Assembly: GCF_964355755.1 (NCBI RefSeq)
Contig: NC_092670.1
Coordinates: forward strand, 21,376,795 to 21,440,794
Length of the DNA: 64,000 nucleotides
Direction of reading: 5' to 3'
Source of the DNA: Antedon mediterranea
Lineage: Eukaryota > Animalia > Echinodermata
Shown here: positions 1-64,000 of the stretch, one piece after another
Numbering within the stretch: position 1 is the first letter of the stretch
How the letters are laid out: each line of letters opens with the position of its first letter
Position numbers and translations under genes: made by a program
Notes under the pieces: generated by a model
What the model was told of the DNA's origin: nothing
The model's database searches: none
What the model saw: the letters and a program-made list of their open reading frames with translations, nothing else

Positions 1-374
1 AAAAGTAAATTTTAAGTCCACCCTCTCCCCTCTTCCCTTCCCCTCTCTCCCAAACTGAATGATGCTACATTATCCTCTTCTCTTGAACTTTTACTGCCCT
101 TTTGATGTAATTTGTATTACCTTGTTAGTAAGAAATTTATATTCTTCAAATGTCAAATTGTCTACAGCCCCAGAACGCATCTGCTTATCCTAGCATAGGT
201 ATCCCATGAGTCACAGCTAATATTGCAAGGTGAGAAAGTTTTGGGATGACTGGAATCTGCATTTAGGTTGTGATTATTTTGTTATACAGTACTTTATTTA
301 CTTAATTCCTTGTTAAATGTTACAAACATGTTTTTTTTTCAAACTGTATTAATATGTACTTGTCAATTGTATGA

Positions 375-641
375 CCCACTATGCGACCCCGGGGTACGTC
401 ATTTGTCAGATGTGCGTCATACCTTATATGAATACCATGACGCACCCATGCATACAAAATATGATCATCACCCATTTTGAGGCACTGTGACCATGTTGTT
501 TATGATATTTTGAGTGATAAAGTGACAGACATTGACACACCATCGTTCATTGATGTGACGTACTGTACCTTCTAGGATTTTGACATATTATTTGTAAATG
601 ACGTACCCATAATGCACTTCTCCCGGGGGTCGTATAGTGGG
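375..641. mobile_element. MITE-like non-autonomous element with CCC...GGG termini
   Basis: cccactatgcgaccccggg from 375 is the near-perfect reverse complement of the end ccgggggtcgtatagtggg (to 641). A second inverted pair, gggtacgtcattt / aaatgacgtaccc (~392-404 / ~596-608), extends the TIR. No clear TSD. Confidence 0.65.
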
Positions 642-951
642 AAATATAAGTACATTACCACTACTACAGTACAACTGTCTACTGTCTACATTAATCAATG
701 CTACTAGCTACAATCATACACAATATCACTAAAACTGTAACCCACGATTACACGATCCTACTATTGTATAAGATCCATAAGTTTGTACTTTCCCATGTCA
801 TTCACCATACTATTTTAATAACTACTGGTATTAAAAAAGGTCTGATTTCTTTGTATAATTGTTTTTTTATTGAAAGACAATTATTTGGAACTATTGTAAT
901 CTTATTTCTAAGAATGCTTTGTCTGTATGCCAAATATATTATTTTCCATGA

Positions 952-1020
952 CTAAACCATACCCATGGGTATTACCGTTTATAAACCGTACCCATGGGTA
1001 CTACCGATTCTAAATCGTAA
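952..1020. repeat. Short tandem duplication (~29-bp unit) containing the palindrome tacccatgggta
   Basis: taaaccatacccatgggtattaccgttta is followed by taaaccgtacccatgggtactaccgattc and a partial third copy. Confidence 0.7.
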
Positions 1021-2094
1021 ATAAGATTTAAATATTACCAACTAAACTCTTAATTTCTTCTAATTAAAGTGAATGATTCAAAGATATGAATAGGTTTTCT
1101 ACTACTACTGTATGTACACATTAGAGATGAGTGTTCTAGAGGTCTGCTGTACTATGTGTTTTAATATTAAAAACATTATATCACTACTTATTTATAAACA
1201 TCAATAATTTATGGGTTTTTAATGGTATGTTCACTGCAACTGTCAAATTCCAAGATTGCATTTCAGGTATAAAAACCATTTGTCATAACATTTCACTCAT
1301 CATTGTGAATGTAATCTCCAATCCAGGTCAACTCCACAGTCATTTTAAAGCTTATCTTAGTATTGGTCCTCCTGACCAGGGAGTTGTTATTAGATGGAGT
1401 AACAACAAATTTATCAACTGATCTACAGCCAATAAGCGACGAGCGGTATACAGGAACCTCAAAGGATTATGCAGTCAACTGGCACTAATTTCCTGCCTTT
1501 TGTTTGGAGTCTACTTTGCCGACGATGCCAGGCCCTCTATCGCCGGGATTCGTCCATTTTGAGTAAAGACTTTCGATGCATTCCTGACAAACAAACATTG
1601 TAGGCATGCGCAGATGATTCCTTCTTCGTCAATAGCTTTACAATTTGTTTACGTCATTAGAGAATTCTGCAATATATATTTTACAAAAAACCGCTTTAAA
1701 TTCCGACCTTTCGTTAAAAAGTTACGATAATTCAAAGTGTACGTTCATCTGTTTGTTTGTAGACCTTCTTTCGTGATTTTCAGAGACTTTTGGTAAGTTT
1801 TAAAGTTAATATTTGATATTTTCCGCACGTTTCTCCATTTTAACACCAGCGCTAATATTTAAAAGAGTATGTCTTCTATCATTCTCTTGATATCTTATTT
1901 TCTTACAGTTTCTTACATAATCGTAATTTTGGTTAAAATACAACATGTTTTTATAGGTGTGGGCATGTTGTCAGTAGTGATAAACGCCAGCGTGTAATCT
2001 GGGTAATTAACACCCTCCGATCGTATGTTTGTTGGCGGCTGGAATCGCCGATTCTGGTGATGCACTAGGTACACCACCAGGGCCTAGGCCTAGC

Positions 2095-2123
2095 CAGGGA
2101 GATGGTCTAATAACAAATCCCTG
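2095..2123. mobile_element. 29-bp TIR-TIR remnant (excision footprint) of the same TIR family, nested inside the element
   Basis: cagggagatgg + tctaataacaaatccctg match the left and right termini of 1377-3923. Flanked by an exact 7-bp duplication gcctagc (2088-2094, 2124-2130). Confidence 0.8.
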
Positions 2124-2348
2124 GCCTAGCCCTCTCCCTTAAATAGGCCTAGGCCCCTGCACGTATGCTAGGCGGGGAATTACCTATATAACTAAGCATA
2201 GCCTATAGAATAGGCCTATATAATTATAGGATGTCCACTATAAATAATAATTAATATTAATACAATTCTATGACTATGTATGAATGTACTGACTGTAATT
2301 TATTTTGTTGTCTTCCTGTTATTCATTATAGGAATTTGTACTGTAATA

Positions 2349-2744
2349 ATGGAAATACAGGCTATTTGTCGTTTATGTGGGCGAGAGACTGCTGCATCTG
2401 ACTCAAGACGTCTAATTTTGAAATCTGATTATTCAGATTTAATCCAGCGTGCACTACAAGTAGATGTGAACACGGATATTCTCCCACCATACAGTTGTAA
2501 CAACTGTTGAGTAAAACTTGACACATGGAAGAAGAATATGCGCTCTAAAAAGAAGGATGTAAAAATTGGAATAAACCTTGCTGATTTTGATTCCAGTGAA
2601 AAACAGACAGAAGAATCTTTTTTCTGTGAGGCAGAGGTAGTTGCATTGCATCTCAAATGGGATACATTCTTTGGAAAGGAGAAGACAAACACATGTTTAC
2701 AAACATTGTTATTTGTACATGATTGTACATGTATTTATTTTTAA
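2349..2744 (+). pseudogene. Truncated transposon gene: N-terminal CxxC...CxxC zinc domain (RAG1 N-terminal / Chapa / ZAD-like), probably a transposase N-terminus
   Basis: A non-coding exon ends at donor TG|gtaagt (1792), the acceptor ttatag| is at 2331 and the ATG at 2349. Translation: MEIQAICRLCGRETAASDSRRLILKSDYSDLIQRALQVDVNTDILPPYSCNNC*VKLDTWKKNMRSKKKD... One in-frame TGA (2508-2510); the two track ORFs 2280 and 2538 share this frame. Confidence 0.7.
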
Positions 2745-2809
2745 ATATGTATTTAATACAAAGAATTAAAAAATGACTCAGTATATCGATTATTTTTATT
2801 TACAGTATA

Positions 2810-3686
2810 TCATTCATTAAAAGCCTTGGTTACATTTAGATATACAGTACTGTTCAGTACTTGATTTTTCTTCTGCACTGTAGCCCCTTTCTTCTTTGTC
2901 TGTGCAGGGAGTTCCCTGGTCTGTGCAGGAACATCTTTGTCTAGAATTGAAAAAAAAAAACAATTAACATAACTCCCTGGTCATACATTTAATCAGGCGT
3001 TGTCAATTTAACTCCCGGCATTTGTTAACAAATGAAAAATACATAAATCTTCCCAATTGTCAGTAGTGACAGCCCAGGTCATAATTAATAAATGGAAATA
3101 ATACTGCATCATCAGAAAGTTGTTTTTATTGGGGTAGGCCTAGCCCCTACTTGACCGTCCCTCCCTTCCTTCCTGATGAAATATTAAAGTTCAATGAATA
3201 AATACCTGTAAAAAAAAGGCAACGTAAAAGGCCTCCTTTCTTTCCTAGAGATTCTAGCTAGGAACGGTAGGCTGCAGTAGTATCAAATATTGAATAGGCT
3301 ACACCAGTTACTAACCTGTTTCTTGAGTAGTAGTACTACTACTAGGTCGCTTAACACTAGGCCTACTTGAGCCAGGCCTATGCCCAATATTATTAACGTC
3401 GTGTTGTTGACAGCATTGCTCACAAACCCATTTGCCAGCTGGAACTTCAGAAGATGTGAGCAGTGAGCTTCACACATTCAAAATGGAACCATTCATTAGG
3501 ACATGCTTTTCCTTCACAAGCGATCATTTGATCGTCAGAACTTTCCCCACATGGGCAATACATTGGCACATTTTCATTTAGATCAACATCTTCTAAATCG
3601 CTATCATCGAAATCTAAATCGGAAAAGTCTACGTACACATCGGTATAGAAGTCGTCAGTTGTCATTGTGTGTCGCGATTGTATCAT
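2810..3686 (-). pseudogene. Two-exon acidic-tract + ING-type PHD finger gene inside the transposon, frameshifted by a 7-nt duplication
   Basis: Exon 1 is 3686-3316 (donor CAG|gttagt). Exon 2 is 2940-2810 (acceptor poly-T caattctag|, stop TGA), followed by minus-strand AATAAA at 2795-2800 and 2734-2739. Removing the 7-nt duplication at 3456-3469 restores YCPCGESSDDQMIACEGKACPNEWFHFECVKLTSSEVPAGKWVCEQC (complete C4HC3). It also makes the splice phases match, giving 164 aa. Confidence 0.85.
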
Positions 3687-5507
3687 CTGGCTTTCTGAAA
3701 CACCATGACGATGTGTGACGTAGGCCAGAGTTATTCAAGCGAAGCGAAGCAACTTTGACTTTTCTGCGCATGCGCGTGTCATTGATTACGTCAGGGAAAA
3801 TTGTTTATTTGATGAGGAACTGTTTATCGGGGATTAAGTCTTATCTATTTTACTTCCTGTCGGAAAAGTAGACTGATCAAAAGAACATACTATGATGTTA
3901 CTCCATCTAATAACAACTCCCTGTCCTGACCTACTTCTCCATAATTTGTGTGAATAAATTAACTTACTTAATTGTCATTAGAGTGGTGATATTTATCAGG
4001 TGATAATTGTTGATTACTGTTAATCAGGAGATTGCCTTCCTGTTGTGTTTTATCACTATCAGGGTTTTTTAAATGTTGCATATTTTAATTAGTTATGGCA
4101 GCTATTTTGAGCTTTGATTTTTCATTAGTATACTGAATCAGGCATGCATGTAAACCCACTTCATTGAAGCAACCGGTGCGTGATGAACTTTCATTTTAAG
4201 CTATACTGATGGACTTACAGTATATCCCAACATCAGTACAACATTTTTTGGGGGAATTGTTTGTGTTGTGTAACTAAGATCCTGTTTCTGCTGGGGAAAA
4301 ATAACCGATTAATACCATGTGAATAAATTACCCCCAATTTCTTAGCAGTAAAAGCAGGACAGATTTTCAATAACCAATTAAATGGCTTTGTGAAAATTAA
4401 GGTTCAAAACTTTATATAATAATAATATAATAATGCAATATAACTGTTATTTGCTTGACAGCTGTAGAATCATAAACATTATATACTGTCTCTGAAATGT
4501 ATAGTTATACTTATATAGTGTGTTAAATTTGTGTACAAACGCTCTGATTACTACTTGAGACACATGACTGATTTCTCTTAAATCCTACCACCACATATAA
4601 TTTCAGTGAATTCATCAGTTTCATTTTTTAACTCGTTTAATTGCATAAGGAAGTACATGTTGTTATTTAACTTTATTCAATAGTTGTACAACACCTCATA
4701 GAATTATCTTGCTGCCAGTGTTGACCTTATTATTATACTACACATTGTGATGGTAACTATTGAAAAGGGAAGTAGAATTATATAATACCCCGTGTCTTAT
4801 TAGTCATCAAGTACCTTGCCATTAGCTAGCACATTGTTATTGTTATGATAATGTTAAATAAAGTCATATATTTACAGCATTTTTAATGTTCTTATTACTG
4901 TACAGTGAACCTTATCATTTACATACATCTTATTACAAACCTTCTATTTTTAGTGACACACAGTCCTCAATGATGCCATTTCTACCTTTTTTTAAAAAAT
5001 TTGTTTTTAACTCATGGTTTTGTGAAAAAAAAAATCTCTCGGTATACTTGAAGTATTGATAATAATAATAATATAGGGCTTTCTTCTGAATTTCTCATAC
5101 ACCAACTTTCTCATTTACAAACTGCTTTCACTAGAAAATAGAATAACATAATATTCATAGTGTTTGAATTTTCCACTTTTCACCTTTGCTCACTTTCATT
5201 TCAATGTTTATTTAAAATCTATTTTGCCTTTCCTACTTCTCTCTAAACAGTTCTTCAACAATTTCACGAGCTCAGCTTCTGGATAGAATAATATTAGTGA
5301 CACATTCAACAAAACCAACCAGAGGTCCACACATTTTTTCGTTCTAATCTATTGAAATTGGATTCAGAAGAATTTTAACAACTTCAACAATCTAAATATT
5401 TTATATAGCAAACATTTAAATCTGATTTTCGTATTTGAATTTATAAATTAGAAGTGAGCCCTCTAGTGTCCATTGGATTATAAAAGTCATTATAAAATAT
5501 CATTAAA

Positions 5508-5548
5508 GTAGTTCCAATTATCCAATAATATTGGATAATTGGAACTAC
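5508..5548. repeat. Perfect 41-bp hairpin/palindrome
   Basis: gtagttccaattatccaata - a - tattggataattggaactac: 20-bp arms with a 1-nt loop. Confidence 0.85.
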
Positions 5549-5588
5549 ATTTTATGGCAATCAATAAATAATAGTAGGAGGCTATACT

Positions 5589-5710
5589 TATTCATTCAAG
5601 AAACATTTATTGACCAAAAATATTTTATCATAACATTAACAATGGTTGGCATATAATATATAATTGAGAGACTACAAAAGGCCCGATGGGCCTGTCGCTG
5701 TAGTCCCTCT
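5589..5710 (-). mobile_element. Probable LINE 3'-end remnant
   Basis: On the minus strand a GC-rich stem-loop (agagggactaca...aggcccatcgggcct...tgtagtctctc) is followed by AATAAA and short tgaa repeats, the usual layout of CR1/L2-type 3' tails. Confidence 0.35.
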
Positions 5711-6111
5711 TTACATTATACAAATAATAATAATACATGAATATTACCTATTTTCCAATACAGAGATATATTTTGTGGCATAATTTATAAATATGCTGTA
5801 TTTGTGCAGAGACATTAATTTTAAAAGTATCATAGTTGATAGATACTGATAAAACCATCTTTTTTTAAAGTCATGTTTGCGTGCGATACAACATGTTTTT
5901 CAACAAGGGAATAAAGTAAAGTTGAAAAAGATGGTATATCACAAATCTCAATTTTTTCACCATGCAAATCTTTTGACAATTCTTAAAACAATCCATATTT
6001 TCTTTTCACAGATTCTTAAAATATAACAAGTTTCATAGGGTGACTCAGCACAATATCAAGCTGGATACCCCTTCTCTAAACCCATCATCCCCTGTAGGGG
6101 GTGATGAGCCG

Positions 6112-6676
6112 ATGGATGCCACTTTCAGTGTTCAAAGTCCTCAGATGATGGAGGTCTTGCAGACAGAGGACATTCCTGTTACGGGCATCTCAAACGTCAT
6201 CCTCCAACAAGGTCAAATAATGCAGCCTGACATTCTGCAAACTTCAGGCTTTCAGATCGGTTCCATTCAGCAGTTAGCAGCTCCAACCTTTCAAACGACA
6301 ATCGGTGGGATGCCTCTCACCACGTATACAACTTCTGGCATCCCGACACTTCAGACTGACATTGGTGGACAGCAGATCTTTATTCTCCAACAGCCGATTA
6401 CAGTGCCTCAAATAAAGATTGAAGATCAGCGACTACAGTTGCAACATCAGCAGTTACTGCAACAGCAACTGCAACAGCAACAATTGCAACAGCAGCAACT
6501 ACAGCAGCAACAACAATTACAGCAGCAGCAGCAACAACAGCTACAACAACTACAACAACAGCGGCAGCAGCAACAGCTACAGCAACAACAGCTACAGCAA
6601 CAGCTACAAAATGTGGAAACTGCACCAAGCATAGAGGAGACACCTTTGGGTGCCGATTTGGAGAAGAAAAAAGATG
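6112..6676 (+). CDS. MRTF: MRTF alternative N-terminal coding exon A (Q-rich/poly-Q)
   Basis: Acceptor tttcacag| at 6011 (or tttcatag| at 6038). The frame is open and the first ATG is at 6112, so coding could start in an upstream exon. Strong phase-1 donor GATG|gtaagt at 6676; G+TC of the RPEL1 exon gives Val, as in vertebrate KNV-LQL. Confidence 0.8.
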
Positions 6677-9600
6677 GTAAGTGTTTTATATGTTAATTTC
6701 ACAACCAATCATTCCTCAATAATGGTTCAGGTTTTCTCAGATAAGGACTTAAAAATGGAGGTACACCTAGAACTTGGTGCATCATCAAAATGGGATTACC
6801 CCAGTCTACTCGTCCGTTACAACCCTTGCCGTTCATGGTAGTCGCTGCTTACCTCAGTCTACTCGTCCGTTACAACCCTTGCCGTTCATGGTAGTCGCTG
6901 CTTACCCCAGTCTACTCGTCCGTTACAACCCTTGCCGTTCATGGTAGTCGCTGCACTGTAGACGCTTTGAGTCCTTGAGGACCTAATCTGATTATTATCG
7001 AAACAAACAAGTTTGGTCAGTGCATCAACTATGATAAGCTTTAGTGTACACAATGTCAATGTTGTGAACATTACATTTCATTCATTACATTTTTTAGCGC
7101 TGTGAGAATCAGTAAATAGCGGTTTATAAAGTTTATTATTATTATTAATATTATTATATCAATAAATGTAGGTAAAATATGAGATAATTTTCAATTAAAT
7201 TGCTATCGTCTGCACATGCCTACAAATCAATTGATAGCTTCCAATTGTTTCCACAGCTATACTAAATTATTTGCTCTGTATGTTTCAATTTTGTATTTGT
7301 TGAACTCTATATACAGTATAATAACAGAAATTTTTCTTTATTATTTTGTGTCATTTCATACAGTCGTCCCTATACATTGCCACCCCTTAATCTTATCATG
7401 TCAATGATCAATTATTTCGGGGTTTTCAGATATAAACCTTTCAAAATATACCCAAGGAATAATGCCAGGATCAAGTTCGTACAGATAATGTTCCTGTGTA
7501 TCATTCGCACTATGATAAAGCAAAAAAAAACTACAACTAAAATACAAAATAAGGAAATTGTATCTTTATTTGTTCATGGATGACAAACTTTCAATGATTC
7601 TTGTTCTTGTTATTTCAAATTGTGTTGAAGTTTCAGTGAAATTGTAATGTAAATATAACAACAATGGACCAGCTTTCTTATAGAATCATTCATAGCAAAT
7701 AGCAAAACAACAATTTACATACTATATTAAAAATTTAAATAAATGAGAAAAGAAACAATCTACTCAAGGATGTCAATGTTAAAAATAAAGTAAAAAAAAC
7801 AACTAGTTAGTAGTAATTTAATAAGATCAAGCACTTTTCTTCTATTCTAGTTTGATATGTATACTCATACAGTAAGTGATAATGTATAATTTTTATATTA
7901 ACGATATTGAGAAGGTTTAAAATGAAAAAACTGTTTTAGAACTCTAGGCCACGCAGTCGAATGATTGGTTGAGATTAAACCAAAGGGATTATCAGGAAAT
8001 CCCAGGGAATTGAAAAGATTTAAACATTAATCTTAGGTCATGAACCCTTTAAGCAATACCTGTTTTTACAAAAATTCCCGCTTAAACCTCACTTTCATAA
8101 TTAGTAAGTGATTAACTTGGTCCTTCAATAATTAGCCAGTTTTTCCTGATTAAGAATATTCTTTTAGATACTTTTCAATTATATTTAGTGGTCCTTGACT
8201 ATCAATAGTTCTTCCTGTTTATGAATATTCATTAGGTTATGTTCAATAATAAATTGTTATGAGGTATTCTATAGGAAGGTATGGTTTCCTTTTAAAACCT
8301 TCCCTTCCTGCTATACCTGGACGATAAAGTGCACTACCAACAGTTGGTGATGTTTGATTTTAATAAACCGTCCGGACACTGCTCATAAACCTTTGGATAA
8401 TATTTTTTATTGTAGATGCCTTGCTATAAAATAACTTTGGAAAATTTGTTGAAAGTGCTTTACTTTAGTTGTTATTGATATTGAACATCTATCTATACAT
8501 CGATTGGATTGTCCAATAATCAATACCTTTTGATTTTGAATTATATTTTTGTGGGTGTGTCAGTGAAGAGCAGAGCACAATCAACATTACTGTGGTACTT
8601 GTTATCTCATCGATGATTGGTTTGTCAATTTATTGAATCATGTCAAGAACTTAGGAGTTACTTAAGGATTTTATGAAAGAATGTTGTAGTTGTACCTTAT
8701 TGCTCTGAAATCTTTAACAATCTACTTACTAAAAGGATATTTTTAAATTTGTAATTGACTTTTTACTGTTAATACGAGGGGCGGTCTGAAGAATCTCTTA
8801 TGCCATCAGAAATCAACAGGTAGGCCTACAGTTAACACCTTTAAAAAAGCCTTTTCACACTATATTCGCTGAATTTTAAAGATCAGGTTTGGATTATATA
8901 AAATGTGAACATTTTTTATTAGTCTTCAGCTTATCCGAGTAAAAGTCGGTAGTAATAATCTTCAAAATTTATATCACACTGTTTAGCACTCAAAAGCAAA
9001 TAAAATTCTCTTTATGTAAATGTAATGTTGAGTTAATATAATATAATCTACAACGTGGGCCCGGTATAGGAATTTCACTGTACATTGTGGTTGGTACTCG
9101 CTATAGAAGCAGGAAGTAGTTGATACAATGAAGCGTTTTAATACTTTCAACTACTTTTTTTTTATTTTAAGAAAGGGTATGTTGTATAAAGCTTGATAGG
9201 CTTGCCCTAAACATGGAGATTTACCTCTTGACCTAAGTCTGTAGGTATTTGCCTTTTTTATGTTGTTAACCTACCAGTGTTTTGTCTAAAGACTACATTA
9301 GTAATTTTGATTATGTCAGGTATTATTAGTAAAATTCGAGCTGAAGTATTATACGTATGAAAGGCTATGTGTGCCGAAATATTTATCTTTTTACCAATAT
9401 TAAGTATTAAACTTTAATGGAAATCTAGATTTTTTGTGCTATTATTTTTTTTTATAGCCCCCTCTATTGTTAATATCATAGAGTGAGAGATTGTATTTTT
9501 CATTTTATGTCAGTAATGTGGCACCTCGTACAGTCTAGTTATTAGTAATACTCAAGTATCCATTGCTGCTTTTCACAGTAATATAGTTTATTTTAAGTGA

Positions 9601-12600
9601 TAAGATTTGTACTTGCTACAGTAGTTAATTTCAAGGTTTTTTTCACACAAACTCTAGCAATGATACTCACAAAATGAGTTTAAATGTATTAATAGATTTT
9701 TGTGGACCTTTTTTCATTTGGTTTAATTGAAAAACTGCCCAGTTCATAACATATCAACCATGGTATTATGATAATTGTTTGTAATTCGTTTTCTTTATAA
9801 TGAATGACCCACATCTATCGTATCAGCTAAACCCTTGATTTCTGAACTAAGTCTTGTCTTGGATTGGAGCTGACATGAGCATAGATATGAACCAAATACC
9901 TGTGATTGGGAGGCATTTTAACTGCCAAGGAGCTTTTTAACCAAGTTACAGTGCCATTTTTATCATTAAAAAGTTCACCATAAATGTAATTGTTAATGTT
10001 ACATTTTTCTTTTGATCACATTTCATCCTCTGCTTTTAAATGCAAGTCAATTAAAATCGCTACAGTAACTATTATTTTCATTATAAAGTTCACTGTAAAT
10101 ATGTAATACTTTCTACTTTTTATCAAGTAGGCCTAACAACATCCTCTGCTTTTAAAATGCAAGTCAATTAAAATCGCTACAGTAACTTTCATAAATAATC
10201 AAACCAAGTTCAGCTGTTTTTCTGTCATTGTAATTTATAAGCAACAAATCTGGTGATCAAAAAGATATCGTTGCATCTTCAGGTTTAGCACATGTGTGTT
10301 AAGTGTAATTTATTCAAGTTTCCTATACATTTGATGTTCACCTTTAAGTTTAGAATAAACCAGTTTATGATGCAGTTCAAGTCAGTGCTGAAGAAGCTGT
10401 AGTACTTCTTGGTCAAATTGTCCTTCAAATGCATGGATGTAGTTTTGGTTTCTGTCAATTTTATAATTACTACATGTAAAAAAAAAACTTGTCTTTCTTA
10501 GAAAAGGCTTTTTAATCTGCCCAAAGGTGATCTCTTTTGGGTTGACTGTAATAAAAGATTACTGTACTCATGGAGGAATAATACCTCCATGCTGTACTAT
10601 GGGTTAATATGATTGGGTGACCTATTTTAATGGCAGTTTCTGTTCATGTTTCTGCTGCAGAACATGGTACATTTGAACAAAAGTCACTTAGTTCTATGTA
10701 TTTTATATAAGAAATCAACCAAAATCAACCACAATTTATGATTCTTCTAAACTATTTTGAAATTACAAAAACTGCCGAATATAAACAATTTCAAAGGCTC
10801 TCGCCTCCAATTTTTTACAATCTATATTCAAGATGTTTTGTAACATGAAACAGATTTTTAAATTTCAATCTAAAAATCGTCAATGTTTGTGGTATAGCCT
10901 AGAGTTGGTAGCTGAGCCCATGATTGATGAGGCTTGGTAGAATGGTAGACAGACAGAACCAGGAGCAAATTGCTTTTATCCCCTGAGGTGTTCCTTGTTG
11001 ATGCACGCTTCATGCACCATTGGACCTTCTTTGCACTCTTGCTCTCAGGAGTAACTGACTATTGACTTCTTACTTATATATACCTCCGCCCTTATGTGTT
11101 TCTATTTGTAATGTTTCACTTAATATTACAATAGTAAAGTTTGAACCTACCAACTGCCTACCAGGCACTGATTAATCAAGTCTATTTTGTGCATACTTTT
11201 GAACTAGGATAAACCGACAATAGCCAGTTCTCTATGTCTTGAAAAGACTATTATGGTAGCTTATAGGGAGTCTCCCACAGGATGGCATGGTTCCCAGACT
11301 GTTATAATATCTCACTCTTTAAAGAGAATACCCTAATTGGTTTATCTCATTTTATAAATTACATGTTTCTAGTTTTTGGAATATTTATTTGTTTTTAATA
11401 GCCCTTTGGAAATAAATGTTATCTATGATTTTAAAATAAACAAACATTAAACATGATTCAAAAAAAAAAAAGTAAAAATCAAAATAAGCTATAAGACAAA
11501 AAATATTGTGTTGAGTGACTTTATAATATATATACCTATTTTCTTGGACATTTATGTGTACCTTTTGCAGGTACAATAGAAAATCTACCATTTTTCATTT
11601 AAAAGTGTTGATACCAATGTTCTGTGACAATCCACCATCTCTCCCTTTTATTTTGTACTTTAATGAGTCCACAGTTGGGACAGACACCTTCTCTTGATGT
11701 CATTCTTTCGCAAATTCCGCCAAAGACCTTTCATCTGTAAAATTCTTGGCTGCATTTATCTGACATTTACGTTCAGCATGAATTGTTACATTCATCAACA
11801 AATTTTATCGTTTCGAACAAATATAATTATTTTTAATTTTTTTAAAACAAAGATGGTAAATGTAGTAAGTTAAAAGCACTTCTATAAAAAAATGCATAAT
11901 ATGCTGAATGAACTTATGGAATGTATCAAAACAGTACAGAAGCACGAACATATTCCGTAGGGTCTTGTTGTCAGTCTGAACCCAACGCCAGGAAATAAAT
12001 TTATGCTTGGTGCAAGTGTAGTTATGTAAAGGTCTAGAAAATGATCGACCAGAAATTGTCTGGGGTTTAGGACCTCAGGTTTGATGTCTTGTTGGATGAT
12101 AAGTATCAGTACCTTTTTTTTAATCAGGAGAAAATAAAGTACACCAAGGATTTTATTTTTTAAACTTCTTACTAATTGGTATTAATCAAAATAGACAATT
12201 TACACATTATTACACAATTCTGTTCTTGGTTATGTCCACAATACAACCTTTACAATATGCTCTTAAATACCGCTAATATTATTTACCATGTTGTGATGAG
12301 TCTGTCTGTAATCTGTTAACAACAAAGATTGACTCAAATAATATTTAATACTAATAATAATTTAGGTTTATATATGGCATTATGCTAAAAAATGGAAAAA
12401 TAGATGGCGGAAAATTAAGAATAGTTGATAAAGTGATTTACAATTGACGTTGCCTGACGGATATAAATCGGCCGATGAATTCCACAAGAAGACATTGACA
12501 GAGACCCAAGAAAAAGAATGATTACCATAATGCGCTTTGTTGATGGACGGACGGATAGAGAAACTTTCTATGTGTGCTGTACATTTTTAATTATATTATT

Positions 12601-15600
12601 TAAAGCTTAGAAAGTGACATTACAGTTTCTTACACCACATCATGTATGCATTAGTAATGTCAATTTTACCATTTTACTATTTATTGTCTTTGTAATTCAT
12701 CCTGACATCTAACTTCTCCGTTTTCATTTCATGTTGCTTGATGTTTCTCTTATTGTGATTTGTTAATGTTTGTTTTGAAAACAAGTTAAAACGATCCTAT
12801 TACAATGTTTGGGCGATAATTTTAAAGTATTTTTTCCTGTCCTTCCATATTATCTTGATGGTTATGCTTAATAACAAGTTTATTTATTATATTATTACTA
12901 TAATAGTTCCTATATCTAATACAAAGCATTAAATGTGGATGTGTATGAGTCTGTTTCTGCTGCATAATGCAAATTAATCGTTTATTTTAAATAGATTAAA
13001 AATAACAAGACTGTGTTTCTGCTCAATTTTTGCTCTGAAATAACCGGTTAAATCAATGGGTGGTCGTTAGAATTACCCAAAATGCAATTGGTCCTGGCGG
13101 TTAATTCAAACGTTACTGCTGTGTAGTTGACTCAGGGTCAGCAGCTGTCAATCAAATAACCGTTATTTTGTGTTGCAGCTAAAAGTTGCCCAGCGATAAC
13201 CGGTTAAATGGCGTTCTAACATCAAATTGAATGAGTGTTTTTAACTGGTTATTTTTCGCTGCCTTTTAACTGGTTACCACAAATTTGTCAAGTTTCTGCT
13301 CCCAACAAAATGGGAGTTAATTTATTCACACCGATTTTAACCGGTTATTTTTATGCAGCAGAAACAGGCCCTCTGTGTATAGTTCTCTACTAAGGTGAAA
13401 GTTGAAAAGCTATTTGTGACATTTGATCACTTCATTGCCTCTTTCAACACATCTGCAATCTTCCATCTTAAATTTATCTTTTAAAAAAACTAATAAAAAC
13501 ACAAAAAGCGTGTACAACTGCCGGCAACAAAGTTAATCACTTCCGATAAGTCTGTTTTAATGATTCCTCTGTGATTTCAAAGAATAGGTTATATTGATGA
13601 TTATGGGTAAATTCAAACATATAGTGGCCCTTATATGTGGTGTTTGTTGGTTCGTTTATTATCAATCCGTGTGTGTGTTGTCCAGCTTGTATGGCCAGTT
13701 GGCCAACAGGTGATGTTTACTTTCATCAGTGAAAAATATCAAAATAAAACGAGTAGCTACAGTATAACAATCTGAAAGTTTATGGAGTTTTTTCTAATGT
13801 GCAATTGCAATCTATTGTACAATTAGGATTTGTCTGTGAACCTGCTGTATTTCGAATTACTTCACTCTTTTATTTCAATTTAATTTTTTTAGACTTAAGA
13901 ATGTGTGGTACAGCGTTAACAACCAATTATTAAATGCTACAGTACTATAGATCTTATTTCTCACACTAATTAAAAAGATAAGAAAAATGAAAATTGGTTT
14001 GGAGAAACTTTAATGTGGAGAGATGGTATAGTTTAGTAGCATGGAAGGAGTGACAATCAGTAATCTCTTAGAAAAGGAGAAAATTGATTTTAATAAAATA
14101 TAATAATGATGACACAGATAATGAGAGCATTCTATTTGATTGATCATCAAACATTGACAGTATTCTACTAGCATTCATATATAAAATCATAGTATTAAAC
14201 CATAAACCTGTGCTACATACTGTCATTTCCAGAGTAGTTTAATATGTTCTTAATCGCCCTGAGGACTTTTAACTTACTTGAGTATCATACAGGGCACATT
14301 TTCATTGACATAATCATAAATGTGGTTGCAATTAATTGTGAATAAATTTCGATTACTGTGCCAAATTCAATTTTATTTGATATAAAAAATTTGGTATCAA
14401 AGTTTAAAAAGTAATGACATTTTGAGTTATTAATGTCGTTAATTATTATCTTATTGGTTTTTTTTTAATGCCATTGTCGGTAATATTCATATTTAATTTA
14501 CATTGCAGATATCAATCATACTTTTTTAATATTATAATGCAGTATACCAATAACTCAATATGATCGATATGTTTTGTTCATTTGTTTCACTTAAAGTGTC
14601 TGATATTATCTGCCACTAGTAACTTTTTCCCCACAGAGCATACAATGTAGTATACAGTACGTTGCACAAGTAGCAAGATAGAACCACATTTTCCGTGTCT
14701 GACTTATAGCATGTTAATTATTTTCCATTTTTTCAGAGAATGATAATTTATGCAAGAGTGATAGTAAGTGGAGTTAGTTGTTCCTATTGGCTCACCTCAC
14801 TAAACTCATGTCACCTTTTATAGATCATGTCAAAATTATTTTATTGCAGTAAACATTTGACAAATTCAAATCATTTCAACATAACAAGAAATGATATGAT
14901 TATTATTAATTGTCAGTAATTATATTATAACAGCAATAACTGCAGTTGATTAATTAACTACTACTGCATTAAACAATTTTCTTAAGTTTAATACAGATAT
15001 CTGCAATTTATTTTTTGGCATGATCTCCATATAACCTAGCAACTTCATCAATCATTGTTGATAAAAAGAAAATAACTAAAAACTGCTAATCAACAATAAT
15101 AATACTTTATTTATATTTATTCATTTTAGTAAATAATAACTTTCTATTCTAATTTAGAAATCAAGTCAGTTGTCTTTAGTTTGTTGTATTTTCTATTTTA
15201 ATTGGGATTTAGATTGCACAACCTAATGCTAAAGATTGCCATGTGACGACAGCGTTACGGCCATTTGCACATGCTTACAAACCAACTTTTGTTGTGATTG
15301 CTTCTGCAACTATGCCAAATTGTTATATGGTAGTACAGTTGAGGCGCAATCACAACACCGCTTGCTGCGACAGGCATTAGAATGGTCTACTAAAACTGGT
15401 GGTAGCAAAATTCATTTAGTATCCTTATATTTCGTAGAAGTTGGAAGAAATTAGACATGAAACTAGCATGGTCATTTAATAAAAAATAATGATGTGAAGT
15501 GTGAAAGGTCAAAGGTTAAGTGCCATTTTGGGAAAGGTCGGTCTTTCTCTCGTTACATTGTCCTTTAAAGAGGATGATATTGTCCTTAAAAAAGGATGAT

Positions 15601-18600
15601 AAGCTGTTGGTTCTGTGCATGAAAAAGAAAATAGAACTGTACATTATTCGGGCAGGGGATTATTGTCTCAATGCCTATGTGGTTTTCGTGTGTCCATAAA
15701 TGGCCTAATCCTATGACATGACCATCTAAGCATTAATGCATACAGGCACATAATGATATTATTACTAGACTACATAGTTCATTAATATTTAGATACCACA
15801 CTAGTTTATTATCTAGTGGTTAGATTTTCGGTTTCTTGTCAAGTTTTCACTCATTTGATTTTATATTTAATTTATAAAAAAAAAGAATTTTTCTATACTA
15901 TTGACTAATAATGCTACAAAACAATTATAATAAATTTCCCAGTTTAAACAAAAAAAACTGCCAATAAAACTGCTGTTAATCTTGTCTTTTACATTTACAA
16001 GTAAATTCCAGATTTTATTGATAAATGCTTTTTGATCAAAACTGACGCTAACCACATTGACTTGAAAATTTAGTATTCCAATGCTTTTATTAAATGCTAA
16101 TTTTAAATTTCCTCTTCTTCTGGCAACAAAACCATTTGATTTTGTTCATTGTTGAAACTAACCATCAAAGTTTGATTATAAGATTTTAAATTCTTAATCA
16201 TAATAATTTTCCATTTAGCAAATTTTATTGTTTATATTTTGTTTTTGTTATTTTGTAACTAACAAGAACATTTTGACAATATTCAAACAATATAGGACAT
16301 TTTGTATTTCGCTTTTTTTTTTATATTAAAGAACCTTTTCAAACAATTATTTATGGACATTCAACAAAATGTGCATACCACCATCAAGTTGTTTTGGCCC
16401 TACATGCCAAAAACTTATACAAGTGAGAAAATGATAAGACAAAAATTGATATTGAAGAAGATACTATCCTAACTCTTCGCACCCTTTCCTGTATATTCCA
16501 TTATTTAATATGTCTGATCATGGTTTGTGCATCGGTATAAGATATCTACACAACGATGTACGAGGCCTGTCAGCTGTTAGTCTAACATGAAAGGCGGACA
16601 GTGTTACCACATCAGATCTACATGTAGTAACAGTTTTAGGTGAGGAGGTAGTTGCAATCGACATCATGCCTTTGTTCCGGTAATTGGTCTTGAAGCCCGC
16701 GTTGCCCTGGTGAGATTTGACACATTGAGCTAGGAGTTGTTAATTGATTAGTGAACTAGTTACGAGGGCTGTCACAGCACTTACAACATCATGCTGTTGC
16801 TAAAGGATGATGTTGCAAGCAGCCATTGTAAGCTAGCTGCGTAAGAAATGATGCTGTAGCTAGCCAGAGTAGGCTAGCAAACATTGTAATCTTGTGGTGG
16901 CTGCTTAACTTTCAATATGGGCAACTTAACTTCTAAAATTTGCATTGGGTTTTTGCAAACATGGTCTATGCAAAATATGATATTGAGAGGACTCTGTGAT
17001 TGGTCCTAAATCTGTATTTAATATTTCATACAAAAAAGTTGCATTTAATTTAAACCATAACTAATTATTTTAAATTGTTTAATTGTTATATATCATATAT
17101 TATATTTATATTTACCTTTTAATTTATATATAACTTGTAATACTTGTATATTATACCAGTTTATATTTTATAACTTTTAATAACAAACACACTATGACAT
17201 TATGTATAAATAATGTATAATATAATAATTATGCAACATTTATTGTATTTATTATTATACCATGGAGGAATTTAATTATTTCCTCCATGATATTACAAAC
17301 TCACAACAATTAATATCATTCTGTATGTTTCTCTAAATCATATCCAATTTAGATTTCATTCCGTTTCCTTGAGCTTTGTTTTTCTAGTACGTTAGTATAG
17401 TGTTTTTCAACTAGTTGCATAGTTGAAGTATTCTCACTGACCTTTGTGGAAGGGATAGCAGTGAAGCTTGCTGTTTAATCGTTCGTGGTTGAATCTGATT
17501 TACAACTTTACCATTTGCAATGAAGTATGTTTAGCGGCTTGCTTTATAAAAATGTGAAATGAATTCATCTGTCTGAATTTTTCTTCAATCTACACTTCCA
17601 GACACAGCAGATGGATATAGGCACACTTATCCAGACATACTATTTATTCACTTATTTAACCAGAAACATCTATCCAGGCACTTATGCTCCTATCCAGGGA
17701 CTTATGCTCCTATCCAGGGACTTGAACATCTATCCAGGGACTAAAATCTTGCTTTCAAGCATTTACATCCAGGGTACTTGTATATGTCCAGGTACTTGCA
17801 CATACATCCAGGTATTTGCACTAATATAACTAGGTACTTCCACATTTATCCAGGTACTTTCCACATATATCCAGGTACTTGAAATTATATCAAGGTTCTT
17901 GCATATATCAGATAAATCCATGTACTATACTTGTAGGCCTACATGTATCCAGTTAACTTTATACAATATCCAGATATTTCCACAAAATACAGGTACCTTT
18001 CACCAATTTACTTTTTATCAAATTAGAGTCTTTCACATTTAATACTACTACTAGTATCACACAATATTACCATTTTTAAATGGGAAAAAGTTATAATAAA
18101 TTATTTTGTATAAAAATAATTTGAATGGCAACTAAAAATTGTTATATTAAACACATTAATAGGGTTCAGTTCGACTTTAGACGCTCTATACTTTACTGCT
18201 ACCAATAGGCCTTTCATTGACTTTATCACTGATTGATGTATATATCAACTATCAGTCTTATGTAAACAATTTTGGGACTCAAATTCTGTTTATACCAATA
18301 ACACAAAATGATTTGTCATTTTCAACCTTCAAGACTTAAGTAATATTAGGTTCATGTTTTTATAATACTTTAATGGTGATAGTAGTTTGGGGATGATTGT
18401 TATTTTCTATTGAAATTTACCAGACCATTTAAGAAAAAAAACGTACTTAATTACTTTTGCTAAATTTCACCTAAAGGAATTGATACTGTAGAAAACCAAG
18501 CTATGGAGTAGTGGCTTAAGAGATAGAGTTTTATGTGCACATTCATATTTTGTTGCAGGCCTGTCCAACTGTCTTAGTATTTTGTTTATTTTAGGCTCAT

Positions 18601-21600
18601 ATGATCATTTTCTTCCTTTCGTTTTGAGTGTCGTTCTTGCTCCCTCACTCCCCGGTTCCATCATTCACCTACTGCGTGATGCCTACAACAACTGTTTAGA
18701 CGTTCTTTGTGTAGGTGCGACTGTTCCTGGCTGGAAATTACCCATTGCTGGCTTAGGGGTATCTCCTTACACCCATGGTATGTGAAGCACACTTCAGGAT
18801 TCTGGACCTCCTGGCAAACTTATTAACATAATGAGCCTGGCGCGTGCCCTGGCTAAAAATACATGTGATGTCATAGTATTATAGATAGTGAAGTATAGTA
18901 CTCTGTGTTGTAATTTATCTTGGCCTCTGAGTTCTATTTGATACAAGTTTTTAATGGCCAACATAAATCTTGGATTGGCTCCAGACAAGGTGTGAAAACT
19001 ACACACATACTACCTGTCTTATTATTTAATCAGTTTTTATGACTAAAGAATTGTTGATAAACATATAATACAGGTAAAAAGTTGAACTAATAATCAGTGC
19101 ATCATTAATGTACATACTGTACTTTGTATAGCACCCTCTACAAAGCAAGATTTTTCATTTTTATCAGATAGATAGGCCAGTTTACAACTCCCTAGATAGG
19201 CTTAGAAATAAAATTATCGTTACAAGTAGCAATAGTTCAGTCATTAGTACATCACCAAAAACAGCAAAAACATAAGATTAGAACATGATGACTGGAAGTA
19301 TATACTACTGACTGAGCAACTTAATATTTTCTTATTTTATCAAAACTATTTAGTAAATATGTTGGTATAACATATAAGTTCTTATTTTATTTTACATAGT
19401 TTATAAATATTTATCCACTAAGAAACTTTTTAAGTTTAGTTTCTAATTTAATTATTCACATTTTTTAGTTTCTAATTTAATTATTCATATTATTTGTGAA
19501 TGTTCTAGTATATTAGTTCGTACAGTACTCATTTAAAGATGTATTGTCCCCCAAAATTATGAAAAATAAAGATTTTTTTAAATCGGACTTTGAATAGGCC
19601 ATTTTGCAGTTTTAATGAAGTTGTTCACTTCCATAAGAAAAAAAACGGGGAAAAAAAATTATTTCACCTATAAAAAGACAAAATAAACAGTTAAATTACC
19701 CAAAAACTCATTGTCTTCCAGACAATTTGACCATTTTTTGCTTTAAATTACATTTTTCTCAGGTAAATAAATTTTTTTCAGACCCAATTTTTTGTGAGAG
19801 TGAATAACTATTATGTGACATTAAAATAACATATTCAACAAAAAAAATTTAAAAAATATTTTTTTAGGGGGACAATATATCTTTAACTTAAAATTAAATA
19901 AGAATTAATTGCTCCATAGTTTATTTACCTACTTTATTCTTCAAAACTTGATAGTATAATAATTGAATTATTCATATTATTTGTGAATGTTCTAGTATAT
20001 TAGTTCGTACAGTACTCATTTCACTAAAAATAAGTAATAATTAATTGCTCCATAGTTTATTTATCCATTTTATTCTTCAAAGCTTGATAGTGTAATAATA
20101 TAATTGTTCAAATTATGAAAGAATGTTCTGATAGTTAAATAGTTACTTAATATTTCACTTAAAATTAAGTAATTAATTCATTGGTTCATAGAGTTAAACT
20201 TTGCTCTGATAGCCTTGAGTTAATTTGCTTGTTTCCTTTTATTATCAAATACATTAGTCATTCAAGTGTTAGAATAATTAACCATAATTATCTTAATTAA
20301 TAGCAATAATAATTAGCTTGATATCCTGATAATAGTATGTCTAGCACCTAATTAGTAATTATAACTATTTATTTAGGATTTATTTTTGTTTGTAATCTAT
20401 ACTTCCTTTATTTGTGATAATATACACCATTATCAAATGATCAGGATACTTCACAGATAGGTTAGACTTTGTTGATGCAAAATTGCCATGATTGTCTAAA
20501 AGACCATGCAACACAAACTGTTGTTAAGATGCATCTACAAGAATCGCCCCCTTTGAATGTCATCAAACCAATTTTAATTCTGTTAAAAGATTTTCTTTTA
20601 AAAGGTTCAAACTTACTTGGTTTTTATAATATTCTTAATGCATAAAACTGAGTTTGTATTGACCCTATTTAGTAACCTATTTTTGGTTATATATATGATT
20701 TAGTTGAAATAAACAATGTTCAACATCCAATTTCAAAACGTGAATCAATCACATTTTTATAATATCTGATGATTTAATGTTGTTTCTTCATTGCTGCATT
20801 CCTCTATTGCAAAAAAAACGCATAGAATACTTCATATTTGCTTGGCGAATAACATCTTCCAAAAATGGTAATACTTGTAAAATTATTTTTGTTTTTAAAA
20901 TATTTATTTAAAGCATTACCCTTGAAGTGAACATTCATACTCATAAATATGATTTTTTAAAATAATAAACCATTATTATTGTTATTAGGATACATTAATG
21001 ATTGGAAAAAATGAAATATAATATAGTTATGGTACTTTTGAACTTGTTGCGGCCGAGATCAATAAACAAGTTATCATTCTATTTGGTTATATTATGTGTT
21101 TACCTCTAAAGGTATTTTGTTTTTCCAACATCCACTTTCCCAAAACACCTTTGGGAAAAAAGTCTGGTTGTGGTGAGAGGTTCTGGCGTTTAGTCTGATT
21201 TCAGAAGAGATTTACTATATTTCACTATCCAAGATTTGTTTTCTCTTTTATGTTTCAACTTTAAACTCATTTCGTTACTTAAAAGATTTTGATTCTGTTA
21301 TTAAAAATCTATTTAAGGAACATTTAGACCTTTTTTGAATGTGTTATTCTCTACCTTTTTAGTTTAAGACCAAAGCATTTAATTATTCTGAGGCTATTTT
21401 ACTTTTTACCTACAACAAACACTTTATTTCATAAAGGTATAGTTGTTGAAAACTGTTGATGAAAATCTATTTAGTTAGTCCTAACTTTTTGACTCTGAAG
21501 GAATGTGTAGAATTTTGTCCGAAATTTTAAGAGCCTGATTTGTTGATAAAACTAGATGGTTACCTGGCAACATTTCCTATCGGTGGGCAAGCCAAATAAA

Positions 21601-24600
21601 TATGCAAGACTAAAGATATTTATCTGTGTTCCATCTGGTCTTTTAATAATGTCAAATGTTTTTTAACTTTAAAAAAATTATTATTTTAAGGTTAATTTGT
21701 CATAAAACCATTGATCAAAACAAAATGTCAGTTTTGTTGGTTTATTTTATTTCTTGTCATTGTAAACTACGAATAATTAAATATACTACTCCAATATGTT
21801 TTTTTTAAAGTTATATTCCAAAACATTGTAGATTTTCCAAACAAAACTACAGCATACAATTATCAGATGCAGGTGATTTTCTATTAATTTTAGGGTCTGT
21901 TTCTGCTGCATATCGAACAAACCGTAATTATTTCAAAATAGATTTAAAATGTAATTTTGTAAATTTAACCAGATTAATATAAATTTAGGATAATGAATGC
22001 ATTATCCCTTATATGAAGTTAAAACATTTGATTGATTGGTTCCTAAGAAATTAAAAATAATTGTTTTGTCTTTTATTATTTTAATATAAATGTTTAATAT
22101 CCTGTTGCAAGTTCACCACATACTATGACAAATGTTCTTATCTAATAATTCAATTGGTAGTTGCACAAGACATCTCCACAAGACAGGTTTTAGAAAAGAA
22201 TCAGTAGGGGTACAAAACTGGAAAAACTGTCCAATCACAGCTTCTTATTCCACTTTGCTATGACTACTACTACTAGTAATATTTGACCAATCATAGCTTC
22301 CGGTTTCACTGTTGCTATAGCCTGTCAGTAATTCAGTTAATTTTATCATGACTTTTTAGAAGAGAGAAAAAAAAAGAAACAAGCATCAGAATGTATCTTC
22401 AGCTGCTGTAAAAGAGCCTCCTTGGGTCGACTGTCAATCATCTCCATGACAACAACTAAAGCAATTGCTTTCAGTTGTGTCATCCTCTAAATTGAGAATG
22501 TATTGGAATTTGATTGGTTCAGAAGTTATAGTGGGTGATACTGATTTGTGATTGGTCAATGCCATAATTTTTTAGATGATAGTTGATGTTAGCTAGAAGT
22601 GAAGTTGGTGTATAAGCAGATACTAAAAGTGTAAGCCATACTGTTTACATCTTGCCCAGCTTCAGAATGCCAATTTAAACTTGACTATTAGACCATTCTT
22701 ATGGCTATGGAGCATGTATAAATAAACTTCCATAGGACTAGAGTGACAACTGCAGAATTTTGTTTATTGCTGTTTGATGCTACTTTGACGAGTTAATATA
22801 AATGTAGAAACTTCCTAACTAGTTTATATTTACATGATTTGAAATATTCATAATAGAAATGTTATGTGTAGGCCTACAATAAAAACTTGCAATTTAATAA
22901 AGTTTGTTTAGGACATTAACAAATGTAATAGATGTAATGTTGCGTTGCCCAAATTCTGGACTCGATGAAATACATTCACTAAATTAAGAAATTGGTGATT
23001 TAAACTTGTGTTAAAACTTATCATTGTATCAATCTTTTAAAGACTACATGCTAATTATCGGGTAAATTGATTACTTGTACAGTAAGGATAAAATTGTGTT
23101 CTGCCCCTGGCAATATCTTAACACTTGAGTTGGTAAAAAGGTGGCTTGTTGTTATCAAACTTGAATATTGATGAACAACTTCAAATGTCACTGTTAGCTT
23201 TGATCTCCACCAGTAATGATAAGGTTGCACCCCTCATGAATCTGGCCACGTGTGGGCCATCACTCCTGGCTTCTGATTGGCTAAAGCCGCACGAGCCTCA
23301 CTGATGACATGGAGTGTATAAACATAAGGTCATCAAGACAGCTGTTATTGAAAGAGTTGTAGTAATAGATTAGCAAGTTTGCCAGGGTACCAGTGTTGGT
23401 GAAGTTTTTTTCACTTTTAAATGGGACAGCAATTCCATCTGAGAGGAGTGCATAACTTTTTTCTCCTACTTTGCTGAAAACTTTTTGAATGGGACAATTT
23501 TTCCAAGCTGAAGTTATTTTTTTTATTTCTGGCTTTGCTAAAACTTATTCTTTTTAGTTGGTGAAACTTACTAAGATGTGGAACTGATTTCAATAGTTGT
23601 CTCGACTATACACACATTTTATCCTCTGTTTTTTCTCTGGAGAATGCATCGTTGTATTGCAATGTAACATCGCGCTTCTTTTAAATACGGGACCAACATT
23701 TTTCCGGAGTCTACAGTGTCTTTTTTCCTTTATAAACAGGAGTCTATGAAACTATTTTTTCCAGAATTCTTTACAGTTCTTTTTCTACATTCCATTATTT
23801 TGTTCAAATCTAGCGAAGTTTTTAGAAGATTCCATAATTTCATTCCATATATTTTCATTCTGGGAAGAAAGGAAATTCAATGTTCATGACTCGTAAACGC
23901 CCACGAAAACCAACTAGTAGAAAAAACGGAGCTCCCAAGGAGAAAAAAGTGAAAAAGGACAAAAAATGTAAGTTTCAACAAAACAATGACTAGGCTTATA
24001 TTATAATCAATATATACAATTATATAATTACATATTTTCTTATTTAATATTTTTGACTTTTGAGAAACCTGGTTATTAATTTTAACATACGGTATACTGT
24101 GTTTGGTAGAATGTCAACTCTAAATTATTAGTGAATGCCTAAATAGGCCTATTTCAAGATAATTTAACAAACTGTGAACAGCAACTTTGAAGCAACTTCT
24201 TGCCGTACTTTGTATTAAAAATTAGGCCTACAACAAATTGAATGTCTCAGTTGTTACTCTCCCCTGTGGCATTTCTAGTGCCATTTTCACCTTTTGGTAG
24301 AGTTTTTCTTAAATTCCCACAATTTTACGTCAAATCTATAATTGTGTAAATACAGCTGTTATTTTGATGAATTGATATAAAAATCTGATGACTGTTGATT
24401 GGTAGTTGACTATTTCGTTTTGGTGTTTTTCTCCTTTTTCATTCTCATTTTGTAGCAACTTTCATTGTACTATCATTGCAATATTGTGAATCATTAAATT
24501 GATATGTTTGTCATAGTCTCTGTTTGTTTCATTTTGGTAATGTGAAGAATGTTGACAACTGCTCGTTGTTTCCTAACACTGGTTTTTATTAAATCTATAG

Positions 24601-27600
24601 TAACTTCCAATACAAACTGAATGATGATATCATGTCATTTTTTTCTGAAGAGTATATCTTTGGACTGGAGGGCTTCTACCACAAATAAATGATTCAATTT
24701 TTGTTTAATGTACATGAATAAAAGAACTTTAGAAATTCACGGTATTTTACTCTCTGAAACCTAGAACATTACCATAAATTATCAGCATGTGATCACAAAA
24801 AAGTGCCTTAGCAAATCCCTCAAATAAGTATTTACGAAAAGTAGTTTAAATTCTCTTGTTATCTGTTGTCATGCTCTTCTGTTGAAGGTTATTCTTATCT
24901 CAGTGTTTAACTTGGCTTTGATGGTTCGTTATTACTTAATATTACGAGTCCTTCTGTGACCTTACAGAAAACTACATTTTTTCACTACTACTGTACTTGA
25001 GTTTTTATGTACTGGAACTTTAGAGGCTCCACCACATTTTCAAAATTTCAAAATTAATTCTAAGACAAGTTATAGAAAAATTTCAACTTGATAGTATGAT
25101 AAGAAAACATTTTATGAGCTTATAGAATATTTAAATTACAATATTAATATTGTGATATGAACTTTACTTTAGAAGTCATTGTTAAATTATATCAACAAAT
25201 ATTAAATGATTGAAATATTATTGTTTCTAATATTATACAAGATTGCATTTGACCTCTTAGATTAAGTATTGTTGCATAAACAATTTTTTGTGATGTTTTT
25301 ACATATGTCATTATCATTGCTAACTGTTATTTACTTAAGTTAATTCATCAAGTTGACTTTGTATATATAGTAAGTTGAAATAATATATTTTGACAAGGAA
25401 GGACGAAGCTGCTGAGCGGTTTGGATGACGTCAAATCCAACAGGCAGGTAGAACAAAGACCGAGTGCACATCGTGCTTCTCACAGAGGGAGTGATTTGTA
25501 CCTTCGTATTTCTTGTTTACATTTCTCCGTTGTCACTCGTAATGCTCTGTGTTTTTGATGAGATATAAAAACAATGGTTTGATTGGGCCACAGGAATCGT
25601 AGATGTGTGGTTAAGCGTGTGCTGTAGGACACCATGGTGGTTTAGACCTGCTCAGCATCTTGATAAGAGGTTGTACCTATAAGGCCGTTTGTTTAGGTGT
25701 TTATGTAAAAAGATTTGTTATAAATCCTTTTATAATCCCCGTGGGGTAGATGAAGATTAGTATGCCATCTCTGTATCTGATAACAAGACAACTATCATTG
25801 ATATTTGTTCTATGTCTGTCATTTATGTTAAAGGTAAAAAGTGAAGGTGAGCGGTGTATACATGTGATAGAATGTGTTTAGTTTTCCACTTATAAAATCG
25901 TCTCTTTACTATCTATAATTTTTCTCGAAAACCAACCATGAGAAATGGCAACTTTACATTATATCAGATACTTTTGCAACCAGATCCATCCATCGTCATA
26001 TTCAATTAGAAATTAACTTTTATTGTACCTAGTTTAAGAGGTGGCAATGTAAATTCAAAACATACTGTATATTCCAACATGAATGTGAAATGTTTGTTAC
26101 TCTGCCATACCATTTATTCTTTCCAAATCAAAAGAAGCATTTCAGAGACATACTGTACTAGTAGCCAAACACTTCACTCCTTCCAAATTAACTTTCCTTT
26201 AACTATCTATAATTCTTGTCGAAACCAACCATGAGAAATGCCAACTTTACATTTTATCAGTTACTTTTGCAACAAGACTGCTTTGTCTTTTTTGTCAATT
26301 CCAAATTAACTTACAATTGTTTTACTCGAAAACCACCTGCCAAACAAGTATAGCTTTTTACCCAAATATGACCAAAGTATAGAAATAAATAGCATTCATT
26401 AAACAGCCTGAAATTTAATTTATCTGTTTGAGAATTTACAGACTTTCCTGAAATTATTGTTGCTTTTTGGTATCCAATTAGTTCAAACTTCTTGCACGCA
26501 TTGATTTTTACAAACCATTTAATTGTCTAATTTGATACTGGTGACTTTGAAATGTTGCCTAGTTATTGTTTCTTGGTAACTTAACAGTTTAATTGTTTTA
26601 CTGTTGTGACTTTCCCAATACCGGACTATAATTTATATCTGAAATCTAGAAACCTTTGCTTAGCAATGTATTCAGTTTCTATAGTTAAAGTGTAATATTA
26701 ATTGACCATTTAGTAGAATCATAACTAACTAGTTAGTTAGCAAGGTAATTATATAAATTTATTAGCAACATAATGTGTGGCTTGGTGTCGTTATATAATA
26801 CTTTATAGCAATGTCAAGAATTGGTAAAACTATATCTTATTTCAAGTGTACTACATCCATAGTACTCTATGTGGTGTTATGTCATAATTTAAAACGCTAT
26901 ATAAATTACTATAGTTTATCCTAAACTCCTAATTGCAATTATTATAATTGTCTTACTTCATTAATGATTAATATTGGTTAATAACGCATTGAAATTGAAT
27001 ACAAAAATAACCTTTTAGCTGAAATTACAAACACTAGAAAATGAGTGGGCTCTGATTAAATCATTTCCCTGATTTGCAGCAAAGTTATTGGCATAACATT
27101 GTAGAATAGCATTTAAATTAGTAGAGAAAATCCAATTTGGATGACAAGCCGTTGACGGAGACCAACAGGCTTGGCTGGTATTACTAGAGGGTGGTAGTTC
27201 AGAAATACGAAGACCTAACCATCAGGTGTAAATGCCAGCTACCAACTGTCAAAATCAGGAAAGGATCTGTTAACAGAGGAATGTGGCTTTATTGTAAACA
27301 AGAATACCTAAAAATTGTCTGCTAGATGGCTGTTTTATTTACTTGACATTCAACCTTCTTCGTAAAGAAAAATATGCCTAAGATTGTTTGTCAGATGGCT
27401 GTTGCATTTTAATTTTAGAATCCCTCTGAACAAAAAACAATATATAGCAAAAAATGTCCGCTAAATATGGTTTAATTTTCTGTAGTTTATTTTCAACACT
27501 GATTGAAAGCTTGGCAACCACATTACCAATTCTAAATTTGATTTGATTTTCATTAGATATTTCTTTTGTGGTAGAAGCATTACTTTGTTTAAAAAATAGG

Positions 27601-30600
27601 AAAATGTAGTCTAGAAAGTCTACTAATTACCTGTTCTTCTACAAAACCAACAAACTACAGACAATTTTCCAGATGTGTCCTTGAATTTAGCTATAGGTAT
27701 TCTATCACGCAATCTCCAAAATTTAATTTTACACGTAGAAGAGGAATTAAACAGTTCCCTTTCATATCTAAATCAGTTAGAGCATCTTCCGAGTTTCTAT
27801 GGCAACTAAACAGATGTGCAGTTTTGTCGGCGAATGGTTTGTTGGGATGATTTTTGTGAGGTTCATTAAATTAGCATTAGCATCAGGTGGTTATATCTCA
27901 GGTAGATTGTTTTTCGCTGATCTTGTCATATCTCATCCATGATGTTTTTCAGGACATCTTTGATTGAATTAGTCAGCTGTTGAATGGTTCACAGCGACTG
28001 GGGTTAATATATTCATCTAAGGTCATTTAAATATGGGCTAAAGGAGCATTATGAGTTAAGTTCAAATCGTCAAGTCAATTCGCAAAACATTATTAATTAA
28101 AATCATAAATAACGAAAACTCTTCAGGATGTTTATGCATGGATGAATGTGTTTATGTTGACAATATTTCTTTAAATGTTAACATCCTCCTTACTCATGCC
28201 TTCATTCTCATTAGTCATAATTTATCGTTTTGATAACTTATTATCTACTTTTGTGACTTTAATTAACTTAAGTTTGTACTTGATTAGCTAACTAGCTTAA
28301 TTAAGTTAAATTACTTTTTCCACCAATCTTACACGAAATTAAGTTTTGTTTTTAATTTGTAACACCAATTACAGCAGGCCATGAGCCAAGCTGGCTTTTA
28401 TCTCATTTTAATTAGATAAAAATGGTCTGTCTAGAAAAGAAAAAAAAATTTGTTGGAATTTTTTATTTGGCTTTACTTACTTTACTTTAAATTAATCAAA
28501 CACCATTGGTTTCTTCTGGAATATTGACGGAAAAATGGCATTGAATGAATATGGTATCTTTGTCCTTCAGATGTGATCTTAAGCTTTTGTAAATAATATA
28601 CAAATTAATGCTAATAATATACAAGTTTAATTTTTTTGTTAGCTATCTGTACCTGTTATTACCATGACATGTTGTTTTGTCTGAAAATAAAGGTATACAT
28701 ATTTGTAACCTAACCTGTTAAATATACCCTAAAGAGGAAACTACTGTATGCTGAGGGCTAAAACACAACAAATATCCTACCGATGGTTGTTATTTTTTAT
28801 CTACCTTACCTAAAGAGTTAAAACCAAAAAAGTATCATTACACCTTGTCTAATATGATAATTGCAATCTGTTCAAAAGGTGCACTGCATTAGATTCAACT
28901 TGGGAATAATTTGAACCCAAATAACTGGTATGTTTTGGCTTTCTGGCTGTGAATTTGTCCTTCTAGTTCTAATTTTGTACGCTTCCAACGGAGTTGAGCA
29001 TTAGAATTTAGTTTATTTTACCAAAACTTATATTCCCAGTGGAAGATACTATTAGAAAATGTGAAAACAATAAGTTTGTTCCACCGGAAGAATTGTACCA
29101 CTTTCTGCAATTTTATCCCTGATAATACTCTCAAAACCTTTTTAAAAATAGGTTTGGCCTGCCTCGTGCTTGTCGTGTGCCTGTGACATCTCTCTTGAAG
29201 ACCCTGTCGTACACTATCATGACCCTTGCTAAATCTATTTATCATAATCTAACTTATAATGTGTGTAGGAATTTCAAATCGGCCCACGCTTATCGGCTGC
29301 CTGTCAAGCTATGGGCTCATCAATCAAATCAATCCCCAACAGCTCTTATATCTGATGATGAGACTCAATAAGGGACCATATCAGTAAAATACACATGCAG
29401 TCTTTTACTGCAGTAATTGCAGTAACTTCAGGAAATTAGTTTATTTAAACCAAAATATTAGCAATATTAGCAACAATCCTTTTAATGTAATTCTTCATTG
29501 TCAATAAACTGGACAGGTTGTGTCAAAAGGAAACCTAGTTTTGCTTTACAACGCCCTGCTCAAGCAGATACTGCCTATTATTTATATTTCAAGAAAAATA
29601 CAGTGTAATATACTCACCAACGTTATTTCATTTTATTGTATTTTACAATATTTATTTCAAGAAATCTGCAGTAACTGCAGAAGTGTATATTTGACACAAT
29701 CCCTAAGACATTGTCATTACTAAATAACACATTGCTTTACAGGTGTGTCTATCACCAGATTCATAGGTCAGAGGTTAATCTTTAACCAGTGGTAGTATTT
29801 TAGGTCGAAGGTTAAGCCGGACCTGAAGGAGTGGAATGAACTGATTGTTCGCACATTATTACTCCAATGACTTTTCACAGGTTATTACAAGCAGCCAGTG
29901 AATTACAGATTTAAAACACATCTAAAAGATTTACTTTTGACAAGTAACCACGAGTTACTAGTTACCCCTACTTAGAATTTTTACTAAATTTTCAACAAAA
30001 ATTCCTAAATTTGGACTGAATGGTAGCTTTCCTTATACTTAGATATTTTCAACTTAGAAAGAAGAAGTAGAAGATTTAATTTTAATGGTCAATTTTGATT
30101 TTCGAAAAAAAAGAAAGAATAATTAAAATTAAATACAATTTTTAATAATTAATATAAAAATATAGGTTAAAATATTTTCTTACAAAACCTGAATAAATTA
30201 ATTTGTAATGGTTTAATTCTCTATTGGTCAGTCTGTCAGGTCTCAAATAATGTACTTTTTATGTCTGTATGCAAACATCTGTCCACAATAAGTAGTTTCC
30301 CCTAATTTGGCATCTTGACTACACATGCGGGAATAGCATTTTATGAATGATTAATGATGAGGTAGTGATTGGTTAAAACTACTGTGTTGAAAAATTTAGT
30401 TTTTATTTGTTTCCGTCAATGCTTGTTCTCTCTGAATGGGTGGTATTTTATTGGTACCAATGTTTGCTGTTACATTTACCAATGGTTACCATTTACTTTA
30501 TATTTATAGTTCATAGTTTGAACCCCGGTTAGGGACAAGCACGTATATCACATTATGATTTGGGTCCAGCATAGACATTTCTCCACTTTCTCTTTAGTTC

Positions 30601-33600
30601 TTCACTTTTGTTTTTAGCACCCTACAAAAACCATTTACCATTTAAATAAGAGTTGTAATAGTTGTAATAGTTAAATATGACTTTAACCTGCCGACCCAGA
30701 TCCAGCAATTGACGCGACCAAGTTATTTTGTCAGGATTGTGCAGAGACCTTAAAGTCGGTCTATAAAAAAAATATGTAAATAATTAACACAAAAGTATAC
30801 TATTTTTTAGAAAAATGAAATTGAATTATTGTTTACAACCATTTAAATAGGTCTAGTGTCATTTACAAATTCCCTTCTTACTACCTGTTTGCAGATTTAT
30901 TGAGTCCTGCCTGCCAGACCTCCAATGTTATTTCTATTTCAATTTAATTTTCAATTCATCAAAATTAAAAGGTCTGGAAATATTCCAAAACAATATAACA
31001 CCCCAGAGAGGGTCTATTCACCACTCAATGAAAGCGACAATTGTAAATATAAAACAATACATCATATTAAATTTCCAGCTGGTGACAGAGGGGCATTTTT
31101 GTACCCCTTTGGTACCAATATTACCTTGCCTAATTATTGTATGTCCTTGTCTGGTGTTGTGGCTACTTTACTTCTGTGAAAAGTATTTAAACTTAAATGT
31201 AAATGGTTTTACACTAGTTCACCTTGGAAACAAATGTGCAACCTGTTAAATTTAAACTTCAAAATTAAAACCTCATCATTAATGTGCTCATCCTCCATAA
31301 CCAGTCAGTGCTGAACTAATGCCTTCCTTCATTCCGGACGACGTTTTCAATTTAACAACCACGGAAAGTTTGTTTTCCCTCTTTTATTTGTTTTGCTATG
31401 AACCAACCTTTGTTGTTCAAAAGTGTGCCATCTTTATCAAATAAATAATTAGAACATTGGATGGACTTGCTTTAAGGTGTGAAGAACAAATGTACTGCAG
31501 TGGAAGTAGGTGTTGATAGACTTTGGTTGGTTGTATACCGTTATTCATTTGTCACTGTTTCTTTAAGATATAGGTACCACTATTCCTTTAAGAAACGGAT
31601 GTCTTAATTTCTTTTATTATTATTACTATTTTTTTTTTATACTTATTTGCATCACTGATCCTTTAATAAATAATGTATAAATAAAAATGTTGATAAATTT
31701 ATCAGTGAATGTGAGAACATTTTGGTGAAATCATCAGCTTGCCCAAAATTCCAATGTTGAATTTCAACAAACTCTGTTCAGATAGTTTCTTGAAATCTCA
31801 CAACAGTTTGTATAACAATTCTCATAATTAATGTGATTTACTGGATTTTGTTTAACTAAAATCAAGGATCTTTTCAACAGTTTACCTAACAATTAACATA
31901 ACAAAGTGATTTACTAGAAAAACTTAAATAAATTCACTAATTGAATAAAAATCAAGGATAGCCATTGGCCTTTCTACCAATAACCAATTTCAGTGTCTAA
32001 TAAACTTTTTTTTTTATTTGAAATTTTGAAGAATATCCAAGGATAATCATGCAACTCTATTAGGCACGTTTTCCACTATTAGTATGCTTGGTTCCCACTA
32101 GAGATGCAAAACAAGGATGTAATGCAATGGATTATTTGAACTGTCGCTTGTCGTTGGTCAACACGCTTACATTGCGTTTTCATCCTTGCGTTGCGTTCTA
32201 GGGGGAACCAAGCTTTAGTAGATGCACCTGACTCACGACAGGAATAAATGTTACAAAATAGTAGAACGTGCTATAACAACGATGAAGCGTATTGATATAT
32301 TAGTAATAGAATACCCTGTAATAAAATTTCAAATACTCTTAAAATACAAAGATTACTGGTTTCCATTTCCTGTTAATCAACAACTTCATTGTTCAGGGGC
32401 GTGCAAATCCAGAATTTAGGGGATGTACCACATGGCACAAAGCAATACACAATTGAACCTTTTAATCATTTATTCAACCCGTCTTTTTTCACCAATTAAC
32501 AGAATGTGTTAGGATGTTTGGGTTTATGGTGTCAATGTGCCCTCTGGGAATTGACCATTAGAGTGGCCTGATGGTCACTTTTACCTAACAGGTGTTGGTT
32601 AACACATTTCATTACTTTAATTCACTTTGGCTTGTTTTGACTTGAAAGATTGGATTTAGCTCTCCAGTTAATTGAGTTGTGGAGACATTTCAGTAATGAT
32701 GTTTTAATAATGATTTCTTTTCTCAAATTCAGTGGTCCAAGCGAGTCTGTGGTATTATAAAGCACAATGGTTTTTCGGTTGTGCTTGCAGATTACTAGGT
32801 TCAAATCCTGTCTATATTCAGATATATCATCTCAAAGATAACAGTGCTACCTAACCTTACCCAATAAACATTGCTTCAATTTTCTATGACCAGCTTTTTT
32901 TTTATGATGATGTACTGTACTAATTATGAAAGTGGAGGGAATATTTCAGTACTTTAAAGTCTGAGACACCAATGTTAATTAGCCTACTGTAATTTTAATA
33001 ATAGATTTTGAATCATACGTTCTTAAGGTGTTGATCAGAAGGAAAACTAGTTGTTGTCGATTAATAATGACCTGCTTATACATGTGCATCAGGAATGTAA
33101 TCCTATTATTATATACCATTAAGTATAGATACTTTAGTGCAGCCACCTATTTTTGTTGGGAAGTGTTATCATCAGATTTCAAGTTTATATTTTGAGATGT
33201 TGCTATTAAAAAATTATGACGAGTTATTTTTAAGCCATTGATGGAAAGTATAGGTTCACAAACAGTTGGTCACAATTTAGTAAATTAGATCATTCCTAGT
33301 GGCTCAATACTTTACTGTTTGTCTTGTCATTCTTGGGTTTGGGTTCAATTCATTCAGGCAAATTATAAACAAACTTGTTAAGTTAATATCAACCCACTCA
33401 TTGTCTAGAAATGATTTCAGACAACCAAAATGTCCCAAATTGGTTCGCTTTTGTTTTTAACAACCTATCAAATCAGGGCCTTTTTTATGTCTTAATAATA
33501 GCAATGAAAGACAACATGAAATGTAATGTAAACTGGTGGGCATATTGAATTACTAATTAGTTTTTATTCCGTTATTAAAACATTCTGTAGTAGTAGAATA

Positions 33601-36600
33601 GCAATGTAACAGAAACAAACGCAAGCAATCTTGAATGTATCTCATTATGAGGGGGTATAAAAACACGATATCTTACAACGCCAGCACGTAAAAATTCCAA
33701 ATATGAGTGAAAGTTCTTAACTGATATTATGTATACTAGAATCCATTAAGTTTCCTTGGTCACCATGACAACGGGAGACAAAATGTCAGAAGGTTGTACT
33801 TGTTGCTAAGGACAAGATAGTTAGCCTGGTGACGTAAAGCACCTCCTGTGGTGAGGTGTTGTCTTTTGGCACACTTCGTTGATAGCCTATCATAGTCTAT
33901 TTAGATCACAGAATGGCTTTTTTTGTGATTATCATATTACAACACTGAGTGTATTGAAAGCTTTATGTTATAATGAAATTGATTAGTTTGTAAATAAAAT
34001 GTGTTTGTCATATCAGAAAATATTGTAGAAGCAAAATCATTGATTGAGATTGAACAGCTTAGTAAAGTAACCGGTGTGAGGGAGTAATTGGTCAGGTTAC
34101 TTCCAAATTTGTTTGCTAGTGTTCTCAAATGTACTGATTAACATTTACATCAAACAAGGCAAAACATCTGACAAATAAATAATTATTTGTTATTGCTGAA
34201 TTCAATCTCTGCTTTAGACCTACTTTTCCAAATAATATTGACACTTTTAAAAACTAAAAAGGGTGTATATAATGGGAAAAATATGTATTGCCTGGAAAAA
34301 TAGTTCTTGCAAGATTATTGGAAGAGATTCAAAATTGCCATTACAGATCTGGAAAATTGGTTCAATGTGAAAGAAAAAAATGAATACAAGTTCTAATAAA
34401 AAAAAGAAGTTTAGAATGGGACATAAACTAATGTTAAGTATAGCATTGATAGAGGTTTCTTGTGAATGAACCTAGAGACGTGAATGTGGAAATGGAATGC
34501 TAAATAGGTCAATCACCAAAGTCACACGTGACACCAGACCTCATCTTACAGAAGTTGCTAGTAATTGTCACTTTCATCAAGATGGTACTAGCAAAGTGAA
34601 ACACATCCACAGAGATGTTGTTAAGTAAACTTTTAGGACAAAGAGATGGATAATCCTATAATAAGAAACACCACCTTGTACCACTCAAATATGGTAATAA
34701 TTTTCACACTGATTTTGATAGTAACACAGATATAAACTTTGCATATTGGAAACAAATTTAGTTGGTATTACTCCTTTTATGTGCACTTTAGGCCTATATG
34801 ATTGCACATTTAGATCGGTGAGTAGAAGAAGAAGATCTTTGACAATAAGATCAACCAAGCTACAGATAATATAATAATAAAATAAGTTGAAGAAATAAGA
34901 CAGACATATGAACAGACATTCTGCAATTATTGAAAGACATTATTTACATTTAGATATTTCTATTTAAAGTTGGTTAAAATTTTTGTCGAAAAGTTGTTTC
35001 AGTTTTTCATCACTCAGACTTGCTAATGGACAGTGTCACAGGTGAAAAAATGAGCATTAACCTAAGAACACAACTGACCATTTAACTTAGTAAGATATAC
35101 TTCATGATAACTGACCAACAGTGTATGTCTATGCAACAGTAACTGACCAGGTTTCACTTTAACCTAGCCTAGGGTATAGTAACAGATAACACATTGATGA
35201 TTTTTAATCCGACAAACAGCGACCACCAACAGTTCTTTATCAGGACTAGGGATGTACGTGGTAGGGGTTACGCCTCTAGGTGTATGCGATCTAAAGTGTT
35301 AGCATCGTGTATGTTGGTGTCTAGTTGCAAACGAGTCAATTTTGATGCTGCCATAGTTGTTGTGTTTTCATCGACGCTTGCTGATTTGCTTTTCATTCTG
35401 CACCTGTTTCTGTGTATGAATGAGGCAAGAACATTTCTTTTTTAAACTTTAAAGATCTTAAACTTTAAAGATCTGCTGTCTATTAACAACACTTTCCTTT
35501 ATAATATTAAACTACTACTTTTTATTTACTGTAAATAGAAAATATCTACAAATTAATACAATGTTATTTGTTATCCAATATACTGTGGAATATTTGAAAG
35601 AAATAAACTTCTAATTTGGCATCGTTATCCTTAAAGTATTATTAGCGTTCGGGTTGCTTTTGAGATTTTGTATTTAAATATATATTATTACATCATTTTT
35701 TCAGTATGACTGCTATACTATTACCTATAAATTAAGTCCACAGGCTTGTTTTTGAATAATTTGTCACTAGAAAACCGCTCCTTGTTTATTGAGTAATGTA
35801 CAACTCTACAGTTGTTTCGTCTGTTTTGTTTACCATCAGTAGTAGACCTAATAATAACTTTCAAAACAGAAAAACTTAATCACTTTACCTACATCATGCC
35901 TTTAGTGTTATTGCAAAACAACAACCTTTAAAGTGTTGATTAATTCACTTACAAAAAATAACGCCAAATCATGAACCACAATCTGAGCCATTTCCAATTA
36001 ATATTGCTGTAGCATTTTCAACTGACCTTTCGCTCTTCCAGTCCCTAGTCTAAAGGACCTCCATCAGCAAAACTTTATAATTTGATATGGTGATAATTGT
36101 GAAAACACGAACAGTGGTAGAGGGGATACACTTAAAAACAGATGTAAGGGGGAACTGATTGACTTGTGTGTATAGTAACCATGGAAACCTTTGGTGTTGC
36201 TGAACAGCTGACTGTCTTAGTAAAAGTAGTAGTAAAGTAGTAGTAGTCTTAAATTAACTCAATAATTATTATTTTTAAAAATGTTTTAAATGTGAAATTT
36301 TTGACCAAACAAGTAAGAACAAGTGTAGGCTAAAATAATACCGAATAATATCCCATCCCTTCACCTTCAATTTTAACTTTCTGTAAATCTTTAGTTAGTT
36401 TGTACAATATAAAAAAATAAAAACTAGGCCTGGAGAAAAATGTACTATTGGTATGTGTATAAACAATAGGGACATCCTCTATTATGCTATGTTTATGGGC
36501 ACAGAGGATGTGTCCACTATTATACTATGTTTATAGACAACAGTGATAGGCTTCACAGTATGCTATGTTTATAGGTAACAGAGGTAGGATCAACTAACAA

Positions 36601-39600
36601 TGATAACAAGGCAGGAATTTAGTGCACCTCTCGGCACGTGCCTCTACCCATATCGCCTAAACATAATAACAACCAGCTGGTTTGGTTTCCATGTGCCTCA
36701 AAATAAAAGATGATAAAAACTTGATTGGTGGTGTGGAGGAATGTCAGTCTCGTGCAGGAATATAAATTGCTTGTTCTGGACTTCAAAATAAAAGAGTGTA
36801 TGGAGGTATGCGAGCTTGTGCGCAACATGTTACATCCTGATTGGTGGATGGGGATGTACAAACCTCTGTGGGCTACTTAATGTACCTTTGTGGCCTGCTT
36901 ATGACCCAAGTTTCCTAGCTGGATTATTTGTAGATGCTGGGGTAACCTAAACTTGTAATATAATGATCAATTTATAAACCACAGTGGTTAAAGGTACAAA
37001 TAGTTTTTATAATTTTATATTACATCCTACATTTTATAGATTCTTTTTTAATTCAATCTGGATATTTAAAGAATAAATAGTGAGTGGATGTTTCAGTGTT
37101 TTGTCTAATTTATTGGGTTTTTTTAAGATACAAAATATTGATTTTTAATCCTATGATTATACTTCAAGAAAATATAGTTAAATTAAATTTTATGGTGGTC
37201 CAATCAGAATACTCGTTGAGCACGGCTTTTAGCCCGCTGTGCCTACTCCAGTAGTGTGTGACAGATGCGTTGTGTTTATACAGACATTTAGATTGGTTCC
37301 ACCCGCTGGGCTAGCGTAGTCTGAACCCTTGTCCGGTGAAATGATATATAGGTCTATGCAGGCAGGCTATTTGGATTGGGCAACCACCTCCGTAGTTTAG
37401 CTCATTTTCTGACCCTTCTTGTTTGAGGTGAATAGTGTTTCAACAACTTGAAGGAGATGCCCCTAGAATTTTCTTATTAATGATGTTGTAGCTAATAGTC
37501 TAAAAGTTGAAGTCTAAAAACATGCCTTGTATAGTTGTTTAGTGGAAGTGGTTGGGATCATTCAAATTTTTAACCGGCAGTTTTCTTCAGCTCTACTGCT
37601 TGGCACACACTAGGTCACTCATTTTACTTTAGCATCCACCCTAAGAGATTTTTTGGTAGCTTCCTGTAAGATTCTCATCAGTTAATTGCACCTTCTTATA
37701 TAGTTCATAACACACAATCACTACATCCTTGCAATCCGTAGCCATTTATCTTTAGGTGGTTGCTAGAACATTCTATTCTTAAGTGTTTAGTCTGGCCAGG
37801 ATAAAGACAATTTTAGACGAATGTTAATTTTCCTTTTCAAAATATGTCAACTTTGTCGAGATGTTAAAAAGAAAGTGACATAATACAATAGGATCACATG
37901 ACCAATGTGCGTAATTTGTGCTGATCTTTAATTGGTCGATTGTGATCATGACGCACTCATGAAGTGAGTTTGACTTTACTTGAGGAAATGTGATGTAAGC
38001 ATGGTAGATAAGGTGATTGTTGAGTCATTCTAAATTTGTAGACCGGATAGTATTAATTGTACGGGTTGTCTGAAGTGTGGGTTCATTTTATTAATACTAA
38101 AAGTATGTCAATGGGTTCCTATACCTATTTCAAGGAATTAAGAATGAAAAAGACGGGGAAATAGAAGTATAATAATAGAGAATTTGGATGAAATCTGAAC
38201 ATTTCAAATAGAATGCAACAAAAACTGTTGTGGTATAGCCTCTGAAGTACAATAACACTTATAAAGGGAGCCCCCCTCCCCCTCCCCTCATTATGGTGTT
38301 GTTAGTTATAAAACATATTGTTTCTCATCTATTTCACATGAAAGTGTCCTCTTAATATGGTTGTCCCAAATAAGAGGTTCATATTCTTCTCTTTTTGCGT
38401 ACCATACTCTTTGTGTAGTTTTGATTTAACCATCATCGTTTGTTTATCTTAAATAATTGGGAAAAAATTACTGTATCATCTGGCAACAGATGTGAGATAA
38501 AGGTGGACGTACTCTTGTTTAGATTCTCTTAGGTGATGCAGAAAGAGGCAGCAATTTCTTTGCCTTAGGCATCCCTGCCAAATTGCACATTTCAATAAAT
38601 CTTGTGTATCTTGTCAGGAGTGGAATAGGTGTCTTTTTAAAATTATGAATGAAATAAGAAATGTATGGTTATAACTTTACTGACATTTGGTAAATCTTAA
38701 AATGAAAAGAAAAACAAGGATAATCACAGTTTAATTATTGCAGACTAATCTCTGCTTCTATTTTTCAAAATCAGATAAGGTAATAAATAATTTAGATAAA
38801 ATACTTTCAGTATATTTAAATGGTAAGGATCTTATCTAGTTATACTGAAATTGTTTGATGACAATTGAAGAAATATTTAAAATCTATTAGCTGAAAAATT
38901 GCTTAAGACGGAAGTAGGGCTTGTACGTCAATACAGGATATGATGTTTTAGGCACAAATTGTGCGATCAACCACGACTTTCTGACTAACTTTTTGTTTCT
39001 GGAAAAACGGATCTTCCTCAACACAATGGTGACAGCTCATTATTTATGTTATTCTACTTTATATATTCTAATATAAAGGATTGGTTTTTTGTTGTTAATG
39101 GAATTAGCATTTCTAAGGAGATAAATTTGTGGAAGATTTTTTAGATGAATATGATAATTGGTAACCACGATGTGGATTATGCATCTAGAGGTCAGTGGTC
39201 CGAATCCTTCTCTAATCTATTTTGTTTAGTTGACTTATTATTCTTGTCAAATCTTACTGATGTACTGTTTATGGTGATGTTTATAATACAAATTATACTC
39301 TATTGTTTATAAGAAGAAGGCATAAGATACCATGTACTGTTTCACACTAAGAGATTTCAGTTTCTAATATTTAGAGTTCTAAAATTTAAATATAGGCCTA
39401 TTATAAAAAATATATATTAAAAAAAATATTCAACACAATTTAACCAGAACCTCAGACTATGTTTTATTGCTCAAATGAGTATACATTTTTTTAAACTTGT
39501 GTATCATATTAAATATCCAATGATGGCCAATTATAGTTTTTATTCCGATTTCGTAAAAAAAAGGAAACCGATTAGCGTGGATAATTAAGAACAGTAATAC

Positions 39601-42600
39601 TTCCAAACGGTATTTTTTCTCACGATTATTACATTAACAACAAAAGATTGTTGTTGGTTTTACCCGCTTGTGTCGTCAGTTTTTATGCGTCGTTGCTGCA
39701 GGGCCAAAGGTTACCAATGTCGAGCCACCATCTAAGCATACAAGCCAGACGATAATAACGTTAGAATGTAATCGAGATGATTGGGCCATTGGTGCCCCAC
39801 TGACATATCCAGGGATAGGCTTACTTTGCGGCCTAGAATGACTTACAGTTACTACTACAGTAGTACTTTAATCATTCAATTTTTGATACTGATTTTTTTT
39901 TTCTAATTTGACTTTTTACTTGGTGCTTTCATTAAATGATTCTCCTTGTTTTCTTTACAGTCCTGGCATTACGACTTAAATTAAGGAGGCCTAGAGAAGA
40001 GTTGGTCAGTCAGGGAATTATGCCTCGTAAGTATATTTTATTATTTAATATTAAGTGAAAGTGAATTATGATTCTGCATATTTTTTTTTCATTGTTAATC
40101 CTTGCTAGTTTCACTTTAAGTGAATGTTAAAATATTTTTTAAGTGAATGTTAAAATATTTTTTAAATGAATATTTTACTGCAGCAAGCAGATATTTGCCA
40201 GTGCTAGAATAATTAAAAGAAATATTATACTCATTTAACCTTTCTGCTTCTGTTTCGAACCTCATCTGGTATTTGGTTGTCCTGGCAATGGTATTCCTTA
40301 ACAATGCGCGTCCCCTATGGTCTATTCGTCTATTTATTAATTTATTCTTTTTGCGGTATCTTAATTAATGTAACTAGTTTTTAGTGGTCCTCCTATCACA
40401 AGCCCCTTAGGGTTACTTGGAGGTCCCTTTCATCGTTTAAAATATGTTTTACTCCTCGCTTGTTACTGTTTGTTTATGAGATGAATAAAAGAGATACTAC
40501 ACCAATTTCAGGATCTATTACAAATATATTATTATACATCTGTATAATGTTCCCTTAGCAATATTATATAAGTATCTAATAATATAATTATAGTTGCATA
40601 CATTAAAAAAAAGGTCAAAGGTGATCAGCTGTTGAGTGTACGAAGGTTAAATGTGATATCACTTGTGTATGACATCCCTATAATTTATATTAATTCAACA
40701 GTTGTCATCTTGATTAGTAATATAAATAACTCATCTATTTATACTAATTTTAAATTGATGATTTGTATACCCTTTGTATAAGTATTAAGAATAAGATAAA
40801 TGGTATACATGAGTATGTGGTGCCACAAGCAACAAATTTATTTATTGTGTTTAGTCCCTTATAAGAATAGAGGAATAACTATTTCTATAGAATGTATGTG
40901 TATGAGTTACTATTGATGTAGTAAAATAAAGAATTTGATGAACTTCTGTATTGGAGAAGTCCGCTTTACCAGTTTCAAATCATTAAACTTGTCTTCAACT
41001 AGTGTGTAGATCATAAGATGAGGCAGCTTCCTTTGTCACCAAGGCAACAGTGACATCATACTAGTCTAATTTTAATATCGGTTTAAAGTTTGTTTGTATT
41101 TTCAGATTAAGAAAAGAGAAACTATTATAAATAACTAACAAGTTTCAAATATAAATTTTATTAAAAAAATAGAATGTTTAAATTGTGTTTATACATTTCA
41201 TAATTGAATATTAGTAAATGTATTATTTTTATCAATAGTGCAGTAATGCTAGTCTGTTAGTAATAGGTGAAACCCAAAGTTTAAAATATAAATACCTATG
41301 CAAGTAGCACTATACGTTGCAAGTACAAGTAGGTATCATCAGTTACAGTAAAGACAGCAAACTTATATTTAAACTGTTATTAAACATCTGTGTTTTAAGC
41401 CGTTCCTTTGACAAAATGATTTCTCACGGACAGCTGTTTGTTGTGGATGATATAATAACTAATAATGCTTTGTTGTGACATCAGCTGTAGCGATGTTAAA
41501 ATTAGTACGCCCTCGCTCTTACAAAACCCATCATCAATGAGTATATATCACCATCCAAAGAAGGTTCGTGTCATCTCAATATCTACATCGTCACTACTGT
41601 GACATCATCACTATGCGACTTTATTGGCCAGTTATTCTTAGCCTCAACTTATGTTTATTTTAACTTCGATATGTGGTACAACCAAGTATGGGTAGACTGC
41701 CTGGCTTCTTTTTCTAGAAACTTTTCTTTTATTACTTTAACTTCCAAAAATAGCTTTCTTCTACAACTTTCTAAGAAGATGGCTTCAGAGTTGAAATTAA
41801 TTTTCTTCACTCCGCTGATAATTTTCTTTGAGACGCGACTGAGTTGATATATTGATGTGCTCAGTCGTTAGGGAAATCCCCCAAGACAAACTGTTCAGGT
41901 TTAATTGTTATGCTGCTTAATTGCTATGGAGATGAGGATGTCAAAGGTTGAAGGTTAAAGTTCAATTATTAGCGTATTTGATTTTTCTTTAAAGCACTTT
42001 ATTTTGTTTTTTGTTTTTAGCTTAGCTTTTACTAATTCAAATGATTACCCCTTTTCAAGTTATGTATCAAAGATGTTGTTGATTTTTTTTGTACTTAAAG
42101 TATTTTTTAACTTAAATTTACTACTTTTTCTATTTTTTTCAGCATTGAAGACACCGCCTGCTTTCCACGAGCAGAGACAAAGATTAGAAAGAGCAAAGGT
42201 ATGCAACTTGATTAATTACATCGGTTATACAAAAAAATAGAAATTAGTTTGCAGTTTACTAAATATAAATATTAAAATACTAGTACAACACTGAAAACCC
42301 AGAAATCTAGAAACTCTCCCACAACCAGAATTCTTTCAGATTCTTTGAAATGCATTGAGAAAACAAGATCAACTCAGCCAAGATTTATTTGATTCTGCCA
42401 TAAAACACAAAAGGGTTGTCACCTGATCCTACCGGAAATGATCACAATGGAATTATTTCCCAAGCGGAAGTTTTGATGAACATTAGTTGGTGTTGACATT
42501 ATTCAGCGACTTATTAGATGAGGTTGCTTCAGTGCGGCACGTAACCTAGTCTTAAGTACATGCACTTAATTAAGTTGTATCTGTACTATTTGTACATTGA

Positions 42601-45600
42601 TTAATCTTCATCTCATTAAGCCCTATCAATCTAGCAATGTCAGTGCTTTTCGTTATCTGGTGTTGATGGTGTTATATTCGTATCGACATAGTTTTTATGT
42701 TTTCCTTGTACTTTCAAATTGTCTGCTTATTCTTTTGCCATTACTGCAGTAATGTGATGTCTTATTTCCCTTCATTCGTATCAACACAGTTTTTGTCTTC
42801 CTTCCTTGTACTTTCAAAGTCTGTTTACGCTTTTGCAATTACTGCAGTATTATTTCCCTTGATTGTACGTTCAAAGTATTTTGTGCTTATTTAGTTACTG
42901 CAATAATGTGATTTTCACAGTCCAGTGACTTTATTTGTGGAAGTTACATGTGCATGTGTACTGTATCATATTGTTGTTACTGAAATATTTGTGTGTTTAT
43001 GCCATTGTTTTAATGTAATAACAAACTATATACATATTGGTTAATTTTTCCCATTAGACATGTATAAATCCATTGGCGTTACCACTCATTGAACAATATA
43101 TTATTTTTGTTAAAAGGTAGTGTTGACTCTTGTGCAAGTTGTTTGTATATGTAGGTTCTCACTTGTGCTGATGACAGATAAATTAAGTATAAGATATCCC
43201 TAAGGATATAGAACATGTTGGACATAATAACATGGCCTATTTCTAGGTCCCTTGACATGGATTTGACCTAGTACTATCTAAGATCTGACTTGAGGCTTGT
43301 GTGGGACATACCAGAGGCCTGAAGGCGGGACATACCACCAGTGTAGCCAAGAGATACCTCCTACTTTACTATTATTCATACACCTACCTCCCCAGCCTGG
43401 AGACTAACGTGTGTTCTTTACCAAATTGCACCATGGACTATTGACCATTTGCTATGATCCAGGTGAAAAAATAAACTGTTCAGCTTACTTTAATCCAGGT
43501 CAGGTTAAAAGCCATTTCTGTGCTGAAGCATATTGCCAACTTCCTTTTAAAAAATGCAGTAAAAAGTCTAATACCTTGGTCACACCTTCCTCCGCGCATT
43601 TTAAAATAATAAATCCGGTGGTCGTATAGTATATATTTATTCTGAAATAAGTGGCTGGCTGACTAAGTCCATAGATTCTCGTTCTATCTGTGCCACATAT
43701 AATACCAGACCAACACAATCCATCTCTGATTTAACCTTAATGATAATTACATTAATTTGACATGGAAAGCGTGGGTATAGCATTCTGTTTTTAAAGATGT
43801 AGCTATCCAATATTCTTTCCAAGAATGGGTAAAACTAATAAAATCATTTTAGAGAACTAAATAATTATAATTTAATAACTACTATATTTGCAACTCTTTG
43901 GAGAAACAAAATCTGAAATCAGAAAAAAATTTGATGATAATTTTTGTAGACATAGCCTTGGGGTGTAAGACTGAGTTACCCGCCAATGTTTGCTTATTAG
44001 AAGAGTTACACAATAATCATACAATTTCCAAATTTAATTCCGCACGTGCAGGATTTAGAAATCTAGGTAACAATATGTGCAGTGTTCTATCAGTGTTAAT
44101 GTGATTCGACATTTGCTCTCTTTAAGGCCACCGTTCAAGCTGAGATGAAATGATTGAATGTGACTCTAAGAAGGCCTAGATTCACAATACCTTTTCACTT
44201 ATTTTTTGTTGAGGATTTTTATTTTGTTTATTCAGTGTTCTCCTAATTTCAAAATCAATTCCAGAAGTAAGATACCAAATCTTAAGTTATAGGCTATAAA
44301 GCTCTGTCTACACTATCAAATTTATGTGACAACAAATTGTGATGCAGACATGTTGATGTCATATCACTACCATATTTGGCCATATCACTACCACATTTGA
44401 GCACATCACACTTTTTTTTGTCAAACTAGTTTGATAGTGTAGACACACAGAGCTTTAGATTTATCTAAATCTTAATTTTAAAAAAAGGTCAAATATAGTG
44501 TATTTATTCATTTGAAAAAAAAACCAATGCTGTGGTGAGGTCACAAGATCCTAAGAATTTTAAAAAGTGTTTCAGTTAAAACCTTATCCACTGTACTGGT
44601 GATTACAGCCCTGCAAAATGTAGCCTCTTGTTTGCTCTTGTGTAGTGGCTGACCTAGCCTACCCCTATACCAAGTATTTTCTGGTTGGAGGTAATATATG
44701 CTGGTAAAAGCGGCATCAGGTGAACACTGCTCCTGATTCTTTATTTGGTAATTTTAATGTACAGATCGTGCGCAAGAAGTCTGCTTTTCTCATTGGAATA
44801 GTTACCCCTCTTCCCATCTAGTTCCCCTGCCTAAAGCCATTTCAAAGATGTTCATATCCTCATCCCATGGGAAATACATAGAACATATTTTGATGGTTCA
44901 AAGACTATGATTTGGGTCATTGAACCAAAAGATTGCTTTAAGAATTTGTATTTCACTATGGTTCATTAAACATAATAATATAAATGTTTCTTTTAATTAG
45001 TATTAAACATTAATGGTCTGTATTTGAATGAGCTTCCATAACTAATAATTGGAAATAACAATTTTGTAAATTAGGGTAAGGTATTTATATGGTGTAGAAG
45101 AGTTCCAGTCTTAGTTGGATCAACTTTTTTACATATTTTCTCATTTACATCTATGTAATTTCATGTGTGGCTGATATTTCTCTCCTTTAGTTTAAATTGA
45201 AATATACAGTTTTTAAAACTTGGTGGCTTAGAGCTATGAACCCCAAATTTGTTATCTGGAGGATGTGGGTTTGAGTCCTAATTTATTTAGAAGTATTTAC
45301 GAATGAGTATTCTATTCAATTATTTTACAGTACAACTGACTTGTGACTATAATATTATCACTTAAAAAAAAAACAATTTCTGCCAAAGGGTTGCCACAAT
45401 TTCTTTCAGTATTTTGTGTAGTCTATTATACTAATTATGCTGAGGGTCAAAGGTGATGATTTTTATTTCAGTCAAGTAGTCGATGTATTCTATTTCACCT
45501 GTAAATTCATAATCAACCACTTTCACTAAAGTTAATTCTAATCATTTGTTTTTGTTAACTTCTCAACTGCCTCTGGCTCAGTGCTAAGTTTCTCATACTG

Positions 45601-48600
45601 AATGTGGTAATTATCTGAGAACACTTGTTGTCATTTACGCTCCTGGCAGAGAGAACTCGATAACGTCAAGAATCTTATAACGACGTGGGTCTCATAACAA
45701 CATGGGTCTTGCTATGCTTTGGGCCTAGCCTAAAAGAAAACATTCTTTTGACCCCTGTTCTAGGGATATTTACTGTATTTTAAGAGGCTTAACAAGCAAA
45801 TGGTGGGTGTTTTACCCACTCTATGACTGGCCTGGAAGAAAAAAATAACTTTAATTAGCCAATTATACTCCATGTAGAAAGGTATACATTGACCTAGTAA
45901 GAATGTATATCCTGGTGAACAATATTATATTTACAAATGAGAAGGAGTTTGTGGTTAATTAAGAGTAATTGTCAGTTGATACTGCAATTAGCAAATGTAC
46001 TAGCTACCCACAAACCCTGGTAAGTGACAGAGCCATTGTTTATGACAAGCTTTGTAGGGAAAAAAACCATTATCCACTATAACCTAATTATTAGGTGGTG
46101 TAAGGTTGTAGAAAGGACAAAAGTTACCTAATTGTTAGTCTAAAGCTTGTTTTATATCTTGAAATTAAATCACGGAAAATAATGAGCTTTTCGATACTTA
46201 AAATGAACTTGGGAAAATGTCCATATCACACTTGCTATGTTGTAATGTAGTATATGAAAGTGTACCAAGCTTTGTGACAAGCAGTCTGTACACACTTGAG
46301 TGGGAAATATAGTGCGCCTTGCAGTAGATAGCTATGCAATGTTATTATCTGTTGCCGTTATAATTGTTACGGCGAAAAATATTTCAGAATCTTCCAATCT
46401 TCACAAAAGGTGATATTATAAGTGTCTGCACACCTGTTATAGATATGCAAATCATTCTAAAATCAGCAGAAAACAAGTGTCAATTAACTTTGAATTCCTT
46501 GGTCATCATCTAATTATATATTCAGGTATTCAGCCAATCGCAATACAAGTTGACCTTTTTACAAAACTTGATTTATACGCTTCTAATTATGTTCTATAGG
46601 TCGGTTACATCAGGCAATCGAGATAGTGAATATAATATCTCTATTATCAAGATTGATACCTGTTTTATATAGTATATAAATATTAATTTTTACATTACAA
46701 TATGACATGGCATGATGATATGATAAAATATGATAAAAATACATAGTTCCATAAAATGACTAGAAAATGTCTACTGTTTTATGGTTAGTTTAAAGAGAAA
46801 GTTGACACTTGGCAATATTCTTATATAAGTTTATTATTTTTGCTGTGATGTTCAGTAATATGAAATAAGATACTGAAGCTTGATGGTTGCTTACCAATAC
46901 CATAATGTTTGCAAAATGTTCTGTATCAAAGGTATATTCAAGTACATTTGTTCACAAACAGATCCATCGGAAAATTGACCTAATCTTGCTATACACTATG
47001 TTAGTTTGTGATGTGTGTTTTCGAGTACAATTATTTAAAACTAATTATAATCTTTTTTTAATAGGTTGGTGATTGTTTACAAAGGAAAATCAGAATGAGG
47101 CCAGATAAATCACAATTAATAAATCAACACATTCTAGAAGGTAAATACAAAAACAAAAGAGTATTCACTGACCCAGATCAATACTAATTAATAACTTCTT
47201 CATTAGATTTTATGCAACTTGTTTAATGTCAAAGGTTGAAGATAATTGTGAGTTAAACATGGGAAAGTGTGATATGTTATGGTGTAAATAATTATGCTAA
47301 AAAAGTTTCTAAAATATCCAGCTGCAGAGGGCAGCATTTACTGTGAGATTTGTATTATTAATTAATTTTAATTATTATAATAAAATGCTTTTTAATTTAT
47401 AAAATAAATTCAAAACTGACAAATATTATTGTTCTCATTTTTTTTCTAGACACCAGTACAGATCCACTAGTAAGTGCGACACACCAGCGCTTAAAACGAG
47501 CGCGGTTAGAGCGGGATCTTGAAGGGAAGATTAAAAATCGACCAGGTCCTTTGGAATTAATTGAAGAGAATATTTTGAAAACAGATAATTTAGTTGAGCA
47601 GATAATCAAAGGTAAGGATTGATAGAGGAAGAGTGAAATGTGTGTATAGGGTACAAACTAGTAATAGTATGAGTGTGGATCTTGCACCAAAGTTTTCAAA
47701 ACATTTTTATGTAATGGACAAAAATCAGTTAAGGCAAAATTAAAATTATTATTATATTATTATTAAATTATATTATTATACCTTATTATTTCATTTGTTT
47801 TTACAGATGGTTCTGTTGCCTTTATGAAAACAAACAGTATGGACATGCTGGACGAGGAGAGTCAAGAAATTTGCACTGATGAACCACCCTCACCTTCTCA
47901 ATCAGAATCATCTTCTGTTCTCTTTCCAGATGTCAGGTTTGCAAATGTTCCATCACCTCCAGATATTAGTACATTCTTTGAACGTTTAAAAAACGAATCC
48001 GGATTAAATACGCCGTTACTTGCCGCAAGTGGCTTACTTTCTCCTGGTCTAGATTCTGGATTGACGAGCCCTCAACAAGTGACGCCCCCAACACCGTCTT
48101 TATTTTCAATGCCGCCAACTCATACAAAGACATCGTCTTCATCGTCGTCATCAACAACTTCATCAAAATCTAGAAAAAAGCAAGCAAAGCGACCGAAACC
48201 AAAAGAGATAAAATTTCATGAGTACAAGCCCCCAAATGATACTAATAATAAAACATTGGCATCAGCAACTGATGATAACCCATATAATCTGCTATTAATG
48301 CAACAGCAGTTATTTTTGCAGCTGCAGTTACTGCAGCAACAACAGGCAATGCAACAGCAGTCAGGTAATCCAAAAGAACCAACCACATCCACATCCAGTT
48401 TGGGATCAATTGCATCTCCTGGAGGTAACACTGACACTGTGCCGGCAATACCACTAAAAGTTGGTAAAATTACTGGAAACCTAGAAGATATGAAAGTAGC
48501 TGAATTAAAAATTGAGTTGAAAGCCAGAGGACTTCATGTGTCCGGTACAAAACCACAACTTGTGGAACGTCTGCGGCCTTACACAGAAGCTTATGCAAGT

Positions 48601-50735
48601 CGTTCAAATTCAACATCCTCTACATACGATATCTCAACATCATCCCCACAAGGTAAAGTCAGCAGTTCAACAGATATTCCATTAGATGTAATGAGCGACA
48701 TCAGTGCTCCCTCATCTATCAGCAGCCCTCCAGTGTCACCACCAGAAATCAAACAATTACCTTCTGTCAAGTCTGAACCTATGTCACCTGGAAGTGTTTT
48801 TATGGATCCAATGTCGCCACAAAATCTCCAAAGCCAAATTGATTCTTTCACAATTTCTTCTCAGAATCCGCTGGAGGATTTCAAGCTTCACAGATCACCA
48901 AGTTCTGGCAGCATGAGGTCAAAGACCATTCCAATGGATATGGACAGTAATAGCAATCTTGAGCCATGTTTGGCAGACCTCACTTCTGAAGATCCCTCTC
49001 AGAATGATTCTAGCGACCTTGTGAAGCAGCAACAGAGGAAAATAGAAGAACTCCAACAGCAGTTACTTCTATCACAAATGCAAATACAACAACAGAAGCA
49101 ACAGTTACAGAGCCGACCTCCACCACCGCCGCCTCCACCCCTGCCACCACCAAGTCAAGCAGGCAATATGCGGCTGCAAACGACGACATCAACTCCGCAG
49201 TCTCTTATTCCAGGCATGATTAGGACAGTTCCAAGTCAGCTCTCTGCAGGTCAGATAAAGGTTACAAATACTACGTCTGGATCACCAGTAGGTCAACCAC
49301 CATCGTTCCAAGTTTCGCAAAGCCTTGCAGCTACTACTAAGGCGTTCTCATTTGGTATTCCTGCCACTGCACAACAGTTTACAATTCCAAAACATACAAT
49401 GGATTTGAAATCGGTTTCATTACCTAATGGGTTGTTTTCATCTACGAAAGCATCATCGTTGCCCAACAGCCCTACGGACACAATCACAGATGCATCAAGT
49501 TTGTCACGGTCATTGACGAATCCTACATTCACAATCCCGCCACCTAAGTATGAGGATGCTGTTCGACACAGTAAGGTAAGTCTATAGAACATGTTTACTT
49601 CGATATAACACAACACTTTCAAATTCAAAAAATGGATGTATTATGTTTTTAAAATCATGTAATTTACTCTTTGGCCCATCTTTTCACACAATTTATTCTA
49701 GATAAAGAATGGTAACCAAGCACAAGCAGGAGGAAATGCACGCAGTACACACACGCAAGACCTGGATGATCTATTAGAAGTTCTGGTGGACCATGGATGT
49801 AAGTTTTTTAAACCAATCCCATACTATAATGTTCACCTCATACTACGTGCCCTAAAGGCTTTCAATGTTCATGATGGATGTTTTTTTCTGTTTTTGTAAT
49901 CTATTAACAAAGTATTGACTACTAAGGAGGAATACACAGCTATTTTTGGTTCAAATTGTTCAATTGTTTAAACCAATGATAAACTTTGGAGATACAGTAT
50001 GATATTATTGGACGTTATATAATACTAATATATAATATACTAATATAATATCTAATGATTATCTTTTCAGATCAACTTCCCTTAACTCCTAGAAATCGAG
50101 GACACTTTACAGTTTCTAATAGCTTCCCCCAAACAATCACATTAACACAGTCACCTCAGCGAGTTCATCTATCGCCCCCTTTAACACCCCCAGAAGCACG
50201 CCACCCTCCACTGAATGCCATCTCTCGTTCCATGCCTCCTTCACATATGACCACTGAATTACCAATGGACATTGATGCAGAATTGAGTTTGGGAACAATC
50301 GATCTTGGAGTTGTAAAGAGTGAAAGAGTTTCACCTGACATGAAGAAAGAAGACCAACTTGCAAACTCTTTAGACATTACAATGATTGATGGCGATTCAA
50401 ACATTCTTGGCCTAGGAACGGATTCTTTAACAGGAACGTGCGCAAGTGCAGCAGACACACATCTTGACAATTGGTCGTTGACAGGACACTGTGCAAGCTC
50501 TTCGGACACAAATGTCGACAATTGGTTAGATTTAGTTATCCCAAGCTCTGGGAGTACGTTGACCCCGGTCAGCTGCACGCCACCAACGGGTCTATCAATT
50601 GAAAACGTTCTTGGGAATCCGCTTGGAAAGGATCCGTTTTCGTTGAATTTATTTGATCTAGGTGAAATAAGTACGCCGACGGATCTACATCATCTTGAAG
50701 GTGACGGATGGGACAATATACCAGTTGGCGAGTAG
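6112..50735 (+). CDS. MRTF: Myocardin-related transcription factor (MRTF/MKL/myocardin family), long poly-Q isoform: join(6112..6676,39961..40026,42143..42198,47065..47140,47450..47611,47807..49575,49702..49798,50071..50735), 1151 aa from the first ATG
   Basis: All introns are GT-AG, phases are consistent and the total is 3456 nt. Junction LEKKKDV|LALRLKLRRPREELVSQGIMP matches vertebrate MRTF RKNVLQLKLQQRRTREELVSQGIMP. Motifs present: three RPELs, B1 (KPKEIKFHEYKPP), Q (YNLLLMQQQLFLQLQLL), SAP (LEDMKVAELKIELKARGLHVSGTKPQLVERL), coiled coil, PPKYEDA and DDLLEVL. Confidence 0.9.
6424..6609 (+). repeat. Coding CAG/CAA poly-glutamine tract punctuated by Leu
   Basis: DQRLQLQHQQLLQQQLQQQQLQQQQLQQQQQLQQQQQQQLQQLQQQRQQQQLQQQQLQQQLQ, encoded by mixed CAG/CAA codons. 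Confidence 0.9.
6780..7160 (+). mobile_element. Degenerate L2/CR1-type LINE 3' fragment
   Basis: The repeated unit encodes LLVRYNPCRS, compared with the L2 ORF2 C-terminal LLxxYxPxRSLRS. The region ends agcgctgtgag...tagcggtttataaa followed by an (ATT)n tail at ~7133-7157. Confidence 0.4.
6796..6954. repeat. Tandem triplication of a 53-bp unit
   Basis: cagtctactcgtccgttacaacccttgccgttcatggtagtcgctgc recurs at 6802, 6855 and 6908, almost identically. Confidence 0.95.
10024..10188. repeat. Local duplication (~116-bp period)
   Basis: catcctctgcttttaaa(a)tgcaagtcaattaaaatcgctacagtaact occurs at ~10024 and ~10140. Confidence 0.8.
10569..10591. mobile_element. 23-bp TIR-TIR remnant (CATGGAGG family) with 7-bp TSD
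   Basis: ctgtact|catggaggaataatacctccatg|ctgtact, with an exact 7-bp duplication at 10562-10568 and 10592-10598. Confidence 0.75.
12947..13371. mobile_element. MITE with ~21-bp TIRs and internal taaccggtta motifs
   Basis: gagtctgtttctgctgcataa versus ttatgcagcagaaacaggccc (19/21 inverted match). A truncated copy of the left end lies at 21893-21950. Confidence 0.75.
17261..17289. mobile_element. 29-bp TIR-TIR remnant (CATGGAGG family)
   Basis: catggaggaatttaattatttcctccatg has the same termini as 10569-10591. Flanks attatac/atattac match 5/7, consistent with a decayed TSD. Confidence 0.6.
17620..18000. repeat. Degenerate minisatellite (~20-22 bp unit, consensus near atccaggtacttgcacatat)
   Basis: More than a dozen atccagg(t/g)actt cores. 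This explains the 17611..17829 ORF. Confidence 0.85.
19478..20190. repeat. Tandem ~140-bp duplication (two clear copies plus one decayed); copy 1 is interrupted by the TTAA MITE
   Basis: ttattcatattatttgtgaatgttctagtatattagttcgtacagtactcattt occurs at ~19481 and ~19968. The downstream aattaattgctccatagtttattta is also duplicated. Confidence 0.85.
19537..19882. mobile_element. Kolobok-type non-autonomous element (TTAA TSD)
   Basis: ttaa|agatgtattgtccccc ... gggggacaatatatct|ttaa. AG...CT termini with a TTAA target fit Kolobok. The interior is homologous to 63201-63526. Confidence 0.8.
21893..21950 (+). mobile_element. Truncated left end of the 12947-13371 MITE family
   Basis: gggtctgtttctgctgcata...aaatagatttaaaat matches 12947-13003. 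Confidence 0.6.
22030..23330 (+). promoter_or_regulatory. Candidate internal promoter for the basic-exon MRTF isoform
   Basis: CCAAT/ATTGG boxes at 22035, 22231, 22287, 22513, 22551 and 23276, and TATAAA at 23317-23322, ~560 bp upstream of ATG 23880. Confidence 0.45.
23880..23967 (+). CDS. MRTF: MRTF alternative N-terminal coding exon B (basic, NLS-like): MFMTRKRPRKPTSRKNGAPKEKKVKKDKK
   Basis: ATG + 29 codons + 1 nt, then the canonical donor T|gtaagt. Phase 1 fits the RPEL1 exon, giving ...KKDKKF-LALRLKLRRPREEL, and it ends KKDKK like exon A's KKKD. Predicted isoform 992 aa. Confidence 0.7.
25905..26310. repeat. Local duplication (~295-bp period)
   Basis: actatctataatt...aaccaaccatgagaaatg(g/c)caactttacatt.tatcag.tacttttgcaac occurs at ~25908 and ~26202. 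Confidence 0.8.
29372..29703. mobile_element. Harbinger/Tourist-like MITE
   Basis: taa|ggga...tccc|taa gives a TAA TSD, with imperfect TIRs (aaatacaca.tgcag...ttactgcag versus ctgcagtaactgcagaagtgtatattt). Confidence 0.5.
32085..32214. mobile_element. Small Harbinger-like MITE
   Basis: Inverted termini gcttggttcccactaga ... tctagggggaaccaagc, with internal (t/c)gcaa / ttgcg repeats. Confidence 0.65.
36478..36592. repeat. Degenerate tandem repeat, ~38-bp unit x3
   Basis: tatgctatgtttat...cagagg recurs at ~36483, ~36521 and ~36558. Confidence 0.6.
39961..40026 (+). CDS. MRTF: MRTF exon: RPEL1
   Basis: ttctttacag| ... |gtaagt; encodes xLALRLKLRRPREELVSQGIMP. Confidence 0.95.
42143..42198 (+). 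CDS. MRTF: MRTF exon: RPEL1-RPEL2 spacer
   Basis: tttttcag| ... |gtatgc; encodes PLKTPPAFHEQRQRLERAK, compared with vertebrate PLKSPAAFHEQRRSLERAR. Confidence 0.95.
42700..42915. repeat. Degenerate tandem duplication (~100 bp)
   Basis: ttccttgtactttcaaa...cttttgc.attactgcagta occurs at ~42702 and ~42802. Confidence 0.6.
44300..44454. mobile_element. Harbinger-like MITE carrying a perfect CArG box
   Basis: taa|agctctgtctacactatcaaa ... tttgatagtgtagac(acac)agagct|tta. Internal 21-bp unit catatcactacca.atttg; CCATATTTGG at 44370-44379. A second copy lies at 62296-62452. Confidence 0.8.
47065..47140 (+). CDS. MRTF: MRTF exon: RPEL2
   Basis: ttttaatag| ... |gtaaat; encodes VGDCLQRKIRMRPDKSQLINQHILE. 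Confidence 0.95.
47450..47611 (+). CDS. MRTF: MRTF exon: B2 basic box + RPEL3
   Basis: ttttctag| ... |gtaagg; encodes DTSTDPLVSATHQRLKRARLERDLEGKIKNRPGPLELIEENILKTDNLVEQIIK. Confidence 0.95.
47807..49575 (+). CDS. MRTF: MRTF large exon: B1, Q, SAP, coiled coil, poly-Pro, PPKY
   Basis: tttttacag| at 47806, in frame with the 587-aa track ORF; donor AAG|gtaagt at 49575. Confidence 0.95.
49702..49798 (+). CDS. MRTF: MRTF exon: start of transactivation domain
   Basis: ttattctag| ... |gtaagt; encodes IKNGNQAQAGGNARSTHTQDLDDLLEVLVDHG, compared with vertebrate SQQMDDLFDILIQSG. Confidence 0.9.
50071..50735 (+). CDS. MRTF: MRTF terminal coding exon (acidic transactivation domain)
   Basis: cttttcag| at 50070, in frame with the 226-aa track ORF; contains DNWLDL and FSLNLFD; stop TAG at 50733-50735. 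Confidence 0.9.
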
Positions 50736-50941
50736 TTCTGAAATAAAACTTGATAGATAAGTTATGGCACTTTATTATACGTTCAGTTCAATATTACTTG
50801 CATGATACGAATTATACGAACTAGCTGGCTAGCGACTGGATAGAATACTGTACCATATACCTCACTTATTCAAACTCTTCCATGGTTTCCTAGACAACTG
50901 TTACACGGCTGTAAAAAGTGCCTCATGCATGTAATTGCAAT

Positions 50942-51180
50942 AGACAGTTATTGAATATTCACATAAGCTTGATATTATGCATAAGACAGTTATTGAATAT
51001 TCATATAGGTTTGATGGTATGCCTAAAACAGTTATTGAATATTCATAAAAGTTGAATGATATGCATAAGACAATTAATGAATATTCATATCAGTTTGATG
51101 ATGATATGCATAAGCCAGTATTGAATATTCATATAAGTTAGATCATATTCATAATATGGTTATTGAATATTTATATAGAT
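50942..51180. repeat. Tandem 42-bp minisatellite x6 in the MRTF 3' UTR region
   Basis: agacagttattgaatattca...gat..tatgcata units start at ~50942, 50984, 51026, 51068, 51113 and 51154. Confidence 0.85.
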
Positions 51181-51870
51181 TGGTATTTACTAGATTAATA
51201 TTCAATTGAGTTGTTAAAGTGTCTGAGATGGAATTGACAATTTAAAAACAATCAACCCACCATTTATAAGATAATCTAGATTGGTTAATTAACTCTTTTA
51301 AATGAAAAGTACACTTTATATATATATATATATATACTCATTAATTAATAATAATTTAAGATGAGCTAATGAAATTACCATTAATTATTGATATCAATAC
51401 TTTCTGAACATTAAAAATGTCCCAAGAAATGTATGTATAAGCAATCATTACAAAAATTATTAAATCTTAAAAAACAAAATGAAATTACTGTATGTGAATA
51501 AGATATTTAATTTTTTGAGAAACTTTGTTAAGGTCGACAATGATCATAACAAGTTTATAACCAAGTTTATTTTATGTTGAAACCAGGTTGACATGACCTG
51601 GTTTGCGTTATTAATATTAAAGAGTTCTCTAACATTTGTATTTTTGTGTATAGTTTTTGAAACATTGTAAAATTGTTGATAAGATAAGAATATGATGATA
51701 AGGATTTATTTTGTAGAATTTATATAGTAATAAGTTTGTATATAAAAATTAAGTTTTCTATGTTGAAGTACGTATAGGTATTATTATTTTTGGTAATATT
51801 TCCATAGAGACATTTGTAAATAAGGGATCTAATATAATTACCTACTGGTCGTGCAACAAGCGCCCATAAA

Positions 51871-52075
51871 CTATATTTGGCAATATGATACCCAAATATG
51901 GTATTGGTATTTGGTACTTATACAAAATATGGAATTTATAAGCCATATTTGATCAAAGAACAATACATAATTATTGAATACATTATTATATTTTATATGA
52001 TGTAATTATCCCATATGTGATATTGATATTTCTATATTTTGCCATAAAGTATGATGTCATTATCTCTATATTTGG
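51871..52075. promoter_or_regulatory. CArG/CArG-like cluster 1 (candidate SRF sites)
   Basis: CTATATTTGG 51871, CCAAATATGG 51892 (perfect), CAAAATATGG 51923, CCATATTTGA 51943, CTATATTTGG 52066. Confidence 0.55.
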
Positions 52076-53118
52076 GCTCATTGCATTTGTGTTATGTTAC
52101 ATAATGTAGATTTTTATTTTTAATATAACTCCTATACTCTACTTATATCAAAAAGTAGTTATTGTAAATTTGATAAAACTATTTTGTTTGAGAGTTAAGC
52201 TTTTCTAAGATTTTCTGTGAGTGATATTTTATTTTTCTTCTTTACTTAAACTCTCTCTTGCTAACTTTTCCGGTTTCCTTCATTCCAAGGTTGATGCTAT
52301 ATTTATAAATATTTGTGGGCAAATTATGAGTTGTTGAGTGTCATAGTAGTAGGGTTTTAGAAACGTGGACACATTCAAAATCGTTTATGTGTCCAGCAAA
52401 AATGATTCCATATTCTTCTATTTCTTTATCTTTTAATTATTACAACTGACAATTTTTTTTAAATATCAGTTATTTGATTTTATTTAATTTTTCAAATTTT
52501 GTTATATGTTTGAGTTTATGTTGTGAATTTTGAAGATAAACAATTTTAAATACAAGTAAAACTTTAAGAAGTTAGTTTGGGAAGTTTATTCATATTTATA
52601 GCCTGTTTGGCAACCAAAATCGAAAAATATTTATTATCGATATATCGGTATTGTTGACACATTTTAACAATATTTGTGTTCTGTTAATGCATTAATGATT
52701 GGTTGTGTTAGGCGTTAATATCGATGGCCTAGTTGTGTTCTATTATGTACTGTTTGAGTGGTTTTGTTCTATGGTTTTTCTCTATTTATGCCCTGATGTG
52801 TAACTTGTACAAACTTCCGACCAAAGTAGAATTCTAATAGTTTCTGATTACTATTTGCTGAATTGAGGACTTTTATTGCATTTCATTGCTTTTATCTAGT
52901 TATATGTCCTACTACTTAAAAATCTTTTTTTTTATTTAGAATTAATTTGTTGTGATTATTATGTAGTCCCTTCCCCTATAAAAAGTAATTTATTGTTAAA
53001 CAAAAGAAAAAGATAACACTATTAATGTATTTTTGTTCTGTTCAGACTGTAAATTTATGTTGAAATTTTATACCCAACTATAGAAATATAATTGTATGTG
53101 TATGGTGATATGACATTT

Positions 53119-53192
53119 CCATATATAGGGGCATAATTACTTTATATGGTCATATTATATCCATTTTTGGCTTTGAAAATGGCCAAATTATG
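53119..53192. promoter_or_regulatory. CArG/CArG-like cluster 2 (candidate SRF sites)
   Basis: CCATATATAG(G) 53119, CTTTATATGG 53140, CCATTTTTGG 53161 (perfect), CCAAATTATG 53183. Confidence 0.55.
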
Positions 53193-54365
53193 TCAGTCTG
53201 AACAGAATCTAAAGAAATACATTCTTAAGTCATTCCATCAATAGCAAATATATGTAAATTACAATGCTATGATAACAGACATGAAATAAATATATCCAAA
53301 TTGAAAATTATGTTTTTGTTTAAAATACACCATTTTCCTGTATGTTAAGCATGTACATTTTTGTATAGATTGTTATGATATAATATTTGAAATTGTTTTA
53401 TATTTTTTGGTTTTTTAAATTGCATTAATTAATTAATATCGCTATGCAAAGTGTTGTTATCTCAAGAATGTGAGTCACTTGAGAGTGTTTTATATACAAA
53501 GATGTTTGTTGTATTATCACCATTGTAATTTTAAGTTTAATGCACATAAGAACTGACTAAGTACACTGGCATTCGGAATAATACTCTTCCAAGACAATGT
53601 GTGAAAGGTTATAATGCTACACATTTTAGATTATTTTTATGACTTGTTTAAATTGGCCATTTATTACATTTTTTAGTGCAATTTATTTATAATCCGCTTT
53701 CACAGGAGTCTCAAACTCTACAAGCATTATATTTGTTTCTGACAGGTGCACATGTTGGATTTCAGTTTAACAAAAATGATGAAGTTATAAAATTATATTA
53801 TTATCATATAAGTATTATAATTGATGCCAGTGTACTCAGCCAGAATTGTGTGTTTCAGCTTAAATTATGAAACTTGAGTGTGGAGCTTTTTGCAGTGCAA
53901 ACCTTGTGGTAGTGTACTCTAGAATTCAAGCATGCACTTAACATTTGTTAGAATATTGTCAAACTTGTGGTAATTTAAAAAAAAACTCACTTTAAGAAAA
54001 TGTGAAAAGGCACTTGCCAAGCGAAGAAAAATACTAAACGTTTGAATAAATTTAAAATCAATTAATATAATACTATAGGGGACTTTTTTATTAACAAAAA
54101 TGATAATGAAATATTTTGTCTAAGGATTTCCCATGCATAGTAATCTGTATTTACAGTTATTTCTGTGTGTGGGAAATCTCCATATTCAACACCTGCGTAA
54201 TATACATAACAGGTGCTATTTCAATTAACTGGATACAAATGAATGTCTTCCAAATATAAGTTTCTAAAAGCTAAGTTTACTCACTTAAATCTTATTTACA
54301 TAAATGTGATTGTCTCCCCTTATATGCCAGGATGTTTAAATGCATTCATTCAAGTATGACAATGT

Positions 54366-54375
54366 AATAAATAAA
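54366..54375 (+). terminator. Candidate distal polyadenylation signal of MRTF
   Basis: Overlapping AATAAATAAA ~500 bp before the TMEM94 promoter. Other AATAAA signals occur at 53285 and 54045. Confidence 0.35.
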
Positions 54376-54879
54376 ATTGTAAACTTTATTACACAAATAG
54401 AATTTAAAAATGAAAGAGTGCCATATCCAACAATAATAATATCTGATGATTTTTCTTTAAAATATTAAGGTATATCTAGCTACTAAAATATTCATTTGAT
54501 TGTTTTGATCTCTGCAGAAAAGAGATCCTCTCGAAACATTAATCAAAGATGCCTATTAACCATTTGTAATGTACACTACAACTTAGTAACAATATTTTTT
54601 ACGAATTATTAATAGTTTTACTTAATTTAATTTATGGAAAGCTTGTTTCGCTTGGATTGCTATTAGTGTCAACACACTGCAAATAGATGTTAATTGAAAA
54701 GTATATATTTCCTTTAAAAATGTACATAAACAAATGAGAATAGAATTTGAGCTTATGATGGAGAAAAAATAAAAAATAGCCTATGGCTTGGATTTGCAAA
54801 TAAAGACAATTGTGTTGTTTGTTTTTTTAAGTTTGGTTGTCTATTACATAATAAACAAAACTTTCATTTACAACAACCA

Positions 54880-55132
54880 CTAGAGCGTGAAGTCACCGGA
54901 TTCGTTCAAAGTTTCGCGGTTTCACACAAGAATCTGATTGGTAGAAGAGACAGATTGACACACAATTTAACCCCAGTTTAAGATCGCTCAACCGTATCGT
55001 TAGATTCGTTACACGGCGGTCGTCGTTCCTCCTCTCAAAAACCGGCGGTGTTCAAAATGTTTTGTTGTAAAATTCTCAATTAATTTCCTAATTAAACACG
55101 TATTCAATTTAAAGAATCATAGATTTCTTGAA
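54880..55132 (+). promoter_or_regulatory. TMEM94 promoter and probable non-coding first exon
   Basis: Local CpG enrichment, ctgattgg CCAAT box at ~54934-54941 and donor AA|gtaagt at 55132. The next acceptor, tctttgtag| at 55639, precedes ATG 55658. Confidence 0.6.
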
Positions 55133-55657
55133 GTAAGTTTGGTCTTTTTATTTATCATAAATTATTGCCAATATGTTATTCGTAATATTGATCTCAGTCT
55201 ACTCGTTGCTAGGCCGGGAATTTCCTCTTCCTGCTCCACATAAAATGAATCGCCCTCCGTGGTGATTCGTTGACAGAACAGTATACCGTCGACAGATATA
55301 CCTAGGCCTAGCATTTTTTTGGTGATAGATAGATAGCCTACACAGACTAGTCAGATCCCATGCATAGAAGTTGCACCATCTATGAAAAGTAACAGTATTT
55401 GGATAACAATACCTTAATGTGTGTGTATATTTATTCATCAATTCATATTTTCTTCAGTCATGATGGATGGACACATGCAATTGAATAGGTTTTTGCAATA
55501 TTTCTTTTATTTATCGTAGCTAGGCTAGTCTTAATTTCGCCTAGTAGTGTAGTGATGGTACTGGAGCCTGGAGGACAATGTAAGCTCTTTTCTGTCACAG
55601 TGCAAAAATTGAATCAAACCATTTTAAGTATCTTTGTAGATATAACTAGGCCTAGAT

Positions 55658-56039
55658 ATGATGGATGAAGAGATACATGTTGATGGCCTACCAAGCTCCC
55701 AAGCACTACAGAAACTACACAATGCAATACAGAATGAGATACAGCTATTTCAAGATGACTTACGCAAGTCTCAGTCCATCCTTGCAAACTTAAGCCAGCC
55801 GTCAGGTCTTTGGCTTAGCCATCGTTCTCCCCTGCACTGGCTCAGGGCATTGTTTATCTTTATAGCCTCGGTTGTGTTGACTGTAGCATATGGATGTTCT
55901 GGCAATGAGTTGTATGTTATCCAGGCATTGATTTTGCTTGTTTTGCTAACTTTAAATGTGTATGTTACTGGCTGGGACCATAAATTGCAACGCAATGAGA
56001 TGGTTCGTCAAGGACAGCGTATTTTAAAGTATATTAAAG
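55658..56039 (+). CDS. TMEM94: TMEM94 coding exon 1 (TM1-TM2)
   Basis: GLPSSQALQKL...HWLRALFIF...LLVLLTLNVYVTGWDHKLQRNEM; donor G|gtaaat. Confidence 0.9.
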
Positions 56040-59000
56040 GTAAATGTTTTACTCTTCTATTAATAGAATGAACCGTACTGTACTTAGCCAGAGAGTTTGT
56101 GTTTTATTTGATTAAACTTTGGTAATGAGGTTGACTCATAACAGCCGAGGCTGACATGCAGGCCTACAACACTTAAAAAACAGGAATTATACTGCTGCTG
56201 CTTTGATGTTGTTAAGCTAACTGATGCCTTTGAAAATAGCTTTTGTAGAGTAGAGACAATAGTAGCATAAACTCCAATGCTAACTAGGCCATTGAAAAGC
56301 ATTTTTGCAACAATAAGGTATAGTCTATTATTATTAACTATGATTGATAATTTGCTTATCTTAAGTGATGCTTACCTTAAAGATGTATTGTCCCTTGAAA
56401 CAAAAAAAAAAGAATTTAATAAATTCAAAATTTGAGACAAAAACAACAAGTATACGTAATTATCAAGGAAATTAATTTGATTACATTTCGTCTAAAATCG
56501 TCACAAGCGAAAGTAAACAAAGATTTCAAACCACGAGTATGCATTATGCATGATGCTAATTTAGGATTGTTTACAACTGGTTACGGAAGTTTAAGAGTAG
56601 CCAAACAAGCGCGTTGCATTATAAGATATGTTTTGATCGAAAACTTTGACTGGAAGTCAAAGTTATTTTTTGAACAAAAAACGTCTGTATTTCAGTTAAA
56701 TGATTTTTTTTTTTGACTAATTTTTGGTGAAAGTTAATAACCATTATGATACTTCAAAATGACACACTTTTTTTCGAAATCTTTTTTTTTTTTTTTTTTG
56801 GAATTAGTCAAAGGAACAATACATCTTTAAGGAAAAAGACAAAGAGTATTACAATTTAATGTAAAATGATTTGTATCTTTTCCAGAGTGCATTGAGAATA
56901 GAGAAGATTGGACATTATCTTCATACCCATCTCTTCACAGTCCATTCACAAAGTCCTTCGGTTTGCTCTGGACATATCGTGATGGCAAGCTGGTAAACCT
57001 TCCGAGTGCCCTGCTTGTACAAGGTGACACAGTATTGATTCGACCTGGTCAGGTGGTGCCTGCTAGATTAAAGCACACTGAGGTAATAATAAATTATAAT
57101 TCAAACATTTTTGTGTACAATTTGATTAATCAATCAAGCTAATATCATACATAAGCAATACTCTCAAACACACTTAAACTTGACTGTGATTTCCAGTTTT
57201 TCCACAAAGCACCTTTTTTCAGGATGAAATTTTGTCCAGTAGTCAGAGATTCATTCATTTCAGATAAATATCTATATAGAGAGAACATGCTACTATACAT
57301 AACACAAATAAATGTATTACTGAGAAATATTAGACTAAATGTAAAATTGATAAATGATTTTACACCATCTATTTTGAGATGCTATTCATTGTTCATATTA
57401 TTGCTAGAATCTAATCTTTTTTAACACAGAAGAATGATTTAGTATTGAATGTTGGAGATCGATATGAACCAGAGTCTGCAAAGCCTCTAACAAGTACAAT
57501 GCCAACAGCCAAGACACCACTCAAACCAAACTGCTTTGAAGTGCTGGAAACACCTTACCTGAGGAGCCTAAGGTGAGAAAGGAGGAAAATATGTTTGATT
57601 TCTAATGGTTGTGACATGAAATAGGTCCTGTGTACATTAGATTGCTGTATGTTTAGTAGGTGTTTATTAGTCGCGTGGACGCGACTCTATAGTTCACTAT
57701 GTCGGTCGGTCGGTCGGTCTGTCTGTCTGTCGGTCCGGTATCACTATGCGTTTTATTGCTTTCTGACCTTATCTTGATATCAGTTTAATCTAGCTAAGTC
57801 AATTTTTCACAGTATATTCCTTATGGCCAGGAATCGATGTGGTTATGTTTTCACGGTGCGCAATAAAAAATTATGCGGTGTACGCACGATGTAACAAAAT
57901 CACGTTTGTAATCATATCTTCACAACCATGAATCACAATGAAATAAAATTTTGTACTCATAAATTTCAGGGCATAAATCATGATATGGCAATACAATTAC
58001 GTGCGTAGCGCATGTAACGCATGCGTACCACATCCACGTCAAACAGCGAAAATGGGACATTAAGTGTTCCGAGAGCCGTTTTCATTGTTTAAGTTAGCCG
58101 GAGCCTTTTTCGATTGGCTATAAATAGAAAGTTCCCGAGCATTTCGAGCGACGCAAGTTCTGACTTCCGTGTTTTATAGGCTGTCTAAATTTCCCTTTTA
58201 ACGGGTTTATATTAAATTATATTGTTGTTTGATTTATTTCTTTTTATTAAGAACATTTATATTAAACAAAAACCACAACAATAGCAATTTTAGTTGATTA
58301 TGGATTAATTTATTCGAATTCTAAGATAAACGTCTAAGCCAAGTGTAAACGTAAACAAAGCGAGTCATACGGCGAAAACAAAAAAGTGAAAACTAACTAA
58401 TTTGTTAAAATAGCTAACATTAATTTGCAATTTTTAAATGAAATTCTGAAAACGCTATAATATAGTCTTATATGCATTTTCAAAGATTTCCAAATATAAG
58501 CTTGGGGTTATTTTTCAAACAAATTCTATAAGGAGTTGAAGATAGTGTATTTTGAGCGAAAGTGCGGTGCGCGTAGGCCTAGGAAGACGCGGCAGGGCTG
58601 GAATACTCGTTTCCTTAGGCGACGAGAACGACGGAAGATGCGCTCCATCACTGTGCTCTCAATTTTAGTTCTTGTTAAGTGGATGATGCAGAATCTTATA
58701 ATATGGGCTTATAAATTTTAAAATAAAGTGCTCAACTTTCATTTTTCTTAAAATTATGAAGATTAGTGTGAAGTGGGGACTGTCTGCATGCCTGAACGGC
58801 TGACTTGGTAAAATACTGAAAAATCAGTCAATTAGTTAGGCCTAGGCCTAGGCTAATTAATTAATGTACAGTGTGTAATGTCATATTTTTATGAATAGAG
58901 CTAAACCTACTAGTAGGCTTACTAGTAATCTCATAATAAATCTGTTAATGTCACCTGTCACTAACATATGATTGATTTAAGTATATGCTGAAAATGTTTA

Positions 59001-62000
59001 CTTTTTATCGGAGCTAAAATGAAATTTCGCAGTTCCCTGCTTTTTATTATAATAATGGAGCAATAAATGAAATACAAATACACACCAATTAACATTTTAA
59101 CTTTTAATATTATCACAAATTTCACCTTAAAAATCAGACAAGTTTTCTACATCAACTTAGCTAACATTTGTACTAAGCCTAATCTTCAAAAGATTTACTA
59201 TTACTGTAGTAGGCCTATTACCATTATTTATTTGCCAATTTGAAATGTACATTTAAACTTTATTAAACTACTGCACAACAACCAACTGCCAATTGAACCT
59301 TTAAATAAGTAAATTAGGATAAGTTAAAGTTTTTACAAAATAAATGTCTTTTTGGCAATACATCTATAGATATCCATAATTACAGTATTAATAGTGCTTT
59401 TTCACATTATATACCAGAAGTAAATTAATATGACTCATAAGAAATTGTTGTTGATTTAATGCTATTTGTATTGAAGTATGTAGAACAATCCTCTGTGGTC
59501 TGTAAAAAAACAACAACATTCAATTAATAATAATCATTATTTAATTAAATTTGTATATTTATTCTTATTTTCTTAGGCCTATAAACAACACGCGCCTGAC
59601 AATGAACACGCGCCAATAATGCACGCACTACCCCACTATTATAGGCTAAAGCCTGGCTCTCCTACTGTACTACTAGGCCTAGACTATATTGATTTATAAA
59701 TAAAACAAAGAGGCTTTGTAGAGTTTTGTGATTTAAAACAGCTTTCCTATATATTATATGTTGCCCTTATTAATTTACAAAACTACATTTTTTATCTTAT
59801 GGCGTAAAAAATGATTTTAGCTACAACCATGTGTTCCATTTTTGATAGTGAAATACCCAAGAATGCACATGTTTAAGCAGCCATTAAAAAAAAACAAAAA
59901 ATAACCCCAACGAGATTTTTTTATTAACTACTATTGAAAAATCAAATATTCAGAAACTATAAAACCCACCTTCTCAAAAAATTGCGTTGTTTTATTACAG
60001 CCTCAACAAATTAGACGAAATTTTAGCATTCGAATAGCCTAAAATTGTTTAAAAAACATCGGTGTAATTCACCCTTGTTTCATAAAAATATAATGGGTTC
60101 GTCGATTAAAAAACAATATCACGTGGTTCGTAGATGCCTTGTCAAAGGTTTTCATGAATTATTCATTAGTAAATAAAACCAAAAGTTCCAATTGGCCAGT
60201 TTGCAAAAACCTAAGATTTACTTTTCAAAACAAAGTTGCTTCCGGGTAATTGTCAACGCTGTCTCGTGTGCAAAAACGATTCGCTGCCGATAGAGGGCTC
60301 ACTACTATTTGTCCCTGGTGAATCGAATGTGGTACCGCATGTAACGCATGCGTACGCGCGCTTAAAATTTTCACAATTTATTTTCGATGAAATAAGAGTA
60401 CGTTTCAGGCAATTTTAAGCGTTTACAAAATTGCCATGAGTGCGCAGATTTTTGCGCATGCACTGCGCGTTAAATGTTATTGCGCACTCTTTTTGCCCGA
60501 TTTCTGTTTTCTTGACTTACTTTTCAACTCGAAATTATGTTATACGAGCACGTCAAAAGTGACAGACTATGCACGTGTAAATTAAAAAAATATAAATGTT
60601 TTTAAACATTTCAACATTTTTAAACATGTTCAGTAATTTCGGTCAGTTGGTAGGTTGGTCGATCGGTAAACACTAATGAGCACGCGACTGCAGCCATCTA
60701 TATGGCCTTGTTTTTCATTGCATCTCACTCTTGTGAAGAAAACTGTAACCTTTAAATGCAATAATACAATTTTTGTTCTTTTTTAGAGTTTGTTTAAACC
60801 AAGCACTTAATCGTCCTGTATCTGTGTTGGAAAATAAGCGCATAATGTGTACCAGAGTTATCCATGTTATTCTACCTATCATATTTGTAAGTTTTAACTT
60901 AGTAAGCTTTCTAGAAATATACAATTTGTTAACTAGTTTACATGTTAATTGTTTACTGGATTACTAGTTAATTAGTTTACTTGTTAAATTGTTAACTAGT
61001 TTATGTATGAACTAGTTTACTTGTTAACTAGTTTACTTATTAACTATTTTACTTGTTTACTAGTTTACTTATTAACTAGGTTACTTGTTAACTAGTTTAC
61101 TTATTAACTATTTTACTTGTTTACTAGTTTACTTATTAACTAGGTTACTTGTTAACTAGTTTACTTGTTAACTATTTTACTTGTTTACTAGTTTACTTAT
61201 TAACTAGGTTACTTGTTAACTAGTTTACTTATTAACTATTCTACTTGTTTACTAGTTTACTTATTAACTAGGTTACTTGTTAACTAGTTTACTTGTTAAC
61301 TATTTTACTTGTTTACTAGTTTACTTATTAACTATTTTACTTGTTAACTAGATATACTTGTGTTTAACTAGTTTACTTGTGTTTAACTAGTGTTATATTA
61401 CTAATTTTTGTCAATAATATTTATTTTATCAGGTAATCTCCTTATTCACAAACATTGGTCGCTACTTTGTTTTGACAGAAGATGTTGGTGACTGGCCTGA
61501 TATGGTCCTTGTGCTACCGGTAATTACTTTATTTTATTCAGTTTCTGCAAATAAATGCTAAAATAAACTGATTTGTGCACCACAGTGACCCTATTTAGTA
61601 TGATGAATCCAAGACTTTAAGTTCCTCAATGTGAAGTGGGCACTATTATGCATGTTAGTATTCACACAGTCCTATCCCCAAATATCCACTAATTAATTAA
61701 TATATTATAATTAATGCAATAACATTACAACATCACCAATTTGTTTTTTTGAGGTGTTTTGTCATACACTGTACTGGCTAATCTGCTCTGGCTATTTTAC
61801 TATCTTCTCAGATTTACGCAATCATGCCGTTATTACCGTTGTTCTTTCCAATGTGCTGGGTTGTCATTAATGCCTATGGTGTAGCAAGACTCGTGGCTGT
61901 CTTTAACAAAGCATTAAAGAAAACAGTAAGAACAGATTTATTCATAAAAGTGGTTCCACAGGTTCCATATAAACATTTTGTATTAGTAATTTACATAAAG

Positions 62001-64000
62001 TTTTTAGTTTACAAAATTAATGAAATTGTGGTGAAATTGACATTTGAGATATAATAATATTCTTTGGCGAATATTATAGATTAACTTCCTATACAAATTG
62101 TTAGTAGTTGCATGCCTTAACTTTGTTTCTTTTTTAGATTATAATTCTTAAAACACTAATTCGTACTTATTTTGTATTAATGCATGTTTGTCTTAACATT
62201 TGTTTTTTTATCAACAAATTTGATTACATTTAGCGTGAAGTTTTGGGTGATGAGCTTGAGGCTGAGAAAGAGGTTAATTCTGTAAGTAAGCCTTAAGCTC
62301 GGTCTACGTTATCAAACATTATGTGACAAAAAAATGTGATGTGCCCATATATAAAAATGATGATGTCATATCACTACCATATTTAAGCATATCACTACCA
62401 TTGGGCACATCAGATTTTTTTTTTAAACTAGTGTGATAGTGTAGACAGAGCTTTTAAGATTTTTGTGACCGTACAAACTATGTCAAACTCCTTGTGGTGA
62501 CCCCATACAGATTTTATTGTATCGTCCAAATAAAATTAGTATTGTATCGTCCAAATATGGGTGAATTGTGGATATTTATATTTTACAGATTCTTTAATAA
62601 TACTGTACTACAGAATGTATTTTAACACTCACAAACATGATCTAGAGTAGATATTCACTTGGTTAATTTTTAGACTAGACCATATATTTTGATGTGAAAT
62701 TGAAATGAGTTCTTTTCCATGTGAATGGCAGATGCCTATGTTATAGTAATAAAGTACTCCTTTACAAAGTGAGATGTACAGACAATCTCATATGATCATT
62801 TCTCCACCTTTAATCCTTTAATTTAATTGTGTATATATAAATTGAATTTCATTTTTGCTAATAGGATGACTATGTTAACTGGAAAGAAGTTTGGGAGCAT
62901 TTTAAATGCATCATCTCCGGGTCGTCGAGTTGTCTTCCCAGGACAAGTAACCTTTTCCATGCACTTGGAAGTATGACTGTAAGTTGTCAAGAAGTCACAT
63001 AAATTATCCCAATATCATAGTACCTTTACAACAATAATTATAGTTTGAATTTTAAATCATTTACACACATACTGCCCAAAAAATGTAATGAGAAAAGATA
63101 ATAATCCTCAAAGAAATTCATGGTTAATACATTAAATATTTAAGAACATCCAAAATACATTACACAACAGGATAAAAACTATACAATTATAATAGCTTGA
63201 AGATGTATTGTCCCCCAAAAACATGAAAAATGAAGATTAGTAAAATCGGACTTTAAATAGTCCATTTTGCAGTTTTAATAAAGTTATTTACTTCTGGAAA
63301 AAAAAAATAATGATTTCACTTATAAATAGACAAACGAAACAGAACCAAAAACCATTGTCATACATTTTAAGTATTTTTTGCTTTAAATTACATTTTTTTA
63401 AGGTAAATCATTTTTTTTTTCAATCCAGTTTTTGGTCAAAGTGAATAGCTATTACATGACATTAAAATGGCATATTCAACAAAACATTTGAAAAAAAACT
63501 ACTTTTTTTATTGGGACAATATATCTTTAAAAAACAAGTTGGTATTTACAAACTATTTTTAAAGTTTAACCAACCAATCTTAATTGTTTATGTAGGTTTT
63601 CAGTTGTGTGGATAAAAGAGGGATTCTTTCCCAGCCAGATCCATCAGTTGAACGAGTGTTTTTTCTAACTGGTTTACAACCTGATAACACATCTATTGAT
63701 TCAGTCTTTAGTCCATCTGATGAACATAGTGAACACCTGGATGGCGATGCAAATGATTCAGGAATAACTGTCGCAAAGAAACCAAGTATGTTTTAAAATT
63801 AATTTTTGTCTCAGTTATTCATTAAACATCTTTGCTGGCTGGGACGTCTTTGATTGAGTTTGCTGTTGGAGTCCCCCTGGTCTAGCATCTGTGATGTATG
63901 TATTGTTTGTATTGTTTGTATTCGAAATGAATTGAATTGAATTAAACTTTATTATTGTAAGCATTTGTTTAAATTTCATAATTGTTTATTTTCCAGTGAT
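55658..64000 (+). CDS. TMEM94: Transmembrane protein 94 (ERMA/KIAA0195, P-type-ATPase-like), 5' part: join(55658..56039,56886..57082,57430..57572,60787..60886,61433..61519,61812..61925,62234..62281,62865..62978,63596..63785,63997..>64000)
   Basis: GT-AG introns with consistent phases. Motifs WTYRDGKLVNLPSALLVQGDTVLIRPGQ, FEVLETP, CLNQALNRPVSVLEN, MPLLPLFFPMCW and LFHALGSMTVFSCVDKRGILSQPDPSVERVFF match human TMEM94 (WAYRDGHLVNLPVSLLVEGDIIALRPGQ ... LLHSLGSVTVLCCVDKQGILSWPNPSPETVLF). Confidence 0.92.
56381..56826. mobile_element. Kolobok-type non-autonomous element (TTAA TSD), different interior
   Basis: ttaa|agatgtattgtccctt ... aaggaacaatacatct|ttaa; same termini as 19537-19882. Confidence 0.75.
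56886..57082 (+). CDS. TMEM94: TMEM94 coding exon 2
   Basis: tttccag| ECIENREDW...YRDGKLVNLPSALLVQGDTVLIRPGQVVPARLKHTE |gtaata. Confidence 0.93.
57430..57572 (+). CDS. TMEM94: TMEM94 coding exon 3
   Basis: aacacag| KNDLVLNVGDRYEP...CFEVLETPYLRSL |gtgaga. A NAGNAG acceptor (cag aag) is possible. Confidence 0.88.
57663..60715 (+). mobile_element. Helentron/DINE-1-like non-autonomous element in TMEM94 intron 3
   Basis: The T-rich start tttattagtcgcgtg has an adjacent inverted copy (acgcgact) and a (GTCG)n(GTCT)n microsatellite at ~57701-57737. The 3' end has subterminal cacgcgact (~60681), stem-loop gccat-ctat-atggc and a T-run. This is the DINE/HINE layout. Confidence 0.7.
58028..60332. mobile_element. 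Nested 2.3-kb insertion with ccacat...atgtgg termini inside the Helentron-like element
   Basis: Flanked by a 22-bp direct repeat: tagcgcatgtaacgcatgcgta (58006-58027) and taccgcatgtaacgcatgcgta (60333-60354). Imperfect TIRs; no recognisable ORF. Confidence 0.7.
60787..60886 (+). CDS. TMEM94: TMEM94 coding exon 4
   Basis: ttttag| RVCLNQALNRPVSVLENKRIMCTRVIHVILPIIF |gtaagt. Confidence 0.9.
60925..61392. repeat. 16-bp minisatellite (ttgttaactagtttac) with a 64-bp higher-order core at 61021-61340
   Basis: Twenty 16-mers in the recurring order ttgttaactagtttac / tt(a/g)ttaactattttac / ttgtttactagtttac / ttattaactaggttac. Confidence 0.95.
61433..61519 (+). CDS. TMEM94: TMEM94 coding exon 5
   Basis: ttttatcag| VISLFTNIGRYFVLTEDVGDWPDMVLVLP |gtaatt. 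Confidence 0.88.
61812..61925 (+). CDS. TMEM94: TMEM94 coding exon 6
   Basis: ttctcag| IYAIMPLLPLFFPMCWVVINAYGVARLVAVFNKALKKT |gtaaga. Confidence 0.9.
62234..62281 (+). CDS. TMEM94: TMEM94 coding exon 7 (48 nt)
   Basis: catttag| REVLGDELEAEKEVNS |gtaagt; phase 0-0 acidic linker. Confidence 0.7.
62296..62452. mobile_element. Second copy of the 44300-44454 MITE
   Basis: agctcggtctacgttatcaaa ... tgatagtgtagacagagct, with the same interior and degraded CArG-like units at 62345, 62377 and 62398. Confidence 0.8.
62865..62978 (+). CDS. TMEM94: TMEM94 coding exon 8
   Basis: gctaatag| DDYVNWKEVWEHFKCIISGSSSCLPRTSNLFHALGSMT |gtaagt. Confidence 0.92.
63201..63526. mobile_element. Kolobok-type non-autonomous element, same family as 19537-19882
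   Basis: ttga|agatgtattgtccccc ... gggacaatatatct|ttaa. The interior is shared (aaatcggacttt...ccattttgcagttttaat; tttttgctttaaattacatttt). Confidence 0.8.
63596..63785 (+). CDS. TMEM94: TMEM94 coding exon 9 (DKRGILS, degenerate P-domain motif)
   Basis: tatgtag| VFSCVDKRGILSQPDPSVERVFFLTG... A|gtatgt; the next acceptor is ttttccag| at 63996. Confidence 0.92.

Follow-up and report, generated by a model that had tools for sequence, protein, structure and literature searches.

The window, i.e., the complete 64,000-nucleotide stretch of Antedon mediterranea DNA analysed here, contains a real transposable element at 1377..3923 that is non-autonomous and, by itself, ordinary-looking. Its terminal inverted repeats (TIRs) lie at 1377..1404 on the forward strand, where the sequence starts with CAGGG, and at 3896..3923 on the reverse strand, are identical over 28/28 bp (30/31 when extended) and are bordered by target site duplications (TSDs) at 1370..1376 and 3924..3930. 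As TCCTGAC stands at both flanks, the TSD comprises 7 and not 8 bp. This is the sole pair of TIR (at least 14 bp) and TSD (at least 4 bp) in the whole 64 kb, and the first 21 bp of the TIR occur twice in the window and in none of 100 shuffles. These ends had been described correctly in a first-pass annotation, and the empty site can now be added: position 1369 is joined to 3924 in contigs of three of the four public runs (X1, X5, and X10), the skip of 2554 nt corresponding to 2547 + 7. Contigs from the public runs furthermore contain many near-identical copies of the element. A search for the TIR pattern in metagenome contigs gave a single match, located inside a bacterial carboxylase-like gene and rejected as chance.

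Two genes within the element

In agreement with the first-pass annotation, the element carries two spliced genes that face inward, both with GT..AG introns, and the quoted peptide of the forward gene as well as the acidic tract and PHD finger of the reverse gene are located where they had been claimed. The forward gene starts with a promoter region and a non-coding first exon, which together lie within 1604..1792, with GCATGCGC at 1604 resembling an NRF1 site. The donor follows position 1792, and the spliced joint and thus removal of the intron (1793..2331) are seen in X5; a TIR-like 19-mer is present within this intron at 2106-2124. The 131-codon open reading frame that follows (2349..2744) encodes a zinc domain of the ZAD type or the type found at the RAG1 N terminus (NZD), as indicated by domain scan, relatives and alignment. 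Its TGA at 2508-2510 is private to the window copy, with all four runs reading A at 2508. No catalytic domain is encoded in the forward gene of the window copy and no RING domain in the window. Longer forms of the element, seen in contigs of X1 and X10, part from the window copy at an internal deletion junction (2701..2703, forward strand), which bears out its earlier description as a deletion derivative. At this junction, X1 exhibits loose ends with a length of 255 listed on both sides, and X10 has 588 other letters between 2694 and 2706; contig sequence past the deletion point is shown for 30 letters.

On the reverse strand, an acidic tract and the first part of an ING-type PHD finger (3469..3637; domain scan and PDB profile search) are followed by a short tandem duplication (3456..3468) that shifts the PHD frame, leads to a stop at 3447-3449 and is also found in the main contigs of X1, X5, and X6. 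The last Cys pair of the PHD finger and a linker (3316..3455) are hence read in another frame than the first part, so that the acidic tract and PHD finger announced earlier are both present, the latter, however, being split. The frame of the second half of the PHD finger continues, across an intron (2941..3315, seen spliced in X5 and X6), into a second exon encoding a low-complexity tail (2810..2940), and this in-frame splice implies that an ancestor made the whole PHD finger. In the same main contigs 2 nt are missing at 3635, which shifts the position of the gene's likely start codon. The palindrome GCGCATGCGC upstream of the gene (3766..3775) is presumably NRF1-like as well. X10 provides no cover over about 3220-3885, which was not taken as absence. 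The 3′ ends of the two genes overlap at 2739..2800, where polyA-like hexamers are present for the forward (ATTAAA at 2765) and the reverse strand (AATAAA at 2800), and one X6 contig spans both genes. Because none of the public runs is recorded as RNA, X5 being a guess, we argue expression solely from the spliced joints and do not take depth as expression.

The zinc domain family and its relatives

With regard to the zinc domain, for which a likeness to the RAG1 N terminus and the Chapa domain had been proposed, the window copy and its relatives have to be treated separately. Profile comparison of the window ORF by itself, a check suggested by the first-pass annotation, placed zf-AD (E 0.009) ahead of the RAG1 family (E 0.41) in the domain scan and revealed no THAP domain in the ORF. 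Word-indexed homolog searches with this ORF gave no related protein among 57 and 6 candidates, no relative of the element's protein was found in viral contigs, and PHROGs gave no match. Relatives came only from a full HMMER scan of 1.84 billion proteins, which yielded 18 matches at E ≤ 0.001, 17 of them sharing the zinc domain and one (P0013) representing a spurious repeat protein. A single-sequence PDB search returned one match, a pilin, that was judged irrelevant, and the single-sequence AlphaFold model of the window domain (pLDDT 41) was unusable.

A domain-only profile of 15 relatives matched the RAG1 NZD structure 21WB with an E value of 1.6e-9, compared to 0.05 for the best ZAD, and all eight zinc ligands are in register with those of 21WB (H102, C110, C113, C175, C178, H206, C210, and C213). 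Among the 11 relatives with P-type catalytic sequence, the ligand set is type I in five, type II-like (Chapa) in three and mixed in one, and ZFb is absent in two. The AlphaFold model of one relative's domain (pLDDT 85) matched ZAD structures with Z scores of 5-6.5, which weighs against the NZD-led P reading; 21WB appeared in neither fold search list and possibly is not contained in the fold libraries, such that its absence there is no evidence either way. Judged by sequence, homology of this domain family to the RAG1 N-terminal/Chapa domain is supported, and more strongly than the first-pass annotation could show, with the full two-zinc form occurring in the relatives. The window copy retains ZFa only: its cysteines at residues 7, 10, 50, and 53 correspond to C110, C113, C175, and C178, while the ZFb ligands H102, H206, C210, and C213 are absent at either end of the protein. 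The relatives' domain differs from that of RAG1 in lacking the vertebrate H2 insert and in residing on a P core instead of a Transib or Chapaev core, without RING.

Four of the 18 matches run on into PF21787 (E 6e-18 to 7e-27), and none contains RING, the RAG1 core or THAP. A further search added 15 proteins, seven with PF21787 and three of full length with GBD and D/D/E motifs; 8/19 in that search were without PF21787 at E ≤ 0.05. In all, PF21787 is carried by 11 relatives, with PF21788 above the cut-off in four, and neither THAP (0 of 35) nor hAT domains were detected in the relatives scanned. Where named, the closest relatives are from echinoderms and hemichordates (sea urchins, starfish, and acorn worms); among the named ones are XP_033103726, XP_038052534, PIK36054, XP_077868123, XP_077994664 and full-length genes of Holothuria, Lytechinus and Strongylocentrotus. 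In the relatives, an NZD is followed by a middle Cys/His domain, a coiled coil, an HTH, an RNase H domain and a GBD, and the RNase H domain is split, has D/D/E and contains a GTP-binding insertion. Two clear PDB matches were obtained with a profile of the 11 P-catalytic relatives, the Drosophila P transposase (6P5A, E 8.9e-19) and, confined to the N-terminal region, the RAG1 NZD (21WB, E 1.8e-5). Three full-length relatives stop about 45-60 residues past the PF21789 match without the C-terminal domain PF12596. Five of 17 relatives end at profile positions 315-329, right past the coiled coil and roughly like the long form in X10, although such premature ends may be gene-model artefacts.

The window domain scored 29-53.5 bits against the domains of all 11 P-catalytic relatives and 9.5-25 bits against five RING/Chapaev-like domains. 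In the domain tree, which includes two spurious rows, the window sequence is placed on a long branch in an open group (83/76), and the P-catalytic sequences do not form one clade. The same zinc domain also accompanies RING, occurs as tandem pairs and is part of further proteins, and thus moves between contexts. In mis-binned animal contigs, NZD-type matches belonged to RING/Chapaev-like or ZAD proteins, and none of the seven NZD-type regions was accompanied by a P core.

Superfamily placement

CA..TG ends, TIRs of about 30 bp and a 7-bp TSD connect the element with the P superfamily (Drosophila P, 1360/ProtoP, Galileo, and THAP9), in which 1360 and Galileo have TSDs of 7 bp. The earlier assignment to a P-like superfamily is strengthened by the catalytic domains of the relatives and by twelve sister P loci, four of which contain five TIR pairs with CATAGA ends, all with 7-bp TSDs. 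Unlike canonical P elements, the window copy has no catalytic region and bears a convergent PHD gene, and the relatives' proteins are led by an NZD/Chapa-type domain; since THAP is missing from the window ORF and from the relatives, we regard the group as a variant lineage (NZD-P). For the element's own family, the probable link to P consists of about 90 N-terminal residues of 31-45% identity together with the structure of the ends, which counts against the assignment; the forward ORF is likely the N-terminal remnant of a P-type transposase. None of the 12 sister loci encodes an NZD, and they therefore test the NZD-P clade only indirectly. THAP was not found within the four delimited sister elements, in which introns could conceal one, and replacement of THAP is therefore meant relative to canonical P.

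CAGGG ends are known from hAT elements. The CAGGG ends and 7-bp TSD of the element also fit hAT7, an observation that speaks against placement with P. The ends could stem from another superfamily, a hAT with 7-bp TSD or a Kyakuja-like element, with the NZD-P piece and the PHD gene as captured cargo. hAT7 and Kyakuja produce 7-bp TSDs, the TIR does not clearly resemble the CATAGA ends of the sister elements, and the TIR-like 19-mer within the first intron would also agree with capture. On the other hand, the forward gene has a non-coding first exon of its own and a start close to the left end, as expected of a transposase gene, the nearest P relatives have 7-bp TSDs, hAT7 and Kyakuja are reported from fungi, and hAT7/hATw elements match in TSD length whereas hAT transposase domains are missing from the relatives. 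We consider capture quite unlikely.

The PHD gene and the nature of the element

The PHD finger had been seen as a parallel to RAG2. Its best PDB matches are ING1 and ING2 (E 6e-11), RAG2 is absent among the 43 PDB matches, and RAG2_PHD is reached with a weak score (E 0.052). Tyr, Met, and Trp occupy positions of the ING aromatic cage. The Atlas, queried with the PHD finger, returned generic PHD clusters below 0.9, and no kelch repeats were seen. The PHD finger is a predicted histone reader of the ING type, not of the RAG2 type. Furthermore, ISL2EU (PHIS) elements, which are unrelated, likewise combine a zinc-finger-led transposase gene with a convergent gene ending in an ING-type PHD, and their deletion derivatives (L047-L049) retain a short PHD gene; the convergent position is ordinary there. 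They differ in having a THAP-HTH-DDE_Tnp_4 transposase, a YqaJ nuclease and a 2-bp AT TSD, none of which was seen in the element. The ING-type character of the finger, its frameshift in the dominant copies and its convergent counterpart in ISL2EU make the parallel to RAG2 fail.

Descent from a RAG-like, Chapaev or N-RAG-TP transposon, with remnants of RAG1L and RAG2L as the two genes, is very improbable and is contradicted by the ends and the relatives. Like ProtoRAG and TransibSU, the element is bounded by TIRs and contains two intron-bearing genes in tail-to-tail orientation, of which one begins in the manner of an NZD and the other has an acidic stretch and PHD; homology connects its zinc domain family with the RAG1 NZD, and two relatives are automatically annotated as RAG1-like. 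Both of these relatives nevertheless continue into the P-type middle domain, the RAG core and kelch propeller are missing, and the ends are CAG with a 7-bp TSD compared to CAC and 5 bp in ProtoRAG/Transib. Chapaev/CMCT elements have TSDs of 2-5 bp and a Chapa domain often followed by RING, a domain that the window lacks. N-RAG-TP of Aplysia, as described in PMC8355894, is likewise a TIR element of RAG1-N-like sequence without core; RING-bearing relatives score much lower against the window domain than P-type ones.

The PHD gene may alternatively be a fixed functional accessory of an autonomous NZD-P family that targets the transposase to H3K4me3 chromatin, a reading compatible with the P assignment that differs only in the status accorded to the PHD gene and would make it an independent parallel to RAG1/RAG2. 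A promoter-like site, intron and polyA signal of its own argue for this reading, as does a splice that keeps to the reading frame of the finger's second half, and a convergent second gene occupies the same position in 4/4 delimited sister P elements. That gene encodes a different protein of 328-390 aa without PHD or window match, which has no PDB match, a transposase profile probability of 1.3% and, in one of four, a weak score against PF12596 (E 0.026). A convergent ING-type PHD is found in none of the 12 P loci, a frameshift is present in the dominant copies of both organism A and organism B, and the long-form contig in X10 leaves the window at 3135 and so does not reach as far as the PHD exon along it (a weak indication, 28 letters). 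We therefore hold an accessory function to be possible, if doubtful.

The multi-copy 2.5-kb element, which lacks a catalytic gene, is quite probably a recent deletion derivative of an NZD-led P-type lineage and would be mobilised by cut-and-paste through an intact transposase of its family encoded at another genomic site. The forward gene would descend from an NZD-led P transposase, in which the NZD may stand in for THAP in binding the element ends or may dimerise like ZAD. The convergent gene would represent an ING-type H3K4me3-reader module, its most likely source being an ISL2EU-like element or else an ING gene of the host, and would be a passenger in the amplified copies since the last two zinc ligands are lost through the frameshift. 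Both the 131-aa product and a longer form, which may reach about 310 aa, would be non-catalytic and could damp transposition as KP repressors do. KP proteins are truncated repressors of Drosophila P elements. They likewise result from an internal deletion by which the N-terminal zinc domain is spared, as is the coiled coil in the longer forms; the 131-aa form differs in having no coiled coil, and repression is putative for the element.

The relatives bear on where the N-terminal zinc domain of RAG1 came from and what it does, both of which are unsettled in the field. The Chapa domain was stated not to be encoded by other known transposable elements (Kapitonov and Koonin 2015, PMC4411706), and Chapaev was named as the only other lineage that consistently keeps the NZD, the role of which is undefined (2026 NMR preprint, bioRxiv 10.64898/2026.01.24.700457). 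Because these two papers limit the domain, among transposons, to the RAG/Chapaev group, the NZD-P lineage is the new part; no description of an NZD/Chapa domain on P transposases was found among openly accessible papers. This restriction is broken by full two-zinc copies that are fused to P transposases and show that the domain moves between superfamilies. Within the family, one-zinc forms occur beside type I and type II-like ones, which correspond to the steps proposed in the 2026 preprint. As the NZD would occupy the end-binding place of THAP, NZD-P elements may allow the role of the domain before V(D)J recombination to be tested, and the value of the window element is that of a pointer to this lineage. 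A more far-reaching interpretation, which we regard as unlikely, is that the RAG1 NZD has a third home, and possibly its donor, in the P elements of echinoderms and hemichordates, that the domain binds their ends instead of THAP and that the autonomous family pairs its transposase with a convergent H3K4me3 reader. If so, a two-part design like that of RAG1/RAG2 would have arisen twice, the second instance being built on a P catalytic core and in the same animals in which RAG-like transposons are active.

The element, its copies and its surroundings

The element is 2547 bp long (1377-3923), with terminal inverted repeats (TIRs) identical across 28 bp and a 7-bp duplication at both flanks; the TIR start gave two matches in the window and none in 100 shuffles. 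Evidence for the family came from public sequencing runs, with part of the element present in 16 runs from six studies, four of which (X1, X5, X6 and X10) were compared in detail. In three of these four, the flanks are joined with a skip of 2547 + 7 letters, which confirms the target site duplication (TSD), establishes that an empty allele exists and bears out the transposon proposed in the first-pass annotation. Depth in the X1 contig is about 340-480 within vs. about 20 outside the element, figures that do not represent a copy number, and main contigs match the window except at 0-5 letters; together, this points to many near-identical copies. In organism C, a source of the runs, the orthologous flanks and a related element copy have both diverged by a few per cent, such that vertical descent is sufficient. 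Further deletion forms in the contigs are a low-depth one in X1 (1936-3132, 1195 bp skipped) and joints linking both TIRs (1393-3905) in X1, X5 and X10. The first intron contains a 19-mer resembling the TIR (2106-2124) in the orientation of a right end, perhaps a binding site within the element or the relic of a former end.

Elsewhere in the window, host exons at 47767-50732 encode a SAP domain (E 3e-12) and are presumably myocardin/MRTF-like, the exon at 55646-56068 is taken to be TMEM94-like, and a Gln-rich exon lies at 5977-6693. Other dispersed and tandem repeats of 77-85% identity pair 19433-20191 with 63197-63530 and 44299-44462 with 62295-62462 or occupy 60926-61407.

A RAG1-type zinc domain on P-type transposases

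Both genes contain GT..AG introns. The forward intron is absent, i.e., spliced, in X5, which is RNA by guess only, and the reverse one in X5 and X6, while neither joint occurs in X1 or X10. The stop at 2508 is confined to the copy in the window, so that in the family the forward gene (ORF 2349-2744) yields a product of 131 aa. Loose ends in X1 on either side of 2701-2703, and 588 additional letters there in X10, indicate an internal deletion in this gene. The frame, read by eye, stays open over the 30 letters shown past the junction, and the long X10 form could have a coding capacity of up to ~310 aa.

The window ORF alone gave weak matches (E 0.009 to zf-AD, E 0.41 to the RAG1 family). A full HMMER scan gave 18 matches, 17 of them sharing the domain and four continuing into a P-type RNase H; named records stem from crinoids, a sea cucumber, a starfish, a sea urchin and acorn worms, plus one mussel cluster member. 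A profile search yielded 19 proteins, 15 of them new, and added seven with P RNase H. Three of these are full-length transposases of 854-865 aa that have GBD as well as D/D/E motifs and lack the P transposase C-terminal domain PF12596. In eight profile-search proteins the domain sits elsewhere, together with a RING, in tandem or with no known partner, and a scan of 35 proteins found no THAP. Against 11 P-catalytic domains the window domain scored 29-53.5 bits, vs. 9.5-25 bits against five RING/Chapaev-like ones, in a set that excluded near-duplicate cluster members and P0013 and kept two spurious rows; the domain tree from this set is poorly resolved. The P assignment thus rests on N-terminal similarity and end structure.

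A 15-sequence domain profile searched against 177,635 PDB sequences retrieved the mouse RAG1 N-terminal zinc domain (NZD; 21WB) first (E 1.6e-9; best ZAD 0.05). With a profile restricted to the 11 P-catalytic proteins, built to avoid circularity, Drosophila P transposase (E 8.9e-19) was followed by 21WB (E 1.8e-5). The eight zinc ligands named in an NMR preprint (bioRxiv 10.64898/2026.01.24.700457) align with the relatives' domain. Ligand sets in the 11 relatives are type I (five), type II-Chapa-like (three, with two candidate ligands N-terminal and two C-terminal, like type II Chapa) or mixed (one), ZFb being absent from two. The relatives show the motifs given by Kapitonov and Jurka (2005), the window's protein only some of them, its ZFb ligands being absent at both ends. 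The postulated likeness to RAG1-N/Chapa therefore holds for the family, the window's own domain being a reduced one-zinc form. AlphaFold modeling of one relative's domain (pLDDT 85) matched ZAD structures, in agreement with the ZFa-ZAD likeness reported in the preprint (bioRxiv 10.64898/2026.01.24.700457); 21WB was not among the structures listed. Overall, the P-NZD fusion is well supported.

The Chapa domain is reported not to be present in other known elements (PMC4411706), and Chapaev is named as the only other lineage consistently keeping the NZD, besides sporadic uncharacterized hits (bioRxiv 10.64898/2026.01.24.700457); the supplementary hit table of that preprint may list some of the proteins found here. 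No description of an NZD on P transposases was found in the literature searched, which includes available portions of PMC1131882, PMC8355894, 10.1101/100735, PMC12730594, PMC3698922, PMC12905397, PMC4482050 and PMC10983969, with Repbase and subscription papers outside its scope. Some relatives already carry database labels as P transposase, ZAD protein or RAG1-like. Three proteins, P0032, P0033 and P0036, contain two tandem full-ligand NZDs each; the first two look like host proteins and have low-complexity flanks. Two Chapaev- or RAG1L-type NZD proteins reside in mis-binned animal contigs (loci L024, 8466-9545, also with a RING-like motif, and L025, 4380-4691); a search for TIRs and TSDs found none at either locus.

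Convergent partner genes

The PHD of the reverse gene is broken by a duplication (3456-3468) common to the main contigs of X1, X5 and X6, so that amplified copies lack its last two zinc ligands and the gene is a passenger in them. The second half of the PHD is spliced in frame to exon 2, which indicates an ancestor whose gene was complete, at some 150 codons; the gene may be ancestral and functional in autonomous copies, though this is less likely than not. The PHD is of ING type, with ING/YNG/Pho23 proteins making up the first 20 of 43 PDB matches (best E 6e-11) and RAG2 not among the 43. In five genomes searched, all four matches fell inside ISL2EU-like genes, three being convergent with a THAP-DDE_Tnp_4 transposase (L047, 2951-7176; L048, 3053-5351; L049, 3574-5620) and the fourth forming the end of a YqaJ protein. 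Two of the three convergent cases are deletion derivatives, without YqaJ but still with the short PHD gene. Published accounts give ISL2EU a THAP transposase together with a YqaJ gene, PHD being unmentioned in the available text (PMC4482050). A convergent ING-type PHD gene is common to ISL2EU and the window's element, and near-equal best scores (ISL2EU, 43.8 bits; ING, 45 bits) give no preference for either as the PHD source. Acidic tract plus PHD are consequently no sign of RAG2, and the suggested RAG1/RAG2 parallel is not well supported.

Twelve P loci were obtained from animal contigs that had ended up in prokaryote genome bins; several such bins (L002-L013; G001-G005) are contaminated by long contigs of animal origin in which introns, THAP and P elements occur. 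Four loci had clear boundaries, with five TIR pairs of 30-50 bp, CA..TG ends and invariably 7-bp TSDs; another three pairs, weaker and of different kinds, were listed as well. Neither an NZD nor a convergent ING-type PHD occurred at any of the 12 loci, one of which has a same-strand PHD of different type. All four delimited elements contain a convergent ORF of 328-390 codons (L004, 12497-13543; L005, 12751-13734; L007, 12441-13610; L013, 12633-13730; reverse strand in each case) with 28-31% mutual identity, without a match in the window and with 31 matches in four of the five genomes. Such a convergent two-gene layout is thus normal near the NZD-bearing clade, the partner being different. One of the four ORFs weakly matched PF12596 (E 0.026), and the sister elements are possibly a P clade whose C-terminal domain was split off as a second gene.

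Truncated forms and proposed mechanism

Five of 17 relatives (P0006, P0008, P0009, P0010 and P0014; 325-342 aa; four named, from four species) end at profile positions 315-329, directly after the coiled coil; several longer ORFs stop elsewhere, near 610-645. Gene-model artefacts are a possible explanation for the truncated relatives. KP proteins are truncated repressors, and by analogy the five relatives together with the X10 form suggest a recurring truncated class of this kind.

It is likely that an intact NZD-bearing P transposase would bind the ends, cut, insert with a 7-bp stagger and have recently amplified the derivative. The NZD would probably take the place of THAP in end binding or dimerize like ZAD.
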